Assembly: GCA_017477185.1 (NCBI GenBank)
Contig: JAFUXF010000004.1
Coordinates: 53,132 to 117,131, forward strand
Direction of reading: 5' to 3'
Source of the DNA: Alphaproteobacteria bacterium
GTDB lineage: Bacteria; Pseudomonadota; Alphaproteobacteria; RF32; CAG-239
Length of the DNA: 64,000 nucleotides
The notes under the pieces were generated by a model that saw only the letters and a program-made list of their open reading frames with translations, was not told the origin of the DNA and searched no databases. The position numbers and the translations under genes are program-made. Below are positions 1 to 64,000 of the stretch, piece by piece (positions within the stretch are counted from its first letter, which is position 1; each line of letters begins with the position of its first letter).

Positions 1-964
1 TTCTCTTATAATCATCGGGGAGAATATTAACATTTTTTTCGGCTTGTGTTTTGGCTTTTGATGTGTCTTTGAGGGCATATTCACCGGAAGATTTCGGGCG
101 GTAAGTTGCAGAGATGTATTGTCTTTTATCTTGCTCACTTAACTCAAATTCAGTATTTATGTATGCTTTTAGGTATTTTCTTTCAACATTTTGGCGACGT
201 TTGTTGTCCCAGACTTTTTCTGTTCTCATCATAACGTCTTTAAGAAGGTCAACTGTCAGGTATTTTTCATCGAGGCGAGCCAGAAGCTCCGAAATCCGGA
301 TATTAGTTTGCCCCATAAATTGACTTACCGCTAGTTTACGTTGTTCGGTGCTGAGGCCGTTGTAGTTCAATAAGTCACCCCGACCGAAAATTCTCTCCGC
401 AAAATGAACTTTATTATAAGCTCCGGGGCCGGTTACGTTTTGATTTCTCAATGCGTAACGCGTATAAACATCTAAAATGTCGTCCAAATCTTCTCTTTTT
501 TGCGGAGGAAGTGTTCGGATATCTTCTTGTTGTCCGGCAAGATGCCATTCTCCTAAATCGTAAGTATTATGGGCAACAATTGCCAGATTATCAGACATCG
601 GGCGAGTTTTAAGAGCTTCTCCTAACTTGTCATAAAAATACATATCACCGCTACCTCTGCCTGCCAGATAATAAACAGTCGCCGGAATTTGCGGGGCGGT
701 GGAAGCTAAATCAAAACATTCTTTGATACGGTTTTCATTGGAATAGAGAGTTTTTAGAATGATATAAGAAGCAGCGTCTATCTTTTTTTTATCATTGTGA
801 TTATCAGGAACAATATCAGCAAAGGGGACATCTTCGGCAAGGCTGAAGTTTGAGTATCCGGACGGCTGCTTTGAATTATTCAACCATTGCTTAAATTCCG
901 GCAGATTTTCTGGAGTGATGGTTAAATATTGGCGGTTAGCGGTAGCTTCTTCAAAAATGTTCAT
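1..964 (-). CDS. hypothetical protein (N-terminal part only; gene runs past window start)
   Basis: Uninterrupted minus-strand frame from ATG at 964-962 to position 1, with an AGGAGA RBS (complement of 971-976). Begins MNIFEEATANRQYL. No family motif recognised. Confidence 0.6.
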   Translation of the reverse strand, partial: MNIFEEATANRQYLTITPENLPEFKQWLNNSKQPSGYSNFSLAEDVPFADIVPDNHNDKKKIDAASYIILKTLYSNENRIKECFDLASTAPQIPATVYYLAGRGSGDMYFYDKLGEALKTRPMSDNLAIVAHNTYDLGEWHLAGQQEDIRTLPPQKREDLDDILDVYTRYALRNQNVTGPGAYNKVHFAERIFGRGDLLNYNGLSTEQRKLAVSQFMGQTNIRISELLARLDEKYLTVDLLKDVMMRTEKVWDNKRRQNVERKYLKAYINTEFELSEQDKRQYISATYRPKSSGEYALKDTSKAKTQAEKNVNILPDDYKR

Positions 965-1209
965 GGTTTATCTCCTTTATCCAATACAGACCCAGTATAA
1001 ACTTTATTAATAAATATAATATTAACATACTGTCAAAATTTTGTCAATTTAATTTCGTCTAATAAATTTGAAAAAGGAATTTTTTATAAATTAATGTTTT
1101 GAGATTAAAGTAAAATCAGTCCTTTGTGTGATTTTGCCATGTCACAAGCAGGTAATATTGCAAAAAGCGACAACTTTAAAACAGGAAAAGAGTAAGAAAC
1201 AGAATAAAA

Positions 1210-1710
1210 TTAAGCTCTGCCGATAGTTTCAAATTCTAACGGGTAGAGAGCTTGCCTCGGTTCCATGCCTTTAGTGAGTACAACATTAAAAATAGGATAC
1301 ATCCGTTCACATTCTTTAACAGCAATATCTGTAAGTTGAGAGATTTTTCCGGCAAATTCGGTTTCGGTATCCGTGACCATAAGAGAATGTTTGAAAACAG
1401 GCATTTTTTGCTCTGTCCAATATGAAAAATGTCCAACCCAAAGTTCTTCATTAACCAGAGCTAAAAGCTCAAAAATTTTGCTTCTGTCTTCAATAGTGCT
1501 TTCAATATCCATCAGGCAAGACAGGTGCAGACATCGCATATTTTCTTCCCAAGCAAAAAACAGGAGCATGTTGTTCCATTTTCCCTGAATTTCAATAGCA
1601 ACCTCGTTGTTGCTGCGGCGATCAAATTGATAATTTTGGGCACCGAAAATGTTTTCAACCGTATCAATCGGGTTGTAAAATTCTGAAATATAATTCTTTG
1701 CGAGGTTCAT
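1210..1710 (-). CDS. YbjN-like / T3SS-chaperone-like domain protein (tentative)
   Basis: Part of the ORF-track 182-aa frame. The internal Met at 1710 has a GGAGAG RBS 7 nt upstream. The pattern ...NPIDTVENIF...LHLSCLMDI...LALVNEELWVGHFSYW resembles the YbjN family by eye. Confidence 0.4.
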   Translation of the reverse strand: MNLAKNYISEFYNPIDTVENIFGAQNYQFDRRSNNEVAIEIQGKWNNMLLFFAWEENMRCLHLSCLMDIESTIEDRSKIFELLALVNEELWVGHFSYWTEQKMPVFKHSLMVTDTETEFAGKISQLTDIAVKECERMYPIFNVVLTKGMEPRQALYPLEFETIGRA

Positions 1711-1974
1711 GGAACTTCTCTCCGTTTTTTCTTTCGCGTTTGTTTCTGAAATCAGCATACAATTCCCGAGTCGTAGAACTCAATTTAATTTATAAAGTTT
1801 TCCACTATGCCGAGTCGGTTTTCTGTGGATTATTTTTATTTTTTATATTTTTCAATGAGTTATATTTTCGACTCGGAGAGAAAAATATTTTAGATGTGGA
1901 TATGTTTAGAATGTTAAGATATTGTTAGGAAAAGGATTCAAAGTGACTATGTCGCCGTTTTTTGAAACAGAGAG

Positions 1975-2775
1975 GTGTTGATGACAGGTTTAGCATATCC
2001 GGAGATATCACCGATTATTTTTGCTATCGGACCATTAGCGATACGTTGGTATTCTATGGCGTATTTGATTGGTATTATCAGTGCGTGGCTTTTGGTTAAA
2101 TGGCAAGTGAAAAAGTATAATATTCCGCTCACAAAAGAGAATCTTGATGATTTAGTCTTTGATGTGACAATGGGGATTATTTTGGGCGGTCGCTTGGGAT
2201 ATGTTTTATTTTATGGTGGAGAAATGTTTTGGGAACATCCGTTGCAAATTTTTGCTATTTGGAACGGCGGTATGTCTTTTCATGGTGGAATTGTCGGGGT
2301 CATTTTAGCTATTTGGTATTTTGCTTATAAAGTTAAAATGTCGTTTCTGAGTGTGACGGATTTGGTCGTGTTATATGTTCCGATTGGTATTTTTCTGGGG
2401 CGGTTAGCAAATTTTGTTAATGATGAATTATGGGGAAGAGTAACAGATGTTGCTTGGGCGGTGCGTTTTCCGAATGGGGGGTATTTACCGCGTCATCCTT
2501 CACAAATTTATGAAGCTATGACTGAAGGCGTCCTGATGTTTGTTATTTTGAACTGGTTGTGGCACTTTAAGACAGTGCGAGAGCATTCAGGGTTTGTCTC
2601 TGGTGCATTTGCTTTTTTGTATGCGTTATGTCGTTTAAGTATGGAGCCGTTTCGGGAGCCGGATGCGCAACTCGGGTTTATTTTTGCTCATGTGACTATG
2701 GGGCAGTTGTTGTCTGTACCGTTTTTAATTATCGGGGCTTGGGTTATGTTGAGAGCCTTTAAGCCTTTGAAATAA
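1975..2775 (+). CDS. lgt: prolipoprotein diacylglyceryl transferase
   Basis: 266-aa polytopic protein. Contains typical Lgt strings: GPLAIRWYSMAYLIGI, GGRLGYVLFY, WNGGMSFHGG, RHPSQIYEA. Confidence 0.9.
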   Translation: MLMTGLAYPEISPIIFAIGPLAIRWYSMAYLIGIISAWLLVKWQVKKYNIPLTKENLDDLVFDVTMGIILGGRLGYVLFYGGEMFWEHPLQIFAIWNGGMSFHGGIVGVILAIWYFAYKVKMSFLSVTDLVVLYVPIGIFLGRLANFVNDELWGRVTDVAWAVRFPNGGYLPRHPSQIYEAMTEGVLMFVILNWLWHFKTVREHSGFVSGAFAFLYALCRLSMEPFREPDAQLGFIFAHVTMGQLLSVPFLIIGAWVMLRAFKPLK

Positions 2776-3931
2776 GATTTTGAGTGAACTGATAGGTTTT
2801 TTGTAAAGTTTTGCGGGCGCGAACCATTACTTCGGTTGCGCTGGAATCGCTTCGCTTTTTTTCTGAAACACAACCTGATATTGTGATTTTAAGCCCTTTT
2901 TGATGATTAGAAAACATAAACTCAGAGGCGGCGATTTCTCGGCGAATATTATCAAGTTTTTCGAAACTTTGTTTTAAATTGTCATTTTTAAAAACGAGGA
3001 TGAATTCATCAACTGAGTAACGATACAAAGGATTGTCGTTTTCTAATTCACTCAGGCGCATTGCAAGCATTTTTATCAGTTTTTGTGTTTTGGTGTTGCC
3101 GAGAATTTTGCTTAAGTGTTCGTAATTATCCAAACAAATGACTGCCAGACTGTATTTCATCGGATATTTTTTTGATTCTTTTAAGTAAGCTCGTCGACTG
3201 GAGAGACCGGTTAAAAAGTCATGTCCTAAGGCATAACGGATGTTTTTGATAACTCCGATGAGGGTTGTCAATGCTGCTGCGCCGAAAAAAATACATAGGG
3301 CTGTAGAACTGGCGGAATAATAAAATCCGGCAAAAATGTTGATTGTACTGAAAAATAAGGCCGTTTCTTCCTGATATCCGGTTAAAGAGCATCGAATAAA
3401 TGCACTGATAATGACAATTAAAAACAACAGAATACTCAATGTATTTAAGTTAATACCGTCAACATTACTATTAAATGCAATAGCGAAATTGAGCCGATCC
3501 AAGTATTCGCCAATAGCTAGTTCCGTAAAAAAAATCAATAACAACCAAACAGTCGGTTTGGAGAGCAATTTATGGACGCGCCAAAAATAAAAAAAGCCTA
3601 AGTTAAGAGGGGCGAAAAAACACAAGTTAATGTATGCGGATGTACTCATGTAATCGAGGCTGTAATAACGTTTAAGACGGTTAATGATAATATAGCTGAA
3701 AATAATGGTTAGGATATAGAAAAACGGTTTACTGCGATTGAAACAAAATAATATGCCGAGACAAAGAAGATTAGCTCCCCAAAAAATAAGATGCAAATTG
3801 TGTCGTGCCGTAGGAGAAATCTCACCATATAAAAAGTATCCTAAAAATGCGCAGGCAAAAATTAGGGCAGGGAGTAAAGAGCTCTGTATCTGCGGAATAA
3901 TTAATTTGAGATTTCTTAAAAATCGGCGCAC
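2759..3931 (-). CDS. membrane protein with degenerate GGDEF (diguanylate cyclase-like) domain
   Basis: About 230-aa multi-TM N-terminus followed by HDFLTGLSSRR...RYSVDEFILVF. The GG(D/E)EF signature reads SVDEF and the upstream GH..GD motif is not visible. Confidence 0.6.
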   Translation of the reverse strand: MRRFLRNLKLIIPQIQSSLLPALIFACAFLGYFLYGEISPTARHNLHLIFWGANLLCLGILFCFNRSKPFFYILTIIFSYIIINRLKRYYSLDYMSTSAYINLCFFAPLNLGFFYFWRVHKLLSKPTVWLLLIFFTELAIGEYLDRLNFAIAFNSNVDGINLNTLSILLFLIVIISAFIRCSLTGYQEETALFFSTINIFAGFYYSASSTALCIFFGAAALTTLIGVIKNIRYALGHDFLTGLSSRRAYLKESKKYPMKYSLAVICLDNYEHLSKILGNTKTQKLIKMLAMRLSELENDNPLYRYSVDEFILVFKNDNLKQSFEKLDNIRREIAASEFMFSNHQKGLKITISGCVSEKKRSDSSATEVMVRARKTLQKTYQFTQNLISKA

Positions 3932-3978
3932 GCTTCCAACCTTTGTTTTATTTTAAGCGTATTGTAAAGCAGAACAGT

Positions 3979-5073
3979 TTAAATTTTGTTTACGCATTTT
4001 AAAATTGAGCTGTCACCATATGAATAAAAATGGTAATTGTGTGTCATGGCGTAGTGGTAAGCTGCTTTCATGCGTTCTGTTCCTGCAATGGCACAAATCA
4101 GCATAAACAAAGTTGATTTAGGTAAATGGAAATTGGTAATGATGTAATCAATGATTTTAAATTTGTATCCGGGAGTAATGAAAATGCTGGTTTCACCGGT
4201 AAACGGATGCAAAATACCTTTGTCATCTCCGGCCGTTTCAAGCAAGCGCAAAGAAGTTGTTCCGACGGCAACAATTTTCTTTCCTTGGCGTTTGGCTTCG
4301 TTAATGACATCGCAAGCCTCTTGATGAATTATTCCATATTCGGCGTGCATTTTGTGATCATCTGTGTCCTCTACTTTGACAGGCAAAAATGTACCGGCAC
4401 CAACATGAAGAGTCAGAAAAACTTTTTTGATCCCTTTTTTATCTAAAGCCTCAAATACACGATTGGTAAAATGTAGTCCGGCCGTCGGAGCGGCAACAGC
4501 TCCTTCATATTTAGCATAAATGGTTTGATAATTTTCTTTATCTGAATAACGGCTCCAAAGAGAGGTTTTTCCTTGAGTTGATGGCTTGTCTCTTTTAATA
4601 TAGGGAGGAAGAGGCATAGAGCCGTATTTTTCAAGCATTGGACCTAGGTTTTGCGGGGGACAATTAAACTTGAGACGGACACCATCATCTGCTTTTTTTT
4701 CTAAAATTTGTGCCGTGAAATCCGATTGTTCGGGTGAAATTTCGTCGGTATAAAAAGTAATGGTATCATCAATATGGAGACGTTTGGCATTTTTGATAAA
4801 AGCCCACCACTCAATGCCATCTATCGGATGATAAAGAGTTACTTCGACTTCGGCTTGGCCACGGCGAGCATATAACTTTGCCGGAATAACTTTGGTATCA
4901 TTAAAAACTAAAACGTCACCTTCTTCAAGTAAATCAGGTAATTCATAAAAAATGCGGTCATGGATTTCATCAGGATTGCTCAAGTCAAGTAATTTACAAC
5001 TGTCTCTGGGGTCAGCCGGTTGGTTGGCAATTAAGTTTTTATCCAATTCAAAGTCAAATATATCCACTTTCAT
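3979..5073 (-). CDS. queA: S-adenosylmethionine:tRNA ribosyltransferase-isomerase
   Basis: 364 aa. Begins MKVDIFDFELDKNLIANQPA and contains GAVAAPTAGLHFT and TNFHLPKSTL, which are typical of QueA. Confidence 0.9.
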   Translation of the reverse strand: MKVDIFDFELDKNLIANQPADPRDSCKLLDLSNPDEIHDRIFYELPDLLEEGDVLVFNDTKVIPAKLYARRGQAEVEVTLYHPIDGIEWWAFIKNAKRLHIDDTITFYTDEISPEQSDFTAQILEKKADDGVRLKFNCPPQNLGPMLEKYGSMPLPPYIKRDKPSTQGKTSLWSRYSDKENYQTIYAKYEGAVAAPTAGLHFTNRVFEALDKKGIKKVFLTLHVGAGTFLPVKVEDTDDHKMHAEYGIIHQEACDVINEAKRQGKKIVAVGTTSLRLLETAGDDKGILHPFTGETSIFITPGYKFKIIDYIITNFHLPKSTLFMLICAIAGTERMKAAYHYAMTHNYHFYSYGDSSILKCVNKI

Positions 5074-5148
5074 GCGTCTTAGTCCTTTATTTTTTCTTTC
5101 TTATAGTCTATAGAAAAAATAATTTCAATATTTATTACCGGAGACGTT

Positions 5149-5979
5149 ATGTTAAAGATTACTTATCAAGGAGTACAAGGGGCTTATTCTCATATTGCGG
5201 CGAAAAATGTGTTTCCGGAGGCAGAGTATTTGGCTTGTGAAACTTTTGAAATCGCTATGGAAAAGGTGCAAGAAGGAGAAGCTGATTATGCCATGATACC
5301 GGTTGAAAATTCGAATGCCGGACGGGTTTCTGATGTGTATTTTTTGCTGCCGAAAATGAATTTATTTATTGTTGATGAGTATTATCTGCGGGTCGAACAC
5401 CAACTTTTAGGCTTAAAAGGAGCCAAATTAGATGATATTGTATTAGCATCTTCTCATCCTCAGGCCTTGGCACAATGTTCGGAATTTCTGAAACGACATC
5501 ATATTCGTTCTGAGGCGCGGATTGATACCGCTAAATCTTGTGAGGATGTGTTGCGGTGGAATGATAAAGCCAAAGCGGCAATTGCTTCAAAATTGGCCGC
5601 GGAAATTTATGGTTTAGATATTTTGGCTTCTAATATTGAAAATGCCAATAATAATACAACGCGTTTTTTAGTGCTTTCGCGTGAGCATATTGTTCCTCTC
5701 CTGCAAAATGAAAAATATATGACATCGTTTATTTTTACGGTTAAAAGTATTCCGGCGGCATTATATAAAGCCTTAGGAGGATTTGCGACAAATGGTATTA
5801 ATATTCATAAATTGGAAAGTTATTTGCTTAACGGGAGATTTGTTTCGGCACAATTTTATGTTGAAGCGGAGTGCCATCCTGAAACACAGGCTTTTAAAAA
5901 TGCTTTTGAGGAATTGCGCTTTTTCAGTGAGGAAAAAGCGATTAAAATATTGGGAACATATCAACAAAAACAAAAGTAA
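5149..5979 (+). CDS. pheA: prephenate dehydratase
   Basis: 276 aa. Contains YQGVQGAYSH, PVENSNAGRV and NNTTRFLVLS (the TRF motif), plus a C-terminal ACT-like region. Confidence 0.85.
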   Translation: MLKITYQGVQGAYSHIAAKNVFPEAEYLACETFEIAMEKVQEGEADYAMIPVENSNAGRVSDVYFLLPKMNLFIVDEYYLRVEHQLLGLKGAKLDDIVLASSHPQALAQCSEFLKRHHIRSEARIDTAKSCEDVLRWNDKAKAAIASKLAAEIYGLDILASNIENANNNTTRFLVLSREHIVPLLQNEKYMTSFIFTVKSIPAALYKALGGFATNGINIHKLESYLLNGRFVSAQFYVEAECHPETQAFKNAFEELRFFSEEKAIKILGTYQQKQK

Positions 5980-6087
5980 ATTTTTTATTAAAAAAACTAT
6001 TGTACCGAATCGGATTTTATGATATATTTAAAAATGTTCCGAAGGTTGTGAAGGAACCATTTTATTCTCCTTTCATATGTATTCAGG

Positions 6088-6120
6088 CGGGGGCTGTTTG
6101 GGGCAGTCTCCGTTTTTTTT
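6088..6120 (+). terminator. Rho-independent terminator candidate downstream of pheA
   Basis: 9-bp stem cgggggctg/cagtctccg, including two G-U pairs, followed by a T8 run. Confidence 0.5.
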
Positions 6121-6197
6121 GTGTTTATGTGTGTTGTCGGGTTGATTTTTTGAGGAATATCTCTGAGAATATGCCTATTGTTTTAAAGGAGATAAAA

Positions 6198-7169
6198 ATG
6201 AAAAATATTTTAGTTATGGGAGGAGCCGGTTATATCGGTTCACATACGGTTAAGCACTTAATGGCACAAGGCTATCATTGTGTTGTTGCTGATAATTTGG
6301 TTTACGGGCATCGAGAAGCCGTTTTGACACCTGATTTTGAATTGGCAGATTTAGCCGATAAGCACTCTTTGACTAAGGTTTTTGATAAGTATCAAATTGA
6401 TGCGGTGGTGCATTTTGCGGCTTATGCCTATGTGGGAGAGAGTGTTGAAAACCCTCAAAAGTATTTTTATAATAATGTCGTCGGAACGTTGAATCTGCTT
6501 GATGTGATGTTACAGCATCAGGTCAAGAAAATTGTGTTTTCCAGTACATGTGCAACTTATGGAAATCCGCAATATATGCCTTTGGATGAAAAACATCCGC
6601 AAGCACCGATTAACGCTTATGGGCGGACTAAGTTTTTTGTAGAGCAGATTTTTAATGATTATGAGCGCGCTTATGGATTAAAACATATTGCATTGCGATA
6701 TTTTAATGCGGCAGGATGTTCGAAAGACGGAGAAATTGGAGAAAGTCATACGCCGGAAACACATCTTATTCCTTTGATTTTGAAAGCCATTAAAGGCGAA
6801 CGTGATTGTATTAAGGTATTTGGTACGGATTATGATACGAAAGACGGAACCTGTATTCGTGATTATATTCATGTTGAAGATTTGGCTGAAGCACATCGCT
6901 TGGCATTGGAAAAACTTGATGATTTCAGTGGTTGTATCAATTTGGGAACAGGTATCGGTACTTCCGTTAAAGAAATGATTGAAGCTGCGGAAAAAGTAAC
7001 GGGAAAGAAATGTCCGGTTGAGTATGGGGCACGGCGTGCCGGTGATCCGGCAAAGTTGTTTGCGGCGAATGAAATGGCTCGGCAAGTTTTGGGCTGGCAA
7101 CCGAAATACACAAAAATTGAAGATATTATCGCCACGGCTTGGAAGTGGGAGCTGAATAAGAGATTTTAG
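6198..7169 (+). CDS. galE: UDP-glucose 4-epimerase
   Basis: Start moved to the ATG at 6198, which has an AAGGAG RBS. Contains MKNILVMGGAGYIGSH (Rossmann motif) and YGRTK (YxxxK). The long upstream extension in the ORF track is non-homologous. Confidence 0.85.
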   Translation: MKNILVMGGAGYIGSHTVKHLMAQGYHCVVADNLVYGHREAVLTPDFELADLADKHSLTKVFDKYQIDAVVHFAAYAYVGESVENPQKYFYNNVVGTLNLLDVMLQHQVKKIVFSSTCATYGNPQYMPLDEKHPQAPINAYGRTKFFVEQIFNDYERAYGLKHIALRYFNAAGCSKDGEIGESHTPETHLIPLILKAIKGERDCIKVFGTDYDTKDGTCIRDYIHVEDLAEAHRLALEKLDDFSGCINLGTGIGTSVKEMIEAAEKVTGKKCPVEYGARRAGDPAKLFAANEMARQVLGWQPKYTKIEDIIATAWKWELNKRF

Positions 7170-7172
7170 AGA

Positions 7173-7202
7173 TAAAAAAAGAGGGAAAAATCCCTCTTTT
7201 TT
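7173..7202. terminator. bidirectional terminator between galE and the atp operon
   Basis: Stem agaggga/tccctct flanked by an A-run and a T-run. Confidence 0.6.
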
Positions 7203-7215
7203 AGATTGCCAAAGC

Positions 7216-7827
7216 TTAAATTGCTTTATCCAGTTTTTCGATCGATTTTTCAATTAAAGCATCTATCTCTTTATCACTCAAGTTCTGGGCAATCAGCTTG
7301 CGAGCTGCAGTGATACTTAAATTACCGGCAATTTCTGAAATTTCTTTAACCGCAGAATTTTTAGCTTCAGCTAATTTGTCGGCGACGTCTTTTTCTTTTT
7401 GAGCCATTTCTTGCTCCATGCGGCTGATTGAGGCTTTACGCATGTATTCAATTTCGTTTTGTGATTTTTTCAAAATGGTTTCAGCTTCTTTTTTGACATT
7501 CCTAAACTTATGTTCATAAGAAGCCAATAATTGTTCTGCATCATGCTGCAATTGCTCAGCATTATCGATGCGCTCACGCACACCGGCAATATGCTTACCG
7601 ATTAAGCCGCTGACTGCCTTAAAAATCGGTCGTGCCAATAACAATACTGTCAGCACAAATGCCATGGCAACCCAAAACTCGGCACCTTGATAAAACGCTT
7701 CATGCTCGTGACCGGTCGCAGCAGCAGCTGTTTCCTCCATCATTTCTGCCATGTTTTCTGCTGCGTTAAGTACAGCATTTTGGGTGGCATCAATCAAGTC
7801 TTTACCCGTGTTTAATTCTGTAGCCAT
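7216..7827 (-). CDS. atpF: F0F1 ATP synthase subunit b
   Basis: One TM helix followed by a long charged coiled coil. It is the last gene of the atpI-B-E-b'-b order typical of Alphaproteobacteria. Confidence 0.75.
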   Translation of the reverse strand: MATELNTGKDLIDATQNAVLNAAENMAEMMEETAAAATGHEHEAFYQGAEFWVAMAFVLTVLLLARPIFKAVSGLIGKHIAGVRERIDNAEQLQHDAEQLLASYEHKFRNVKKEAETILKKSQNEIEYMRKASISRMEQEMAQKEKDVADKLAEAKNSAVKEISEIAGNLSITAARKLIAQNLSDKEIDALIEKSIEKLDKAI

Positions 7828-7829
7828 TG

Positions 7830-8312
7830 TTATTTTGCCTCTTGTTCTATAATGTTTTTGATATCTGCGGTTTTGATGTTGCTAATGTTTAATTTGTGTA
7901 AAATTTCCATTGTAACTTCTGCTGAAACGGACTTAATTTCTTTTAGGGCAGCTTCTTTTTCGGAACTGATTTCCTGTTCGCCGAGTTGAATCTGTTTTTG
8001 GAGTTTTTTATCCAGTTCAGCTTGTTTTTTTGATATCACTTGATTGAGCTCATTTTTTGTTTCTTCCAAAGCGGCAGATGCTTGTTGCGAAGCACTGTTA
8101 AGTGCATCTTCATAGCGTTTAATGGCTGTTTCGGTTTTTTGCTGCAGCTCTTCGGCTTTGTGCAAATAGCTGTCAATTTTATTCTCGCGTTGTTGTCTGG
8201 TCTCAGCAATTTTAGGAATAATAAAATTCGACATGATAAACATCATGGCAAAAAAGCAGATAAGTAACCAGAATATCTGTGAAGCATAACTTGACGGATC
8301 TAATTGCGGCAT
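7830..8312 (-). CDS. atpF2: F0F1 ATP synthase subunit b'
   Basis: 160 aa. Begins MPQLDPSSYASQIFWLLICFF, then has a TM helix and a coiled coil. Lies between atpE and atpF. Confidence 0.75.
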   Translation of the reverse strand: MPQLDPSSYASQIFWLLICFFAMMFIMSNFIIPKIAETRQQRENKIDSYLHKAEELQQKTETAIKRYEDALNSASQQASAALEETKNELNQVISKKQAELDKKLQKQIQLGEQEISSEKEAALKEIKSVSAEVTMEILHKLNISNIKTADIKNIIEQEAK

Positions 8313-8387
8313 AGGGAACTCCTTATTTTAATGACATCTCTTCAGGCAGAGGCTCTATGACAAGCCTCCGCCGAAAAAGAGATAAGA

Positions 8388-8609
8388 TTATTTGCCTGTG
8401 AGCATAACCAAAGCGATAACTAAGGCGTACAAAGCAATAGCTTCAACAGCAGCGAAGCCTGCCCAGCCGTAGATATCGACATCTTTTTTGACTTGCGGGT
8501 TGCGTCCGACAGTGCTGATGATTGTTGTCCATACTTGAGACACACCCCAAGCAGAGGTCATCATTGCCAAAGCGCACATACCAGCACCGATATAAGCCAT
8601 AGGTTCCAT
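8388..8609 (-). CDS. atpE: F0F1 ATP synthase subunit c
   Basis: 73-aa two-helix proteolipid containing GRNPQ and AAVEAIALYALVIALV. Confidence 0.9.
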   Translation of the reverse strand: MEPMAYIGAGMCALAMMTSAWGVSQVWTTIISTVGRNPQVKKDVDIYGWAGFAAVEAIALYALVIALVMLTGK

Positions 8610-8652
8610 ATTCTTTCTCCTTTATAGTTGTTAAATGTTAAACATAATGATA

Positions 8653-9378
8653 TTAGTGACTGTGTAAAGCGTCACTTAAGTATATACAGCTTAAAACCGT
8701 ATATATAAATGCCTGCAGCAAAGCGATAAATATTTCAAAAACAATGATGCAGCCATCAAATGACAATGGGATAATGCCGCCAATAATACCTAAGGGGACG
8801 ACAAATCCGCCGATAATTTTTAACATAATGTGTCCGACGGTCATGTTGGCGACCAAACGGACTGTCAAGCTAAATGGTTTTGATAAGAACGAAATCGTTT
8901 CAATCGGGATAATTAACGGGGCTAAGGCAAACGGAATACCTTTAGGGAAGAATGTTCTGAGCCACCCGAATTTCTTTTTCTTGATGCCGATGCAAATGTT
9001 GAAAGCTAAAGCGATTAGAGATAATCCGCCAACAGCTGCCAAATGCGAGGTGTAAGTAAATGCATACGGGAATAAACCCAATAAATTACCAAATGCGACA
9101 AAGATAAAAATTGAGAAAATCAAACTGAAATACTTTAAGCCTTCGGCGCCGACATTTTCACGGATGAGGTTTGAGATAAAAGCATATATTCCTTCAGGAA
9201 TGCATTGTGCTTTTGTCGGAACAATACTACGTTTGCGTAGGCATAAAGCAAAAATTGTTGTGGCGCAAACAACTGAAAGTACCATAAATAAAGATGAATT
9301 GGTAAATGAAATGTCATATCCTCCGACTTCTAGAGGAATAAGCGGCTTTACTGAAAATTGTTCCATAGGGTTAGACAT
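8653..9378 (-). CDS. atpB: F0F1 ATP synthase subunit a
   Basis: Polytopic protein containing LSLTVRLVANMTVGH (the conserved Arg helix). Start placed at MSNPMEQF (9378), directly after the atpI stop. Confidence 0.85.
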   Translation of the reverse strand: MSNPMEQFSVKPLIPLEVGGYDISFTNSSLFMVLSVVCATTIFALCLRKRSIVPTKAQCIPEGIYAFISNLIRENVGAEGLKYFSLIFSIFIFVAFGNLLGLFPYAFTYTSHLAAVGGLSLIALAFNICIGIKKKKFGWLRTFFPKGIPFALAPLIIPIETISFLSKPFSLTVRLVANMTVGHIMLKIIGGFVVPLGIIGGIIPLSFDGCIIVFEIFIALLQAFIYTVLSCIYLSDALHSH

Positions 9379-9379
9379 T

Positions 9380-9682
9380 TTATTTTTCCTTCCTGTCTTG
9401 GTTTTTGACAAAGCGATATACATTTAAAAATCCGGCGATACCACCCAAAATTAAAAAAATAATGAGCTGTAATGGCGCGGTGTTACATAATTTATCCAAC
9501 AAGTATCCCAAACCGGCTCCAACCAATACACCGGAGACCAGCTCTGCGGCAATCCGAGATCCGACTTGATAAGCATAGATAAATTGCTTTTCTTGCGATT
9601 CTTCTGCTCTTTTACCATTTGTGGTTTTGAGCTTTTGAATCCGTTTTTCAATTTGTTGTATGTCGTCCGGCTTTGAGGTCAT
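9380..9682 (-). CDS. atpI: ATP synthase protein I (AtpI/AtpZ family)
   Basis: 100-aa small two-TM protein immediately upstream of atpB. Confidence 0.6.
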   Translation of the reverse strand: MTSKPDDIQQIEKRIQKLKTTNGKRAEESQEKQFIYAYQVGSRIAAELVSGVLVGAGLGYLLDKLCNTAPLQLIIFLILGGIAGFLNVYRFVKNQDRKEK

Positions 9683-9691
9683 CCTGTTATC

Positions 9692-10426
9692 CTAATATAC
9701 GATTTTTGATTGCAGATAAGCCTTAAATGTACGATAATCCGGAGCTCCGTACAAAATTTCTTTTTTGCCATTTTGAACGACCAAAAATGCAGGTGTTCCT
9801 TTGATTTGTAATCTATCTAACCCTTGCTGACGAACCTCTAAGATATCTTTTGCTAAGTCATCATTGTGGATACAATCACGGGCTTGAGCCTCTGTTAAGC
9901 CGTTTAACATGGCGTAACGGATTAAGACCTGTTCACTGTCATAAGCGAGCATCCATTCACGCTGCTTTTTGAACAGAGTTGTGATAAAAGATCCGTAATG
10001 ACTTTCCGGAACACATGTTGTCAGCATGGCTGCTTTCATGGATTTTTTATCTAATGGAAAATTGGTGAAAATAAATTTGACATGTCCGCTGTCAATAAAT
10101 TCTCTCTTTAGTAATGGGAGTGTTGATAAGTGAAAATCAGAACAGTGGCTGCAATTTAGGGAAGAAAATTCATAAATTGTAATCGGTGCATTGTCTGAAC
10201 CGAGAATCGGTCCGGTCGGTAAGGTTAAAGCAATATTCTTATCTAATGGTGTTGCCAGGGTCGAGATATCGGTTGCGGCATTTGCCGGTTTTACCAAAAC
10301 AATGTTTCCGTCAGGTTGAATAACAAATCCCTTCAGACTTAAATAGAATCCTGCACATAAAAAATAGACAAGGATTGCTGCTGCTAATGCGCTGATTTTT
10401 CTAATGATATTTTCAAAATTCATCAT
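9692..10426 (-). CDS. DsbA-family thiol:disulfide oxidoreductase (membrane anchored)
   Basis: N-terminal TM helix, then a thioredoxin-fold region with the CxxC site NCSHCSDFH. Confidence 0.7.
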   Translation of the reverse strand: MMNFENIIRKISALAAAILVYFLCAGFYLSLKGFVIQPDGNIVLVKPANAATDISTLATPLDKNIALTLPTGPILGSDNAPITIYEFSSLNCSHCSDFHLSTLPLLKREFIDSGHVKFIFTNFPLDKKSMKAAMLTTCVPESHYGSFITTLFKKQREWMLAYDSEQVLIRYAMLNGLTEAQARDCIHNDDLAKDILEVRQQGLDRLQIKGTPAFLVVQNGKKEILYGAPDYRTFKAYLQSKIVY

Positions 10427-10958
10427 TTTTCTTCTCTGGTTTATAATTACTTGCGAATATACTATGCCCCAACTTTATTAAAATTTCTTTTAGATTTTGA
10501 TTATTTATATCTTTTGTGAGATTTTTTATTTTTTCTTCATCCTCCGGACTGATATAACCCTTTGATAAATCCTGATTTTTATTATTTTGTTCGACAATGG
10601 CAGTCATTTCGTTATTTTGTAAAATTTTAATGGAAGAGACAGCTTGGTAGCCGAAATAGGTATTTATCTTATCAAGAATGTATTTTTCACGATGACTGAT
10701 TTCAAGCGCAAATGCGCCGGATATTACTTGTAATAACAAACGGCCGTTGTTTTTTTTATCTTTAGGAAATTCAATTTTTAGCGGAGAACAATATTGTGCC
10801 AATTGCTCACTGACAATGTTATCCCAGTTTGTTATAATATCTGTCTCGATAAAACCATGTTTGCTCATAATCTTTTTAGTCAGAGGCATCAGCGTCTGAG
10901 CAAGAGATTGCAAATCTTTGGTGGTTCGAATATCTTGGGTATCATCTTTATTGTTCAT
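10413..10958 (-). CDS. DUF721 (DciA-like) protein
   Basis: Pattern WDNIVSEQLAQYCSPLKIEF...GRLLLQVISGAFALEISH...ILDKINTYFGY matches the DUF721 layout by eye. Confidence 0.5.
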   Translation of the reverse strand: MNNKDDTQDIRTTKDLQSLAQTLMPLTKKIMSKHGFIETDIITNWDNIVSEQLAQYCSPLKIEFPKDKKNNGRLLLQVISGAFALEISHREKYILDKINTYFGYQAVSSIKILQNNEMTAIVEQNNKNQDLSKGYISPEDEEKIKNLTKDINNQNLKEILIKLGHSIFASNYKPEKKNDEF

Positions 10959-11043
10959 AGCTTAGGGGTAACATATTGATAATTAAATAGCAATATGCTA
11001 TCAGTGATGCTGGGATAAGTGATACAATATTTAATTTGAGGAT

Positions 11044-11328
11044 TTGATGGATTTCGCATTATTGTTTCAGGCGGTACTTGCACTGATATTTGTTATCGGG
11101 TTGGTGTTTTTGGTCTTTTGGCTGATGAAGTTTTGTGAGAGTAAAGGTTTGAATAATCCCTTTTTACGAAAAATGAAACTTTCAAACCGATTGTCAGTTA
11201 TTGAATCTAAGCGTGTTGATGCGCGTACCTGCTTGGTCTTGGCTCGTTGTGATGATGAAGAATATCTGTTGTTAGTGGGAAATGGTCAAAATATATTATT
11301 AAAAACAACGAAAGGAAGTAAAAAATAA
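11044..11328 (+). CDS. fliO: flagellar biosynthesis protein FliO
   Basis: 94 aa with a single TM helix. Its stop overlaps the fliP start (ATAATG). Confidence 0.65.
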   Translation: MMDFALLFQAVLALIFVIGLVFLVFWLMKFCESKGLNNPFLRKMKLSNRLSVIESKRVDARTCLVLARCDDEEYLLLVGNGQNILLKTTKGSKK

Positions 11329-12068
11329 TGAAAAAGAGTTGGTTTATTTTCTTTTTGTTGTTGGTCAGCTTGTTTTGGGTGTCACCGGTTATGGCACAGA
11401 CCGTCTCTTTAAGTGTTGATGATGTCACGGCAAATGGTTCGGCAACAGCGAGAATTTTTAATATTATTATGCTGATTACCGTGCTTTCTGTTGCTCCGAG
11501 TATTTTGGTTATGATGACCTCGTTTACGCGTTTGGTCGTTGTTTTTTCTATCACCCGAAGTGCGTTGGCGACAAACTCAACGCCTCCTAATACGGTGTTA
11601 ATCTCTTTAGCCTTATTTTTAACGATTTTTATTATGGCTCCGACTTTTGAGCAATCTTGGGAACAGGGCATTAAACCTATGTTTGATGAAAAAGTTGAAG
11701 TTATGGAAGGGTTGGAAAAAGCCTCCCTGCCAATTAAAGAGTTTATGGTACGAAATACCAGAGAGAAGGATTTATTATTGTTTACGGATTTAGCAAAAGA
11801 AAAACCAGCTGAGGATGTTAAAGATGTACCGCTCAAAATTGCTGTTCCGGCATTTATGATCAGTGAACTGCGCCGTGCTTTTGAAATCGGTTTTCTAATT
11901 TTTGTGCCTTTTTTAATTATTGATATGGTTATTGCTTCTATTTTGATGTCAATGGGTATGATGATGTTGCCACCTTCGGTTTTAGCGTTGCCGTTTAAGG
12001 TAATTTTCTTTGTTTTGATTGATGGATGGTATGTATTGGCAGGGTCTCTCATTCAATCCTTCAAGTAA
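11328..12068 (+). CDS. fliP: flagellar type III export apparatus protein FliP
   Basis: Signal-like N-terminus, then TSFTRLVVVFSITRSALAT, FMISELRRAFEIGFLIFVPFLIIDMV and MGMMMLPP. Confidence 0.9.
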   Translation: MKKSWFIFFLLLVSLFWVSPVMAQTVSLSVDDVTANGSATARIFNIIMLITVLSVAPSILVMMTSFTRLVVVFSITRSALATNSTPPNTVLISLALFLTIFIMAPTFEQSWEQGIKPMFDEKVEVMEGLEKASLPIKEFMVRNTREKDLLLFTDLAKEKPAEDVKDVPLKIAVPAFMISELRRAFEIGFLIFVPFLIIDMVIASILMSMGMMMLPPSVLALPFKVIFFVLIDGWYVLAGSLIQSFK

Positions 12069-12366
12069 AAAACTCGTATAATGGGCTACTAGTGCGTCGT
12101 TAGCGAGATGAGAAAATGCTCATGTACCTCTATGTACACTCCACTTCGCAATTTGTTCAAAATCTTATTATTAACCACAAATATCGCGTTTTAAGGTGAT
12201 GGTATCGCTCTTTGGGTTATTAATGCAGATGTTTCAAAATTTTTTTAATTAGGTGTTTGGGCAAAAATTTAATAGAGTTTTTATTTCTATCTTTTTGAAA
12301 ATACGCTTTTTTATTGAAAAGTTTTCTTTTTTGTGCTATATTTGTATATATAGTGGGAGAAAAACC

Positions 12367-12801
12367 ATGAGCGTTACGTCTACCAGAAGAGTTTCCTCCT
12401 CATATGGTACGCCGGTTAAAGGCGGCTATGAGACAGTGCAAGGGCGGCAATCGTTTGTTGAAACGATTGATACTACCAATAATGTTTTGGTTAGTGATGA
12501 TGCAAATTCAGGCAAACATGCTTATTATCCTCAAGAAAAATCAGAAGAAGAAAGTTTTGAGAAACAGGTTTCTTCGGTCTCTCAATCCGGTTTGAATAAT
12601 GGTATTCAAACCAATCAGATGCGGGGGCCTCTTATTGATAATGATAGTGATACCGAAAATCATGCTCTTAATCGTAGTGTCGGTATTTACGGAGCAAATC
12701 AAAGTATTTCTTCAGGGCAGGAAGATAGGCCGAGTAATCCGTATCTTAAGCATCTTTATGAAAACAATGAGCTTATAGAAGATATCGACGAGTTTATTTA
12801 A
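12367..12801 (+). CDS. hypothetical S/N/Q-rich, probably disordered protein
   Basis: ATG at 12367 preceded by GGGAGA. 144 aa of low complexity, downstream of fliP. Confidence 0.45.
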   Translation: MSVTSTRRVSSSYGTPVKGGYETVQGRQSFVETIDTTNNVLVSDDANSGKHAYYPQEKSEEESFEKQVSSVSQSGLNNGIQTNQMRGPLIDNDSDTENHALNRSVGIYGANQSISSGQEDRPSNPYLKHLYENNELIEDIDEFI

Positions 12802-12947
12802 TAACCGTACTATTTTTTCGGACACTTAATCAGAAATTTACTCTATTTTCTTTTGTGCTGGTATCCTTATACTAAGGAGTGTCTTGATAATCTACATATG
12901 ATTAGCTGGGCAAACTTGAGTTTAATTTATAAAAAGGATAATGAACT

Positions 12948-13151
12948 ATGCTTAAAGGTACTGTAAAGTGGTTTAATGTCAAAAAAGGCTATGGATTTAT
13001 TCAGACGCCGAATACGTCAAAAGATATTTTTGTTCATGTAACGGCTGTGCAACAATCCGGATTGCGTCGTTTAGTGGATGGACAAGAAGTTAGTTTTGAT
13101 ATTTTTGATGATAGAGGACGTCCTGCCGCTAATCATATTTCTTTATTATAA
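12948..13151 (+). CDS. cspA: cold-shock protein (CspA family)
   Basis: GTVKWFNVKKGYGFI and DIFVHVTAV, corresponding to the RNP1/RNP2 motifs. Confidence 0.9.
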   Translation: MLKGTVKWFNVKKGYGFIQTPNTSKDIFVHVTAVQQSGLRRLVDGQEVSFDIFDDRGRPAANHISLL

Positions 13152-13209
13152 ATGACTATTTGTACTAATAGTCCCCAGTTTTAGTGACTTGGGGATTTTT
13201 TTGTATATG

Positions 13210-13239
13210 AAAAACGAGTCGGCATGGGGAGCCGACTCG
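13210..13239 (-). terminator. Rho-independent terminator of the lipoprotein gene
   Basis: Perfect 9-bp stem cgagtcggc/gccgactcg, with a T-run on the minus strand. Confidence 0.65.
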
Positions 13240-13265
13240 CTTTGTTCTCTAGAGATGAGGAGAAT

Positions 13266-13856
13266 CTATTTTACTTCTTCAACCGAGATTTTAACCGGTT
13301 CTTGTGTGATTTGTTTTTCAATAACATGCGAAACAGTCGGTTGTTGAACAACGATTTCTTGAGTAGCAGGGCGTTGAACAACAACTTCCACCGGTTGAGG
13401 AGCTACGGTAACAGGTTGAGTCGTAATTGTGACAGGTTGTGCAGCAACGGTTACCGGCTGAGTAGCTACAGTTTGAACAGGTGCCCCTTTAACAGCTTCA
13501 CGTTCATAACTGATGTCAGAAGTTGTTTTGGGTTCATAAACTGTTGTGTAAGTTGTTTTTTTGTAAACAATCTCTACCGGTTCACGAGTCGCACTAACTG
13601 TCGGTTGGCAACCATTGCATGGAACCGGATGTTGAACGACGACAGGAGTCGGAGCAGGTTGAACACAAGGAACAGCTTGTTGAACGACAACCGGAGTCGG
13701 TTGTTGTACAACAACAGGTGCCGGAGCAGGTTGTGGACGAACTTCTTCTGCTTTACGAGGTTCAGAATGATAAGTGCAATCTTCTTCACCGACAATTGGT
13801 CCTTGTGCGCAAGCACTTACAAAGAACATTGATGCTAAGGCTATATATTTTTTCAT
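13266..13856 (-). CDS. lipoprotein with P/V/Q/T-rich repeats
   Basis: Begins MKKYIALASMFFVSAC (lipobox). Contains iterated QPVTV/QPTPVVVQQ units. Confidence 0.7.
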   Translation of the reverse strand: MKKYIALASMFFVSACAQGPIVGEEDCTYHSEPRKAEEVRPQPAPAPVVVQQPTPVVVQQAVPCVQPAPTPVVVQHPVPCNGCQPTVSATREPVEIVYKKTTYTTVYEPKTTSDISYEREAVKGAPVQTVATQPVTVAAQPVTITTQPVTVAPQPVEVVVQRPATQEIVVQQPTVSHVIEKQITQEPVKISVEEVK

Positions 13857-14080
13857 TTTTTAACTCCAAATAAGGTTGTTATAACAAATATTTTCCAAAA
13901 GGCTGTGCTGTGTATAACACAAAAAAACAAATTTGTCAATTTTTTGTTTAAAATAATTTTTCTAATTTAGATAATATACTGATATATATTAAAAAAAATT
14001 TAATTATCCAGAGCTTTTTTATATATTTTATAAAGTGCTTGAATATTAAAAATAAGTGTGATATTAATGCGACTCGCATT

Positions 14081-14157
14081 CGAAGTGTAGTTCAGCCTGG
14101 TAGAACGCTACGTTCGGGACGTAGAGGTCGCTGGTTCGAGTCCAGTCACTTCGACCA
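14081..14157 (+). tRNA. tRNA-Pro (anticodon CGG)
   Basis: 77-nt cloverleaf folded by hand: acceptor CGAAGTG/CACTTCG, anticodon loop TTCGGGA, T-loop TTCGAGT, encoded CCA. Confidence 0.85.
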
Positions 14158-14193
14158 ATAACAAAAAGCACCCTTTATGGGTGTTTTTTGTTA

Positions 14194-14224
14194 TTGGATT
14201 GAGGACTAGGGCTCGAACCAGCGA
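14194..14224 (-). other. diverged inverted copy of a tRNA 3' half (possible att scar)
   Basis: The reverse complement tcgctggttcgagccctagtcctcaatccaa aligns with tRNA-Pro 14128-14158. The first 13 nt are identical and the ...ccaa end is shared. Confidence 0.4.
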
Positions 14225-14429
14225 AAAAGCTGTTTGACAAGGAGGAGCAGGCGAGACGGGAGTATCGCCGCACTTGCGACGACGCAGCTCAAGCTAAACT
14301 ACAAGAAAAGGCAGTAAAAGATGCTATTAAATTTACAAAAATTCATCGTGAAGAAGCGACTGTTTTAGAAGGTGATACATTTGATGTAATCTATGTAAAT
14401 CCGTTATCTGCAAAAATTTCGTTTAATGA

Positions 14430-14642
14430 GATAAAAGATTTACCGGCTCTTTAGCATATAATAATACCTTGTCTCAAAAAAGAGCTTCTGCAGTAGCGAC
14501 ATATTTGATTAACCGTGGTATTGCGGCAAGTCGTATCAGTGCGGCAGGAGTAGGTCCCTCTTATCCGATTGCATCTAATAGTACGGCAGCGGGCAGAGAA
14601 CAAAATCGTCGTGTCGAGATTTCTATTATCCAAATACAGTAA
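14430..14642 (+). pseudogene. OmpA/MotB-family C-terminal domain remnant
   Basis: The frame reads ...FTGSLAYNNTLSQKRASAVATYLINRGIAASRISAAGVGPSYPIASNSTAAGREQNRRVEISII. It has no start codon, and an in-frame stop lies immediately upstream at 14427-14429. Confidence 0.65.
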
Positions 14643-14688
14643 GATGATGATCAAGAAAGCCCTTGATTTGTTATCAAGGGCTTTTGTT

Positions 14689-15867
14689 TTAACGATTGTG
14701 TAAATCTCGCAGCTGTTTCAGATTTTTTATTTTCTGAAGCTGATTATTATGTTTTTTTTGCGAAACTTTCATTTCGTATAGAAAACGTTTCTGGTTAGTG
14801 TTTACATAATCTGCTATTGTTTGTGAATGTTCTTTTTGATTGTACACTTTTTGAAGGTCATTTAATAAAATTCTTGAAGGAACTTCTGAAATGTGCGATC
14901 TCGGATGTTTTTCCAAATATTTTTTAAGTGTGCTGCTGCGATAATTTGCCGGCAAAATTCCCTTTTTCTGTAAGTCATTTATGACAATTGTTGGTGCTCG
15001 ATTGCAAGCTTTTTCGAGATTTTGTGCAATTTCTATAGAAAGATTGTCAGAATTTATTTTTGCATGATTTTGCTTGTTAGAATTGTTTGCAACTATTTGT
15101 TTTTGCTGAGTACTTTTATCTTTAGCCTGACTATTTTGAGAAGCTTTCTTCTCAGTATTTACGGTGCTTTGATATTTTTGTTTGTTTTTAATAATGGTAG
15201 CCAGTGTGTCAGAATTTGTTTTTGATGATTGTTTCTGAGCCAGCGTGTCGTTTTTTGTAACTTCATGCCACGATGTTGTATCATTTGATACTTCTGATAC
15301 TTCTGTACGCACCGGTTGTGGTATTATTTTTTCTAATTTGGGCTTAATGAATGAATTGTAAAATCCGATTGCAGGTTTTACGGCAAAGAGGGATGCTCCG
15401 ACCAAAACCGTTCCTAAAATGTATTTTTTTCCTTTTTCCCATAATTTTTTAGGCAAATGAACTAATGTCGCCCCTGCGGAGGCAATCTTTTTCCCGATAT
15501 CCTTTACTTTTTGTTTCCATTTTTTTTGGATTTTAATGTCATTCAATTCTATGAAATTAGGATCAAGCCCTCTTTTTCTGTTGAGATTTGCCATGGCTTG
15601 TTTGGCTTCGGCTGTATATCGACCGTTTTCGTCATATCCCAGTTCTCGAATGATTTGTTCAATAAGACTGCAAGAGGTAGAATCGTTAATATTTACTTCA
15701 ACTTTATTGTTAGCCATACTAGACAAAATACTTAATAAAAGATGAGAACAGTGTTCTTCTCTCCATTCATTATAAGATAATTTGCTTTTGCTCTTTTTTA
15801 GCGAGTATAAATAGCTTTTAATGGATTCTGTATCTATGGATATTCCGCAATAAGTAATTGTTGACAT
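14689..15867 (-). CDS. hypothetical protein with a central TM segment and a K/Q/N-rich C-terminal half
   Basis: 392-aa ORF with an AAGGAAGG RBS. No motif recognised. Confidence 0.5.
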   Translation of the reverse strand: MSTITYCGISIDTESIKSYLYSLKKSKSKLSYNEWREEHCSHLLLSILSSMANNKVEVNINDSTSCSLIEQIIRELGYDENGRYTAEAKQAMANLNRKRGLDPNFIELNDIKIQKKWKQKVKDIGKKIASAGATLVHLPKKLWEKGKKYILGTVLVGASLFAVKPAIGFYNSFIKPKLEKIIPQPVRTEVSEVSNDTTSWHEVTKNDTLAQKQSSKTNSDTLATIIKNKQKYQSTVNTEKKASQNSQAKDKSTQQKQIVANNSNKQNHAKINSDNLSIEIAQNLEKACNRAPTIVINDLQKKGILPANYRSSTLKKYLEKHPRSHISEVPSRILLNDLQKVYNQKEHSQTIADYVNTNQKRFLYEMKVSQKKHNNQLQKIKNLKQLRDLHNR

Positions 15868-16069
15868 TTTTGTACCTTCCTTTCTTAAATTTTGGGTATT
15901 GTGTCATAAATAAACAAAAATGTCAATATGTTTTGTCTATTTTTTAAGCACTCTCTTTATTGACAATTAAGCAGAAATATACTTTGATAGGTGGCGTGAA
16001 TTTCATTTATTATTAGCTATTTCAGAATAAAGTAAAAAAATCTAATCAACATCGGTAAGGTGAGGGTGA

Positions 16070-16642
16070 ATGAATTATACAATACTTGTTAATAAGAAAA
16101 ATCTTTTATCCGAAGATTATGAGCCTGAAAATTTGGTCGAGATTCATGAACCGATGGGGGCAAAATTAGATAAAACTTATGTTAACAGGCTTAATGCTAA
16201 TGCATATAATGCTTTTAAGGAAATGCAGCGAGATGCCCTCAGAAAAGGATATGAGATATTTATTGATTCCTCGTACAGAACTTATGCGTATCAGGAGAAA
16301 GTATTTGCAGATGTCGCCCTAAAAAAAGGACTGGAGCACGCTCAAAAGTTTGTTGCTCCTGCCGGAGGAAGTGAACATCAAACAGGGTTAGCCTTTGATG
16401 TTATTTTCAGACGAAACGGTAAAATGATTGAAGAACAAAAAGAAGATGATGCGGAAATAAGGTGGTTGTTTGCAAATGCCCACAAATATGGATTTATTTT
16501 GAGATTTCCTAAAGGAAAAGAGTATATAACCGGTTTTAACTTTGAGCCGTGGCATTTCAGATATGTAGGGCAAAAAGTGGCAGAAGAGATATTTGTTGCC
16601 GGTATTACTTTGGAAGAATATTGCCAATCGCATTCTCTCTAA
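16070..16642 (+). CDS. D-alanyl-D-alanine carboxypeptidase, VanY/M15B family
   Basis: SSYRTYAYQ, GGSEHQTGLAFDV and FEPWHFRYVG, corresponding to the Zn ligands H-x6-D...H. Confidence 0.8.
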   Translation: MNYTILVNKKNLLSEDYEPENLVEIHEPMGAKLDKTYVNRLNANAYNAFKEMQRDALRKGYEIFIDSSYRTYAYQEKVFADVALKKGLEHAQKFVAPAGGSEHQTGLAFDVIFRRNGKMIEEQKEDDAEIRWLFANAHKYGFILRFPKGKEYITGFNFEPWHFRYVGQKVAEEIFVAGITLEEYCQSHSL

Positions 16643-16663
16643 GAGATTTTGATGGCTAACAAA

Positions 16664-17509
16664 TTATTCTTGTGTTGTGAAATTGCATTTATGTTTATAA
16701 ATAGGAAGTTTGAAAATCTTAATAAGGCGATAGCCGGAAGATGTTTTTTTGTTTGTATAAATAAATCGCCAAATTCTTTGTAGAAACAACTGCGGGCATA
16801 TTCCGTCACAGCCTTTAATTTTATACCCTTGGGCCACAACAATGCACCCGAATAAGCGTTCCATCACATGTGCTAACGTTCCGTCTCGCACCTTACCATC
16901 TGTCGGTTCAAAATCCGTCAATTGATATTTATTTTTAATCGGTTCTAATAAATGAGCGCGACACATAAACATGGTTCCGGCAATAAACGGCATGGATTTG
17001 GATGAATATCCGCATTTTTCTATAGCCTGTTTTACCGCCGCCTGAAGATTAGGTGTGCTTTTTCGAGAAATCAGGTATTGTGATCCAATCATGCCCAAAG
17101 ACTTATTTTTTGCAAATAGTTTGATGTTTTTCTTAAATTGCTGAGGTGTTCCCAGTAGAGAGTGTATCAGAAGTTTCGCCCATAATTCCCTTCCGATAAT
17201 ATAAGGACCAATGTGTGTTACCGAACCTGGAGCGTTATTTTTGGTATGAATTTTCAAAATAAGATCATACTTTTGCAAATCAATGTTGTGCAGAAATTCA
17301 ATAAATGGTCCGATATCATAACCGCGATTTTCAACGACTTTAACCCATGAATTTGAGTGGAAATTTTTAATATCTTGTATAAGCTCGGGCTGTTCTTTGG
17401 TCATGGTTACAAACAAATCATAAGGATAATCTTCTATATGCGACAACAACTGTTTGATTTGTGGCCACATATCAAAATAATGTAAATGCAAATGAACTGC
17501 TAAAACCAA
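16664..17509 (-). CDS. rhamnan synthesis protein F (RgpF)-like glycosyltransferase
   Basis: LAVHLHLHYFDMW...YDLFVT and ENRGYDIGPF...YDLILKIHTKNN resemble RgpF family motifs. Confidence 0.5.
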   Translation of the reverse strand: MVLAVHLHLHYFDMWPQIKQLLSHIEDYPYDLFVTMTKEQPELIQDIKNFHSNSWVKVVENRGYDIGPFIEFLHNIDLQKYDLILKIHTKNNAPGSVTHIGPYIIGRELWAKLLIHSLLGTPQQFKKNIKLFAKNKSLGMIGSQYLISRKSTPNLQAAVKQAIEKCGYSSKSMPFIAGTMFMCRAHLLEPIKNKYQLTDFEPTDGKVRDGTLAHVMERLFGCIVVAQGYKIKGCDGICPQLFLQRIWRFIYTNKKTSSGYRLIKIFKLPIYKHKCNFTTQE

Positions 17510-17554
17510 TTTTTACCCTAGTAACAAATAAACCACCCTAACGGTGGCTCTTTT

Positions 17555-17602
17555 AATTGGTGGGCGCTGAGAGGTTCGAACTCCCGACCCTCTCGGTGTA
17601 AA
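17555..17602. repeat. att core copy (orphan 3' half of tRNA-Val)
   Basis: aattggtgggcgctgagaggttcgaactcccgaccctctcggtgtaaa is identical to 49314-49361. Confidence 0.9.
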
Positions 17603-17767
17603 TTATATTAACCACCATTAAACACCGTTTCACACAGCTTAACATAGCTTAACACAACCTGTCAATACCCTTGACAGATAAAAAATAAAAGCCGTATAAA
17701 TATTTTTGTAACTTCACACGGTTTAACACAGCTTAACAATAAAAAGCGGGGCTATGGCGGGGCTAAA

Positions 17768-19021
17768 ATGGCAGGCAAAATTCAGAAATCAAAATTTTCA
17801 GGAATTCGCTATCGAGAAAGCGACACAAGAAAAAACGGAATAAGAAAAGATCGCTATTTCTTTCTAAGGTACAAAAGAAACGGAAAAGACATTGAGGAGG
17901 GTTTCGGTTGGGAATCGGAGGGCTTCACAGAATCCGCAGCTTATGAAGAACTTTGCTTGATTAAGCAAAACATTAAAACAGGATCCGGACATTTCAGCCT
18001 TAAAGAGAAAAGAGAGAAAGAACAGGCAGAAAGAGATGCCACCGCAGCCAAAAACATTACAATTAACGCCTTTTTTGAGGAATATTTCATTCCTTATCAC
18101 TTAAACAATAAAACAGAAAAAACAAAGGATAATCAAATAAAACTCTATGAAAAACATATAAAAAACGAGCTTGGCCATAAATATCTTAATGATGTTACGC
18201 GATTCGATATAGAGAAAATAAAAGCAGAAATGGTCCAAAAGAATTACGCCGCTGCAACAATAAATTATATAATTGGGATTATTAAAAGCATTTTTAACCG
18301 TGCAGCGGCTTTCGATAAGTTCGACAAGAAGAATCCGGCCGAACTTGTGGAATCCGTCATAAAGGACAATAAAAGAACGCGTTGGTTGACAAAAGAGGAA
18401 GCTGAAAAATTACTTTTTGCGCTTAAAACAATGAAATTAACGGATAAAAAGGCTTTTGCTTATGATTATTATGAAAAGTTCAAAACATCTCAGCTTTATG
18501 AAATGGCTTTAATAAGTCTATTTTGCGGTTTGCGAGCCAAGGAATTAAGATTTCTTACTGTTTCGGATGTTGACTTCAATACTGGCCAAATATTCATAAG
18601 AGATCCAAAAAACAAAGAAAGTCGATATGTTCCAATGCCGCAACTTATTTTTACGCTACTTAAACAACGTATTGATAATATTCTGGGGCTTGAGCCAAAC
18701 GATTATTTATTCCGGGCAAATAATGGGGAACAGCTTCCGGAAATATCCGATCAGTTCTATCGGATTGTCGCTCGGCTCGGTTTTAATGATAATATTGTAG
18801 ATGACCGGCAAAAGGTTGTTTTTCATACGCTCAGACACACTTATGCAAGTTGGCTTATTCAATCAGGCGTTCCTAAGTATGTCGTTAAAAAATTGCTCGG
18901 TCATAAAAAAGATGAAATGACGGATCGATATGCACACCTTGCCCCGGATAACTTTAATCAGGCTGCGCAAATTATAGATAATTCATATATGTTAGCGATT
19001 CCCTCGACTTCCGGAAGCTAA
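17768..19021 (+). CDS. int: tyrosine-type phage integrase
   Basis: C-terminal HTLRHTYASWLIQSG...LLGH...RYAHL, and an N-terminal arm-binding-like GIRYRE..DRYFFLRYKRNGK. Confidence 0.9.
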   Translation: MAGKIQKSKFSGIRYRESDTRKNGIRKDRYFFLRYKRNGKDIEEGFGWESEGFTESAAYEELCLIKQNIKTGSGHFSLKEKREKEQAERDATAAKNITINAFFEEYFIPYHLNNKTEKTKDNQIKLYEKHIKNELGHKYLNDVTRFDIEKIKAEMVQKNYAAATINYIIGIIKSIFNRAAAFDKFDKKNPAELVESVIKDNKRTRWLTKEEAEKLLFALKTMKLTDKKAFAYDYYEKFKTSQLYEMALISLFCGLRAKELRFLTVSDVDFNTGQIFIRDPKNKESRYVPMPQLIFTLLKQRIDNILGLEPNDYLFRANNGEQLPEISDQFYRIVARLGFNDNIVDDRQKVVFHTLRHTYASWLIQSGVPKYVVKKLLGHKKDEMTDRYAHLAPDNFNQAAQIIDNSYMLAIPSTSGS

Positions 19022-19345
19022 TAGCTTTTGAATTTCTATTTGCTGAATTAAATGATCCTCAATGCCTTTGTTTATAACGCAGCGGAAACGCGGCAATATC
19101 TTATAATCTTCTTCAAATGAAAGTTTCATATTTGTTATAAAATCGGCCAATTCTTCCCCACGTTCCCCGGTTATTGATAAAGAATGTTTTTGCCTTGGCA
19201 GAAATGCATCCCAAACACCATTTACGCGCATGATATAAACATTTTTCTTTTGAAGTTCCTCATGGCGTTTAGCATCTCTTTCCTGTTCTTCCGGAGGATA
19301 ATCCGGAAAAGGAATTCTTAATTGTTTATCTTTATTTTGTGTCAT
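18992..19345 (-). CDS. hypothetical phage protein
   Basis: 117-aa ORF convergent with int, overlapping its 3' end by 30 nt. Confidence 0.4.
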   Translation of the reverse strand: MTQNKDKQLRIPFPDYPPEEQERDAKRHEELQKKNVYIMRVNGVWDAFLPRQKHSLSITGERGEELADFITNMKLSFEEDYKILPRFRCVINKGIEDHLIQQIEIQKLLASGSRGNR

Positions 19346-19455
19346 TTACACCACCGAATCAGTATAAAACAGGCTTAATTTATTGAAATAAAATGATTTT
19401 TATATGTCATTAGATGTCATTTAAAATCGGTGGTTATTTCCATTTTGGAAACAAC

Positions 19456-19749
19456 CTATTTCCGGCAAATTTCTAATTCTTGACGGAGTTTGTCAATACG
19501 ACCAAGCCATTCCCAAGTGTTCGGATTTTCCGAATAGTTGAATCTTTCAAGCTCCGCCGCAACCTTTTCCCCGGCAACTGGCCAAGTGGGGCAAAAATCA
19601 AAAGATGTCCTTGCGCATGAGCTGCAAAAGCTGATCGCGATTAGCGTTAGGCTTGCTGTAAATAGCCGCTTTTTCCCTACCCAATACCCACCGCCGAAAG
19701 CAATAGCAAGACAGGCAAAAGCAATAATTAAAATATACATTTTACTCAT
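19456..19749 (-). CDS. possible spanin-like lysis accessory protein
   Basis: Its start overlaps the stop of the upstream membrane gene (ATGA). It has an N-terminal TM helix, a second hydrophobic stretch ending FCSSC, and a charged C-terminus. It is the last gene of the lysis cassette. Confidence 0.3.
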   Translation of the reverse strand: MSKMYILIIAFACLAIAFGGGYWVGKKRLFTASLTLIAISFCSSCARTSFDFCPTWPVAGEKVAAELERFNYSENPNTWEWLGRIDKLRQELEICRK

Positions 19750-20345
19750 AGCAACCCCACAACAAAACCAAAAACAGCACCATGGCAAACTTCTGCGCAA
19801 TTTTTAGGCTCATTTAGTGTTATATATTTTAGGATAGTGCTGCTATATAAATTCGGGCATTTATCAAATACCCAGTACCAAAATAAATAAATCGGGTACA
19901 TACAAAAAACTAGAATCCACCAAAGCCAAGACGGATATAAAAACAATGTCGGCAAAACACCGATAAAGTTTCGCATCGCACTATATATCCAATCGTAAAC
20001 ACCATAATATTTATGAATATAGAATTTATCCGGCAAGATCCAATTCAAAAACTCAACAATCCAATTACAAACAGGCCTAAACCACATATCATAACTCTTG
20101 CGACCTTGGCAGGGATTTAGCCCTGCATCTATAATTTCCCCAACTGCTCGGCTCCAATATTGAATAATAACCCATGTAGCCAAGGCCAAGGAAATAGCAA
20201 TTGTCTGCCAATCATAATCATTCGTAAATTGCCAAGCTAAAACAACAATAGCAATAATTGTCTGAATCGTACGGCTTAAAATCTTCTTAAAATCACCCCA
20301 TCCGTATAATCTACGCCATAAGAACCAAAAAATTGAACTTATCAT
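19746..20345 (-). CDS. Trp-rich polytopic membrane protein in the lysis cassette
   Basis: 199 aa with several TM segments. ATGA overlaps with both the endolysin stop and the next gene's start. Confidence 0.5.
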   Translation of the reverse strand: MISSIFWFLWRRLYGWGDFKKILSRTIQTIIAIVVLAWQFTNDYDWQTIAISLALATWVIIQYWSRAVGEIIDAGLNPCQGRKSYDMWFRPVCNWIVEFLNWILPDKFYIHKYYGVYDWIYSAMRNFIGVLPTLFLYPSWLWWILVFCMYPIYLFWYWVFDKCPNLYSSTILKYITLNEPKNCAEVCHGAVFGFVVGLL

Positions 20346-20833
20346 ATCTCAAATCTCCCTGTTTTAATTGTGTTTGCTATTCTTTTTGCCCTTTTGCCGG
20401 TTTGCTTGGCATACATGGAATTTAAGCACTCAAAAGCAGCTTTCTCCCAATCTTCTTCACGCATTGCCTTAAGCATACGCCGGAATTTAAGCAATCCCTT
20501 AATTCCAAGATTAAATGCCATATCCAAAAGCGCATATTGCCGCTCGTCATCTAAAGCACTAAAAAAAGGAATGTTTTTCTTACATTCCTTTTCAACTCTT
20601 TCAATATCATGCCTTAGCAAAAATAAAGCGGCATTTTTCGTTATTCCATGCTCATAATCGCCGATAATCTTCAATTCTTCCGATGTCGGGGGATTAGTTT
20701 CCAAATTCCGGCCAACTCCAATCGTCCAATATCCTGCAGGGCATTTGTAAGGCATCAGCTTACAACCCTCGTGAAGAATAAACCTCGTCATCAGTTCATT
20801 TATTTCTAATTTTTTTTGATCGCTTATTTTCAT
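20342..20833 (-). CDS. endolysin, GH24 (T4-type) lysozyme
   Basis: LHEGCKLMPYKCPAGYWTIGVGRNL contains the catalytic Glu followed by the TIGxG motif. Start placed at MKISDQ (20833), which has an AGGAG RBS. Confidence 0.8.
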   Translation of the reverse strand: MKISDQKKLEINELMTRFILHEGCKLMPYKCPAGYWTIGVGRNLETNPPTSEELKIIGDYEHGITKNAALFLLRHDIERVEKECKKNIPFFSALDDERQYALLDMAFNLGIKGLLKFRRMLKAMREEDWEKAAFECLNSMYAKQTGKRAKRIANTIKTGRFEI

Positions 20834-21248
20834 CAATATTAACTCCTGTTTTTTCTTTGATTTTAAGAACAGTGAATTGAGTAAGAACTCTAAAAACCTC
20901 ATTACCAGTAATCCGATAACAATTTTCAAAAATTGAATAAAGTTCTATTCCACAAATTAACGTGCAACCGATTTTTGCTAAGTTACAATCAAAAAATGTT
21001 AACATATGGACATCTATTCCTTGTAAGAGAATAACCGTCATTGAATACATTAAGAATTTTTGTATTGTTCTAGCTAAGCCGGATGACGTTATTATCTGCA
21101 GTTCTTTGCAACTTGCCCAAATTCCCATTACCATGTCGGAGGCAATAAAAATAAGAATCCACATAATCAAAACATTTATCGGCTCTAAAAATCCGATAAT
21201 GCTTGCTAAGCAATATGACCACATTCTGTTAATATCTAAAAACTTCAA
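20796..21248 (-). CDS. holin
   Basis: 150 aa with 3-4 TM segments and a charged C-terminus. TTG start with a GGAGG RBS. Overlaps the endolysin start. Confidence 0.65.
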   Translation of the reverse strand: MKFLDINRMWSYCLASIIGFLEPINVLIMWILIFIASDMVMGIWASCKELQIITSSGLARTIQKFLMYSMTVILLQGIDVHMLTFFDCNLAKIGCTLICGIELYSIFENCYRITGNEVFRVLTQFTVLKIKEKTGVNIDENKRSKKIRNK

Positions 21249-21289
21249 TTTAAACCTCCATAAAGAAAAGGGGCTTATTCAGCCCCTCA

Positions 21290-21943
21290 TTACTTATCTA
21301 AACGAACATATTTTAATAAAACACCTCCGGTTTGCACCGCTCCACCCTGGAGAGTTGCTCCGCCGCCCCATTTATGACTTGAGGTTGAGGCTCCGCCGGC
21401 TGCATTTCCCCATAATGTCGTTCCGGCTCCACTATTGCCACTCACTGACTTTCTAACATTAACAATATCCAACCCGTTAACAGAAACAGATCCACCACCT
21501 CCGGCCGAACCTGCTCCGGCATTTCCGCCGGCATTACAAGTCAAAACAATAGTATTATTTAGTTTAATGCTGCTTGCTGCGCAATTTCCTCCGGCCGTTA
21601 TTGTGACGGTTGATGTTTGCGGTAAATAAAAAACACCCTCCCAAGTCGCTCCGGATCCACCGCCGCAGCTCCAACTATATTTTCCGGCAAGCCATTCCGC
21701 TTTATTTCCACCGCCACCGGTAAGACATAAATCATAAACGCCGCGCTGCAAAGTTAAAGTCTTGCTTGAATTTGTAAAACTGGCCAAAGTGCTACCGGGT
21801 TGATATGGATTATATTGATAAACCAATTTTCCGTTTAAATAAGCCTTTTTAGCAGCCTTAAGCGGAGAATTCGGAGTTGCCTTAAAATAAAGGCCATGTT
21901 TTCCGATTGCAGAGGCCTTTTTATGATTAAAGCAAAGTGTCAT
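21290..21943 (-). CDS. glycine-rich tail fibre distal protein
   Basis: Contains GGGGNKAEW, GGGSGATWEG and GGNAGAGSAGGGGS runs. ATGA overlap with the upstream fibre gene. Confidence 0.5.
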   Translation of the reverse strand: MTLCFNHKKASAIGKHGLYFKATPNSPLKAAKKAYLNGKLVYQYNPYQPGSTLASFTNSSKTLTLQRGVYDLCLTGGGGNKAEWLAGKYSWSCGGGSGATWEGVFYLPQTSTVTITAGGNCAASSIKLNNTIVLTCNAGGNAGAGSAGGGGSVSVNGLDIVNVRKSVSGNSGAGTTLWGNAAGGASTSSHKWGGGATLQGGAVQTGGVLLKYVRLDK

Positions 21944-22308
21944 TGTTCCTCCGGAATAACATATAAAACACCGGCAACCGGATTTTGCGGCTCTGCATTG
22001 ACTTCCTGAATTTTAGCATCCAAAGCAGCCGAGCATTGATTAACGCTTGCAACCACCGCATCAAGTTGCAATTTATTAACAGCATCAGAATTGCTTATCG
22101 CATTGGCCACGTTTTTAACCCGAAAATTACCGGCATTAAATTCGCCCTCCATCTGGACACTTCCATTTTTAAGAAAGCATTGGGATAATCCGTCCGCAAA
22201 ATTGTTATCCTCCTCATCTGCACGTTCTGCGACAATATCGATGTTATTTTCTCTATCATCTTCCCAACAGTGTAATCGTTGGAAATTTCCATTACTATCG
22301 AATGGCAT
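21940..22308 (-). CDS. tail fibre proximal protein
   Basis: The motif NVANAISNSDAVNKLQLD is typical of phage fibre shafts. Confidence 0.45.
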   Translation of the reverse strand: MPFDSNGNFQRLHCWEDDRENNIDIVAERADEEDNNFADGLSQCFLKNGSVQMEGEFNAGNFRVKNVANAISNSDAVNKLQLDAVVASVNQCSAALDAKIQEVNAEPQNPVAGVLYVIPEEQ

Positions 22309-22343
22309 ATTGTGTTCTTTTCTCCTTTTCAGTTAATTGTTAA

Positions 22344-22373
22344 TAAAAAAAGCGGCAGATTTTCATCTACCGC
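22344..22373 (-). terminator. Rho-independent terminator just upstream of the fibre genes
   Basis: Minus-strand stem gcgguaga/ucugccgc followed by T7. Confidence 0.55.
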
Positions 22374-22575
22374 CCTCAAGATTACTTTCGCTTAAAGCTC
22401 AAGAAAACCTTGATTTTGTGAATGATAATAATTATTTTTATTACCATAGCACGCTCCTTTCATTAAAAGTGAAAGGAGTTGATGGCTTAAAAACTATTGA
22501 CAAGAATAATATTTTAAGCTACTATATAACCATCGGGAAAGAGTTATATACCAACTCCTTTCAGACGTTAAAACG

Positions 22576-22597
22576 GTCACTTGTTCCCGCAAGTGAC
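22576..22597. terminator. perfect 8-bp hairpin after the 788-aa gene
   Basis: gtcacttg-ttcccg-caagtgac, with T-rich tracts on both strands. Confidence 0.5.
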
Positions 22598-22643
22598 TGT
22601 TTCTTTATATATGAAATAGCTTAAAAGTCAATGAACTTATGCT

Positions 22644-25010
22644 TTAATTTTTAGCTGCATTCATACCAACAACTGGAAGTGCCGGTAATGCAGGAGATAA
22701 CAAGATTTTAGCCATAAGCTTATTTTGCTCTCTTTGTGAAAGTTTATTTAAGGCATTATTTAGCCGACTATTAAGCATATAAGGATTTTTTTCTGTTAAT
22801 AGCTCTGCAATAGCTTTATTCTTGCTATTTTTCCACGGAGCCGATAGTCTTTCCAAAAATAAGCCTATACTTCCCATCGGTTGTTTACCAACTTTAACGG
22901 CAATATCAAACGTATCTTGCAAATCTGGGTTTAAGGCATCTCTGACCATTTGGTTGCTTGAGGTTTGAGAACCGCCTAAGATTTTATTATAATTACGATA
23001 ACTATTTATTCTTGCATCTGCATATTTCGTTAAAGTATCATAATCTATTTCTCTCAAGACTTGTTTTAACTTATTTTTGACACCGGCTTGCTTAAAGATA
23101 TTATAAGCTAAATTTTCGTTGTTTTTAGAATCCAATTTTGACAATAGATTATCTCTCAAGCCTATTTTTAAGCTCTCAAGTTCTAGCGGACTCATTTCTG
23201 CAACCTTTTTATTAAAAACCTCTGAACTTACTTTCGGATCAAAAATATCATCAGCGATCTTTTGAGCGTGTAAATATTTGCCTTGATCTTCATAAATCTT
23301 TAAGGTTTTGCTATATAATCCGTCTGTTGCTTTATCAATCATATCAACAAGATTTTTCTTAACAATTTCTCTTTCTGCAATATATTCCCTATTTGCACTT
23401 CTATTTTTGGCCAATAAAGAAATTTCTCTATCAATTTCTTTTTTAGCCTGATTTAAGAGAGAAAAATCAGTATTGGCAGCCTGCCGCATTCCCGGATGAA
23501 GAGAATCGACAACCGGATTTTTTCTAATCCTTTTTATTATATTCTGTAAATACTCATTTTCATTGACAAACCTCCCTAAATCTGATAGAATATACTTACC
23601 TTCAGGTGAGGGACTTATCCCCATATTACCTGATTGAGTGCCATTGACGGATAAGTCGTCAAGAGGCTCTTTAAATTGTTTAGCCGCATATCTTAAATTT
23701 GTCGGGAATTTATTATAAATTCCATCATCTTGTTTTATAATCAAATCATAAATATCTTGGCCAAATTGATTATTGTACTTTTTAACCAAATATTGTTTAA
23801 TTTTTCCGTCTTTATCTGTTAGTGTTGCGCTTAAATCCGGATTTTTGGCTGTACTTCCCAAAGTATTTAAATATTGATTACGTTTAGCATCTTTTGTAAA
23901 ATGCTCAATATCTCCCAATAATTTTAGTTTTTCACGCTTTGCAACTTCTTGCACATAAGCATTATACTCTTCCGGTCGTGTTCTTTTAATGGTTTTAATG
24001 CTTTGTGCACTTGCATTTTTTAAGCGTTGGCCAATTTCCCATATTTCCAAATCTCCCATTTTTTCCAATTGTTTATAATATGGATCAGCCTGTTTTTTTG
24101 CCGCAGTGGTAATATCTTCAATATTTCCCAGTTTTGTTTTTTTACCCAATGTCAAATTAACAATTCCGCGAGCATAATCAGGATTCTCTTGATTGATTTC
24201 TAACAATCTGTTTTCAAAAACATCACTTGCTTCCGGTGTTTGTTCTCTGACGATTTTTGCTAAACGGTTAATTTTAGAATTACCGACTTCCGCTAAATCA
24301 TTGCTAAAACGCCTTGTATCCGCCATGGCTTTTCGCAAATCATCTTCACCGATAATCTTTTTCATAGCATCAGCTGCCCGCAAATATCTGTTCTGAAAAG
24401 GTTGTAAAACAAAATCAGCTTTTTTTAATCCTGATAAGATTTTATTTCCGCCATACCCCAACGCGGCACTAAAAGCACCGCCGGTTAAGATATTAGCAGG
24501 AACATCTTCTGCCATTTCAGAATCTACACCACTTTGAATACCACCCTCAAGACCTGCAGAACCGGCCAAAAGTCTAACACCTTTTACCCCTTTATCAGCC
24601 AAATGCTTATAAATTGCCCTACCTGCACCGGCAACATTTCCTCCCATTTCCAAACCAAAGGCAGCAACAGGATGATTATTTGCAAATTTTTCCCTTTGCT
24701 CTTTTGAATCACCTACAAGTTCATTATAACGATCCTTAAACGCTTCAATATAAGGCTTGCCATGATATGCATCTACCGCAGCAGCACCGGCACCATAAAT
24801 TGCACCGCCGACCTTATCAGCAAGCCCTAATGAACCGCCATGTGCAAAAGAAGAAACCGCTCCGGTTGCCGCTTCATCAAACTTTTGATAATTCTTAAGA
24901 TCTTCAAAAGTAACGCCCTCACTCGCAATATACCCGTCAATATCTTCTTCAGGGGCATTTTGGGCGGCCATTCTTGCCACATTTCGTTTAATTTTTGCCA
25001 AATCAGCCAT
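22644..25010 (-). CDS. large virion-associated (internal/ejection or tail) protein
   Basis: 788 aa in the late operon. Has a Gly/Ala-rich N-terminal third. Function inferred from position only. Confidence 0.4.
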   Translation of the reverse strand: MADLAKIKRNVARMAAQNAPEEDIDGYIASEGVTFEDLKNYQKFDEAATGAVSSFAHGGSLGLADKVGGAIYGAGAAAVDAYHGKPYIEAFKDRYNELVGDSKEQREKFANNHPVAAFGLEMGGNVAGAGRAIYKHLADKGVKGVRLLAGSAGLEGGIQSGVDSEMAEDVPANILTGGAFSAALGYGGNKILSGLKKADFVLQPFQNRYLRAADAMKKIIGEDDLRKAMADTRRFSNDLAEVGNSKINRLAKIVREQTPEASDVFENRLLEINQENPDYARGIVNLTLGKKTKLGNIEDITTAAKKQADPYYKQLEKMGDLEIWEIGQRLKNASAQSIKTIKRTRPEEYNAYVQEVAKREKLKLLGDIEHFTKDAKRNQYLNTLGSTAKNPDLSATLTDKDGKIKQYLVKKYNNQFGQDIYDLIIKQDDGIYNKFPTNLRYAAKQFKEPLDDLSVNGTQSGNMGISPSPEGKYILSDLGRFVNENEYLQNIIKRIRKNPVVDSLHPGMRQAANTDFSLLNQAKKEIDREISLLAKNRSANREYIAEREIVKKNLVDMIDKATDGLYSKTLKIYEDQGKYLHAQKIADDIFDPKVSSEVFNKKVAEMSPLELESLKIGLRDNLLSKLDSKNNENLAYNIFKQAGVKNKLKQVLREIDYDTLTKYADARINSYRNYNKILGGSQTSSNQMVRDALNPDLQDTFDIAVKVGKQPMGSIGLFLERLSAPWKNSKNKAIAELLTEKNPYMLNSRLNNALNKLSQREQNKLMAKILLSPALPALPVVGMNAAKN

Positions 25011-25015
25011 TTTAT

Positions 25016-25894
25016 TTACTCCATGCCTGAATATTTATTTTTATAATATGATGCACTTTTAGGTTTATTTCCCAGATAATCAGCCTTAAAATTAGCTATT
25101 TTACGCTTTATTCTATCTTCAGTGTCCCAAGGGCTTATTGAATAACGATATGCCTCAGCTTCCGCCGCACTGTTTAATTCTGAACCTGTTAAACCTGTTG
25201 CTTGTAATTTTTGCCGTAAATAAGCATTCATCTGAGCATTAGCCGTTTTAACATCTTCATAATTATTCCCAGAATCGCCAAAAACGTTTAATCCTATCTT
25301 TTCAGCCGTTGCCCCAAGTAAACCTAAGCCATCTCCACTGTCTGCTGCTGTTTCGGCACGAGATAAAGCATCCAACAAGGCCGGTTTCATTTCTTCAGCC
25401 GATCTTTCGCCACCGGCTCTCTGTGCGGCATCTTTTAACAACTCATTATCATAGGTTTTATTTCCGGTTAATTGAATACCTAATTGGTTGGCAATAGCTT
25501 GATTATTCAAATCACTGTTACCTGATAGTGAGTGTTTATAATTAGCCAATTTCAAAGCATTATCAAATTTTCTTGATTCTGCTTCCAAATCCCATTGATG
25601 ATTTCTTTCTGCATCAGAAAGCGACCATTCGCGCTGTTGGTTTAATTGATCCATCTTTAATTTATTGGCCATTGCTCCGGTTGGATCATAAGCAGAATAA
25701 GCGGCGTTAATTTCGTCAGTATTTCCACTTTGCAAAGCGTTAACTAAGGCTTGTTTTTTAACATTATCTTGGTAATCTTCAACGCCCTGGCCGATATTAT
25801 CCATCAATTTAGACCAATCAACTCTTTGTTTAGCCGGCGGCGTGTACATTCCTGCCGTTTTAATAATATCATTTGACCGATTAAAAGTTCTCAT
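25016..25894 (-). CDS. virion-associated hypothetical protein
   Basis: Late-operon ORF. Start placed at MRTFNRS. Confidence 0.4.
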   Translation of the reverse strand: MRTFNRSNDIIKTAGMYTPPAKQRVDWSKLMDNIGQGVEDYQDNVKKQALVNALQSGNTDEINAAYSAYDPTGAMANKLKMDQLNQQREWSLSDAERNHQWDLEAESRKFDNALKLANYKHSLSGNSDLNNQAIANQLGIQLTGNKTYDNELLKDAAQRAGGERSAEEMKPALLDALSRAETAADSGDGLGLLGATAEKIGLNVFGDSGNNYEDVKTANAQMNAYLRQKLQATGLTGSELNSAAEAEAYRYSISPWDTEDRIKRKIANFKADYLGNKPKSASYYKNKYSGME

Positions 25895-25961
25895 CTTCTC
25901 AAAACTCCAATAAAAAAGCCGCAAGCATATAGCAAGCGGCTTATCCCCCTAAATTTACCTA

Positions 25962-26651
25962 TTATGAATAATATCCACCAATACCACCGACAACACCTCC
26001 GGCAAGTGCTCCCCAAGGACCACCTATTTTTGCACCGGTTATTGCTCCGGTAGTTGCTCCACTTAATGCCCCACTTAAACCGCCTTTTTGGCTCTTTTGC
26101 GATTGCGCTTGATTGAAAATCGAACTAACAAGGTTTGCTTGTTCCATTTTCTTATCATAGCCGCTCATACTATTAGCGAGCAAATTCCAGATGTTTCCAA
26201 TATATCCGGTTTGTGCGCTATTAGCAAAGCTAGCAGAATTTAAGCTGTCATTGAGCGATTGTGTAAAAGCATTTTGACCATTCAAAACAGAATTATAAGC
26301 AGCCTGATTGGTCGCGTCGTTCTGATTGTTTTGTAGGTCATTCATAGCTCGCTCGTATGCTTCGCTTCCAACCGACAAACCTTGATTTATCAAGCGATTA
26401 TGCAAATCATCTTTTTGCTGCTGATAAATTGGCTGTGTTTTATCAAGATAGGCTTGAAAAGTTGCCGCTTCGGCTCTTTGTCTTGCATCATCTGAGCCAT
26501 CAACACCCCATATCCAGTTTCCAAGATTGGAGTTTCCGCTCATTTCATTAGCTTTTGTTTCAAAATTCTTCAAAACATTGTCATAGTTCTTTGTATCGAC
26601 ATTATTAACGGCAGAAAGCGCCATCAATAAGCCGGGGTTAATTTTTGCCAT
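25962..26651 (-). CDS. virion-associated protein with a C-terminal glycine-zipper segment
   Basis: The C-terminus reads GGLSGALSGATTGAITGAKIGGPWGALAGGVVGGIGGYYS. Start at MAKINPG with a GAGGAA RBS. Confidence 0.45.
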   Translation of the reverse strand: MAKINPGLLMALSAVNNVDTKNYDNVLKNFETKANEMSGNSNLGNWIWGVDGSDDARQRAEAATFQAYLDKTQPIYQQQKDDLHNRLINQGLSVGSEAYERAMNDLQNNQNDATNQAAYNSVLNGQNAFTQSLNDSLNSASFANSAQTGYIGNIWNLLANSMSGYDKKMEQANLVSSIFNQAQSQKSQKGGLSGALSGATTGAITGAKIGGPWGALAGGVVGGIGGYYS

Positions 26652-26668
26652 AATTTTCCTCACTTTCC

Positions 26669-28222
26669 TTAAATAATGCCGCTGCCGCCCTCAAAGCGTA
26701 AGCCGGTATCATACCATAATATTGAATTTCCTCTTGTCTTTGTCTTAAAGACAATACTTACCTTAAAGCCTGTCGCTGAAATGGCAATCCATTGGCTTCT
26801 TGGTGTTCCTCTAAAACACGCCCATTTTGTCCCGGATGGATGAGCTAACGAACTCCATTTTGCTTTATTCCATAGCGTTCTTTCTGCACTATCGTCAATG
26901 TTATATAAATAATTAAGATTTCTATCATTATAATCCACATTCAAATAAGTAGTTAATCCATAAGGTGTAAAAGATGATGTTCTAGGATTAAGCATCTGAA
27001 CACGTTTTAAATTAGGAGTTCCTAAATTTGTATAGGCCTGTTCTACATGGCCAACAATTGGCATTGTTTGGTCAGAATATCCGTCATCATAGCGATAAAC
27101 GCCATTCCTCCCTCCAAAATAAATATAATCATTAAAAAGCGACCAACATCTGGAATCTATTCCGGTAAATCTGCACCATGCCCCGGTATTCAGATTAACA
27201 ACGTGTTGTTCATATGAGACATTATAAGGAACGTTAAATATCGCGTAACCGCCGCGACCATAAATTATCCCTTGCCAACCATCTTTTTGTTTACTGTATT
27301 TCGTTCTATCGAGTACCAAATTTCTAATTTTATCACTAAATGCTACTTGACTTGCATTTGCTTGGCCTAACGGTAAAGTTCTGGATAATGGCAAATAGCC
27401 ATCGACGGTAATAACGATTATATCACCCTGATAGGGCATAATACAATTATAGCCTATCGGTTTACTGATTTTATAGGATCCTCTCAACGACCAATTAGCC
27501 GCATTGTCAGGATCATAACCGGAATAAACTAATGCTTCTCCCTCAGATGTTAAGAAAACTGTTAAATCATCAATTCCTTGACCGCCGTCTTGTGTCCAAT
27601 TCGCAATAGCAACCAAATGTCCGCCAAACCGTGCAACTTGTGAAAGATCAAAGGCTTTTAGTGTTCCGGACACATCACCGGCAGTTGATGAGTACCAAAT
27701 TTTTAATGTCCCAGCCTCGATAAACCAAACGCGAGATTTTGAAACACCACCGGAAACAATTTTTTCATCTGTTAAATTTATTCCGGAGAATCCCCAATTT
27801 TCAAGAATTGGCTCAGAAACGCCCAAATAAAAAACCTTTGGCACATCTTGACCATTCATAAAAAATAATCTGTCTCTATACTGAAATGTTTGACAATAAG
27901 ATTTAGTGAACATCACATTATCATACTTTTCAGCTTCTGCTGCTGAAACATCATAACAATATTCGCCGGCAATAGCCAATAAATAATTTCTGACATCGCT
28001 TTTGTATTCGACTAAAGTTTTAACTTCTTCATTTAATTCTGACCATAAAGTATAACCTGTCCTGAGCGTAACTTTTGTATCTCCTGGGTAATAATTATCC
28101 ATAACAATAGCATCTTCCGGCGACATCGTGTCTAAACTATCCCGAGCATTTAAGCCACCCATTGGCGCCGGAATAGTTATATTGACAGATTTATTCGCAC
28201 GATTGACATTCCGTTGCTGCAT
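26669..28222 (-). CDS. putative tail (tubular/nozzle-type) structural protein
   Basis: 517-aa beta-rich sequence. Function inferred from its position downstream of the capsid genes. Confidence 0.3.
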   Translation of the reverse strand: MQQRNVNRANKSVNITIPAPMGGLNARDSLDTMSPEDAIVMDNYYPGDTKVTLRTGYTLWSELNEEVKTLVEYKSDVRNYLLAIAGEYCYDVSAAEAEKYDNVMFTKSYCQTFQYRDRLFFMNGQDVPKVFYLGVSEPILENWGFSGINLTDEKIVSGGVSKSRVWFIEAGTLKIWYSSTAGDVSGTLKAFDLSQVARFGGHLVAIANWTQDGGQGIDDLTVFLTSEGEALVYSGYDPDNAANWSLRGSYKISKPIGYNCIMPYQGDIIVITVDGYLPLSRTLPLGQANASQVAFSDKIRNLVLDRTKYSKQKDGWQGIIYGRGGYAIFNVPYNVSYEQHVVNLNTGAWCRFTGIDSRCWSLFNDYIYFGGRNGVYRYDDGYSDQTMPIVGHVEQAYTNLGTPNLKRVQMLNPRTSSFTPYGLTTYLNVDYNDRNLNYLYNIDDSAERTLWNKAKWSSLAHPSGTKWACFRGTPRSQWIAISATGFKVSIVFKTKTRGNSILWYDTGLRFEGGSGII

Positions 28223-28919
28223 GAATGTAAACTCCTCCTAAATCGTTGCCATCGAATAAATTTCCGGCCAAATTAATGTCTTGTGCTGCTCTTTCCGTTC
28301 CAAAAGTTCTATTTAAGGCTCTTTCATAAGAGTTAAATTCCTCTTGGTAATCCATGCCATTACGCCGCAACCACCGCCAATAAACTCCTTTTTTGACTAG
28401 ATTATCATCAAAAATCGGAATATCTGTGTTTTTTGTAAATTCTGACTTTTCTTCATAACCTCGCGTTGGATCATAAACAATTGCATTAGAACGGTACATA
28501 AATACAATTTTATAATTACCTTTTGGCAAAGATAAGAAACGCAAGCGGCCGTTTTGGAATAAAAATTTAATATCCAAAGACGGACAATTAAAAACTTTCT
28601 CTTTCAAATAATGTTCTGGCGTGATTGAACCGACAATCTTTTCTTGTGTGTCCTTAATATAAACAGTTTCATTCATTAAACTGTAAAAATCATCGCAAAA
28701 CTCTTTAATATTATAGTCTTTTTGGCTGCAATTTGTGACAATTTCTCCTTGTCTAATACTATCGCGCCAATCGCCATATTCCAGAAGATCATCTAAAGTT
28801 TCGATTGCGGTACTCTTAAAAATATTTTCGTGTTCAGATTGTCCGGAGAATAAATCTTTCGGACGAGCGACTGCCGCCATATCAGCCACTTCCTGACAAA
28901 TTTCAAGAATATTTTTCAT
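28191..28919 (-). CDS. putative head-tail adaptor/tail structural protein
   Basis: Start at MKNILEICQ (GAGGG RBS). Function inferred from position only. Confidence 0.3.
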   Translation of the reverse strand: MKNILEICQEVADMAAVARPKDLFSGQSEHENIFKSTAIETLDDLLEYGDWRDSIRQGEIVTNCSQKDYNIKEFCDDFYSLMNETVYIKDTQEKIVGSITPEHYLKEKVFNCPSLDIKFLFQNGRLRFLSLPKGNYKIVFMYRSNAIVYDPTRGYEEKSEFTKNTDIPIFDDNLVKKGVYWRWLRRNGMDYQEEFNSYERALNRTFGTERAAQDINLAGNLFDGNDLGGVYIHAATECQSCE

Positions 28920-28991
28920 GTAAACCCTCATAAAAAAACAAGTGAGCCTCCCCACTCCCAAAAGAGGCCCATAATAAAAACAGTTTAGTTT

Positions 28992-29642
28992 TTATTTTTT
29001 TGATGTTTTAGCCTTTTCATTTTCAGCGACTAAGGCTTCAAATTCGGCTTTTCCTTTTGCTAATTCTGAACTTAAAGCCTCAATTTTAGCAGATTTTTCT
29101 GCTAATTCGGCTGTCAATTTAGCAATTTCTTCCTTTGCTTTTTCAATTTCAGCCTTATATTCAGCTTCTTTTTTTTCAAAATCAGCAATAGCACCATTAT
29201 TCTTACTTACTTCTAAGAATTTAACGGCAAGTTTCTTTTCTCGAGCAAGATTTAATTCGATAGCCTTGTCATCTTCCAAACTGGCCAAGGCTTCAACCGT
29301 AAAAATACCGCGATATTTCAAACTTTCAATTTCTGCCGTTGTTAAAAAAGCAAATTGTGACAATTCGTGTCCCTCTGTTACTTGTTTTCTGCCTAATTGA
29401 TAGCGAGCATATTCAATCGGAAATCTTTTTATCTTTTCTTCTGTCGCCGGCTGATTAAAAATATCGGTAGTATTATCAGCAAAACGAATTTCAATGTAAG
29501 TCACATTCTTAAATACCGGCAAGCCTTTTTCATTAACTTCGTTTGTTTTAACGGCTTTATCATAAAAACGAGCAAAACAACCATCATTCGGATTGTCTTG
29601 TTTAATCATTTTTTGAAATGTTGAAAAATCAATATCATCCAT
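28992..29642 (-). CDS. virion-associated protein with a C-terminal coiled coil
   Basis: 216 aa immediately after the capsid gene. The tail is KAEIEKAKEEIAKLTAELAEK-type. Confidence 0.35.
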   Translation of the reverse strand: MDDIDFSTFQKMIKQDNPNDGCFARFYDKAVKTNEVNEKGLPVFKNVTYIEIRFADNTTDIFNQPATEEKIKRFPIEYARYQLGRKQVTEGHELSQFAFLTTAEIESLKYRGIFTVEALASLEDDKAIELNLAREKKLAVKFLEVSKNNGAIADFEKKEAEYKAEIEKAKEEIAKLTAELAEKSAKIEALSSELAKGKAEFEALVAENEKAKTSKK

Positions 29643-29702
29643 ATTTATAATCCTTTCAAAAAGAATACAGAGGGATAAATTCCCTCTGTATTTTCAGTTT
29701 AA

Positions 29703-30659
29703 TTAAGCATCAATCAAGACACCTTGCATTTCTGCGTTGCTCAATGTCATATTGCCGGCCCAACCAATAATGCGGTACATAGCATCTTGATTTACAGCCA
29801 AACGATCGCCACCAACAACTTCCATATTTCTATCTTTGTGAGGACGCAGATAGAGATATTTTGTATTCAAGAAATACATATGCTTATCAGGACAATGATC
29901 GCCCTCAAAAATAACAGGAGCAGATTTGAATTTTAAGTTTTCAAATCCGGCTTCGGCTAATTTTGGATCAGTAAAGCGTTGAAGTTGTGTCAATGAATTG
30001 TCAAACAAAGAATACATATCATTGCTTGCAACAATTACATCAGGACGCTCTGAATTGCGGCATAATTTCAACCACATATCATTCATGTGTTTGCCGATTG
30101 TTTGAACGGTCAACGCAGATGAGGCTGTAATTGATTTGTTACGCCAAAATTCATTTCCACTTGTTGCACGGTTAATCCCGCCGATAGTACCGCTTGTTGG
30201 ATCATCAGCGACCAATAATTTCAAACCGCCGATTTCCTTACCGCTTGAGCCTGTACCATCGCTAAATAAAGCAGCAGACAATTTATTTTTCATTGTTTTG
30301 AAAGCGTTTTCAACGCGCTTATCAAACAAATTGATAGCCCGCTCTTTTCCAGCGTTTTTCAACAAGTCCTCTCCGGAAATAGCAACCGGAACAGCACATA
30401 ATTTCAATGCATATTCGGCAGCCGTAAAGAGTTGTTTAGGGCTGTAAGTAATGGAATCGTAACCAGAATACCAAGATAAATCGCCCTCTCCGTATTCTAA
30501 TTCTTCCAAAATTTTAGAACCACCATCAATCGTTTTAATATTGCCATGGTTTTTCATAAATGTTAACAACGCGTTGTTTTCTGAAACGTTATCGGCCAAA
30601 GTTTTGGTACGATTTTTCAGCGTTGTCGTAAAAATATCATTATAATCGCTATTCGGCAT
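29703..30659 (-). CDS. major capsid protein
   Basis: 318 aa following the scaffold gene. Contains GGINRATSGNEFWRN and a C-terminal GWAGN..L motif resembling phage coat proteins. Confidence 0.65.
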   Translation of the reverse strand: MPNSDYNDIFTTTLKNRTKTLADNVSENNALLTFMKNHGNIKTIDGGSKILEELEYGEGDLSWYSGYDSITYSPKQLFTAAEYALKLCAVPVAISGEDLLKNAGKERAINLFDKRVENAFKTMKNKLSAALFSDGTGSSGKEIGGLKLLVADDPTSGTIGGINRATSGNEFWRNKSITASSALTVQTIGKHMNDMWLKLCRNSERPDVIVASNDMYSLFDNSLTQLQRFTDPKLAEAGFENLKFKSAPVIFEGDHCPDKHMYFLNTKYLYLRPHKDRNMEVVGGDRLAVNQDAMYRIIGWAGNMTLSNAEMQGVLIDA

Positions 30660-30683
30660 TATAATACTCCTTAAAGTTATTCA

Positions 30684-31538
30684 TTAAACAATATTGTGTT
30701 TAGCAAACTCCCTCTCTAAGATTTCACGAGTTGTCAAACCGCTATAATCCGGAGAGGCTTTGCTCTTTGGATCAAAACCGGCGGCAGCAGCTTTTGACGC
30801 CTCAACGGTTTTATTTTTCAATTCTGCCTCGATTAACTTTGAACGAACTTCCGGATTTAACCAGATAGCCTGATCATAGGCATCTTTCACATTCTTAGCC
30901 GAACCGGAATTGAGCAACTGGCCCATAATTCCCTTAACAGCTTCAAAATGCGGATGTACGGAATTGCCTTGATCATCTTTTTCATTAACAAAATCTTGAA
31001 TGGCTTGCATTGCAGCGTTTTGCTGCTGATTGGCCAAATATTGAGCTAATGTGTTAGTCCGTTCTTCCATTAAGGCCAATTTCTGAGAAACTGGATCTGA
31101 GGCAGAATTTTCTGTTTGTGGATCAGCATCAAAATTGACATTATAGCTTTTTGCTAAACTCTTAATGATTGTTGTTGGATCGTTATTCAGCATATCATAA
31201 AATTTTGCTAAATCCCCAATCCAAGCCTGCGGATTATTATATCCGGAACGGCTTAACGACTCTTTTCTCGAGTTATAAGCATCATCAATCCATTTTTGCT
31301 GACTTTTGTATTTGCTGAATCCTTGCTCGGTTTCTTTTTCCCTTTGATGCAGATATTTCCGCATTTCGGGCGGTAAAGTCTTAAAAGTTTCAGCATATTC
31401 TTTTGCATAACTTGCAGGAGCGGTCAAATATTCATCAACGGTTGAGCCGTTTTCGTTAATTTGTTCTCCATTGTTTCCGGACGTTTGATTTCCCTCATTG
31501 GGCGGCGTCATCTGTCCGTTTTGTTCGTTTTCATTCAT
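30684..31538 (-). CDS. scaffolding protein
   Basis: 284 aa, acidic and helical, with a low-complexity N-terminus. Lies between the portal and capsid genes. Confidence 0.5.
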   Translation of the reverse strand: MNENEQNGQMTPPNEGNQTSGNNGEQINENGSTVDEYLTAPASYAKEYAETFKTLPPEMRKYLHQREKETEQGFSKYKSQQKWIDDAYNSRKESLSRSGYNNPQAWIGDLAKFYDMLNNDPTTIIKSLAKSYNVNFDADPQTENSASDPVSQKLALMEERTNTLAQYLANQQQNAAMQAIQDFVNEKDDQGNSVHPHFEAVKGIMGQLLNSGSAKNVKDAYDQAIWLNPEVRSKLIEAELKNKTVEASKAAAAGFDPKSKASPDYSGLTTREILEREFAKHNIV

Positions 31539-31740
31539 TCCATATCATCCTTTTGTAATTATTTAAAAATTCAGCCCAAAGGCTATCCCTTTGAGCTTTT
31601 TCTTTCCGAGCATTGACATTTTGTCGGTATCGCTCGGAATAATCCTGAGCTAAAGCACAACCGCTCCGGCTCAGAAACTTATCAACATCTGCCGTACATT
31701 CAGCAATTGAGCCGTCCGGCAGTTCAAATGCATTAAACAT
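31531..31740 (-). CDS. hypothetical small phage protein
   Basis: 69-aa ORF that overlaps the scaffold gene start. Confidence 0.4.
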   Translation of the reverse strand: MFNAFELPDGSIAECTADVDKFLSRSGCALAQDYSERYRQNVNARKEKAQRDSLWAEFLNNYKRMIWNE

Positions 31741-31756
31741 CTTTAGTTATCCTTTC

Positions 31757-33676
31757 TTATTGAAAAGGCGGGACATAACCGGTCGTAATGTTTGCATCAG
31801 ACTTTTTATTACCCATAAGATTTTGCTCATGCTTCAAAGCAACTTGTGCCTGAATTTCATTTTGAGTAAGCATAACTTTGTTTTGTTCGGATTGAGCTTT
31901 AATATCAATCTCACGAGCTTTCAAAGCGTTTTGCTCTTTCTTTATCTCAAAGTCTTGAGCGTTTTTCTGTGCATCCTGCTGTAATTTAGCCATAACAGGG
32001 TTAGGTTGCTCAAGTTTAGGTTGCATAATTTGATTTTGCAGATTTTGAAACGTGCTATCAATAACGCCATCAAATTGACGTGCAGACGGTAAACCGGAAA
32101 CGACGGCAGCAACCATTTGTTTATATAAAGGCAATAAAGCAGGTTGCGCTTGAATAACCGGAACAGCCTTATCCATAAACTCGCCTATCAATTTAACGGT
32201 TTCAATGTTTCTTTCATTTTCGGCAAGCTGATTAAAGGCCGTATCTGTTTCAATACCAAGCGTTAAATCTCTTAATTTATCATGTTTTAAGAGAGCTATT
32301 GCTTGCATAAAAGTATTTGAATCTATATCCATATTTGCAGCAATACTTTTCCAAGTTTCCTCAGAGAAATGCTCGCAAATAATTTCCGCTTTAATTCTAA
32401 GCAAATCAGTAATAAAGCGCTGCATATCGTTTTGCCGGTCCTGATTACGCAAAGATCCAAAGTTAGTCTTTTTCGTGACGGCTGTCGCGGTTTCATTAGG
32501 ATCAGAATTACCGCGCATTATATCGGAAATACCGGTAATCTCATATAATTGATTTTTCAATTCCTCTTTACGTTGGCTCAATATTTTTAAGGCTTCAAGA
32601 TATTGCTCAATCGGCATAAAATCTAAAATTCCCCTAATTCCGCCGGAATCCTTGAGTTTTTGAAAATCACTGACTGCAACTAAAGAAACATCTTTATTCA
32701 AGATGTTATAAAGCTCAGGAAACGACTTATCATAAGCACCGCTTACCTTTAAGGCTTTCATAATGAGCTTCATTCTATCCGTTACACCGTCAAATTCGTT
32801 CAAAATACTTTTGATTTCAGTATAATCGGGAACCGGAATAAGACTATTGTTTGTCAAAGTCGCAAAAATAGGTTTCGGGATTGGATAAAAGCCCTCAACA
32901 CCGAGAGGATCTTCATCAATTCTCAAAAAATCTCTTGGCGCTTCTTTTGATAACCAATAAATGACCTTTTCTTGCTTATCCCAAATCTTATAAACGCTTA
33001 TCGGCTTATCATCATAATCGATTTCATTATTAGAAACGATTAAATCTCTTACATTTTCGCCAAATGATTGAATAGCTTCTTTCTTTGTCATATACATCCG
33101 GCGAGCTATCCAAGAAACATCCTCCCAAATGCCGACTTTGTCATTATCAGCTATAAAATCAAGCGGATCAATATAGCTTGTAACGACTTTTTCATCGGTT
33201 TTAACTCTAACTTTTACAGTAATGCTCGGATCATTCGGATCGGTTGTTTCAATCTCTCCGAATCGCGGCTCGTATTTTTCCTCCAAAATACCACATCCGG
33301 AAATCAAAAAGTCATTTCGAGCATATTTAATAACGCTATCAAAGTCAAAACGCTTCAAATCCCATTGTAAGGCCTTGCCTAATAAACGAGCAGCCAAAGA
33401 ACTGACCGGATTTGTTGATTTATCGGCCAATTCAACATAAGGCCGGGGCTGTTTGAAATACAAAAACGGCTTTAATGTTTCAATATGGCTCCAAAAAATA
33501 TTATGCCGGGTAAATGTGCTGTTATCATTACGATAATATTCACGGATTTTCTTAACCAAATCATAATAAGGCTGATAATCTCTTTCAGCCTTACTTATTT
33601 TTTTAATCCACTTGGACACTTCCTCCGATCTGTCAATGGGCTGTTCAATTTTTACTATAACATTATTCATCAACAA
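31757..33676 (-). CDS. portal protein
   Basis: 639 aa between the terminase and scaffold genes. Called from size and position. Confidence 0.6.
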   Translation of the reverse strand: MLMNNVIVKIEQPIDRSEEVSKWIKKISKAERDYQPYYDLVKKIREYYRNDNSTFTRHNIFWSHIETLKPFLYFKQPRPYVELADKSTNPVSSLAARLLGKALQWDLKRFDFDSVIKYARNDFLISGCGILEEKYEPRFGEIETTDPNDPSITVKVRVKTDEKVVTSYIDPLDFIADNDKVGIWEDVSWIARRMYMTKKEAIQSFGENVRDLIVSNNEIDYDDKPISVYKIWDKQEKVIYWLSKEAPRDFLRIDEDPLGVEGFYPIPKPIFATLTNNSLIPVPDYTEIKSILNEFDGVTDRMKLIMKALKVSGAYDKSFPELYNILNKDVSLVAVSDFQKLKDSGGIRGILDFMPIEQYLEALKILSQRKEELKNQLYEITGISDIMRGNSDPNETATAVTKKTNFGSLRNQDRQNDMQRFITDLLRIKAEIICEHFSEETWKSIAANMDIDSNTFMQAIALLKHDKLRDLTLGIETDTAFNQLAENERNIETVKLIGEFMDKAVPVIQAQPALLPLYKQMVAAVVSGLPSARQFDGVIDSTFQNLQNQIMQPKLEQPNPVMAKLQQDAQKNAQDFEIKKEQNALKAREIDIKAQSEQNKVMLTQNEIQAQVALKHEQNLMGNKKSDANITTGYVPPFQ

Positions 33677-33929
33677 ATACTCCTAAAAGGGAACGCTCGC
33701 GAACAATAACGACTTCCGGATCATAACTCGGCAGCTCATCAAAAATATGAAATAAAACCTTATCGCCAACTTTCACGCTCCGGACATCCGGACCGATACT
33801 TTCAACGACACCGATTGTTTTTTCATCTTCATGGTTATCGGTTAAAATAATTCCGCCCTCTGTATGCTCTTTTTTCTTTTCCAAGCGGATAAAAACACGA
33901 TCCATAATCGCGTTAATGTGTTTTACCAT
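33663..33929 (-). CDS. GroES/Cpn10-like co-chaperonin
   Basis: DRVFIRLEKKKEHTEGGIILT...GVVESIGPDVRSVKVGDKVLF aligns by eye with the GroES pattern DRV.V...E..T.GGI.L....G.V.AVG....VKVGD.V.F. Confidence 0.65.
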   Translation of the reverse strand: MVKHINAIMDRVFIRLEKKKEHTEGGIILTDNHEDEKTIGVVESIGPDVRSVKVGDKVLFHIFDELPSYDPEVVIVRERSLLGVFVDE

Positions 33930-35251
33930 CCAATATCACTCCTATTGCTTTGGTTAAATAAACTTTCAATTGTAACTTGGCCATTTCCGTACATTGACGG
34001 CTTGCCAACATCAAAAACAGGCTCAGCAAATGTTAAAACAAAAGCATCGCCTTTATCCGGGCTTCGACCAATTCTTTCGCGAACATTTTCTTTTTCTTCC
34101 AATTTCAAACGTCCGCGATGATCATACCCCTTTTCAACTGCGCATAAATCGCCGGATAATTCGTCATCATCTGGAATTTGAACCGGTAATTCTTGCCTTA
34201 ACCATTCGTTAGCCTCGCCCCACATTTCAGCTCTTTTATTGGCATATCTATCCTCAAGCATAGCTTTTCCGCCAAAGTTAATGCCTCTGATAATTTCGCC
34301 AAAACCTCGATCGCGTAAAATATCATAAACACCGGCACCCTGACCGCCGACATCAAGAAATATCCTATGCGGACGATCTTCTTTAATAATCCCGGTCAAA
34401 ATATTGGCCACTTGAACATTATCAAGAAAGCTATGTGCTTCCAATTTGTAACACCAACGGCCTTTTCGCCAACAAATAGCCGTTTTATCTTTACCATATC
34501 GAGCAATATCAACGCCGATAACTAATGGACTGCTTGAATTATCCATCTTGGGGACCATCGCGGCCTTGACATCTTTAGAACTTATGAGTTTTCGCTCGCC
34601 CTGAACTCTCGGCTCCCCTAACCAAACGTGCAAATAATCATCATAATTCTGCTCTTTGCACTTGGCCGCTTGAGTTTTTAACTCCTCCGGACAAAACGGA
34701 TTATCACAATAATTTACCTTAACAACCAACGTCCGGTCATCCGGAGCGGCCCCCAAACTTTTCCAAATAGGATCGTTTTCTTCCTCTCTGTTCATGGAAA
34801 TCCAAATTTCAGATCCATCTTTACGAATTGTCGGATCTAAAATTTCCCATGACTTCCGGGAAATGGTTTGAGCTTCTTCAATCCACGCAATATCAACACC
34901 CTCAAGAGATTTTATCTTTTGAGCATCTTGATCGCGCAAACCTTTGAAAATAAACTTCGTCCCGGTTGCAATATTTTCTATTCTGTCGCTGTATATCTTA
35001 TAATCTTCAAATTGATTGTAAGAAATACGATCACAAAGCAGCTTATAAACGGAATCCGTTATCGATTCCTGAATTTCACGAACACAAGCAATAAATAACT
35101 TCTCTGTCCGGCCTTTTACCAATAAACAATCGGCAAAAGCGAAAGATTTACCGCCACCGCGACCGCCATAAAATAGTTTATAGCGTTTCTTCTCCATCAG
35201 AAGCGGCCGGAATATCGTTGCTATTTGTATCTCCACTCGTTCCATCGACAA
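33923..35251 (-). CDS. terL: terminase large subunit
   Basis: Walker A YGGRGGGKSFA, preceded by FRPLL..KRYK. Confidence 0.85.
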   Translation of the reverse strand: MSMERVEIQIATIFRPLLMEKKRYKLFYGGRGGGKSFAFADCLLVKGRTEKLFIACVREIQESITDSVYKLLCDRISYNQFEDYKIYSDRIENIATGTKFIFKGLRDQDAQKIKSLEGVDIAWIEEAQTISRKSWEILDPTIRKDGSEIWISMNREEENDPIWKSLGAAPDDRTLVVKVNYCDNPFCPEELKTQAAKCKEQNYDDYLHVWLGEPRVQGERKLISSKDVKAAMVPKMDNSSSPLVIGVDIARYGKDKTAICWRKGRWCYKLEAHSFLDNVQVANILTGIIKEDRPHRIFLDVGGQGAGVYDILRDRGFGEIIRGINFGGKAMLEDRYANKRAEMWGEANEWLRQELPVQIPDDDELSGDLCAVEKGYDHRGRLKLEEKENVRERIGRSPDKGDAFVLTFAEPVFDVGKPSMYGNGQVTIESLFNQSNRSDIGW

Positions 35252-35717
35252 ATTTAACCAATGCTTGTTTTAGTGTTAATGTTCCATCGTTGTGTTCTTG
35301 CCAAGTCTTTGAAAAGCTGTTTTTCAAAATAAAGTCGGCTTTATTACCGGGGACACCCTCAGCACATTGCCGAACCCAATATTCCTCCACCGCTGCCGTA
35401 TAGCCATCGACGAGGTACTTAAATCCTTTTTTCTTGCCGTAGTTATAAAATGTCGTTTTTGATATTCCGGCATAATTGCAAAAGGCTTCTAAAGTGACAG
35501 GATTAGGAATATTAGCCTTAACAACGCCGTTTTTTGTTATTTTTTCAATAACTCTATTCTCGGCCCATACTAAAAATTCCTCAATTTTAGCGAGCATTTC
35601 TTCTGGTTTATTAAATTTAACCGGCCGACCTCCTAAAAATCCGTATTTTCGCCGGATTTCAGCCAAAGTATCATCTTTTTCGACCTTTATTTCTCTTTTT
35701 TTCGCTGTTTTTACCAT
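35178..35717 (-). CDS. terS: terminase small subunit
   Basis: GGRPVKF...TLEAFCNYAGISKTTFYNY is an HTH typical of small terminases. Lies directly upstream of terL. Confidence 0.7.
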   Translation of the reverse strand: MVKTAKKREIKVEKDDTLAEIRRKYGFLGGRPVKFNKPEEMLAKIEEFLVWAENRVIEKITKNGVVKANIPNPVTLEAFCNYAGISKTTFYNYGKKKGFKYLVDGYTAAVEEYWVRQCAEGVPGNKADFILKNSFSKTWQEHNDGTLTLKQALVKFVDGTSGDTNSNDIPAASDGEETL

Positions 35718-35846
35718 TTAAACCCCTCTTAATGGCGCAAGGTTAACCTCTCGCAAGCCCTTATTTTCCTTGAACTTGCGGCAATATTTCAAAATTTCGC
35801 GCACGTTTTCGAGTAAAAAAACCTTGTAAAATCAATGTATTTACAT

Positions 35847-35877
35847 AAAAAGAACCGGCAGCCATACTGGCCACCGG
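35847..35877 (-). terminator. Rho-independent terminator between the regulator gene and terS
   Basis: Minus-strand stem ccgguggcc/ggcugccgg (two G-U pairs), loop aguau, then uucuuuuu. Confidence 0.55.
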
Positions 35878-36031
35878 CGGAAATTAGACTAGATATGTTC
35901 TCAAATTTCATATAATCCGAAAAGCAGCTCTTACACTTACTCCCCGTATTATACCAATTTTTATAACAAAAAAATGCAATTATGTAAAATGCTAAAGTGT
36001 AAAATGATGTAAAATATTTCCGTCTAAAATA

Positions 36032-36436
36032 TCATTTAGACAAAACAGAATTATTTTGATAAAGTGTCTCATATATTCTAAGCAAGGCTTTATTCATATA
36101 TAGATTAAGCATCTGCCGAGTAAAGTTCAAATTATATTCCAAAATCTTCCAAGGAATTGGCCGAGATTTTAACCGGGCATATAAAAGCTCTTTTTCAAAT
36201 TTATTAAGAAGCGGCAACCAATTCTCAACGACAAACCAACAATCGGTTATGTCATCCGGCGTTACGACTTCCCATTGAAGATCATCCGGAGAAACATTGT
36301 CATTATATTTCTGCATCATGCGCCAAATTCCGTTTTGAGCTAAGCCCGGACGTTTAGGCTCGGGGATAGAACGCATTGTCGCAATAAACCGGGCATATTC
36401 ATTTCGAACATCTTCAACAGTTTTGATTTTCAGCAT
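36032..36436 (-). CDS. putative late-gene regulator (activator/antiterminator-like)
   Basis: 134 aa. It is the last gene before the terminator and packaging genes. The C-terminal region FEKELLYARLKSRPIPWKILEYNLNFTRQMLNLYMNKALLRI looks HTH/sigma-region-4-like. Confidence 0.35.
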   Translation of the reverse strand: MLKIKTVEDVRNEYARFIATMRSIPEPKRPGLAQNGIWRMMQKYNDNVSPDDLQWEVVTPDDITDCWFVVENWLPLLNKFEKELLYARLKSRPIPWKILEYNLNFTRQMLNLYMNKALLRIYETLYQNNSVLSK

Positions 36437-37778
36437 TTTCTCCTCCTTGTCTTGTTTTTTTGTATTCTTCTGGCGTCAATCCCAATAAAAGGCTTATTTT
36501 TCCTTGTCTTTCAGCAAATTTATAAATTTGTTTACAAATCCACCGCTTTTCAACCGAACGACCGCAAAGGTTATTGATTAGATATTTTTCAACACCCCGG
36601 ATCAAAAATTTATCCGCTCGATGATATGCACTAAAAAATTCATCATCCAAATCAATCTTAAAATCATCAGTAATTAAAATTTCTGTTTCGTTTGGCTTAT
36701 GTGGGGCAGATAACAAATTGAAGTTCTTAGCCGCCGGAGCTGCCGCATTTGCTTTCCTTGCCGATTCCGGCCGCAGGCCGCCAACTGCATTACTGCCCGC
36801 GATAGCGGGATTATTATCCAACTGCCCGACTGCCGCAGATCCATCCTCCCGACTGCCGTCCCTCCGTTCCTCCTTACTGCCGCCGATTGCAGGGACGGCT
36901 GCAATCGGCACTGCCTTACTGCAAGACAAACCGCTTGTCTGGTTATTGCTTTTATCCACAGATGAGGATTTGTGGAAAACTTGTTTTTCCCCCATACCCC
37001 CTTTTCCTGAATCCAATAATTCCTTACTGTAAGTGTTTAAATAATAATTATTATTATATACGCGCGAGCAGAAATCTCCGCTATCGCTTTCCGGATAAGG
37101 CTTTGAGGTCGTTTTTGTAACGCTTTTTTCAAATTCTGCGCAGAAATCTCCGCTATCCTTTACCGGGCAAGGATTTGAAGCTGATTTTGTAACGCTTTTT
37201 TTATTACCCTCCGCAGAAATCTCCGCAATCTCTTGCCCGCTAAGGCGTGAACACTGTTTTTGTAACGCTTTTAAATTTTTCATTTTTTCACGATGTTTTT
37301 GAACGCGTTTTTTATCCTTTTTCCGGCGGTGGTTAATTTTGGCTTTACGTTTGGCCAAAGCTGCCGCATGAGCATTTATATGCTCATTTTCCGGCGTTTT
37401 GATATCATCTAAAGCGGTGGAATTTTCTTCTTGCTGCTGAATTTCATTTTCGGCATTTAATTCGGATATTGTCCGGCCAAAATAATCAGCATTAGCCATC
37501 CTCATTTGCTTAACCACAGAACGGAAAACGGCTCTTGCGTCCGGAGATAAGCCGGACACATCAAAGCCGTTATCGGTGCGGTGGATATCCCAATAATGCA
37601 CATAATTGCGGACGGCTCGAAAAACCTCGACGAATACTTCGGCCGGGTAATCTTCCAACGTATCAAAAAGCACATCGGGCGTTAAAATCAATTTTCTGTA
37701 AAATTCCGCCATAGCCCCATTCTTATGTGAAATTTTGTTAATAATAGCCTTTACAAACCCTTGAGGTGGTATAAGCAA
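36414..37778 (-). CDS. putative replication initiation protein (start uncertain: 37778 TTG or 37712 ATG)
   Basis: Lies in the early-left operon. The gene contains iteron-like repeats, a DnaA box and an AT-rich tract, as in lambda O. No helicase or primase motifs seen. Confidence 0.45.
   Translation of the reverse strand: MLIPPQGFVKAIINKISHKNGAMAEFYRKLILTPDVLFDTLEDYPAEVFVEVFRAVRNYVHYWDIHRTDNGFDVSGLSPDARAVFRSVVKQMRMANADYFGRTISELNAENEIQQQEENSTALDDIKTPENEHINAHAAALAKRKAKINHRRKKDKKRVQKHREKMKNLKALQKQCSRLSGQEIAEISAEGNKKSVTKSASNPCPVKDSGDFCAEFEKSVTKTTSKPYPESDSGDFCSRVYNNNYYLNTYSKELLDSGKGGMGEKQVFHKSSSVDKSNNQTSGLSCSKAVPIAAVPAIGGSKEERRDGSREDGSAAVGQLDNNPAIAGSNAVGGLRPESARKANAAAPAAKNFNLLSAPHKPNETEILITDDFKIDLDDEFFSAYHRADKFLIRGVEKYLINNLCGRSVEKRWICKQIYKFAERQGKISLLLGLTPEEYKKTRQGGENAENQNC
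36952..36960 (+). promoter_or_regulatory. consensus DnaA box TTATCCACA
   Basis: Exact 9-mer lying between the ACTGCC repeat patch and the AT-rich tract at 37031-37060. Confidence 0.3.
37068..37275. repeat. three tandem 72-73-bp repeats (iteron candidates)
   Basis: Units start at 37068, 37140 and 37213. Each carries gcagaaatctccgc(t/a)atc and ttttgtaacgctttt. Confidence 0.8.
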
Positions 37779-37826
37779 AACGCCGATAACACCCCAAGGA
37801 ACAATAATTAAGCAGATAAAAAGAAT

Positions 37827-38366
37827 TTAATCGTCCTCATCTTCTGAATCGTCAACTTCCTCAAATTCGGCATCTGTAATATCGCTATGATGAGCAGGCA
37901 ACAAAGCGACCTGCTCCGGAATACCTTTGCCGTCTGCTTCTTGATATTCCTCATTGCAATTTTCAAACATTTCGCGTTGATCCGGATCTGCTTTGAGCTT
38001 ATCTTCCCCACCGCTGAATTCATCATCTCCGTTAGTAACAATTAAAATCGGCCGACCTTGAACTGAAATCAATTCATCAGCGGAAGCCGTATTTGCTTTA
38101 ATTTCAGCTTTTAGGCCGTTGTTAATGGTAATCTTACCTAGTTCGGCTTGGACAACTTTTCGCCCACCGGAAGCGACAATATTAACAGCCTTATGGACCA
38201 ATTCTTTAGCAGCAGATCTCGCTTGCTCGATTTGCTCTGTTTGCTCGGCCTCGCTCATTTCTTGGTAAGTCTTTGGAAATTGCCGCAATCTATCAATCAA
38301 AAAAGCAGCAATATCACCGGTTAATGTTTCTTTGGCTAAATTAGCCCCATATTCGTTATTGTTCAT
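37827..38366 (-). CDS. hypothetical acidic early protein
   Basis: 179 aa. The C-terminus reads DITDAEFEEVDDSEDEDD. Confidence 0.5.
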   Translation of the reverse strand: MNNNEYGANLAKETLTGDIAAFLIDRLRQFPKTYQEMSEAEQTEQIEQARSAAKELVHKAVNIVASGGRKVVQAELGKITINNGLKAEIKANTASADELISVQGRPILIVTNGDDEFSGGEDKLKADPDQREMFENCNEEYQEADGKGIPEQVALLPAHHSDITDAEFEEVDDSEDEDD

Positions 38367-38749
38367 TTTTTCTCCTTTTCGTTGGTTGTTAAGAAATAAT
38401 CATTTTCAGATCTGATATGGCGATGTTCGCCATTGATTTTTACAAAAGTCCGTTGTTCATTGATATCCATTTTAATATCAACCGCTTTTTCAAAATCGCT
38501 GTCTTTATCTTTCATAAAGGCCCATTGAAATAGCAAACAGACAACTTTTGCAGCAGGATTGCCAAACCGATAGGCTAAAATGACCTGAGTAATATAAAAA
38601 TCGGCCAATTCTTCCAATTGATCCGGCATACTTGAGGCTTCCAAATATTCTAAAGCCTCTAAATCAGATTTTCGCCGCTGTTCCCAAGCTGTTAAATTTT
38701 TGAGTTTTCTTTGCGACCAATTAACAATTTTCTTTATATCCCATCTCAT
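38363..38749 (-). CDS. possible MazG-like nucleotide pyrophosphohydrolase
   Basis: EALEYLEASSMPDQLEELADFYITQVILAY resembles the MazG E..E...E..D helix pair. Start at MRWDIKK, with GGAGA 9 nt upstream. Confidence 0.3.
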   Translation of the reverse strand: MRWDIKKIVNWSQRKLKNLTAWEQRRKSDLEALEYLEASSMPDQLEELADFYITQVILAYRFGNPAAKVVCLLFQWAFMKDKDSDFEKAVDIKMDINEQRTFVKINGEHRHIRSENDYFLTTNEKEKK

Positions 38750-38822
38750 TTTTTTCATTCTCCGAAAATAAGCCACCAAGTGACATAACAAGTTATAAAA
38801 GCCGCGACCATCGTTCCGCTTG

Positions 38823-39029
38823 TCATGCTCCGGCCTCCGGTGATGGATTAATAAAACTATCTAGATTTATGTTTTTTTCTTTTGCTATATGGCGAATATT
38901 ATCAATTCTCCAACTAGGAATGTTTTTAGATTTATCCCAACCCTGAATCGTTGACACAGGCACAGAAATATCTCTACTCATTTGAGTTAGTCCGCCAAAG
39001 GCCTGAATTAGTTGACTTACATTTTGCAT
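38823..39029 (-). CDS. cro: Cro/YdaS-type HTH regulator
   Basis: 68 aa. Contains FGGLTQMSRDISVPVSTIQGWDKSKNIPSWR. Divergent from the cI-like gene. Confidence 0.7.
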   Translation of the reverse strand: MQNVSQLIQAFGGLTQMSRDISVPVSTIQGWDKSKNIPSWRIDNIRHIAKEKNINLDSFINPSPEAGA

Positions 39030-39045
39030 ATTTATCTCCTTAAAA

Positions 39046-39130
39046 ATTATGAAAATCGTAATATTTCAATAAAAAGATGTCAAGCATAAAATTACGAATT
39101 TCGTAATTTACTTTTTACGATTTTCGTAAT
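39046..39130. promoter_or_regulatory. tripartite operator in the cro/cI intergenic region
   Basis: 17-bp palindromes at 39046-39062 (attatgaaaatcgtaat), 39091-39107 (attacgaatttcgtaat) and 39114-39130 (tttacgattttcgtaat). A minus-strand TTGACA at 39084-39079 has its -10 inside the first operator. Confidence 0.75.
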
Positions 39131-39157
39131 ACACTAAAGAAAACAAAGGGCTTGACA

Positions 39158-39829
39158 ATGTACGAATTTATCAAAACACGATTAAAAGACATGGGGAAAA
39201 CCCAAAAGCAACTTGCTGAGGCAATTCATATTCAAACGCCTCATTTAAGTGCTATTTTTAAGGGAATTCGCCGTATTCAAGCAAGCGAAATTGCACCAAT
39301 TGCTCGTTTTCTCAATATCAATACAGAAGAATTTGCTCGCTATATCGCAGGAGAAAATAAAACAAAAGAACTATTGCCATTAGATATCAATACGATTTAT
39401 AGAGTTGGCTATGTCCAAGCAGGGAAATTTAATGAAGCGTGTCAATTACCGGAGGCAGAATGGGAAGCAATCCCTTATCCTGTCAATGATAATTACAAAA
39501 AATGTCATTTATTCGCTCTTGGCGTTCTCGGCGACAGCATGAATTTAATCTTTCCGCCTGAGAAAACGACTTTAATTTGTTGCCCTTATGCTGAATGGGT
39601 GGAATCTAACCCGGATCAGGACATTGAGGGTAAATATATAATTGCGTATCGTAAAAATGCAGATGGCTTATGCGAGGCCACTGTTAAGAAATACGCTAAA
39701 ATAGATGATAACACGATAATTCTTGTCGCAGAATCCTCAAATCCGGAAATCAAGCCTATTGTTATTCATCCGGATAATAATGAATATGACATCGCCGCCG
39801 TTGTTATTGGCGATATGCGGACATATTGA
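39158..39829 (+). CDS. cI: CI-like repressor (XRE HTH plus S24 LexA-type peptidase domain)
   Basis: KTQKQLAEAIHIQTPHLSAIFKG forms the HTH. The C-terminal domain has LGDSMN...KKY, the Ser/Lys dyad context. Confidence 0.85.
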   Translation: MYEFIKTRLKDMGKTQKQLAEAIHIQTPHLSAIFKGIRRIQASEIAPIARFLNINTEEFARYIAGENKTKELLPLDINTIYRVGYVQAGKFNEACQLPEAEWEAIPYPVNDNYKKCHLFALGVLGDSMNLIFPPEKTTLICCPYAEWVESNPDQDIEGKYIIAYRKNADGLCEATVKKYAKIDDNTIILVAESSNPEIKPIVIHPDNNEYDIAAVVIGDMRTY

Positions 39830-39841
39830 AAGGACACAAAA

Positions 39842-40609
39842 ATGAATAAAAAACTTATAATTACTTTTCTCTTTTTTTCTCTATGTGCCTGTCAAATCCC
39901 TACTTATCGCTATACTTCTCGTAACACAGGAGCAACATTAAAAGATAAAACCGTTGTAATATTTGAAAATGGAGGAAGTATTACAAACGCAAAATTAGTT
40001 GCAACTCTTCATAATATCTTAATAAACAATGGTATGAAATCCATTCCTATGGAGGAAGCTCTTGATAAAATCAGTAAGAAAAAAGTAAAAAAATATGATT
40101 ATATCGCCACTATTGATATTGTAAAAAATGTTTATCAAACATCACAAACAATTCCTATTTATGGAAAAACAGGAATCAACTCTATAAATACAACATCAAA
40201 TGGACAAGCATATACCAACATATCTGGAGATTATAATTCAAATAAAAATTATAATTATGGCGGCTATACTAAAACAGGCTCATTTAATGGTTATGCCAAT
40301 ACAAATTATTATGGCAATTCAACAACGAAAATAAATTATGATTATGGAATAACAGGATACCAAAATAGAATTGTAAATAATTTTTTAAGCTGTGTTTATG
40401 TTAGCATTCGAAAATTTGATTATACGACAAAATTTAACAATCTTCCTGTTGTTCACGAAAGTAGAATATGTGTTGATGACTATAGTAATGATGATGAGTT
40501 TATTAGCTATATTCAAGATATTTATAATCAAAATGTCCTTTCTATTGATACTTCTCTAGATTATACTTGTCAACATAATGGATTAACAGGAAGCTGCCAA
40601 CAAAACTAA
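39842..40609 (+). CDS. prophage lipoprotein, N/Y/T-rich (candidate superinfection-exclusion factor)
   Basis: Begins MNKKLIITFLFFSLCAC, a lipobox-like signal. Starts 12 nt after the cI stop. Confidence 0.6.
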   Translation: MNKKLIITFLFFSLCACQIPTYRYTSRNTGATLKDKTVVIFENGGSITNAKLVATLHNILINNGMKSIPMEEALDKISKKKVKKYDYIATIDIVKNVYQTSQTIPIYGKTGINSINTTSNGQAYTNISGDYNSNKNYNYGGYTKTGSFNGYANTNYYGNSTTKINYDYGITGYQNRIVNNFLSCVYVSIRKFDYTTKFNNLPVVHESRICVDDYSNDDEFISYIQDIYNQNVLSIDTSLDYTCQHNGLTGSCQQN

Positions 40610-40622
40610 GAAAGATACATAA

Positions 40623-41033
40623 ATGCTGCATTATTATCCAAATAGAGGAGAGGTTTTATTATGTGACTATCGCGGCTTCAAAGAACCGGAAATGGTAAAA
40701 GTTCGTCCGGTAATAGTTATATCTCCACGCTTTCGTTCTCGTCCTCGATTATGTACTGTTGTTCCTTTAAGTACAACCGCACCGGATCCGGTAGAATCCT
40801 TTCATATGACAATTTCATTTCCTCGTTTATTGCCAGAACCTTTTAATGCCCCATTCCATTGGATAAAAGCAGATATGATTAATACTGTATCAATGGACAG
40901 ATTATCTCTTATTCGCTGTGGACGTTTACCTAACGGACAAAGAAAATATTATCAAGAAAAGGCTACACCGGAGCAATTAGCTGAATTAGAATCTAAAATT
41001 CAGATCGCACTAGGAATAAAACAAAGGGGCTAA
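40623..41033 (+). CDS. PemK/MazF-fold (YifN-like) protein with no adjacent antitoxin
   Basis: PNRGEVLLCDYRGFKEPEMVKVRPVIVISPR...CTVVPLSTT matches the PemK N-terminal SH3-like pattern. Confidence 0.55.
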   Translation: MLHYYPNRGEVLLCDYRGFKEPEMVKVRPVIVISPRFRSRPRLCTVVPLSTTAPDPVESFHMTISFPRLLPEPFNAPFHWIKADMINTVSMDRLSLIRCGRLPNGQRKYYQEKATPEQLAELESKIQIALGIKQRG

Positions 41034-41259
41034 AAATAGCCCCTTAACAACACCATGTACCAATTGGTATCTCCGTACATGGCGACCTTCGACCGATGTC
41101 GAGGTTTTAAAAGCCCGATGCTAAAAGCAGAGCGGGAACAGTTCAAAATCTTACATACCTATGTGTCATATATATCATATTTTTTATTAACAGTCAATTA
41201 ATAAAAAGCACATATCCATAACAAACTTTCACTCCGCTTCATTTAGCTTCATTTTATCC

Positions 41260-41285
41260 ACCGCTGCAAAGCGGTATTTTTTTTG
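41260..41285 (+). terminator. Rho-independent terminator ending the cI-side transcript
   Basis: Stem accgct/agcggt followed by aTTTTTTTT. Confidence 0.65.
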
Positions 41286-41423
41286 CCTTGATTTTCCTTA
41301 ATATTTCATTTTTTACAAACTGCACTGTATAAAAATTATTTAATAAAAAATATTGACAAATATTCATAAAATATTTACATATTCCTCCTAATATGGTATT
41401 ATACCATTAGAGGAGATGATAAA

Positions 41424-41975
41424 TTGCCAAATATTGCTTTCAAAGTAAATCCAGACAAAGCACTTGAAGCGATTGTTTATATTGCTCATAAATTAGGTTG
41501 TGTGGATAAATACCACGTCGTTAAAACCATGTTTTTTGCTGATAAAGAGCATTTGAATAGATATGCCAGACCTATTTTAGGTGATACATATATCAGGATG
41601 AGAAATGGTCCGGTTCCATCATATGTTCTTGACATAATCAATCTGAAAGAAGATAAGATAAGTTTTGATGTTTTTGTGAAAGCAAAAGCGGCTCTAGAGG
41701 TCGGTTCGGATAAAAAACAGACAATAACAGCTAGACGAGAGCCAGATTTGAGCTTTTTTTCCGATACAGATTTAGAATGCTTGGATAATGCAATTAAGTT
41801 TTGCAAAGATAAAAATTTTGATGATTTAAAAGAAATTACACACGAAGAAAAAGCATGGAAAAAAGCTTCTATTAACGGTTGTATGGATTATGAATTGTTT
41901 TTAGATGATGATAATCCTTACAAAGAAGAAATTATTCAGGATTTAAAAGAAGATAGTTTGTGGATGGCTTTCTAA
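41424..41975 (+). CDS. SocA/Panacea (DUF4065) domain antitoxin-like protein
   Basis: KYHVVKTMFFADKEHLNRYARPILGDTYIRMRNGPVPSYV and SDTDLECLDNAI...ITHEEKAWKKA. TTG start with a GAGGAG RBS. Confidence 0.7.
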   Translation: MPNIAFKVNPDKALEAIVYIAHKLGCVDKYHVVKTMFFADKEHLNRYARPILGDTYIRMRNGPVPSYVLDIINLKEDKISFDVFVKAKAALEVGSDKKQTITARREPDLSFFSDTDLECLDNAIKFCKDKNFDDLKEITHEEKAWKKASINGCMDYELFLDDDNPYKEEIIQDLKEDSLWMAF

Positions 41976-41976
41976 A

Positions 41977-42348
41977 ATGGCTTTTAAGACCGGATATTTA
42001 TACTTTATCAACCCTTGCCAGGCCTCTGTTCCGCCTAAGCCTAAGTTAGCGGTTTGTATGTCAGCAACACATAGCTTATTTTATTTAATCAATTCGTGTG
42101 ACAAGGTGCGTCCATACCAACACGAAAAAGGGCATATTGTTATACTGGAACAACACTTATTGGTTGCTTTAGTGCATGATTCCTACATCAATGTTGCTAA
42201 ACCAAGGATTATTGAGAGCGGTGAATATTCACACTCAACAGAGCGAGAAAAAATACCCAATAACGTTTTATTAAAAATAAAAAAACAGGCTTTAAGTGAT
42301 AGAAAATTGCAAAGCATATATAAAAATATTATCAATAATCCTGATTAA
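41977..42348 (+). CDS. unassigned 123-aa protein, candidate cognate toxin
   Basis: Starts 1 nt after the stop of the Panacea-domain gene. There is a weak PemK-like pattern (GYLYFINP...KPKLAVCMS...DSYINVAKPRII). Confidence 0.45.
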   Translation: MAFKTGYLYFINPCQASVPPKPKLAVCMSATHSLFYLINSCDKVRPYQHEKGHIVILEQHLLVALVHDSYINVAKPRIIESGEYSHSTEREKIPNNVLLKIKKQALSDRKLQSIYKNIINNPD

Positions 42349-42640
42349 TTAAACTTACCTCATTATCATTAACTGACTTTATCTTTTGTAGTAAATGAAA
42401 AATTACCTGCCTCTTTTGATTTTTTGGAAGTTACAGATCAGCTTTTTTTCTTCTTCTAACAGGTTAGAAAAATCCTCATAAACAATATTTATTCGGTTGT
42501 TCTCTATATTGTAACCATTTCCAATTTTTTTAAATTTGCACATATAAAATAATTTATTCACACAGTTTCACATCATTTCACTTTATCCACCGCTTTTAAG
42601 ACCGTATTTTTTTTGATTTTCCCAAATTGCATAAAATTAA

Positions 42641-42714
42641 ATTACGATTTTCGTAATTTTTTTCTTGACATTAAATTATGATAAACGTAATAATTAAATT
42701 ACGATTTTCGTAAT
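42641..42714. promoter_or_regulatory. second tripartite operator overlapping the rightward early promoter
   Basis: Operators at 42641-42657, 42675-42691 and 42698-42714 share the palindrome of the cro/cI set. TTGACA at 42665-42670, a 17-nt spacer, then TAATAA at 42688-42693. Confidence 0.75.
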
Positions 42715-42736
42715 TTTTATTCAAAGGGGATGACAA

Positions 42737-42886
42737 ATGAAAGAACACGATATTTTTAATTCACACGAACAAATTTCAAAAATTGACGCATGGATAGAAC
42801 GCGCTGACAGAATTACTGAGTTTGTCGGCACTATGCTTATAACATCAATGATCATTCTTCTAATTTGGCAATATCTCATTCGCTAG
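42737..42886 (+). CDS. small early protein with a C-terminal TM helix (49 aa)
   Basis: AGGGGA RBS 6 nt upstream of the ATG. Below the length cut-off of the ORF track. Translated by hand as MKEHDIFNSHEQ...LITSMIILLIWQYLIR. Confidence 0.45.
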   Translation: MKEHDIFNSHEQISKIDAWIERADRITEFVGTMLITSMIILLIWQYLIR

Positions 42887-42894
42887 GAATGCTC

Positions 42895-43416
42895 ATGCAA
42901 ACCGGATTATATATCTATACAGATAAAACAGCTTCCCACCGCTTTAATGCAAATAAAAAATTGCTTGGAATATTCTGTCGGATAACAGAAATAAAATCCA
43001 TTGTCATTAAGCCGATAGAAACTCCGAGAAAATTAAAATGGGAAGAAGCACAAGCCTTTTGTGCAATGTTTGACTGCAAAGCACCAACCCGGCGGGAATT
43101 ATGCGGAATTTGGCTTAATAAGCAAGCAATCAACAAAAAATTAACCACCGCCGGACTTCCGGAAATTAAAGACGAATTTTATTGGGCGGCTGATACTTCA
43201 TCCGAGAAATTATCTTATGGCCTAAATATGGCCAACGGTATCGCCGGAGAAATAAACGCAAGGGGACGTTGCCTCATTATCCCGATAATTCCCTTGTTTA
43301 CTCCACCACATAGCAACGAGAGGTATAAAATGGATACAAATTCAAAAGCCTTAGAAAATCTCGCCGTTATTCGCCAAATTTTGGAACAATCCAAGATGAA
43401 TCCGAATTTTGAGTAA
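42895..43416 (+). CDS. DUF1566 (Lcl C-terminal-like) domain protein
   Basis: KLKWEEAQAFCAMFDCKAPTRRELCGIW...EFYWAADTSS. Confidence 0.45.
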   Translation: MQTGLYIYTDKTASHRFNANKKLLGIFCRITEIKSIVIKPIETPRKLKWEEAQAFCAMFDCKAPTRRELCGIWLNKQAINKKLTTAGLPEIKDEFYWAADTSSEKLSYGLNMANGIAGEINARGRCLIIPIIPLFTPPHSNERYKMDTNSKALENLAVIRQILEQSKMNPNFE

Positions 43417-43476
43417 ATTGATCTCATTTATAAAAAAACTGAAATCTCAAACGATAACCAACAATAAGGAGAGAAA

Positions 43477-43710
43477 ATGCCAACAAATAAATGGAATAAA
43501 TATCCTGATAGTAAGCCGGCAGACGCGGCAAAATATCAAGAGTTTCTTATTGCATTTAAGAATCCTCGGCTTTATTCGAGCAAATTCGCCAATTTGAACC
43601 GCAATATGCCAAAATACATATTTGATTTAGACACTTGGTTAGGCGATAAATTCGCAACTCGTGACGATAAAATATGTTTATGGACGGCATTTTCTCGACC
43701 GGAGGAATAA
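43477..43710 (+). CDS. DUF551-like phage protein
   Basis: NKWNKYPDSKP...LWTAFSRPEE resembles the DUF551 N- and C-terminal pattern. Confidence 0.4.
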   Translation: MPTNKWNKYPDSKPADAAKYQEFLIAFKNPRLYSSKFANLNRNMPKYIFDLDTWLGDKFATRDDKICLWTAFSRPEE

Positions 43711-43715
43711 AGAAA

Positions 43716-43958
43716 ATGGGCGTTGTTTATAAAAAAGGAAGCCAAATCCGTAAAGAATATTACGAGGAACATCCTGAAATCGATTTAAATAACATCGCTT
43801 TCCTTGGCGAGCCTTTACGCCCTTATTTCAAAACGGAAGATGATTACAAGAATTTTCTTGATCATGTCCGCTTTGGTAAACATCAAGATAAAACATTAAT
43901 CCAATTGACGCTTATAGAAAGTTTAACCGATGCCATTAAACACGTTCGATCCAAATAG
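43716..43958 (+). CDS. hypothetical early protein
   Basis: GGAGGA RBS before the ATG at 43716. Confidence 0.45.
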   Translation: MGVVYKKGSQIRKEYYEEHPEIDLNNIAFLGEPLRPYFKTEDDYKNFLDHVRFGKHQDKTLIQLTLIESLTDAIKHVRSK

Positions 43959-44136
43959 TATTAGCAACCAAATTCGCGCCCTTGAAACAATTATCAATCG
44001 TTTAGGTGGTATTTACACCCACTCAGTCATTCGAGGGCGCATGACGCAAGGAACTGCAGACTTTGAATTGGCTTGTTTAGACCGAATCTTAAGCACATTA
44101 AAGAACTTAGAAAAAGGAGAATATAATGGCCAATAA
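43930..44136 (+). CDS. hypothetical early protein
   Basis: 68-aa ORF that overlaps its neighbours in operon fashion. Confidence 0.4.
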   Translation: MPLNTFDPNSISNQIRALETIINRLGGIYTHSVIRGRMTQGTADFELACLDRILSTLKNLEKGEYNGQ

Positions 44137-44440
44137 CCTGGATAATCTAAACGACATTCTGTTTCAGTCCTTAAGAAAAGTAATGGATGATAAGCTCAAT
44201 AAAGATGAGATCCAAATAGAAATTGAAAGAACTCGCGCTGTTGCGGGTACGGCTGAAAAAATAATTAATGCCGGCCAATTAGCACTTAAAGCGGCTGTCG
44301 TTATTGCTGCTCAAGACGCATCTCCTGAGCAAATGCCGGAACTTTTGGAATCTATTCCCCAACGGCCCCAAAAATTAGCACCTAAAAAACCAAATTATAA
44401 AACCATTACTGCGGAATTCGATGAGAACGAATATGAATAA
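44126..44440 (+). CDS. hypothetical early protein
   Basis: 104-aa ORF with GGAGAA upstream. Confidence 0.45.
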   Translation: MANNLDNLNDILFQSLRKVMDDKLNKDEIQIEIERTRAVAGTAEKIINAGQLALKAAVVIAAQDASPEQMPELLESIPQRPQKLAPKKPNYKTITAEFDENEYE

Positions 44441-45305
44441 GCGTTATTATACAGAAGAAGAAAAAGAATTTTTACAAGATGCCATTGTCAATAATACGGC
44501 AACAAAAGAGATTATTGCATCGTTTTTTGAAAAATTCGGCAGGAAATTAAAAGATCGAAACATTTACGATTTTAGAAAATATTACAATCTTTCAAAAACG
44601 GATTATCATTATAATGATGAGATGTTAAATTTTATCAGAGAACAGACTTTAAGCAATAAATCTGTTCCTGAAATAACTCGCGAATTGAATATTTATTTTA
44701 ACACGAGTAAAACAGTTTACTCCGTTGAAGCTGTAATCAGATATAAAAAATTAAGATTAAAGCCAAAAATTAATAAATTATCTAAAAAACAGATAAATTT
44801 CTTAAAAAAGAATGTATCAAACACATCTTTTCAAAATTTAACCGATAGTTTTAATGAAACATTCAAAACAAACTATCCTTTACAAAAAATTAAATCCTAT
44901 TGCAAAAGCCGCAAATTTTATAATGGCTTACATGGAGAAAATCTCAAAGATCTGGCCAAGCAAAAAAGCTATCCTCTTGGAACTGAAAGAAAAAATCAAG
45001 GTTTTACATACGTTAAAATTGCCAACGACAAATGGGAGTTAAAACATCGTGTTATTTGGGAAAAATATAACGGAAAAATTCCGGATAATTGTTCGGTTAT
45101 CTTTATTGACCACAATAAGAATAATTTCGATCCGAGCAATTTAGCACTTATTCGCTTACAACAAGCCTCAATGCTTGCCAAGACAAAATTTTCATATTCA
45201 GACAAACAAACGCTTGAAACTCAACTCGCTTTAGCTGATTTGCGGCTCGCAATCGGCGAAGCTGAGCGCAAACTCAAAAACAAAAACAAGAAAAGGGGGA
45301 AATAA
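44421..45305 (+). CDS. HNH endonuclease with three N-terminal Myb/SANT-like repeats (start may be 44433)
   Basis: The C-terminus WELKHRVIWEKYNGKIPDNCSVIFIDHNKNNFDPSNLALI is HNH_3-type. Three helical repeats of about 50 aa precede it. Confidence 0.7.
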   Translation: MRTNMNKRYYTEEEKEFLQDAIVNNTATKEIIASFFEKFGRKLKDRNIYDFRKYYNLSKTDYHYNDEMLNFIREQTLSNKSVPEITRELNIYFNTSKTVYSVEAVIRYKKLRLKPKINKLSKKQINFLKKNVSNTSFQNLTDSFNETFKTNYPLQKIKSYCKSRKFYNGLHGENLKDLAKQKSYPLGTERKNQGFTYVKIANDKWELKHRVIWEKYNGKIPDNCSVIFIDHNKNNFDPSNLALIRLQQASMLAKTKFSYSDKQTLETQLALADLRLAIGEAERKLKNKNKKRGK

Positions 45306-45583
45306 TGCCAAAAATCAAAAAAGTATTATCCGAACAGGGCCTGGAAGAACTCAAAGAACTTCTTGATAAGGAATGGCCGCCGATTATTGCACGCAGCAAA
45401 ATCGACGAATACACCGGCGGCACATATCAATCAGGAACTTTGGCCAATGAGGACAGCAAAGGAACAGGACCTAAAAATCCGGTTTATGGCCAAGGCGGAC
45501 GCGTTTCTTATTTGAAACCGTATTTGATTGATTGGGTTATGAATAAAGTCATCGTCAAAGAAACGATTGATCTAAACAATTAA
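45305..45583 (+). CDS. possible excisionase-like/HTH DNA-binding protein
   Basis: IARSKIDEYTGGTYQSGTLANEDSKGTGP...GGRVSYLKPYLIDWV resembles Xis/AlpA-type winged helix proteins. Confidence 0.3.
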   Translation: MPKIKKVLSEQGLEELKELLDKEWPPIIARSKIDEYTGGTYQSGTLANEDSKGTGPKNPVYGQGGRVSYLKPYLIDWVMNKVIVKETIDLNN

Positions 45584-45589
45584 CCTCAT

Positions 45590-45664
45590 AGGCGGCTTAT
45601 AAATTATCGTCCCTATCGGCGACAATTTAGGTTAAATCCACAGCCATGACTAACAAAGCCGCCT
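45590..45664. repeat. 75-bp element with 9-bp terminal inverted repeats flanked by a 7-bp direct repeat
   Basis: aggcggctt (45590-45598) and aagccgcct (45656-45664). acctcat occurs at 45583-45589 and 45665-45671. Confidence 0.6.
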
Positions 45665-45769
45665 ACCTCATGAATTTACCGGGGCGGGTATTATTATGAT
45701 CGTTTTTATTCATTTAATAAACCCCTTAATACACTCCACCGCCCCACCTTATATAAGAAAGGAATATAG

Positions 45770-46591
45770 ATGGATAATGAAAATGAAATTATAGAGGAAA
45801 AATACGGCATTTTACCGGATATGGATTGGCTGCCAATCGAACAGCTAATCATTGACGGTACTTATCAAAGAGATATTAAAGGCCGTAGATCTGAAAATAA
45901 TATAATAAAAATCATGGAAACTTTCTCTTGGAGTAAGTTTGCGCCACTTACCGTTAATGATAATCAAAACGGCACATTTTCCGTTATTGATGGCCAGCAT
46001 AGACTTGAAGCCATTAAGCGACTTGGCGATATTAAAAATGTTCCTTGCTATATAATTCCCGGAGAAACTATTCAGCAACAAGCTAAAACATTTACAGAAA
46101 CAAACCAAAATCGTGTTTGCGTCAATAATTTTGATTTATACAAGGCAAAATTAGCCTCCGGAGATAAAGAAGCTGTTAGATTAAATGATTTTTGCCTTAT
46201 GCATGATTTAATCGTTTCGCCCAATGGATCTATCCCCAATCGGCCAAATATCGTTCTAGCGATAAACACTTTCAAAAAATTATTGCGGACCAATCGAGAA
46301 AATGACCTTGATTTCGCTGTTGGCATTATAAAACAAGCGTTTCCCGCCTTAAATGGTCAATATAGAAGTGATTTAGTCGTTTACTTAGCTGACGCCAATA
46401 AAAAATATGGAACTCGCTTTAATCGTCAGGCAATTATAAACGCCCTGAGAATTTCCGGAAATGCCGATATGCTTCACCGAAAAGCCGTAAACGCTCGCTC
46501 AATTGATAGATCTATATCTCATCAATCTCATTACGAAAGAATTCTTAATAATGAATATAACCGACAATATAAATTATTGAAAGCAAAATAA
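45770..46591 (+). CDS. ParB/Srx-superfamily protein with a DGQHR motif
   Basis: YQRDIKGRRS...FAPLTVN...FSVIDGQHRLEAIKRLG. Confidence 0.65.
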   Translation: MDNENEIIEEKYGILPDMDWLPIEQLIIDGTYQRDIKGRRSENNIIKIMETFSWSKFAPLTVNDNQNGTFSVIDGQHRLEAIKRLGDIKNVPCYIIPGETIQQQAKTFTETNQNRVCVNNFDLYKAKLASGDKEAVRLNDFCLMHDLIVSPNGSIPNRPNIVLAINTFKKLLRTNRENDLDFAVGIIKQAFPALNGQYRSDLVVYLADANKKYGTRFNRQAIINALRISGNADMLHRKAVNARSIDRSISHQSHYERILNNEYNRQYKLLKAK

Positions 46592-46804
46592 ATGGACAGT
46601 TTGACATCATCCCCGGCCAATAGAGAATTAATCCGGTTATTTTTAGAAGCATCCGGCCTTGTTATTAAACTTACGCACAAACTCGAAAATGCCAATATTC
46701 CGGATTCTGATCTTCATTTAGCAGCCGCACGAGATTTTATCCACCGCAACCAACTTTATAACATCTCTTTAGGCGTTATTGCTAAGGATATGCCTGAAGA
46801 CTAA
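46592..46804 (+). CDS. hypothetical early protein
   Basis: 70-aa ORF abutting the previous stop. Confidence 0.4.
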   Translation: MDSLTSSPANRELIRLFLEASGLVIKLTHKLENANIPDSDLHLAAARDFIHRNQLYNISLGVIAKDMPED

Positions 46805-46894
46805 CCAAGAAAGGACTTAAAATGAAACACTTATTCAGAAAGATAAAACTTCAATTTTACAAAATATTTGTCGCTAGTTGGGAGGACCGCCTCG

Positions 46895-47035
46895 ATGATG
46901 AGTAAAAAAGAAAAATCAGCTTTGCTAAATGTCATTTTTTATATTTTCGGCTGCATTACATATCTGGCCGGCGCGAAAATACCTGATCACATCGCCAAGG
47001 ATTTGGAAATTCTTGGTTTCAAAAAAGAGGAATAG
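46895..47035 (+). CDS. small membrane protein (46 aa)
   Basis: GGGAGGA RBS at 46880-46886. Hand translation: MMSKKEKSALLNVIFYIFGCITYLAGAK... Confidence 0.4.
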   Translation: MMSKKEKSALLNVIFYIFGCITYLAGAKIPDHIAKDLEILGFKKEE

Positions 47036-47037
47036 TC

Positions 47038-47232
47038 ATGCCAAAACTTCTTGTCACTTCAACGGTAAATATCACAGACGAATGTCTGCGATTGTTTGCT
47101 GAAAGCTGTCAAAATGTTTTTCCAAATGTAACGGCTGAGCAATTTCTCAAAGATATTTATTCCGGAAATAAAGCAACGCTTGAATATCCGGATCATACTG
47201 CAAGCACTTATGAAATAGTAAAGGAGAATTAA
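47038..47232 (+). CDS. hypothetical early protein
   Basis: 64-aa ORF starting 2 nt after the previous stop. Confidence 0.4.
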   Translation: MPKLLVTSTVNITDECLRLFAESCQNVFPNVTAEQFLKDIYSGNKATLEYPDHTASTYEIVKEN

Positions 47233-47235
47233 ATC

Positions 47236-47535
47236 ATGGTTGAACAAACATCTGAAACAATAGACGATTTGCAAAATATAATTGCCGATCTGAATGCGAC
47301 TATAAACGACCAACGCCATAGCTTAATTTATGAAAAATTAAATAAATTAAAACTAACCGACGAACTTGGCAAAGTAAGAAAAATTATGGACACCGCTTTA
47401 GTTGCCTTAGCTGAAATTGATCTTCTTACAAAATCAGCCAAACAGGGCGTCCATTACGCGCCTTTGGCCTGCATTCAACAAGTGCAACAAATTGTCGGCT
47501 ATTCCTTAGAAATGATAGAGGAAAAGAAAAAATGA
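47236..47535 (+). CDS. hypothetical early protein (coiled coil)
   Basis: 99-aa ORF with AAGGAG upstream. Confidence 0.45.
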   Translation: MVEQTSETIDDLQNIIADLNATINDQRHSLIYEKLNKLKLTDELGKVRKIMDTALVALAEIDLLTKSAKQGVHYAPLACIQQVQQIVGYSLEMIEEKKK

Positions 47536-47687
47536 TCCGGCGATTACTTTGTTTATTGGGATTTCATAAATGGCACGACTTAAGAATTTATGAATATGAT
47601 GGATTTTATATCGGTTGCCTGCAATCAACAAAATGTAAAGAAATAACAAGATGCCAATATTGTGGAAAGGAGAAAAAGGAACAATGA
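47532..47687 (+). CDS. small Cys/His-containing protein (51 aa)
   Basis: ATGA overlap with the previous stop. Hand translation: MIRRLLCLLGFHKWHDL...CKEITRCQYCGKEK. Confidence 0.4.
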   Translation: MIRRLLCLLGFHKWHDLRIYEYDGFYIGCLQSTKCKEITRCQYCGKEKKEQ

Positions 47688-47757
47688 TGATATTATGGGG
47701 ACTAATTACCGGCTTTTTCTTTGGATTTTGCACCGGCTTTATTATAAGAGGTGAAAA

Positions 47758-47988
47758 ATGACTAAAGCATTAAAATTTATTGAAAATAGTCAAAAATATA
47801 TTCCTTACGACTTACCAGATGGCGCAAGTCTTTATGAGGAAGATTTTAATACAGAAGTTTCTTGTTGTAGTAGCGGCAAGAAAATAAAATTTAATGACAG
47901 TTATACATCTCGACATATTCACACAGAGGACGGAATTGGGTATGCAGAATGTGAAACATGCTATTTCGGAGAACATAATGAACGATAG
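47758..47988 (+). CDS. hypothetical early protein
   Basis: 76-aa ORF with a Cys-rich C-terminus. Confidence 0.4.
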   Translation: MTKALKFIENSQKYIPYDLPDGASLYEEDFNTEVSCCSSGKKIKFNDSYTSRHIHTEDGIGYAECETCYFGEHNER

Positions 47989-48349
47989 ATTTAAGTTTAG
48001 ATGTTATAACAAGAATGACAATACAATATATGATGTCTATAGTTTTGACAAAAATTTTATTAAAGCAAATCCAATAAATACTTGTGTTAATTCAATACGA
48101 ACATTTAAAACTTCTGATTGCATTTTAATGCAATGCACCGGCTTAAAGGATAAAAACGATAAACCTATTTTTGAGGGCGATTGGTTAAAAACAAAAGACG
48201 GCTCTTACTGTTATGTCGTATGGTTTAACGGCTTTTGGTGGGTAAAGTCCTTGCCGAGCGAGGCAATGGATTTAGAACACGCCGAATTTTACAAAGAATG
48301 TGAAATTGTAGGCAATATTCACGAAAACAAGGAGCTATTAGATGAGTAA
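47978..48349 (+). CDS. YopX family protein
   Basis: MQCTGLKDKNDKPIFEGDWLK and EIVGNIHENKELLD. Start at MNDRFKF with a GGAGAA RBS. Confidence 0.7.
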   Translation: MNDRFKFRCYNKNDNTIYDVYSFDKNFIKANPINTCVNSIRTFKTSDCILMQCTGLKDKNDKPIFEGDWLKTKDGSYCYVVWFNGFWWVKSLPSEAMDLEHAEFYKECEIVGNIHENKELLDE

Positions 48350-48572
48350 CCTTGAAGAATTAAGCTATGCCATAATCTCGGAACTGAGAGACCAGTTAGA
48401 GGCTAAAGAGCAGATGATTAAGAACTTAACAGAATTGCTTAATGAAATAGACGGTGTTTATTCAGTGGGAATAAATAAATCAGAAACAGAACAAGATGAG
48501 TATGTTCTTTATCAAGAAACTTTTACAAAGCTCGATGAGCTTTTCAGAAAATGGGAGGCAATTAGAAAATGA
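48342..48572 (+). CDS. hypothetical early protein
   Basis: 76-aa ORF overlapping its neighbours. Confidence 0.4.
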   Translation: MSNLEELSYAIISELRDQLEAKEQMIKNLTELLNEIDGVYSVGINKSETEQDEYVLYQETFTKLDELFRKWEAIRK

Positions 48573-48790
48573 CACAGAGAATATTTGATATTAAAAACGA
48601 AAAAGATATGCAGGATTTATGGAATATATTGCCTGATAAAATAGTTCGCATATTTTTAGAACAGATTCAGTGTTTTGATAGACCAAGAACTATGGTAGAA
48701 TATTTAGATACTCAAAAAGATTTTTTTACCAGTCTTATCGCTATCGACTGGCACGTTCAAAGTCGCCAAGCAAATCGAGGCCTTGCATGA
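48569..48790 (+). CDS. hypothetical early protein
   Basis: 73-aa ORF with an ATGA overlap with the previous gene. Confidence 0.35.
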   Translation: MTQRIFDIKNEKDMQDLWNILPDKIVRIFLEQIQCFDRPRTMVEYLDTQKDFFTSLIAIDWHVQSRQANRGLA

Positions 48791-49121
48791 AAGATTGCAA
48801 GATGTTTATATTGAATGCTTGCCATATCAAGAAGTTATCCGGCGTTATGACCGGCCGACAGCTTTATTCTATCTTGATCCGCCTTATTGGAATTGTGAAA
48901 ATGATTATGGCAAAGGAATATTTGGAAAATCCGATTTTTCTAATCTGGCCAATATTCTTAAGGATATTAAAGGCAAATTTATAATGAGTATAAATGACGT
49001 TCCGGAAATCCGAGAAATATTTAAGGATTTTCATATAAAAGAAGTCAAAACAATCTACACAGCAGGCACTCAAACCGGCAAGACAGCGAATGAGCTTCTA
49101 ATCAGCAACGATTCTATATAA
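48783..49121 (+). pseudogene. DNA adenine methyltransferase (Dam/D12 class), C-terminal part only
   Basis: RLQDVYIECLPYQEVIRRYDRPTALFYLDPPYW...GKFIMSINDVPEIREIF. No N-terminal AdoMet-binding region appears in any frame. The frame is open only back to 48708. Confidence 0.55.
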
Positions 49122-49160
49122 TATACAATGCAAATTTCTGCTCATTTATGCACAAAGTAA

Positions 49161-49185
49161 AAGCCCTTTTTAGGGCTTTTATTTT
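49161..49185 (+). terminator. Rho-independent terminator ending the right early operon
   Basis: Stem aagccct/agggctt followed by a T-rich run. Confidence 0.65.
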
Positions 49186-49313
49186 CACATAATTTCACAC
49201 AGTTTAATAATAAAAAGCGGGGCTATGGCGGGGCTAAATTCAGTTTTTTATAAAAAGCGGGACTGATTATTTGATTTTAGGCAAAAGAAAAGCCCTTGAT
49301 TTACAAGGACTTG

Positions 49314-49361
49314 AATTGGTGGGCGCTGAGAGGTTCGAACTCCCGACCCTCTCGGTGTAAA
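49314..49361. repeat. att core copy inside the intact tRNA-Val
   Basis: Identical to 17555-17602. Confidence 0.9.
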
Positions 49362-49392
49362 CGAGATGCTCTTCCAGCTGAGCTAAGCGCCC
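49317..49392 (-). tRNA. tRNA-Val (anticodon TAC)
   Basis: 76-nt cloverleaf folded by hand: acceptor GGGCGCT/AGCGCCC, anticodon loop TTTACAC, T-loop TTCGAAC, encoded CCA. Confidence 0.85.
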
Positions 49393-49480
49393 ATCCTCTG
49401 TAACAGAAATGCTTATACACTCTTAAAATAAAATAATCAAGTAAAAAAATATAAAATTTTATTTTTCTCTGAACAGTCAC

Positions 49481-49508
49481 AAAAAAACGGCGGTTATTTA
49501 GCCGCCGT
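49481..49508 (-). terminator. Rho-independent terminator of hupB
   Basis: Stem acggcgg/ccgccgt with T7 on the minus strand. Confidence 0.65.
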
Positions 49509-49542
49509 CAGACAATAATCAGCCCTGTACTGGGATGAAACC

Positions 49543-49824
49543 TTATTTCTTGTTGTTTACAGAATTTTGTAAAGCTTTACCTGCTTTGAATTTAGCTTGC
49601 TTACGAGCAGGAACTTTAATTGTAGCACCTGTGCGAGGATTGCGTGCTGTTGTGGCTGAGCGTTGAGAAACTGAAAAAGTACCAAAACCAACCAAACGAA
49701 TTTCATCACCTTTCTTCAAAGCGTAAGAAACAGAAGATAAGAAAGCATCTAATGCCTTTGCTGAAGCTGTTTTGGTTAAACCTGTTTCATTAGCAATGCT
49801 AGAAATCAATTCATTTTTATTCAT
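49543..49824 (-). CDS. hupB: DNA-binding protein HU
   Basis: Begins MNKNELISSIA and contains GFGTFSVSQRSATTARNPRTGATIKVPA. Confidence 0.9.
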   Translation of the reverse strand: MNKNELISSIANETGLTKTASAKALDAFLSSVSYALKKGDEIRLVGFGTFSVSQRSATTARNPRTGATIKVPARKQAKFKAGKALQNSVNNKK

Positions 49825-50161
49825 TATTAAGGTCTCCCTCTAAAATTATTAAAAAAACAAGAGTGGCAAGGTTTACCGCCCTTACAAAGAAAATTTAAGC
49901 GTTAAAAATTTTGAGAGTCAAACAAAATAAAGAGTTTTCAGCTAAAAATAAGAAATTTTTTGAAATTTAGGACAATTTTGAAGGGTTGAGACCCCCATTT
50001 TAGAGAAAATTTTTGCTAAAACGGATTATTTCTGCGATTCGGAAAAATTGCAGAAGGCGGGTCTTTTAGGAGAATAGAAAAAAGCGAATCGGTAATTTGT
50101 CTTGAATAATTATTAAAAATGTGTTAATTTTGGCATAAATCAACGGTAAGGAGAACAAAGA

Positions 50162-50746
50162 ATGCTTAAAAACTTCTATATTTTCCGTAACGGTCAGAGT
50201 TCATATAATCTTGCCGGTAGATTGCAGGGGCAAAGTAATGATTCGGTCTTAACAGAAAAGGGTATTACTCAGGCAATCGGTACCGCGAAGTTTCTTCAGG
50301 ATAAAAATATTGATATTGTGATTTCCAGTCCGCAACGGCGTGCTAAGCAGACAGGGCGTATCGTTGCAGAAACACTTAATAAACAGATTCAATATGACAG
50401 CCGGCTGATTGAGGCTAATCTCGGAGTCGCTGATGGGATGCCTATTAATAAGTTATCAAAGAAAAATGCAGATGTTTTGCGCCAATGGCGAGATTGTCAA
50501 AGCAGAGATGATCATACACGTTTTGAAAGAGGAGAAAGCAGGAAAGAACTTCGTACAAGGGTTCTCGCTGCTTTACAAGATTTTGCCAATAGTCCTTATC
50601 AAAATATGGCTGTCTCCAGTCACAATTTTTCTATTATCGAAGCCTTGCATAGTTTGCAAATCGCAAAAAATGAGCTGGATAATGGGGAGATTGTCCATCT
50701 TCAGTATGATGGCAATAACTGGAAATATGTTCAAAGTTTAAATTAA
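50162..50746 (+). CDS. histidine-phosphatase (PGAM-like) family protein with an atypical RNG motif
   Basis: FRNGQSSYNLAGRLQG..D..LTEKG and SSPQRRAKQT. The usual RHG catalytic His is Asn here. Confidence 0.6.
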   Translation: MLKNFYIFRNGQSSYNLAGRLQGQSNDSVLTEKGITQAIGTAKFLQDKNIDIVISSPQRRAKQTGRIVAETLNKQIQYDSRLIEANLGVADGMPINKLSKKNADVLRQWRDCQSRDDHTRFERGESRKELRTRVLAALQDFANSPYQNMAVSSHNFSIIEALHSLQIAKNELDNGEIVHLQYDGNNWKYVQSLN

Positions 50747-50750
50747 AAAA

Positions 50751-50885
50751 TTATTCGTAGATAAACTCGTCTTTGCCAACACCACACGCCGGGCAAACCC
50801 AATCTTCAGGCAATTCTTCAAAAGGGATTTCTCCTTCATAAATGTAACCGCATACTTTACAAACCCAATGTTTTTCTACTGACAT
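50751..50885 (-). CDS. rubredoxin
   Basis: 44 aa: [13 protein letters not shown]...WVCPACG, i.e. two CxxC pairs. AAGGAGA RBS. The upstream extension in the ORF track is rejected. Confidence 0.8.
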
Positions 50886-50955
50886 TATTATTCTCCTTTT
50901 TAGGGTTAATATGATCAGAAAAGATATAAGATATGTTTTTTGAAAAACAAGAGGG

Positions 50956-51171
50956 TTAGTAATGTGGCGGAGGAGTCTCTTCGCTTTGCGGTTTAACCGA
51001 ATCGCTTTCCAATACAGATAGCAAATATTGATTCTGGCGTATGAGGTTATCAATTTGCTTGCCTTGCATAATTACAACCTGATTTAAGTCATCAATGATC
51101 TTATCCTGATTAGCAATTGCGGTTTCTATATTTATAAAACGTTGTTCAATTTCCGTCATTATTTTCTCCAT
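50956..51171 (-). CDS. slyX: SlyX family protein
   Basis: [36 protein letters not shown], a coiled coil typical of SlyX. Confidence 0.65.
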
Positions 51172-51321
51172 TTATGTGCATCATAGCTCCCAGTTCACTG
51201 AAATGCAACGAAATTTTTTGGTATATAGAACCTTATCGGCGGATTTATGCGAGTCTGAAAAAAAGTGAAAAATTTTGAGTTTCTAACCTCTTCATTTTAC
51301 ACTATATTTTAAAAGATGTGG

Positions 51322-51368
51322 ATACTATATATTGTTTGTTTACTTTTTGTTAACGCAATATATAGTAT
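51322..51368. promoter_or_regulatory. pair of NrdR boxes
   Basis: atactatatattgttt (51322-51337) and the inverted copy acgcaatatatagtat (51353-51368), centres 31 bp apart. A weaker box lies at 51299-51314. Confidence 0.6.
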
Positions 51369-51407
51369 ATTTTAGTTAAATAAACACAAGCAAAGGAGAT
51401 GTTAAAA

Positions 51408-51617
51408 ATGACAGTTATTAATATAGAAGATATTAAATTAAGTGATGAAGAAAGACAGCCATGCGAGATTTGGACGCGTGTGATGGGATATCATCGTCCG
51501 GTATCTGAGTTTAATAAAGGTAAAAAATCAGAGTTTTATTCTCGCGTTTGTTTTTGTGAAAGCAAAGCGACAGCGAATCATACACCAATGATGTCTTGTG
51601 CTTGTGCAGCAGAGTAA
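51408..51617 (+). CDS. stand-alone NrdD-type glycyl-radical motif protein (69 aa)
   Basis: CEIWTRVMGYHRPVSEFNKGKKSEFYSRV resembles the NrdD C-terminus (RVCGY...RP..FN.GK..E...RV). AGGAG lies 9 nt upstream of the ATG at 51408. Confidence 0.55.
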   Translation: MTVINIEDIKLSDEERQPCEIWTRVMGYHRPVSEFNKGKKSEFYSRVCFCESKATANHTPMMSCACAAE

Positions 51618-51640
51618 CTAACTCCAAAGTCTGAGACTGA

Positions 51641-51668
51641 ACCGCTCCGAAAAGGGCGGTTTTTTTTA
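51641..51668 (+). terminator. Rho-independent terminator
   Basis: Stem accgcuc/gggcggu followed by T8. Confidence 0.65.
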
Positions 51669-51674
51669 TGGAAG

Positions 51675-51893
51675 TTATACTTGATTATCAGAAATTACGG
51701 AAAGTAATTCTTGTAAAATTGCGCGATCTTTTGCTTTTTCCGTTTCCGGAAGTTGGTCGTAATCTGTATGTGCTAATATAGTCCAACGGTGGATGTTTTG
51801 CGGAGTTGCATTTTGGTTGTAGTGTAAAAACCAACGAGCCCAAATTTTATGAATTTGAGCGGCTAAATTTTCAATATCAGTCTCATTTATCAT
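51675..51893 (-). CDS. small RyR-domain-like protein
   Basis: LAAQIHKIWARWFL...YDQLPETEKAKDRAILQELL resembles the bacterial RyR domain pattern. Confidence 0.4.
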   Translation of the reverse strand: MINETDIENLAAQIHKIWARWFLHYNQNATPQNIHRWTILAHTDYDQLPETEKAKDRAILQELLSVISDNQV

Positions 51894-52389
51894 TACTTGA
51901 TTCCGGTAAATTTTTCAGGGGAACTCTTTTGATAATTTCAGCTTTGATTTGTTCGGCGTCTGAGGTGGGAACAACATCATATAAAGGGATGGAAAAAGGG
52001 GTAAATCCGCCATTATGCTTTTGTAAAAAATTATAGCGATAGTCCATATCTTCGCGTGTATTGAAGATTATAATTTTCAGTTTCCGAACTCCGCACCAAA
52101 CAATGCGTTCTTCTGCAGAAATAACGTTTTTCCATAAAAGCGGTTGGCAATGGTCTATTTTTATACTTTCATCCGTAATTACAGCGAGAATCTGTTGTAC
52201 GCAGTGTTTATAAATCCACAGTCCCCATGACGCAAGAATCGTTATGAGCATAATATAGGTTTGCGGCCAATGCCATAAAAACGGACAGCACAAACAGTTT
52301 CCAAGGATAAAAAGTAAAACAAGGATATTAAAAAATAACCAAAAATTAAAAGGTTTAAAGTGGTAATAAAAAATTTTAGGTTCAGTCAT
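51883..52389 (-). CDS. hypothetical membrane protein
   Basis: 168 aa with two or three N-terminal TM helices. Overlaps the next gene by 11 nt. Confidence 0.5.
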   Translation of the reverse strand: MTEPKIFYYHFKPFNFWLFFNILVLLFILGNCLCCPFLWHWPQTYIMLITILASWGLWIYKHCVQQILAVITDESIKIDHCQPLLWKNVISAEERIVWCGVRKLKIIIFNTREDMDYRYNFLQKHNGGFTPFSIPLYDVVPTSDAEQIKAEIIKRVPLKNLPESSNDK

Positions 52390-52607
52390 CGTCGTTATTA
52401 TCTTTCTATTACTTAATATTACTCATTGTAACATGTTTTGTTTAAAATATCATTACAAAAAAGAGTGCCGATGATTTTTTTATGTAAATTTTTGTTGCGG
52501 AAATAAAAAGTTTGGGTTACATTCCTGTCAAAGTATTTTATTACTTAATCAAAAAAGTCGTATATATCAAAAATCATTTTTAACATTGTAAATATGGAGA
52601 AAAATAA

Positions 52608-53171
52608 ATGAAACAGTTAGCGGGGTCAATCAGAATCGGTTGGGTTATTGAATATAAAAACAAGCCGTGGACAATTACTAAAGCTCAACATATTAAACCG
52701 GGTAAAGGTGGTGCTTTTATGCAGGTTGAGATGAAGGCTGTTGAAGAAGGAACAAAAACAAATGAACGTTTCAGAACGGAAGATACTGTTGAGAAATTGA
52801 TGGTTGAAGAAAAAGATTGCCAATTTTTGTTTGAGGATTCTACCGGTTTAACTTTTATGGATTCTGAGACGTTTGATCAATTTAATATGCCGGCTGATAT
52901 TTTGGGAGACAGCCGTCCGTTTATGACAGATGGTATGACTGTCGTTATCAGCTTTATTGATGGTAAGCCGATTTCAGTTGAATTGCCTCTGCAGGTTATT
53001 TGTGAAGTAGTTGATACAGAGCCTGTTATTAAAGGGCAAACGGTTTCTTCCTCTTATAAACCTGCTGTTCTTGATAATGGTGTGAGAACAACTGTTCCTC
53101 CGTTTATCGGTGTGGGCGATAAAATTGTTGTCGGTACAGCTGAAGCCAATTATGTTGAAAGAGCAAAATAA
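52608..53171 (+). CDS. efp: elongation factor P
   Basis: IKPGKGGAFMQVEMK and the overall EF-P three-domain pattern. Confidence 0.9.
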   Translation: MKQLAGSIRIGWVIEYKNKPWTITKAQHIKPGKGGAFMQVEMKAVEEGTKTNERFRTEDTVEKLMVEEKDCQFLFEDSTGLTFMDSETFDQFNMPADILGDSRPFMTDGMTVVISFIDGKPISVELPLQVICEVVDTEPVIKGQTVSSSYKPAVLDNGVRTTVPPFIGVGDKIVVGTAEANYVERAK

Positions 53172-53977
53172 TGGTTGCCTACGTTTCACCACAAGTTTCT
53201 ATGTTGATTGAGGCTGTTAAAAAAGCCTCAGTCAGTATAGACAGAGATTTTAATGAAATTGAACAATTGCAGTCTTCTGTTAAAGGATATAAGCAATTTG
53301 TTCTGGGATCTTATGATAAAGTTAAGCGTATTTTGCAAAGTGAGTTGGGAAAAATTCATCCGGATTACCCGATTGTTGAAACTGCAGTGAAATTACCGGC
53401 AACGGGTGGTTGTTGGTTAGTCAATCCGATAGACGGGTTATTTAATTTTGCTCATGGTATTCCTCATTTTGCGGTTTCGGTTGCTTTATATGAAAATGGC
53501 AAAATTATCGGTGCTGTGGTATATAATCCGGCTTCTGATGCTCTATATTTTGCGGAAAAAGGTAAAGGTGCATTCAAAGAAGGATATCGTAATCATGAGC
53601 GTTTACGGGTATCAGCTCGTAAAGACTTGAAGGATGCTTTAATCGGTACATTAGTCAGCTATGATAAAGGTGTGGCGGAATATGAAAAAATCCAAAAAGC
53701 AATTGTTGGTGCTTGTGATAATATTCGTATTTCAGGGAGTTGTGCCTTAGATTTGGCTTATGTCGCTGCCGGAAAATTGGATGCTCATGTCAGTTTAAAA
53801 AATAATTTAGCGGATTATGCTGCCGGTTTGTTGTTGGTTAAAGAAGCCGGGGGTTATGTGTATGATGTTCATCAAAAAGATATTCGTTCGGAAAATCTTG
53901 ATGTTGTTGTACATAGCGGTAATCTTATTGCAACCAATGCCGAATTGGGTAAAAAGGTTTGTGAATTATTTAAATGA
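53171..53977 (+). CDS. suhB: inositol monophosphatase family protein
   Basis: WLVNPIDGLFNFAHGIPHFAVSVAL and a C-terminal G..ALDLAYVAAGKLD. Confidence 0.85.
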   Translation: MVAYVSPQVSMLIEAVKKASVSIDRDFNEIEQLQSSVKGYKQFVLGSYDKVKRILQSELGKIHPDYPIVETAVKLPATGGCWLVNPIDGLFNFAHGIPHFAVSVALYENGKIIGAVVYNPASDALYFAEKGKGAFKEGYRNHERLRVSARKDLKDALIGTLVSYDKGVAEYEKIQKAIVGACDNIRISGSCALDLAYVAAGKLDAHVSLKNNLADYAAGLLLVKEAGGYVYDVHQKDIRSENLDVVVHSGNLIATNAELGKKVCELFK

Positions 53978-53998
53978 TTGAGTAAAAAGGAAAAAGAG

Positions 53999-54937
53999 AT
54001 GAATAAAAAACTTATGCTGTGTTCTGTTGTTTGTTCATTCGTAGCTTTTCAAAGTCAGGCTGCTGATGATGTTTATGTTGACTTATCAGTCTTAGATACC
54101 ATTCCTCAAGACAGTGTCGGTTTTGTTGATTCTTCTCCGGTTTTTCCTGAGTATAAAAAACCGGTTGTTTTACCTCGTAAAAAAACGGTTTTAGTGCGTC
54201 CGAAAACTCAACAAACAAAAAAGAATCCTGTTGTTGTTCAACCGATAAAACCTCAACATGTTGAGCAGATTGCTACGGGTACTTTACAAGAAAAACCGGA
54301 GCAAGATGTTGTGTCTGTTTTGCCGGAGAAAATCGAGTCTTCTTCAGAAAAACTTCCGGAGGTCCTGCCTCAAGAAAATATTGCCGAAGATAAGGTCGTT
54401 ATGTCTGATGTTCAGGAAAAAAGAGACATTGCAGATGTTACCAATGAGGAAGTTGTTGCTATTAACGAATCGGTGAAAGAGGTTACAAAAACTGCAAAGG
54501 AAAATGCTAATCCAGCTTCTATTTTACCACAGCCGGTTATGACGAGTGAGGACATTTCACAAACAGGTGATGCAAAAGTTTTATCGGCAAAAAGTTCTGA
54601 TGTCATCGAAAATAGTCAGGGTGCTGCGTTGCCGCGTGAGGTTTATTCAATTTCATTTGCACCTGATTCTTCTGAGCTTTCTGAAGAAAATATACGCTAT
54701 TTAGATGAAGTTATCGGGAGTTTTGATAAAGAGCAAAAGAAAAAAATATCAATAAAAGCTTACAATTATGATGATGGTGTGAATTCTTTTCGTAAGAAGA
54801 GAGTTAGCTTATTGCGAGCTACGCAGGTTCGGTCGTATCTGCTAAATCGAGGATTTAAGGATTTTGGTATAAAAATCATCAATACAACAGTAGATAATGA
54901 AGATAAAAATACAGTTGAGATTGAGGAAATAAACTAA
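53999..54937 (+). CDS. secreted protein with a degenerate OmpA-like C-terminal domain
   Basis: Signal peptide MNKKLMLCSVVCSFVAFQSQA, a P/E/Q-rich linker, then FAPDSSELSEEN...RVSLLRATQVRSYLLNRG. Confidence 0.5.
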   Translation: MNKKLMLCSVVCSFVAFQSQAADDVYVDLSVLDTIPQDSVGFVDSSPVFPEYKKPVVLPRKKTVLVRPKTQQTKKNPVVVQPIKPQHVEQIATGTLQEKPEQDVVSVLPEKIESSSEKLPEVLPQENIAEDKVVMSDVQEKRDIADVTNEEVVAINESVKEVTKTAKENANPASILPQPVMTSEDISQTGDAKVLSAKSSDVIENSQGAALPREVYSISFAPDSSELSEENIRYLDEVIGSFDKEQKKKISIKAYNYDDGVNSFRKKRVSLLRATQVRSYLLNRGFKDFGIKIINTTVDNEDKNTVEIEEIN

Positions 54938-55036
54938 AAATTAAAAAAAAATTTAAATTAATGCTTGCGTTATTTATTTGTGTAATGTATAAGCATACTA
55001 AATTTATGTCATTTTAATAAAGTTTGGAGAAAAATA

Positions 55037-55273
55037 ATGAAAAAAGATATTCATCCTGATTATCACGAGATTACATATGTGATGACAGATGGGTCTGAGT
55101 TTAAGACTAAATCGACTTGGGGAAAGGCCGGAGACAAAATGACTTTGGAAATTGATCCGAAATCTCATCCGGCATGGACTGGTATTCATCGTATGGTTGA
55201 TACCGGTGGTCAGGTTTCTAAATTTAACAGTAAGTTTGCTGCTTTTGGTTTGAAGAAAGATACCAGTAAATAA
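55037..55273 (+). CDS. rpmE: 50S ribosomal protein L31
   Basis: Begins [12 protein letters not shown] and contains HPAWTG...DTGGQVSKF. Confidence 0.9.
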
Positions 55274-55294
55274 TTCTGGGTTTAGTATTTTATT

Positions 55295-55332
55295 AACCTG
55301 CCAAGAGTTATACTCAAGGCAGGTTTTTTTTG
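55295..55332 (+). terminator. Rho-independent terminator of rpmE
   Basis: Stem aacctgcc.../...ggcaggtt followed by T9. Confidence 0.7.
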
Positions 55333-55346
55333 TATGTGGGCTACCA

Positions 55347-56942
55347 ATGGTAAAAATAATAAGATATGAGGTTTATGCAGATAAAGGAACAGGATGGCGT
55401 TTACTTGACCAATTTTCAGCAGAAGATCGTCAGAGTGCAACTTTTTGTGCAAAAGATGCAGAAGAAAATGGTAGTTCTGTTAAGATTGTTCGTGAGATTT
55501 ATGAGACAGATGACGGATCATTTCATGAGTCCGTTGAGTATGTTGGTGGCCTGAAAAATAAAAGAAAAATCAAATCGGTTGAAGAGGCAGTTTTTGATGA
55601 TTTAAAAGGAGAGTATAATGTTGAGGTTACTCCTTTTAAGTTATTGGCATCAAATCAAGTTTCAAAAGCTATTATGAAATTGGTTGTTATCGTGTTTTTG
55701 AGCTTGCTTTTTGCAAATATTATCACTTCTTTAGCCGTTCCGTTGATAGAATTTATGGTGCCGGATGAAAAACGTAAGAGTGTTTTATTTTGCGTTTTTT
55801 TTGTTATTTTTGTGATGTTTGCTGCGCCACTACTTTTCTATAAAGTTCCGTGGAATGTTTTTTACAGTTTACGCAAAGGAGAGAAAGAGCTTGTTAATGA
55901 ACGGAAGATTTTTCGTCGTGCTACAAATTTAATGAAAGGTTATACGCTTAATGATGATGGTCGGGAAGTTTTGACGCCGTCTTTTCCTGAGGCTCCTTTG
56001 GAATATAAAGAATATATTGTCGATTATTTATCTCAGATTCTCAATAATTTAGACGCAAAAATCAAACTAAGTGACGGATTTAATCGGTTAGGAGTGGAAT
56101 TGATTGTTTATGGCGGTTGCTTAGAATTATCGAGGTATGGACGTTTGGTTTGGGCAGAAGCTAATTCACTTTTATATGAAGCTTTTAAAATTTTAGAAGG
56201 AAAGCAAGTTGATTTACAGGGGTTTTATGATGCCAAAAGAACGTATGTTGACAGTAAAATTGCTGTTTTTTTAACCGGTGTCGGTTCTTATCTGATGTCT
56301 CAGGTTATTAACGGAGTGCCGATGGATGCCTCTGTGTTAAAAGTATCAATGGAAAAATGGATAGCCGCCAATACACATCCTGAAACCAATACGGAAATTA
56401 GTATTGCTGTGCCGGATGGTGAAGAGAAAGGGTTAAGTATTCTGTTTGAGTGTTTGGTTAATATCCGTTTAATCTTAAATATTTATGATGATGAAAAAAT
56501 TATTGGCAGCGATGAACAGGATAAGGTGTATGGTGATGTTCAAAAAATCTTATCTCGTTTGGTGGCTCAATATTATGGAGATAGTGTGATTGAGGAGGGG
56601 TATTTAACCTCTGTGCACTTTAGTAACTTAGGAAAAGCGGTGCAGTTCATGAGTGCTTTTAATAAAAATTTGTTTGATTATAAAGATAACCAGTGTTCTT
56701 ATAATTTAATTATTGATGAAAAAGCTGCTATATTGGATGTTCCTTCAGATAACTCAATAAATTTGAATAATTATATTGAGGATGTTTTAGATTATGGTTG
56801 TCAGCAAGAGGTTGTTGTTAATGAAATTATCAAAAATAATTTAACCAATACACCTTATCATTTTGAACTTTTGGGTAATAAAGTTTTGCGTCGGTCAGAA
56901 CAAACGGTTTCCTTGTATAAAATGAGTGGTTTTACTGAGTAA
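55347..56942 (+). CDS. hypothetical membrane protein (531 aa)
   Basis: Long ORF with two central TM helices. No motif confidently recognised. Confidence 0.5.
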   Translation: MVKIIRYEVYADKGTGWRLLDQFSAEDRQSATFCAKDAEENGSSVKIVREIYETDDGSFHESVEYVGGLKNKRKIKSVEEAVFDDLKGEYNVEVTPFKLLASNQVSKAIMKLVVIVFLSLLFANIITSLAVPLIEFMVPDEKRKSVLFCVFFVIFVMFAAPLLFYKVPWNVFYSLRKGEKELVNERKIFRRATNLMKGYTLNDDGREVLTPSFPEAPLEYKEYIVDYLSQILNNLDAKIKLSDGFNRLGVELIVYGGCLELSRYGRLVWAEANSLLYEAFKILEGKQVDLQGFYDAKRTYVDSKIAVFLTGVGSYLMSQVINGVPMDASVLKVSMEKWIAANTHPETNTEISIAVPDGEEKGLSILFECLVNIRLILNIYDDEKIIGSDEQDKVYGDVQKILSRLVAQYYGDSVIEEGYLTSVHFSNLGKAVQFMSAFNKNLFDYKDNQCSYNLIIDEKAAILDVPSDNSINLNNYIEDVLDYGCQQEVVVNEIIKNNLTNTPYHFELLGNKVLRRSEQTVSLYKMSGFTE

Positions 56943-57035
56943 ATATTGAAAAAAATACTTGTATATTCTCAGAATAAAACTTATCCTAACGGTAATCAGA
57001 TTTGTTATTTTTAGTAATTATGAAAGGGTAAGATT

Positions 57036-57833
57036 ATGACAGCACCTTTAATGCCTAAAGCAACGGCTGTATGGTTGGTTGAAAATACTACGTTAACGTT
57101 TAAACAAATTGCAGATTTCTGTGAACTGCATGAATTGGAAATTCAGGCAATTGCAGATGGTGATGTTTCTTTTAATATTATAGGATTGAGTCCGGTTGAT
57201 AACAATCAGTTAACTCTTGAGGAAATCAAGCGTTGTGAAGCTGATAGTTCGGCTAAATTGGTGGCTAATGTTTTGGAAAGAAATGTAAAGCTTAAAAATA
57301 CTAAAGCTAAAAAAATGTTGTCGCCGACACAGCGTAGTGAAAAGCCTAGTGCTATTTTGTGGATTATTAAGAATTGTCCGGAAGTCATTGATGCTCAAAT
57401 TTGCAAACTGGTTGGGACAACAAAACCGACAATTGATGCTATTCGTAAAGGGACACATCGTGATATGGTTAATATTCGTCCGAAGAATCCTGTTACTATA
57501 GGTTTGTGTTCGGAGAAGGATTTGGATAAAGCAATTACGTTATGTCGCACTCGTGCAGAGAATGCTCTCAAAGCAAAGGAGAAAAAAACAATAAAGAAGA
57601 AAAAGTCATTAGCCGCTAAGAAAGCGACAACAAAGAAGGCTACACCTAAGGCGGCAGCTAAAAAAGCGGCAACGAAGAAGGCTGCACCTAAGGCGGCAGC
57701 TAAGAAAGCGACAACAAAGAAGGCTGCAACTAAGTCAACAGCTAAGAAAGCGACAACAAAGAAGGTTGCGACTAAGTCAACAGCTAAGAAAGCGACAACA
57801 AAAAAAGCTGCACCTAAGAAAAAAGCTAAATAA
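57036..57833 (+). CDS. DUF1013 (TrcR-like) protein fused to a Lys/Ala-rich histone-H1-like tail
   Basis: The N-terminus MPKATAVWLVENTTLTFKQIADFCELHELEIQAIADGDV is typical of alphaproteobacterial DUF1013. The C-terminus has AKKATTKKA(A/T)xK repeats. Confidence 0.7.
   Translation: MTAPLMPKATAVWLVENTTLTFKQIADFCELHELEIQAIADGDVSFNIIGLSPVDNNQLTLEEIKRCEADSSAKLVANVLERNVKLKNTKAKKMLSPTQRSEKPSAILWIIKNCPEVIDAQICKLVGTTKPTIDAIRKGTHRDMVNIRPKNPVTIGLCSEKDLDKAITLCRTRAENALKAKEKKTIKKKKSLAAKKATTKKATPKAAAKKAATKKAAPKAAAKKATTKKAATKSTAKKATTKKVATKSTAKKATTKKAAPKKKAK
57615..57830. repeat. about five tandem 42-bp coding repeats
   Basis: Units gctaagaaagcgacaacaaagaaggctgcaac/ctaag... encode a 14-aa AKKATTKKAAPKAA period. 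Confidence 0.85.
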
Positions 57834-57853
57834 TTTTCCTATTGAAAAAGATA

Positions 57854-57878
57854 AAGCCGGACAAAATGTCCGGCTTTT
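57854..57878. terminator. bidirectional terminator between the DUF1013 gene and flagellin
   Basis: Perfect 9-bp stem aagccggac/gtccggctt. Confidence 0.7.
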
Positions 57879-57895
57879 GATGTCTATATATTATT

Positions 57896-58723
57896 TTAGA
57901 ACAGCTTTAATACAGATTGAGCAGCCTGAGAAGCTAAACTCAAAGAGTTAATAGCCAACTGCTGACGTGTTTGGAGAGCCAACATATTAGCAGACTCTTC
58001 ATTCATATCAGCCAAGGTCAACTTATCAGCACCTTCTTCTAACACGTTAATTAAGTTTGTTGTGAAACTTTCGCGTGTTTCAACGATAGAATAGTTGTTA
58101 CCGAAGTCAGAAGCGAAAGTACGCAATTTGCTGATAGCGTTTGTTGCTGCTGTAATAGCAGATCCAATAGCAGTGTTCTGATCTGCAACTTCTCCGGTAT
58201 TCCATGCAGCACCTGCAGCAATAGCTAAGTCGCCGCCAGTCGTGGCATTGACACCATTAATGATTAACTGGTTATCACGTCCTTCGTTGAAGGTAACGGT
58301 TAATGAACCGCCTTTTAACAAGTTAATTCCTTTGTAGCCGGCGTCAGTAGCTAATTTATCGATTTGTTCACGAATACTGTTAAATTGACCCATATATTTT
58401 CCACGAGCGGTTGCATCTGTGGTGTCTAAAGCAGAAGTTGCAACAGCTTTGGCTTGTTCAACATAAGAAGTAATCGCTTCAATACCTTCATCTGCAGCTT
58501 TGATGGTGGAGATAGCTTGCCCCATACTATCTAACAGAGAACTCAAGTCATTCGCACGATTGGACAATGATTGAGCGGTGTAGTAAGCACTTGGGTTATC
58601 AATAGCTGAGTTGACTTTTTTACCTGTTGCTAAACGCTCCTGTGTTTGGCTCATCAAATCAGATGTGCCTTGTAAAGACAACAAGTTAGAACGCATACTT
58701 GCGGTTAAAGATATATTAGACAT
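57896..58723 (-). CDS. fliC: flagellin
   Basis: Start at MSNISLTASMRSNLLSLQ (AGGAGA RBS). Has conserved N-terminal (ATGKKVNSAIDNPSAY) and C-terminal (LALQTRQQLAINSLSLA) flagellin helices. Confidence 0.9.
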   Translation of the reverse strand: MSNISLTASMRSNLLSLQGTSDLMSQTQERLATGKKVNSAIDNPSAYYTAQSLSNRANDLSSLLDSMGQAISTIKAADEGIEAITSYVEQAKAVATSALDTTDATARGKYMGQFNSIREQIDKLATDAGYKGINLLKGGSLTVTFNEGRDNQLIINGVNATTGGDLAIAAGAAWNTGEVADQNTAIGSAITAATNAISKLRTFASDFGNNYSIVETRESFTTNLINVLEEGADKLTLADMNEESANMLALQTRQQLAINSLSLASQAAQSVLKLF

Positions 58724-58865
58724 GGTTTTTCTCCTAATTCTGTGGACGTTACATACCGTTTTACTATCGGTACATTTTTTAATATACCACAAAAAGCACC
58801 CTCGTACAATCAAAAAAATACGAGTCTACCGAAAAACGAACATACTTTTAAGAAATCTTAAATAT

Positions 58866-59261
58866 TTACAATTGGTTAAAAAGTTCGCCAAAAACTTCAT
58901 CTTCTCTTTTAACTAATGCAGCCGCATTTTTTATGGCACTATAATAGTCTCCTTTAAGAATCGACTCGCTGATTGGGTCGATTAAAGGTTTTAGACTTGG
59001 GGCGGCTTGTTGCAAGTCTCTGACATAGTCAATATAGAATTTGTTTAGTTTAGAAGAGTCTTTGGCTAAGTACATTTGTTGTACAATGAAATAAATGCGC
59101 TTGCTGGGGGTATTTGCGTCAGACTCGCGCAAAATAAATTTTTCACGCAGAATAGGGACATTACCTTCAATGTAGAAGCGTGTTCTTTCATCATCATTGG
59201 TAATGAGGGCATCACCGATAATGATACTTTCACGGGGTTTAAGTTCTATTTTTAAAGGCAT
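58866..59261 (-). CDS. flbT: flagellar biosynthesis repressor FlbT
   Basis: Begins MPLKIELKPRESIIIGDALITNDD and contains TPSKRIYFIVQQMYL. Confidence 0.8.
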   Translation of the reverse strand: MPLKIELKPRESIIIGDALITNDDERTRFYIEGNVPILREKFILRESDANTPSKRIYFIVQQMYLAKDSSKLNKFYIDYVRDLQQAAPSLKPLIDPISESILKGDYYSAIKNAAALVKREDEVFGELFNQL

Positions 59262-59377
59262 TTTTATTCTCCTGTTCTGTGATGCGATAATATTATATAT
59301 ATAACTTTTATTTTTTTTTGCAAATCTTAATTTTCTCTTGTATATATATTGTAGGTGAAGTTGTTGAGGAACAGATT

Positions 59378-59800
59378 ATGCTTTATGTGCCTGAAAATTT
59401 TAATGCAAAAGAAAAAGCCGTTTATTTAAAGGCCTTGGTTTATGTTTTCAATCTGAGTAATCAGAATAAAATTAAGCGAGAATATTTGTTGCTACAATTG
59501 CAAAAAGCAAATATTTCTCAGGAAAAATATGAAGCAGTAAAATCAGCTTGTAAGATAGAAACGCTGATTGATAATATAAGAGGCTTGGATAATTTGCGTG
59601 CGCAAAGGTTTATTATCAGAGAGATGGTTATGCTAGCTCTTGCAGACCAAGATGTTACAGATGATGAAATTCGAGATATTTATCAAATTGCCGAGTCTTC
59701 AGGTATTAGTAGTGAAAAAGTAGGAGATTTCTTTATTTGGGCGGCTAAGGGAATTGAGTGGCAATTAGAAGGTATTCAGCTCGTAGAAGAAGATTTATAA
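59378..59800 (+). CDS. TerB-like domain protein
   Basis: The helical pattern with ...REMVMLALADQDVTDDEIRDIYQIAESSGIS resembles the TerB/DUF533 fold. Start at MLYVPE with a GAGGAA RBS. Confidence 0.4.
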   Translation: MLYVPENFNAKEKAVYLKALVYVFNLSNQNKIKREYLLLQLQKANISQEKYEAVKSACKIETLIDNIRGLDNLRAQRFIIREMVMLALADQDVTDDEIRDIYQIAESSGISSEKVGDFFIWAAKGIEWQLEGIQLVEEDL

Positions 59801-59801
59801 T

Positions 59802-61613
59802 ATGAATTATACAGAACCGCCCATTTTAACAGTTAAGGGTATTCGATTAGCATTTGGTACAAATCAGTTATTTTCAAATGTTGAGTTCGCCATTAATCGT
59901 GGTGATAAAATTTCATTGGTTGGGCGTAATGGAAGTGGTAAATCAACTTTATTAAAGGTTATCTCCGGTGTGCAGGAGGCTGATGATGGAGAGATTTTTG
60001 TGCAACCCCATACAAAAATTTCATATATGCCGCAAGAGCCAGATTTTTCAAAATATAAAACTTTGCGCGATGTTGTCTTATCCGGACTTCCGAAAAGTGA
60101 AGATAATTTGGATTATAAAGCGGATATTTTAATTAGAGAATTGGCAATTAGGGAAGGGCAATCTCCTCAAGAATCTTCCGGTGGTGAGCGTAAAAAAGCA
60201 GCTTTGGCAAAAGCCTTAATCGGTGAACCGGATATTTTGTTGTTGGATGAGCCGACAAACCATTTAGATATGCCGACTATTGAAAAATTGGAAAATGTTA
60301 TTCGGGATTTTAAGGGAGCGGTGGTTGTTATCAGCCATGATCGCATGTTTTTGAACCATGTTTCAGAAAAGATGTTTTGGTTAGATCGCGGTATTTTGCG
60401 CCAAAATAACAGAGGTTTTGAATTTTTTGAAGATTGGCAAGAGCAGGTTATTAATCAGGAAATTATTGAGCAAAAATATTTAAATAAAAAACTAGAGGAA
60501 GAAACAGAATGGTTGCATAAAGGTGTGACTGCACGACGTAAGCGTAATATGGGAAGGTTGCGTCGTTTACAACAGTTACGACAAGAGCGAAAAGAGCAAC
60601 TGAAACGTGTCGGTTCTATCAATTTAGAGGTGGAAAATGCTGATTTGCGCTCTAAAATGGTTATTGAGGCTAAGCATATTTTTAAAGAATATGGGGAACG
60701 GACTATTGTTAAAGATTTTTCGATACGCGTTATTAAAGGAAATAAAATCGGTATTGTCGGTCCGAATGGCGCCGGAAAAACAACTCTGATTAAATTATTG
60801 ACAAAAAGGTTGGTGCCGGACAGTGGTTTTGTGCGTATTGGTAAAAATTTGGAAGAGGCGTATTTTGATCAAAATCGAGACACCTTGGATCCTAAGAAAA
60901 CTTTGTGGCAGACCTTATGTGATAAGGGAGATCATATTTTTGTGCATGGACATTATCGGCATGTGGTTGCGTATTTGAAAGATTTTCTTTTTAAACCGGA
61001 TCAAGCGAAAATGCCAGTGTCGGCCTTATCCGGTGGTGAAAAAAATCGTTTGATGTTGGCCGTTGCCTTGGCTAAACAATCTAATTTTTTAGTTTTGGAT
61101 GAACCAACTAATGATTTAGATATGGATACGTTAGATTTATTACAAGAAGTTTTATCTGATTATGAAGGGACAGTTTTGATTGTTAGTCATGACCGCGATT
61201 TTTTAGATAGAGTCGTTACATCTATTATTTATATGTCCGGTGACGGAACTGCAACGGAGTATGCCGGCAGTTACTCTGATTTATTGGCAAAACAAAAAAA
61301 TGTTTTACCGAAGATTGCAGATAAAAAGAAAGTTCAAACCAGTAAAATTCCTGAAAGTTCTCGCACAGTAATTAAAAATGCTAAATTAAGTTATTATCAA
61401 CAAAGGTTGCTGGAAGTTTTACCGCAAGAAATAGAACAATTGGTAAAAGAGTTGGAGACTGTTAAAGAGGCTTTGAATGACGCTGATTTATATGTTGAAC
61501 AGCCAGAGGAGTTCAACCGATTGACCCTACGCTATACGGAAATTACGCAAGATATTGAAAATAAAGAAAATCAATGGTTCGAAATTCAAGAGCTGAAGGA
61601 ACAGCTAACATAA
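59802..61613 (+). CDS. uup: ABC-F family ATPase (Uup-like)
   Basis: Two ABC cassettes (GRNGSGKST, LSGGERKK; GPNGAGKTT, LSGGEKNR) and a C-terminal coiled coil. No TM domain. Confidence 0.8.
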   Translation: MNYTEPPILTVKGIRLAFGTNQLFSNVEFAINRGDKISLVGRNGSGKSTLLKVISGVQEADDGEIFVQPHTKISYMPQEPDFSKYKTLRDVVLSGLPKSEDNLDYKADILIRELAIREGQSPQESSGGERKKAALAKALIGEPDILLLDEPTNHLDMPTIEKLENVIRDFKGAVVVISHDRMFLNHVSEKMFWLDRGILRQNNRGFEFFEDWQEQVINQEIIEQKYLNKKLEEETEWLHKGVTARRKRNMGRLRRLQQLRQERKEQLKRVGSINLEVENADLRSKMVIEAKHIFKEYGERTIVKDFSIRVIKGNKIGIVGPNGAGKTTLIKLLTKRLVPDSGFVRIGKNLEEAYFDQNRDTLDPKKTLWQTLCDKGDHIFVHGHYRHVVAYLKDFLFKPDQAKMPVSALSGGEKNRLMLAVALAKQSNFLVLDEPTNDLDMDTLDLLQEVLSDYEGTVLIVSHDRDFLDRVVTSIIYMSGDGTATEYAGSYSDLLAKQKNVLPKIADKKKVQTSKIPESSRTVIKNAKLSYYQQRLLEVLPQEIEQLVKELETVKEALNDADLYVEQPEEFNRLTLRYTEITQDIENKENQWFEIQELKEQLT

Positions 61614-61625
61614 TATATGGAATTA

Positions 61626-62225
61626 TTATTGGTTTATAATTTGTTCTAAAATTTGGCGATTTTGTAGTACAACAGTTTCTTCTTTTGGGGTAATACCGGC
61701 GTACCTTATTTCTCTGTCTTGATAATATCTGATTTCTTCAGCACGTTGGTGAAGTTGAGCTGCCTGTTGCTCGGCAATTTCATTTTGAGGATTGCTCTTT
61801 GATATTTTTTCAAACTGGATGGCCTGTCGATCTAATTCGTCAGCTTCACGAAGTTTCTCTTCTCGTTGCAGAATATATTTTAGAGTATCTTTAATTCGAT
61901 GTTGCACATAAACAAAGCGAGCAGGACGCCAATTGCGCACTAAAAACCACTCGTGAATGTCTTTATCTAAGGTTTCTTCAAAATCAGAACGGAGTGCCCA
62001 CTCCCAATCAAGATGATAATTTTCTTGAATAAATGCTTGTTTTACATTGAGATAACGATAAAATTCATCTTCTGAAAATTCGGTTGTATTGGCATTTTGT
62101 ACTTCTTCTTGAAGCATTGTGACATTACTTTCACCCCAAAAACGAAATATAACAGCCGCTATTACCGCAAAAACTACATAAATAGGTTTAATTTCAAGGT
62201 TTTTTAATTTGGTGGAAAGTTTCAT
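61626..62225 (-). CDS. hypothetical membrane-anchored protein
   Basis: Start at MKLSTKL, 1 nt after the upstream stop. Has a single N-terminal TM helix. Confidence 0.5.
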   Translation of the reverse strand: MKLSTKLKNLEIKPIYVVFAVIAAVIFRFWGESNVTMLQEEVQNANTTEFSEDEFYRYLNVKQAFIQENYHLDWEWALRSDFEETLDKDIHEWFLVRNWRPARFVYVQHRIKDTLKYILQREEKLREADELDRQAIQFEKISKSNPQNEIAEQQAAQLHQRAEEIRYYQDREIRYAGITPKEETVVLQNRQILEQIINQ

Positions 62226-62226
62226 T

Positions 62227-63099
62227 TTACCACCGTAAGTTAGAAATAACATAGTCTGGGCTTACATCATAATTGGCGGCCAGTTCACGCGTTTTGGCAA
62301 CATCCGGAATATATCCTTCTCCCAAAAAATTAACGTGTACGCCTTTTGAAATAAGCAGGCTGTCCACATTTAATAATTTTGCGCCTTTGATATCTGTTTG
62401 CAAGCTGTCGCCAATAACCAGAACTTTATCTTTTTTTATGTCTGTTAGGTTATCTAACATATACGCAAACAGTTTGACATCCGGTTTGCCGTAAGTAATG
62501 ATTTTTCCTCCCAGAACGGCGTATTGCTCAGCAAGTGCACCAGTTCCTAAAATGATTTTTCCGTCATGATAAGTAGAGGTATCATTACCAACACAGATTA
62601 AAGGCATATTAAGGCTAGAAGCATGTTCCAGTAAAGGAATATAAGTGTCAATCGTATCGTCACTGTTGGCAATAGATTCGATATATGCAAAATCAGCTTG
62701 AGCTAGAGATGAGGTTTCCTGATAATTGGTTAGCTGATGAAAAATGCCTTTATAATCTTTTTTTCCTAATTTAAAATATTTGTGACCAATACGCGAAAAT
62801 TCTCCGTTTTGGGCTTTGAGTTGATAGTGAATTGCTTCTCCTGCGGTCATCATCCCTTCAAAAACGGCTATAGGAACATTGTTGTCATAGAGAAAACGGA
62901 TAACTGTCTCAACACGCTGATAGGTATTTGATAATAAAAATATATGCATATTGCGTTTTTTCATATTAATCAGGGCTTCAACAGCTTCTTTCTTGATACT
63001 TTGTCCGTCTGTTAAAACACCACGCAGACCCAGAATGACCGTATTATATTTATCTGCAATTTTAGAAAAATTAACAATCGGTTTAATCATTTTAATCAT
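62227..63099 (-). CDS. HAD-superfamily IIA-like hydrolase (motif I apparently lacks the Asp)
   Basis: VLVIGDSLQTDIKGA corresponds to motif IV. The N-terminal VILGLRGVLTDG sits where the family has ..D..GV...G. Confidence 0.6.
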   Translation of the reverse strand: MIKMIKPIVNFSKIADKYNTVILGLRGVLTDGQSIKKEAVEALINMKKRNMHIFLLSNTYQRVETVIRFLYDNNVPIAVFEGMMTAGEAIHYQLKAQNGEFSRIGHKYFKLGKKDYKGIFHQLTNYQETSSLAQADFAYIESIANSDDTIDTYIPLLEHASSLNMPLICVGNDTSTYHDGKIILGTGALAEQYAVLGGKIITYGKPDVKLFAYMLDNLTDIKKDKVLVIGDSLQTDIKGAKLLNVDSLLISKGVHVNFLGEGYIPDVAKTRELAANYDVSPDYVISNLRW

Positions 63100-63281
63100 T
63101 GTTGTAAACTCTATTATATATATTCTTAAATTGTAGAGATACTAGTATATTTTTTATCATAATTCAAGAGTTTTGATAGGATATTTTCGGGTTGTAAATA
63201 AGTTTTGTTTTCGTTTAACTTCTGGACATTTCAAATAAATTGCGATAAGTTGTAAATCAAAGAATTTTAAGGAGATTAAAA

Positions 63282-63959
63282 ATGAAAAAATTGATATTTG
63301 TGTTGGGATTGTTTATCAGCTTTGTGTCATCGGCAATGGCAGAAACCATCTCAACCGATAAATCGGATTTTGCGGAAATCAGCTCGGTAATTACTGATGC
63401 CGCCTTTGATATTCGTTATTATTCTCCGAATAATTTTACCGGCAATAAAATTAACGGCTATAAAGCTCCTCGTGCCTATTTAACAAAAAAAGCTTTAGCC
63501 GCTTTAGCAAAGGCTGCTGATGATTTGCGTCAACAAGGCTATCGGCTATTAATATGGGATTCATATCGCCCGCAAAAGGCTGTCGATAATTTTGTAAAAT
63601 GGATAAATGATGAAAATGACCCCGGCGACAAATCCTTTTATCCTGAGTTAGAAAAATCAAACTTGCTTGCCGGAAATTATATTATGGCTAAATCCGGACA
63701 CACCAGAGGGAGCACCGTTGATTTAACCATTATCAAAAAAGACGGTGGTTTTGTTGACATGGGAGGAACTTTTGACTTGTTCAGTGAGGTTTCTCATCCT
63801 GACTATGAAAATATAACCGATGAGCAAAAACGCAATCGTCAAATTTTGCATGATGCCATGATTAAAGCCGGTTTTAAGGGAATTGATTCCGAATGGTGGC
63901 ACTTTACGCTTAAAGATGAACCCTATCCGGACACATATTTTGACTTTGATGTTGAATAA
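63282..63959 (+). CDS. D-Ala-D-Ala dipeptidase, VanX/DdpX (M15D) family, with a signal peptide
   Basis: DIRYYSPNNFTG, LLIWDSYRP, SGHTRGSTVDLT and SEWWHFTL. Confidence 0.8.
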   Translation: MKKLIFVLGLFISFVSSAMAETISTDKSDFAEISSVITDAAFDIRYYSPNNFTGNKINGYKAPRAYLTKKALAALAKAADDLRQQGYRLLIWDSYRPQKAVDNFVKWINDENDPGDKSFYPELEKSNLLAGNYIMAKSGHTRGSTVDLTIIKKDGGFVDMGGTFDLFSEVSHPDYENITDEQKRNRQILHDAMIKAGFKGIDSEWWHFTLKDEPYPDTYFDFDVE

Positions 63960-64000
63960 TACGATAAATATACGCAAATTTACGGAGATTGAAATGAAAA

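Follow-up and report, generated by a model that had tools for sequence, protein, structure and literature searches.

Within the window (the whole 64-kb stretch of DNA that was analysed), a prophage of an uncultured gut alphaproteobacterium carries a cI-like repressor gene with two genes closely behind it on the same strand and, directly downstream on the opposite strand, a gene for a structured RNA. The features of this locus are as follows.

38823..39029, minus strand: cro-like small HTH gene, an ORF that is also a gene call in the source contig, divergent from cI
39030..39157, no strand assigned: divergent promoter/operator region with TTACGA-N-TCGTAA palindromes (aattacgaatttcgtaatt; ttacgattttcgtaa), from reading of the sequence
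39158..39829, plus strand: cI/LexA-type repressor with HTH_3 and Peptidase_S24 domains (Pfam), a 223-aa gene call
39842..40609, plus strand: 255-aa lipoprotein with a lipobox, 12-nt gap after cI
40623..41033, plus strand: YifN-type PemK/MazF-fold endoribonuclease of 136 aa, a putative toxin (PF02452, phrog_15698, fold), 13-nt gap after the lipoprotein gene
41014..41045, minus strand: intrinsic terminator of the RNA gene
41047..41139, minus strand: three-hairpin RNA core (P1, P2, P3), convergent with pemK
41140..41197, minus strand: region that may hold the promoter of the RNA gene
41260..41285, plus strand: intrinsic terminator, the first one after pemK (terminator scan)

The cI-like ORF starts at 39152 (TTG) or 39158 (ATG) and ends at 39829, and its product matched HTH_3 (1.6e-09) and Peptidase_S24 (9.8e-10) in Pfam, which identifies it as a cI/LexA S24 repressor. 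The product of the divergent cro-like gene gave weak YdaS/P22_Cro-type matches in the profile search, and the promoter scan placed a minus-strand promoter-like site at 39083-39055, inside the cro-cI divergent region. The order and spacing of the three plus-strand genes agree with a preliminary description of this DNA, which had also judged it probable that the lipoprotein gene and pemK ride on the repressor transcript. Since the scan found no plus-strand terminator between cI and 41260, and promoter-like matches were no more frequent than in shuffled sequence, this co-transcription is plausible, and the cI-lpp-pemK transcript likely ends at the terminator at 41260..41285. As this is the first plus-strand terminator, the 3' UTR of the mRNA would run antisense across the RNA gene. 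The locus had no megablast match among GenBank phages, and PADLOC holds no model for any of its four proteins.

The reading of the 136-aa protein as PemK-type was borne out by profile and structure searches. It matched PF02452 (PemK_toxin) with an E value of 4.5e-13 and 49.8 bits, where the cut-off is 23.1, and the same domain was present in all 120 PemK homologues among the matches listed. When its AF2 model (pLDDT 91.9) was compared by Foldseek with the solved MazF structures of S. aureus, B. subtilis, M. tuberculosis and E. coli, the probability was 1.0 and the TM-scores were 0.75-0.81, by which the SH3-like barrel MazF/Kid fold of the predicted structure was confirmed. The catalytic residues R28, S50 and E23, invariant in 46-54 family members, align with R29, T52 and E24 of E. 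coli MazF. We regard the protein as a putative endoribonuclease toxin, whose toxicity we infer. Its subfamily carries an insert at about residues 55-80 together with the motifs PEMxKxRP, W80-x-K82-x-D84, R93 and R107-x-Y109, and the best PDB sequence match of the protein reached only E 0.007. About 830 clusters at 50% identity (E <= 1e-10) belong to this subfamily, which spans Alpha-, Beta- and Gammaproteobacteria, Bacteroidota, Chlorobiota, Chloroflexota, Planctomycetota and delta-type lineages, plus their phages.

The preliminary description had presented this PemK as an orphan with no antitoxin-like ORF nearby. As far as proteins are concerned, this was right: the upstream neighbours in 57 genomic loci shared no common family, and a 66%-identical homologue stands as a lone gene in 75 contigs. 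A 48-aa ORF beside pemK in the window, at 41055-41201, was rejected as a gene because it is not conserved in L177 and L178, the loci of the closest PemK relatives (74-76% identity): its third codon is a stop in L177, and L178 lacks the ATG. A 59-aa ORF upstream of the 66%-identical homologue (L005) proved to be AT-rich junk and was likewise rejected. What had been missed was the RNA gene, which is conserved and lies on the other strand.

A covariance model of this RNA matched the core at full length (77.6 bits, E 5e-20), and 41047..41139 was its sole match in the 64-kb window. Including the terminator, the whole gene runs from 41139 to 41014 on the minus strand, and the fold z-score of the RNA in the window was -5.87. 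The terminator consists of a hairpin from 41045 to 41024 followed by UGUUUUAUUC; it lies antisense to the final codons of pemK, and the terminator-like site was scored on the minus strand only. Upstream lies a TTGACT box (41197 to 41192), 17 nt from TATATA (41174 to 41169), with TAAGAT (41153 to 41148) as the other possible box; the TTGACT box is kept in L178 and L013. The placement of the promoter is uncertain, since the promoter scan made no call there. Cultured carriers are Caulobacter hibisci KACC 18849, Chelatococcus sambhunathii DSM 18167, Acidithiobacillus concretivorus ATCC 19703, Devosia riboflavina IFO13584, Marinospirillum sp. ABH-597 and Pseudomonas chlororaphis, in which a primary transcript of ~90-125 nt with its 5' start at GUUCCCGC would be expected.

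The RNA stood beside PemK in 159/159 related loci with enough flanking sequence, which contradicts the orphan status of the protein. Model R1 found it beside PemK in the window and in 78/80 genomic loci, 67 viral loci also carried it, and in the remaining tested loci it was recovered without exception by model R2 with the filters off. The contig of L050, one of the genomic loci, ends at the pemK gene. There were no RNA matches elsewhere in about 1.4 Mb of flanks, and no intact PemK without the RNA among the tested loci. Searching from the RNA instead, we found an intact PemK beside 50 of the 61 full RNAs with room for one; some of the others lie beside PemK remnants and a few are RNA-only. RNA libraries gave no match to the window. 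For a Caulobacter relative, the only matches were RNA-run contigs over the pemK mRNA of a ~90-95%-similar organism, which do not define the ends of the small RNA, and E. coli genomes had no DNA similarity to a gammaproteobacterial pemK-RNA locus.

The structure of the RNA is supported by covariation, with 97.2% of cells paired compared with 28-47% in slid controls, compensatory double changes in 15/16 RNA pairs, and G-U pairs. Two conserved segments are single-stranded, J1/2 (UNAAGNCC) and the P3 loop (GAUNNCAA). Across the family, a sigma-70 profile, TTGAc-17-TAtaaT-6-(+1), is positioned on the +1 of the RNA, and 113/140 family RNAs are followed by an intrinsic terminator. The RNA is present as a single copy, mostly 17-19 nt past the pemK stop codon, and its orientation relative to pemK is tandem in 135 cases, convergent in 9 and upstream in 3-4. 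Because the promoter profile and the terminator are kept in the tandem, convergent and upstream arrangements, the RNA is a gene in its own right rather than a 3' UTR. By its covariation, promoter profile and terminator, it is a structured non-coding RNA of a new family. Rfam 15 gave nothing relevant for the window (E <= 10) or for 17 other loci (E <= 1-10); a BjrC68 match in L031 was rejected at 20 bits, below the threshold, and was absent from a Bradyrhizobium locus. Rfam does contain a family named 'pemK RNA motif', an RNA motif that Weinberg et al. in 2017 reportedly named for its association with pemK genes, and this motif had no cmscan match (Rfam 15) in the window (E <= 10) or in five other loci. 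We found no description of the PemK-RNA pair or of the RNA family in the searchable literature.

Type III toxin-antitoxin systems are often found on mobile elements or in prophages and work by abortive infection. Their toxin ToxN has a Kid/MazF-like fold, and in the classical systems the antitoxin is a tandem repeat array that precedes the toxin. Like ToxIN, CptIN, TenpIN and AbiF/RCd22, the present locus joins an endoribonuclease toxin, putative here, to an adjoining non-coding RNA gene; RCd22 is a structured RNA that neutralises the prophage AbiF through direct binding (PMC12373285). Unlike the toxins of these systems, ours is a bona fide Pfam PemK/MazF member, and instead of a toxin-processed upstream repeat array there is one three-hairpin RNA that has a promoter and a terminator of its own, usually downstream of the toxin and convergent with it in the window. 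The adjacent co-conserved RNA gene of a type III system is thus present, and the upstream tandem repeat array with a terminator is absent. In being single, structured, self-promoted and mostly downstream of the toxin, the RNA departs from the classical type III antitoxins, which counts against a type III-like reading. With the type II systems MazEF, PemIK and Kid-Kis, the locus shares the toxin fold and the catalytic Arg/Thr(Ser)/Glu positions, but antitoxin genes of the MazE/PemI/AbrB or RHH type are absent and no protein neighbour recurs, so that the adjacent co-conserved protein antitoxin of type II is lacking. Nor is the RNA an antisense RNA to the toxin mRNA as in type I, the overlap occurring only in the 9 convergent cases. 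For MazF-mx of Myxococcus xanthus, the antitoxin is the protein transcription factor MrpC, encoded elsewhere. MazF-mx itself is a solitary MazF, without an antitoxin gene next to it (PMC2701414), whereas here the conserved partner candidate is the neighbouring RNA.

On balance, we lean towards a type III-like toxin/RNA-antitoxin (abortive-infection) module that forms a moron within the repressor operon. In this proposal, the repressor operon of the prophage would hold two unrelated accessory genes, one for the lipoprotein and one for the YifN-type MazF/PemK. In the lysogen, the cI transcript would supply the nuclease, which the RNA, expressed from a promoter of its own, would bind and silence. 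A superinfecting phage that stops host transcription or speeds RNA decay would cause the loss of the RNA, and the freed nuclease could then cleave RNA and abort the infection. That the RNA binds the protein directly and serves as its antitoxin, and what triggers the release, we infer here. The existence of remnant and RNA-only loci, with no intact PemK lacking the RNA, is the asymmetry expected of an antitoxin. The prophage setting, with an upstream HTH/S24 gene in 28/76 viral but only 3/72 genomic loci, also favours the proposal, and AbiF/RCd22 is a precedent. Besides the single, mostly downstream RNA, what weighs against it is the uncertain promoter in the window, the short XRE proteins at some viral PemK starts, the lack of a PADLOC model for the protein and the sharing of P1 with PemK-less phage transcripts. 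A defence- or exclusion-type role for the locus, as suggested earlier, is a reasonable guess.

The universal linkage is silent on the direction in which the RNA acts, and the RNA might instead belong to a non-toxic ribonucleoprotein as its dedicated substrate, its cofactor or its specificity subunit, in which PemK might mature the RNA, be RNA-guided or process a regulatory sRNA. The single-stranded J1/2 and P3 loop could serve as recognition or cleavage sites, and the conserved catalytic residues of PemK are compatible with such activities. We hold this to be unlikely, though it deserves serious attention: the occurrence of RNA-only and remnant loci without the converse is a better fit to protection from a toxin than to a cofactor, and the place of the pair among other toxin-antitoxin and moron genes in prophage immunity regions fits defence.

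An improbable alternative gives the antitoxin role to the cI/XRE repressor upstream, as a protein antitoxin or regulator whose RecA-stimulated cleavage upon induction would free the nuclease and make it an SOS-gated toxin. Several arrangements are consistent with it. In L177 and L178, which lack the lipoprotein, the pemK start abuts the stop of an S24 repressor gene or overlaps it by 4 nt, and in Vibrio Vinavirales elements pemK lies 20 nt after a LexA-like gene. An HTH/S24 gene lies closely upstream (<=1 kb, same strand) in 28/76 viral loci, and in the viral loci L123, L132 and L161 a short XRE protein overlaps the start of PemK, so that a protein regulator or antitoxin may take part there; the solitary MazF-mx of M. 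xanthus, neutralised by the transcription factor MrpC, is a parallel. Against this, the cI of the window has no BLAST similarity (E > 2) to the repressors of L177 and L178 despite the 74-76% identity of the PemK proteins, and those two repressors are only 43% identical to each other. The lipoprotein gene also sits between cI and pemK in the window, and an HTH/S24 neighbour is found in only 3/72 of the chromosomal family members. As the repressors beside near-identical toxins are unrelated, we downgraded cI as a specific antitoxin.

Given the convergent arrangement in the window, the RNA could also act in a type I-like manner, pairing with the pemK mRNA at its 3' end and 3' UTR to control message stability. 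Its terminator overlaps the last pemK codons there, and the probable plus-strand read-through to 41260-41275 would create more than 100 nt of perfect complementarity. We doubt this strongly, because 135 of about 150 members are tandem and have no antisense overlap, and the RNA structure is conserved with compensatory changes that pairing to a coding sequence would not need.

The 5' hairpin P1 (GUUCCCGCUCUGC-loop-GCAUCGGGC) also heads many unrelated PemK-less phage transcripts, among them tRNA arrays, small RNAs and mRNAs, so at least P1 has a more general role. This opens a second, independent lead. Although it is a long shot, the nuclease-RNA pair may be a ribonucleoprotein immunity device directed against this conserved phage feature, with the P1 leader recognised or cleaved by the YifN-type MazF. 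The resident RNA would then be a decoy that holds the enzyme until phage transcripts with this hairpin flood the cell; conversely, phages could deploy the hairpin as an anti-toxin decoy.

The identity of the lipoprotein stood up to analysis, as its signal peptide (MNKKLIITFLFFSLCAC) carries the lipobox LCAC, whose Cys17 is invariant in all 7 family members, in keeping with a bacterial lipoprotein. The family is rare, with only 6 other clusters among 5.8e9 proteins, and no match was found in Pfam, PHROG, NCBIfam or PADLOC, or by tblastn against GenBank phages. The AF2 model (pLDDT 71.9) has a long N/Y/T-rich beta-hairpin, and its core gave weak LptE/PelC/CsgG-like matches, which weakly suggest an outer-membrane-type lipoprotein. 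Like Llp of T5, Cor, Bor and TraT, it is a lipobox protein at a prophage moron position, but no sequence-family match links it to any of them; a Lambda_Bor gene occupies the same region of the related phage L177. It probably acts at the envelope, e.g. by receptor blocking, for which the evidence is weak.

The co-occurrence of the lipoprotein and PemK in related loci was also checked, and the pairing was contradicted. In L173, a lipoprotein homologue (54% identity) follows a repressor 85% identical to that of L177, and beyond it at least 98 nt of non-coding DNA extend to the contig end with no PemK within reach, while in L174 the homologue lies far from any repressor or PemK. Nucleotide similarity to L177 and L178 covers 40623/40629-41138/41152, from the pemK start to about 120 nt past its stop, so that pemK and the RNA together make up the conserved unit. 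The lipoprotein gene also has a GC content of 27.6%, against 36.8% for the window. Judged by its gene neighbourhoods, it is an independent moron, unrelated to PemK. The earlier proposal that the two proteins form one exclusion or defence system, which has in its favour their adjacency and common operon in the window and on its own contigs, is therefore very hard to credit, given that the genes are apart in the nearest relatives (no lipoprotein in L177 and L178, no PemK in L173 and L174), that the similarity to L177 and L178 begins at the pemK start, that the GC contents of 27.6% and 38.2% are very different, and that one protein is exported and the other cytoplasmic.

MazF/PemK toxins called 'solitary' number in the thousands in annotations, which class them as type II toxins lacking an antitoxin. 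For one whole PemK subfamily, a structured RNA that is invisible to gene annotation appears to be the partner that was missing. If this RNA is the antitoxin, it would be, to our knowledge, the first RNA antitoxin for a bona fide MazF-family toxin, and it would represent a new type III-like architecture with a single self-promoted structured RNA. Prophage repressor operons would then also carry the pair as recurrent cargo, which would make it a likely lysogen defence. Taken from the sequences, these findings point to a widespread, undescribed RNA-controlled toxin system.

The repressor region of the window is laid out as follows, together with the features that mark the left side of the element:

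14081-14157, tRNA-Pro, rough left prophage limit
17768-19021, integrase, on the left prophage side with the tRNA-Pro
38823-39029, divergent from cI, cro-like gene
39158 (ATG; 39152 if TTG)-39829, plus strand, cI/LexA-type repressor (HTH_3 and Peptidase_S24)
39842-40609, plus strand, lipoprotein gene (255-aa ORF), starting 12 nt past the cI stop
40623-41033, plus strand, pemK (136-aa ORF), starting 13 nt past the lipoprotein ORF
41424-41975, plus strand, SocA/Panacea-domain protein (PF13274, 4.7e-22)
41977-42348, plus strand, 123-aa protein with no family match, 1 nt past the SocA/Panacea gene

Since the tRNA-Pro, the integrase and host genes on both sides frame it, the window is a prophage; queA, galE, a GGDEF protein gene and, on the right, uup lie outside its rough limits (regions 14081-19021 and 55347-61613). 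The element sits in an uncultured bacterium of the gut, and the QueA of this host shares 73% identity with the one from an alphaproteobacterial MAG. The preliminary description had given the cI, lipoprotein and 136-aa ORFs with their 12- and 13-nt gaps, which match exactly, and had considered it probable that both downstream genes share the repressor transcript. Because no plus-strand terminator was found between cI and 41260, and promoter-like matches there were no commoner than in shuffled sequence, joint transcription from the repressor promoter is a plausible inference. The cro/cI intergenic region (39030-39157) carries TTACGA-N-TCGTAA-type palindromes (aattacgaatttcgtaatt; ttacgattttcgtaa), probably the operators of the repressor. 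Directly after the pemK locus, 41424-42348 (plus strand) holds a second, separate toxin-antitoxin-like pair that has a promoter-like site to itself (41374-41402, TG-extended), an arrangement suggestive of a PanA-type antitoxin and a toxin of unknown kind.

The PemK/MazF fold proposed for the 136-aa protein was borne out by a PF02452 PemK_toxin match above the gathering score (E 4.5e-13) and by an AlphaFold2 model (54 homologues, pLDDT 91.9) that superimposes on solved MazF structures with probability 1.0 and TM 0.75-0.81, at merely 17-21% identity; a sequence-based search of solved structures returned nothing nearer than E 0.007. The protein also matches phrog_15698 (5.6e-23), a family without an assigned function, and PADLOC has no model for the protein. 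When aligned by profile, R28, S50 and E23, which are invariant in the family, correspond to R29, T52 and E24 of E. coli MazF; catalysis there depends on R29 and T52, and E24 is the position mutated to inactivate the enzyme. Given this correspondence, the protein is likely an active RNase. It belongs to a distinct 130-145-aa subfamily, called 'YifN (PemK superfamily)' in some sources, with invariant motifs of its own (PEMxKxRP, VPLS, W80-x-K82-x-D84, R93 and R107-x-Y109), and the clusters (50% identity) recovered by an exhaustive profile search number 1301 for E <= 1e-3, 828 for E <= 1e-10 and 214 for E <= 1e-30.

The DNA downstream of pemK was aligned from the window, L177 and L178 (the phage loci with the closest PemK relatives), a chromosomal locus, a Bacteroidales MAG and a viral contig, and the alignment shows conservation of a non-coding block in which compensatory changes can be seen. 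It encodes a structured RNA with the following parts:

P1 hairpin: 5'-GUUCCCGCUCUGC-loop-GCAUCGGGC
after P1: UNAAGNCC
P2: variable hairpin
P3: 6-7-bp stem, inner 3-bp stem, GAUNNCAA loop
3' end, after P3: intrinsic terminator

RNAalifold on 25 sequences gave 16 pairs, 12 with compensatory changes. Across 78 distinct sequences, 97.2% of cells were paired versus 28-47% with slid partners, and double changes occurred at 15 of the 16 pairs (311 double-change cells versus 13-60, G-U pairs being frequent); fitting this alignment to the model biases it towards the structure, but the margin is large. The three-hairpin fold is present in 116 of 140 copies and a terminator directly follows the RNA in 113, while the upstream profile of 139 distinct copies reads TTGAc (-35 to -31), a 17-nt spacer, TAtaaT (-12 to -7) and 6 nt to model position 1. 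Because promoter profile and terminator persist whether the RNA lies in tandem downstream of pemK (135), convergent (9) or upstream (3-4), it is a gene in its own right and not a 3' UTR. Neither Rfam 15, including a family named pemK motif, nor a full-text literature search yielded a match to the RNA or a description of this MazF-RNA pair, respectively.

On its own, the P1 hairpin is found in at least 120 viral contigs that lack PemK, always 6 nt past a TAnnnT box, that is, at transcript +1, where it precedes tRNA arrays, other structured RNAs, ORFs or merely a terminator (mini-sRNAs of hairpin plus terminator). Examples come from viral contigs L179-L258 (L196:2353-2409, L195:974-1043 and L184:9347-9423), in which PemK is absent and the hairpin has no Rfam family; two P1-bearing contigs also carry Glutamine-II riboswitch aptamers above the gathering threshold (L198:7960-8015 and L215:6941-6997). 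Since divergent PemK-linked RNAs replace P1 and retain the joint J1/2, P2 and P3, the PemK-specific part appears to be the 3' two-thirds of the RNA, with P1 a general module at the 5' end.

Covariance model R1 found one RNA copy beside PemK in the window, at 78 of 80 genomic loci (the contig of one of the other two, L050, stops at the gene) and at 67 of 80 viral loci, with no matches elsewhere in ~1.4 Mb; model R2 with filters off recovered every remaining tested locus, one with the RNA upstream of PemK. A metagenome pattern scan starting from the RNA gave 68 stretches, 61 with room for the gene, and 50 of these 61 held an intact PemK in tandem; the rest comprised PemK fragments in four, about five RNA-only stretches and three doubtful matches. 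Metagenome contigs L340, L349, L359 and L347 keep an intact RNA beside a truncated PemK, and L299, L300, L316, L335 and L336 carry the RNA without any PemK, a decay pattern typically left when the immunity component of a pair outlasts the toxin. No tested locus had an intact PemK without the RNA, and this one-way asymmetry is what a protective role of the RNA against the protein would produce. We regard the association itself as virtually certain. The MazF-fold protein had been called an orphan, which holds insofar as chromosomal loci show no recurrent protein neighbour; the RNA gene beside it had been overlooked.

The best-supported reading, to which we give slightly better than even chances, is that pemK and the RNA form a type III-like toxin-antitoxin or abortive-infection module. 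In the lysogen, a MazF-family RNase would be produced from the repressor transcript, the separately transcribed structured RNA would keep it inactive, and the RNase would be set free once the RNA is no longer replenished. The toxin of ToxIN is likewise held inactive by an RNA and freed when that RNA is not replenished. The prophage system AbiF/RCd22 has a similar mode of action (PMC12373285). A less likely alternative is a non-toxic RNP in which the RNA serves as substrate, cofactor or guide.

An antitoxin or third component might also be supplied by the repressor or by an XRE protein. In viral contigs, an HTH or HTH+S24 gene lies within 1 kb upstream on the same strand at 28 of 76 PemK loci, versus just 15 such genes in all remaining flanks, and 3 of 72 bacterial genome loci have one. 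The same order, a LexA-like gene and then PemK, recurs in Vinavirales elements of Vibrio in GenBank. Based on this enrichment and shared order, the slot behind the repressor is a preferred home of pemK. One such element, L001 (Vibrio phage 10N.237.312.D05_PE001, PQ189291.1; positions 4369-5633), of the small tectivirus-class (Vinavirales) prophage type of Vibrio cyclitrophicus, has PemK (43% identity) behind a LexA/S24 gene, with a weak RNA-model match ~115 nt downstream (E 0.03, R2 with filters off). However, the repressor probably does not serve as a specific protein antitoxin: the window cI has no detectable similarity to the L177 and L178 repressors (E > 2) although the toxins are 74-76% identical, those two repressors share merely 43%, chromosomal PemK members have no recurrent upstream gene family, and a 66%-identical homologue (75 contigs) is a lone gene between glyoxalase and peptidase genes. 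A small ORF upstream of this homologue proved to be AT-rich promoter DNA, not a gene.

Antisense control of pemK by the RNA is a further, less likely reading. At most other loci the RNA lies on the pemK strand, its first nucleotide 17-19 nt past the stop codon, whereas the window has:

41139 to 41047, minus strand, RNA core (77.6 bits, E 5e-20, sole match in 64 kb)
41045 to 41024, then UGUUUUAUUC, minus strand, RNA terminator hairpin, scored on this strand only and overlapping the final pemK codons
41197-41169 (TTGACT-17-TATATA) or 41153-41148 (TAAGAT), minus strand, uncertain RNA promoter candidates
41260-41275, plus strand, first plus-strand terminator

The hairpin behind pemK is thus the terminator of the RNA, not of pemK, and the 126-nt transcript has a predicted fold of -50 kcal/mol (z = -5.9). 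The cI-lpp-pemK mRNA probably runs antisense over the RNA gene, possibly as an extra, lineage-specific layer of regulation.

The pairing of lipoprotein and PemK as one system, as first proposed, fails on co-occurrence in the nearest relatives (L173-L178). The PemK homologues of L177 and L178 (74% and 76% identity) stand directly behind an S24 repressor gene without the lipoprotein, their starts abutting the repressor stop in L177 and overlapping it (ATGA) in L178, and nucleotide similarity of the window to both runs from the pemK start to ~120 nt past its stop (40623/40629 to 41138/41152). Phage L173 has a repressor 85% identical to that of L177 followed by a lipoprotein homologue (54% identity) and then at least 98 nt of non-coding repeats up to the contig end, including three direct ~19-nt copies (CATAAAATCAACGATATTA-like) at L173:5775-5872; in loci L174-L176 a 45%-identical lipoprotein is remote from any repressor or PemK. 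The lipoprotein is therefore a separate passenger. Just downstream of pemK and the RNA, L177 carries a Lambda_Bor lipoprotein gene (4461-4754, minus strand), so the region is a moron hotspot in which differing lipoproteins are exchanged. The window lipoprotein has a lipobox (LCAC, Cys17 invariant), a GC content of 27.6% versus 38.2% for cI and pemK, no family in Pfam, PHROG, NCBIfam or PADLOC, and only six other clusters in 5.8 billion proteins. Its model, of moderate confidence (pLDDT 71.9; residues 121-161 poorly predicted), combines an alpha/beta core with a very long N/Y/T-rich beta-hairpin and weakly matches a viral 'LPS-assembly protein' (LptE-like, E 2.4e-4), PelC (E 8.7e-3, probability 0.99), CsgG and LptE. 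It may act at the envelope, for instance by plugging or masking a receptor in the outer membrane, but this is no more than a reasonable guess.

Overall, the observation behind the preliminary description was confirmed and its interpretation supported in part. What the analysis really brought out is a MazF-RNA gene pair, undescribed and phylogenetically broad, that is often carried in prophage repressor operons.

Follow-up and report, generated by a model that had tools for sequence, protein, structure and literature searches.

A conserved two-gene cassette, in which the gene for a Panacea-domain antitoxin (panA) is followed directly by the gene for a protein of predicted MazF/PemK fold (panT), is carried within a prophage of an uncultured rumen alphaproteobacterium, and the analysis confirms that this cassette is real and conserved (all coordinates are those of the window, the 64-kb stretch of DNA that was analysed). 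The pair is probably a type II toxin-antitoxin (TA) module of the PanAT kind, held as an accessory element by a 31.8-kb tRNA-Val prophage within its immunity region. The combination of PanA with a MazF-fold toxin that has no domain match is already published and has been experimentally validated elsewhere (Kurata et al., 2022; PMC8832971). The partner had been put forward, in an earlier sequence-only reading of this DNA, as perhaps a novel toxin domain, with the proviso that assignment by homology to a characterised toxin family would make it real but not novel. The latter is what was found, because a fold search leads from the 123-aa ORF to MazF/PemK and because the pairing of PanA with this fold is published and validated (PMC8832971).

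The upstream gene, panA (41424..41975, + strand), has a TTG start and a TAA stop and encodes a standalone Panacea/SocA-domain protein of 183 aa; a ribosome-binding site, GAGGAG (41411..41416, + strand), can be read from the sequence 7 nt ahead of the start codon. The DUF4065/Panacea motifs by which this ORF had first been recognised (FFADKEHLNRYARPILGDTYIRMRNGPVP and ITHEEKAWKKA) are present in the translation, and in Pfam its residues 33-146 match PF13274 (SocA_Panacea) at 79.5 bits, above the cut-off of 25.7 (E 4.7e-22), covering model positions 2-113 of 113. The protein also matches phrog_1281 in PHROGs, and 94 homologues were found, one of which, in an Alphaproteobacteria MAG, is 100% identical. 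No HTH, AbrB or RHH match was found in PanA with Pfam, so that no MazE/PemI/Kis-type antitoxin lies upstream of panT. An acidic C-terminal tail (approximately residues 154-183, net charge -8) is conserved in the clade alignment (A3), and the gene is under strong purifying selection (dN/dS 0.015 and 0.125). Databases label Panacea proteins of this type merely as 'uncharacterized phage-associated protein'.

The downstream gene, panT (41977..42348, + strand), has an ATG start and encodes 123 aa, and its separation from the panA TAA by one nucleotide (A41976) is as originally read. Its dN/dS of 0.06 at a dS of 0.95, obtained against an 87%-identical copy, indicates that panT is a real gene under strong purifying selection. 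Searches of Pfam, PHROGs, NCBIfam, PADLOC and PDB sequences with the single protein gave no match, PF02452 was not matched even at E <= 10 and its gathering score was not reached, and profile searches of the PDB and Pfam led to no named family; the PDB profile matches that did appear (CNS1, GCN5 bromodomain, IspD) were dismissed as chance, with E values of at least 0.08. A genome scan with the single protein found nothing, and a word-indexed search returned only one close homologue; the profile version of the latter returned 52 unnamed metagenomic proteins, none of which is tied to a named or published cluster. The close relatives of PanT are all nameless proteins of uncultured origin, known from metagenomes or MAGs, and a tblastn search of plasmids with a Rhizobium member of the family matched three Sinorhizobium replicons.

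The assignment of PanT comes from its predicted structure, which was modelled with AlphaFold (AF2) from a 14-sequence alignment to a pLDDT of 95.1 and a pTM of 0.87; modelling was informative only with this family alignment, as the single sequence reached a pLDDT of 35. When the model was compared with the PDB by Foldseek, the best 50 matches were all MazF/EndoA/MoxT-type chains and none was CcdB (probability 1.0, E from 1.8e-4, TM 0.52-0.62), and the 11 best matches in the BFVD viral structure library (probability at least 0.96) were all PemK-like or endoribonuclease, with TM values of 0.52-0.63 over the PDB and viral matches together. These values are modest (E about 1e-4, TM about 0.6) and point to a MazF/CcdB-type SH3-like barrel as the predicted fold. 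The sequence-only reading, which had proposed such a Foldseek comparison, had seen a 'faint PemK-like pattern' in this ORF and was right to do so, since the model matches only MazF/EndoA/PemK structures in both libraries. At the sequence level, five of 62 PanT relatives match PF02452 weakly and below threshold (best E 0.0012), and this is the only Pfam family matched by more than one of the 62. When the panT family was compared by hhalign with an alignment of MazF, Kid and PemK, the two ran co-linearly for 92 columns, with an E of 0.0022 and a probability of only 13%.

In this alignment, K23 of PanT is set on R25 of B. subtilis MazF, and the position of the catalytic Arg (Bs R25/Ec R29) is thus a Lys in the panT family. 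The family signature consists of G6, Y9, P19, K21, K23, C27, F35, N39, S/T40, L65, H67 and S/C69, within which K23 (61/61), N39 (62/62) and S/T40 (62/62) are invariant. Residue 40 lies at the end of strand 3 and is Ser or Thr throughout the family, and S40 would correspond to the catalytic Thr (Bs T48/Ec T52) by secondary-structure register, not by superposition. The invariant set of K23, N39 and S/T40 is open to testing as a variant form of the active site of MazF.

It is known that the gyrase poison CcdB and MazF have one common fold, and PanT could be a toxin of this fold that is not an RNase, poisoning gyrase as CcdB does or acting on another target, with PanA still serving as its antitoxin. 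This explanation draws on the Lys that replaces the canonical catalytic Arg in all family members, on the marginal similarity to PF02452, and on the HHpred lists for a predicted MazF-fold PanT cluster (pT5) in the part of Dataset S1 used here, where CcdB ranks just behind MazF (Kurata et al., 2022; PMC8832971). It is nevertheless very unlikely, as the best 50 PDB matches are MazF-type RNases throughout with no CcdB among them, the Lys is aligned to the catalytic Arg itself, no member has anything but Ser or Thr at residue 40, and translation is the specific target of the MazF-fold PanTs that have been validated (PMC8832971).

The pairing of the two genes is close to obligate. A scan of GTDB species genomes with a PanA alignment gave 80 loci with a PanA of the panA clade, and in 76 of these 80 genomes a panT homologue is found downstream on the same strand, no more than 30 nt away from panA in 68 of the 76, with a 4-nt overlap as the modal arrangement. 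The two ORFs form a tight and evolutionarily conserved two-gene module. On the contigs looked at for six divergent PanT relatives, each of the six adjoins a PanA while the other neighbours differ; one of these contigs (L008) is short and retains only the C-terminal end of PanA upstream. The pair is found in phages, in chromosomes and in different phyla. Many panT-family ORFs are not called as genes, and the lineage may for this reason be under-represented in annotation-based surveys, so that TA neighbourhood surveys may score such PanAs as orphans.

A conserved pair need not be a TA system, and PanT might instead lack toxicity and serve, for example, as an adaptor that binds RNA or DNA, with PanA in another role such as that of a SocA-like protease adaptor. 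In the parts of the PanAT screen drawn on here, several predicted PanTs were non-toxic in E. coli, one of them the predicted MazF-type PanT of Flavobacterium xanthum, and in Chryseobacterium bovis both partners proved toxic (Kurata et al., 2022; PMC8832971), which means that a protein of this fold need not be part of a functioning TA system; the bare annotation of Panacea proteins as phage-associated can be read in the same direction. The near-obligate adjacency with start/stop overlap is, on the other hand, typical of TA operons, and it is accompanied by strong purifying selection on both genes, by conservation of the putative catalytic positions in the panT family and by mobility of the pair among unrelated contexts (phages, chromosomes, different phyla), which together make a non-TA role unlikely.

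For the TA module that we prefer, the sequence upstream of panA offers a promoter region (41353..41402, + strand) whose function we infer. The TTGACA hexamer that had been taken for the cassette's own promoter at 41352-41357 is present one base further right (41353-41358), but it has no good -10 element at a spacing of 16-18 nt. A consensus scan favours TTTACA (41374-41379) followed after 17 nt by TATTAT (ending at 41402) with an upstream TG, that is, TGgTATTAT at 41394-41402, over the TTGACA. Both elements are conserved in a related cassette (L019, 74% identity). The 18 promoter-like matches in the AT-rich cassette stretch are not above chance, as 22.7 are expected from shuffles.

The setting of the cassette is that of an immunity region. 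Directly upstream, the repressor operon closes with a canonical PemK/MazF gene that is an orphan (40623..41033, + strand; PF02452, E 4.5e-13; phrog_15698). Downstream lies an OL-like operator set (42635..42718, + strand), in which three repeats of TTACGAnnTTCGTAA (repeat family D1) surround an early-gene promoter, TTGACA (42665)-18 nt-AATAAT, and which bounds the immunity region on the right. Three more copies of this operator motif stand between cI and cro (39047-39129), and the cassette thus sits between two operator sets. A minus-strand ORF of 52 aa (42403-42561) was not counted in the module, being uncalled in identical contigs and not conserved in another contig with a close copy of the cassette (L001). 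No RNA family was found by Rfam in 40500-43000.

The cassette is flanked by two copies of the terminator element of the repressor operon, and not by insertion scars of unknown origin. The imperfect direct repeats that had been noted at 41254-41284 and 42583-42614 are real and extend further, to 41208..41297 and 42538..42622 (+ strand). The gapped local alignment of these two stretches scores 51, a value reached by none of 500 dinucleotide shuffles (24.4 +/- 3.9), and nothing else in the 64-kb window matches the left copy as well as the right copy does. The two are only about 70% alike across the 90-nt alignment. A third, partial match to the repeat core at 46736 sits within a coding region and was taken as chance. 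The left copy, of about 90 nt, has an intact hairpin stem (41260-41275) followed by a T-run, is a predicted intrinsic terminator, and ends the cI-lipoprotein-PemK transcription unit. The right copy has a decayed hairpin, as had been noticed, and the early promoter and operators come directly after it; a terminator is predicted in the left copy only, and with the hairpin of the right copy lost there is no predicted terminator downstream of panT.

The presence of the cassette varies among relatives. In the related prophage L102, whose early genes and repressor C-terminal domain are those of the present prophage, a single intact terminator element directly follows the last repressor-operon gene and is itself followed by the early promoter and genes of 49 aa and 173 aa, with no cassette between. 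The 5' half of the right window copy is nearly identical to this single L102 copy, and the right copy as a whole is closer to it than to the left copy. In L019, another phage, the 74%-identical cassette, promoter included, lies between tail genes and a lysozyme gene, with nucleotide homology beginning at 41353, and in L001 a close copy stands in another context, with homology ending exactly at the panT stop codon, so that the promoter-panA-panT unit appears to move on its own. Nucleotide megablast and tblastn searches of GenBank phages gave no match, and neither the operator nor the repeat core turned up when viral contigs were scanned for the exact patterns. The description of the region as a discrete inserted moron therefore stands as far as a discrete accessory cassette is concerned, absent from L102 and located elsewhere in L019 and L001, with a promoter-like sequence and no predicted terminator of its own.

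Whether the cassette was inserted at this site can also be argued the other way, in that the layout with two terminators may be ancestral or the product of a local duplication, with L102-like relatives having lost genes by recombination between the repeats. Direct repeats favour deletion as readily as they mark insertion, and the ends common to both window copies (GCACATAT..., ...TTGATTTTCC) are missing in L102. The genes that flank the cassette are adjacent in L102, but L102 also lacks PemK and has a different lipoprotein (151 aa versus 255 aa), for which reason it cannot serve as a clean empty site with PanAT alone missing. This account is nonetheless rather doubtful, given the same cassette and promoter at an unrelated position in L019, the self-contained unit whose homology stops at the panT stop codon in L001, and the lower GC content of the cassette (32.5% versus 36.8% in the prophage). 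The limited likeness of the two copies and the closeness of the right copy to L102 fit inter-phage recombination better than a recent local duplication. With insertion as the preferred explanation, the locus shows accessory cassettes accumulating between the repressor gene and the second operators through recombination at a reused terminator element.

We infer toxicity, RNase chemistry, direct neutralisation and a biological role for the cassette pair along the following lines. Transcription from the promoter at about 41353-41402 would give a bicistronic mRNA, on which translation of panT would be coupled to that of panA through the 1-nt spacer. PanT, as a highly divergent MazF/PemK-fold protein with K23 in place of the MazF catalytic Arg and S/T40 in place of the catalytic Thr, would most likely cleave single-stranded RNA and so block translation. 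PanA, a standalone Panacea protein, would bind PanT and keep it inactive, and its acidic C-terminal tail may fill the RNA groove much like the tail of MazE. In a lysogenic cell, the two proteins may stabilise the prophage, or may act in abortive-infection defence when a trigger removes or remodels PanA and frees PanT. A wider reading, offered tentatively and somewhat unlikely to hold as a whole, is that the 123-aa family forms a sequence-distinct and largely unannotated MazF-like PanT lineage with a Lys-Ser/Thr (plus Asn/His) active site, in which the PanA tail is a MazE mimic and the pair provides abortive-infection defence to the lysogen beside an orphan PemK that PanA might also control.

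The cassette can be compared with several known systems. SocAB of Caulobacter crescentus, whose SocA is the founding SocA/Panacea protein, has the antitoxin domain PF13274 in common with it. As an adaptor for ClpXP, SocA brings about the degradation of SocB, which inhibits the replication clamp. Unlike in SocAB, PanT has a different predicted fold, and in gene order and mechanism the cassette probably follows the type II systems that act by direct binding. With MazEF, PemIK and Kis-Kid, the cassette shares the predicted toxin fold, the antitoxin-first order, the acidic C-terminal tail of the antitoxin, and a basic residue and Ser/Thr at the presumed catalytic Arg and Thr positions. It differs from them in that its antitoxin is a Panacea-domain protein instead of an AbrB or RHH DNA-binding MazE/PemI, and in that PanT lies below the PF02452 threshold, with Lys for the catalytic Arg, an invariant N39 and a mostly conserved H67. 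In its position, the cassette resembles the rexAB genes of lambda, which sit in the immunity region of that phage, and other immunity-region morons, as it has the repressor gene on one side and the second operator set on the other, is oriented for transcription in the lysogenic direction and varies in presence among related phages. It is unlike rexAB in its unrelated gene content and in apparently having its own promoter past the repressor-operon terminator.

The closest likeness is to the MazF-fold PanATs, as described in the parts of the PanAT report and its Dataset S1 used here (Kurata et al., 2022; PMC8832971). The PanTs of P. moraviensis (cluster pT6) and B. ruminantium have no CDD match and an HHpred match to EndoA/PemK/MazF, and both pairs belong to the nine validated pairs neutralised by PanA, with PanTs that specifically inhibit protein synthesis (PMC8832971). 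Members of pT5 and pT6 include WP_083201923.1, WP_116809181.1 and WP_075853782.1 (Dataset S1; PMC8832971), and no species overlap was found between the 80 PanA genome loci and the part of Dataset S1 that was compared. The cassette resembles these systems in having a standalone ('noNTD') PanA first and the toxin immediately downstream with a gap or overlap of a few nucleotides, and in a toxin without CDD/Pfam match that has a MazF-like predicted structure, the likeness being one of arrangement and predicted structure. The MazF-fold PanATs also occur in Alphaproteobacteria, in other phyla and in prophages (PMC8832971). The cassette leaves the current understanding of TA systems unchanged, and to the known combination of PanA with a MazF-fold toxin it adds a prophage-borne case from uncultured rumen Alphaproteobacteria.

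The cassette is best interpreted as a type II PanAT module. It comprises two plus-strand genes, panA (41424-41975; 183 aa, its TTG start preceded at 7 nt by the ribosome-binding site GAGGAG) and panT (41977-42348; 123 aa, ATG start), where a single nucleotide separates the panA stop from the panT start. Both ORFs exist where an earlier sequence-only reading had placed them, and the Panacea identity it gave the upstream one holds: judged from its sequence, the panA product is an unambiguous Panacea/SocA protein, matching PF13274 at 79.5 bits (cut-off 25.7) over residues 33-146 as well as phrog_1281, and carrying no extra N-terminal DNA-binding domain. Within the clade its final 30 residues are conserved, and they are strongly acidic (net charge -8). 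The 123-aa panT, which founds a family, is a genuine gene, having a dN/dS of 0.06 at a dS of 0.95 against the 87%-identical copy from locus L001, and of 0.18 against the 55%-identical protein of phage L019, the corresponding values for panA being 0.015 and 0.125.

The proposal of a two-gene toxin-antitoxin-like module is borne out by conservation of the pairing. When six divergent PanT relatives (25-45% identity) were examined, a Panacea protein was found to adjoin all six; four lie directly 3' of a full-length Panacea protein (181-188 aa) among otherwise unrelated neighbours, and the other two (L011 and L008) are on short contigs whose start cuts the upstream gene, leaving the C-terminal end of PanA alone in L008. 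A PanA-clade alignment scan of one genome per GTDB species gave 80 loci, and a family HMM detected a PanT homologue downstream on the same strand at 76 of these; in two of the four loci lacking one, the contig ends right after panA. The spacing is at most 30 nt at 68 of the 76 loci, the commonest junctions being overlaps of 4 nt (24 loci) and 1 nt (12 loci). Hosts of this clade include Rhizobium, Sphingobium, Xanthobacter, Mesorhizobium, Bosea and Shinella, and also Desulfobacteraceae, Nitrospirales, Gastranaerophilales and Bacteroides fragilis. Homologues of panT of 116-125 aa, directly 3' of panA, are uncalled in the source assemblies of L017 (3552-3920; Rhizobium tumorigenes), L018 (3571-3924) and other genome loci among L022-L101, and the family seems to be systematically under-annotated.

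As a single sequence, PanT has zero matches in Pfam, PHROGs, NCBIfam, PADLOC and PDB sequences. HMMER, run exhaustively against 1.84 billion representative proteins, returned 13 matches at E <= 0.001, 12 of which are small (96-140 aa) and align well with one another, with a clear signature; the thirteenth, of 2310 aa, stands at the threshold (E 8.8e-4) and was left out. The close relatives all derive from metagenomes or MAGs and are named no further than "hypothetical protein". AlphaFold gave a pLDDT of 35 for the single sequence and of 95.1 (pTM 0.87) with a 14-sequence alignment, and the latter model predicts a very divergent MazF-fold protein: its top 50 Foldseek matches in the PDB are all MazF/EndoA/MoxT-type toxins (probability 1.0, E from 1.8e-4, TM 0.52-0.62), and its best 11 matches in a viral structure library (probability >= 0.96) are all PemK-like or endoribonucleases. 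PF02452 is the sole Pfam family matched by more than one of 62 PanT family members (5 matches, best E 0.0012). The family also aligns co-linearly, over 92 columns (E 0.0022, probability 13%), with a profile built from E. coli MazF, B. subtilis EndoA, a presumed Kid sequence and two PemK homologues, two of these sequences having been confirmed against the PDB. In this alignment PanT K23 (61/61) falls at the position of R25, a catalytic residue of B. subtilis MazF, and N39 (62/62), S/T40 (62/62) and H67 (48/62) are conserved as well; by secondary-structure register S/T40, which ends strand 3, may correspond to the MazF catalytic Thr. Given the fold matches, the PF02452 matches, the profile alignment and the conserved residues, the faint PemK-like pattern noticed in the ORF was a correct hint, and the suggestion of a possibly novel toxin is not upheld, since the predicted fold is MazF-type; points of remaining interest are the putative Lys-for-Arg active-site variant, the frequent lack of annotation of the partner ORFs and a possible interplay with the adjacent orphan PemK.

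The TTGACA that had been named as the promoter of the cassette is present, but at 41353-41358, one base off, and no good -10 element follows it at a suitable distance. A likelier candidate, at 41374-41402, is TTTACA-17 nt-TATTAT with a TG ahead of the -10 hexamer; both elements are kept in the 74%-related L019 cassette, promoter-like matches in this AT-rich DNA being not above chance. The GC content of the cassette is 32.5%, versus 36.8% for the prophage. Nucleotide homology with L019, where the cassette lies between tail genes and a lysozyme gene, begins at 41353, at the promoter, and homology with L001 stops exactly at the panT stop codon, which argues for promoter-panA-panT as the mobile unit, with the flanking repeats belonging to the recipient site.

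These imperfect direct repeats are significant and longer than first reported, as the alignment of 41208-41297 with 42538-42622 scores 51 against 24.4 +/- 3.9 for shuffles (0/500 reach 51). In the related JGI metagenome prophage L102, whose repressor shares its C-terminal domain with that of the window and whose early genes are 70% identical, one copy of the element, with an intact hairpin terminator, directly follows the last repressor-operon gene and is followed by L102's own operators and then the early genes, with neither PemK nor PanAT at that site. In the light of this single copy, the window repeats are two instances of the element that terminates the repressor operon. The left one retains its hairpin (41260-41275); the right copy is closer to L102 in its 5' half, and its stem has decayed by terminator prediction and comparison with L102, in agreement with the hairpin loss described earlier. 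With its terminator function decayed, transcripts starting in the cassette might run on into the region of the early promoter. A spacer of ~190 nt (42349-42537), absent 3' of the L001 panT, separates the panT stop from the right repeat; it has no Rfam match and no predicted terminator, and the 52-aa ORF that it contains on the minus strand (42403-42561) is a doubtful one. The L102 repressor keeps the S24 C-terminal domain and differs from that of the window in its N-terminal HTH, as do the three L102 operators (TAACCATTTTGGTAA; L102 4740-4835) from those of the window, which looks like an immunity-specificity swap. Of the description as a discrete inserted moron, the accessory nature stands; the event may have been an insertion here or a loss elsewhere, L102 differing in more than the cassette.

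The host prophage (~31.8 kb) is bounded by a 48-bp exact direct repeat (17555-17602 and 49314-49361) that matches the 3' part of tRNA-Val (49317-49392), the two copies being the probable attL and attR, and its genes include one for a tyrosine integrase (17768-19021), on the left, and one for a large terminase. Three operator-like TTACGAnnTTCGTAA sites, at 39047-39129, lie between divergent cI-like (39152-39829) and cro-like genes, and three more surround a strong early-gene promoter, TTGACA(42665), at 42642-42713. Between these sets, in the position occupied by rexAB in lambda, are cI, a 255-aa ORF with a lipoprotein-type signal (MNKKLIITFLFFSLCAC; 39842-40609), an orphan canonical PemK/MazF toxin gene (40623-41033; PF02452 E 4.5e-13; phrog_15698) starting 14 nt after it and having no recognisable antitoxin, and the PanAT cassette. 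A 40%-identical PemK homologue on viral contig L016 is likewise an orphan, beside genes that by appearance are putative terminase genes. Over the PemK stop lies a 9-bp GC-rich hairpin (41024-41045), which scores as a terminator for the minus strand only, owing to the T-run on that side. In the early region, a 273-aa protein (45770-46591) has weak DUF6551 and GmrSD_N (ParB/nuclease-like) matches, and may represent another accessory or anti-defence function.

In the proposed mechanism, a promoter of its own would drive the cassette in the lysogen, and PanT would be a MazF-like endoribonuclease kept inactive through direct binding by PanA, whose acidic tail may occupy the RNA-binding groove in the manner of a MazE tail. 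The module could serve to stabilise the prophage or to defend by abortive infection, as suggested by its location and the published PanA sensor hypothesis (PMC10440598), and interplay with the adjacent orphan PemK is possible.

The Panacea domain was named, and nine PanA-neutralised pairs were validated, by Kurata et al. (2022, PMC8832971). Among the PanTs they described, those of Pseudomonas moraviensis and Bifidobacterium ruminantium lack a CDD match and are EndoA/PemK/MazF-like by HHpred; PanA neutralises them, and their inhibition is specific to protein synthesis. Ernits et al. (2023, PMC10440598) count MazF/PemK with the most frequent folds of the NetFlax network and show that direct neutralisation by a standalone Panacea domain is possible, the task falling in other PanAs to an add-on at the C- or N-terminus. 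Among the Dataset S1 entries considered here, clusters pT5 (HHpred to MazF 99.5%) and pT6 have a PanA of the noNTD type, A|T order and gaps of -4 to +9 nt, with members including Rhizobium, Mesorhizobium, Paracoccus and Gallibacterium (PMC8832971). At the level of gene architecture, the window PanAT is like these MazF-fold entries, and the cassette is a prophage-borne addition to the already described combination of PanA with a MazF-fold PanT.
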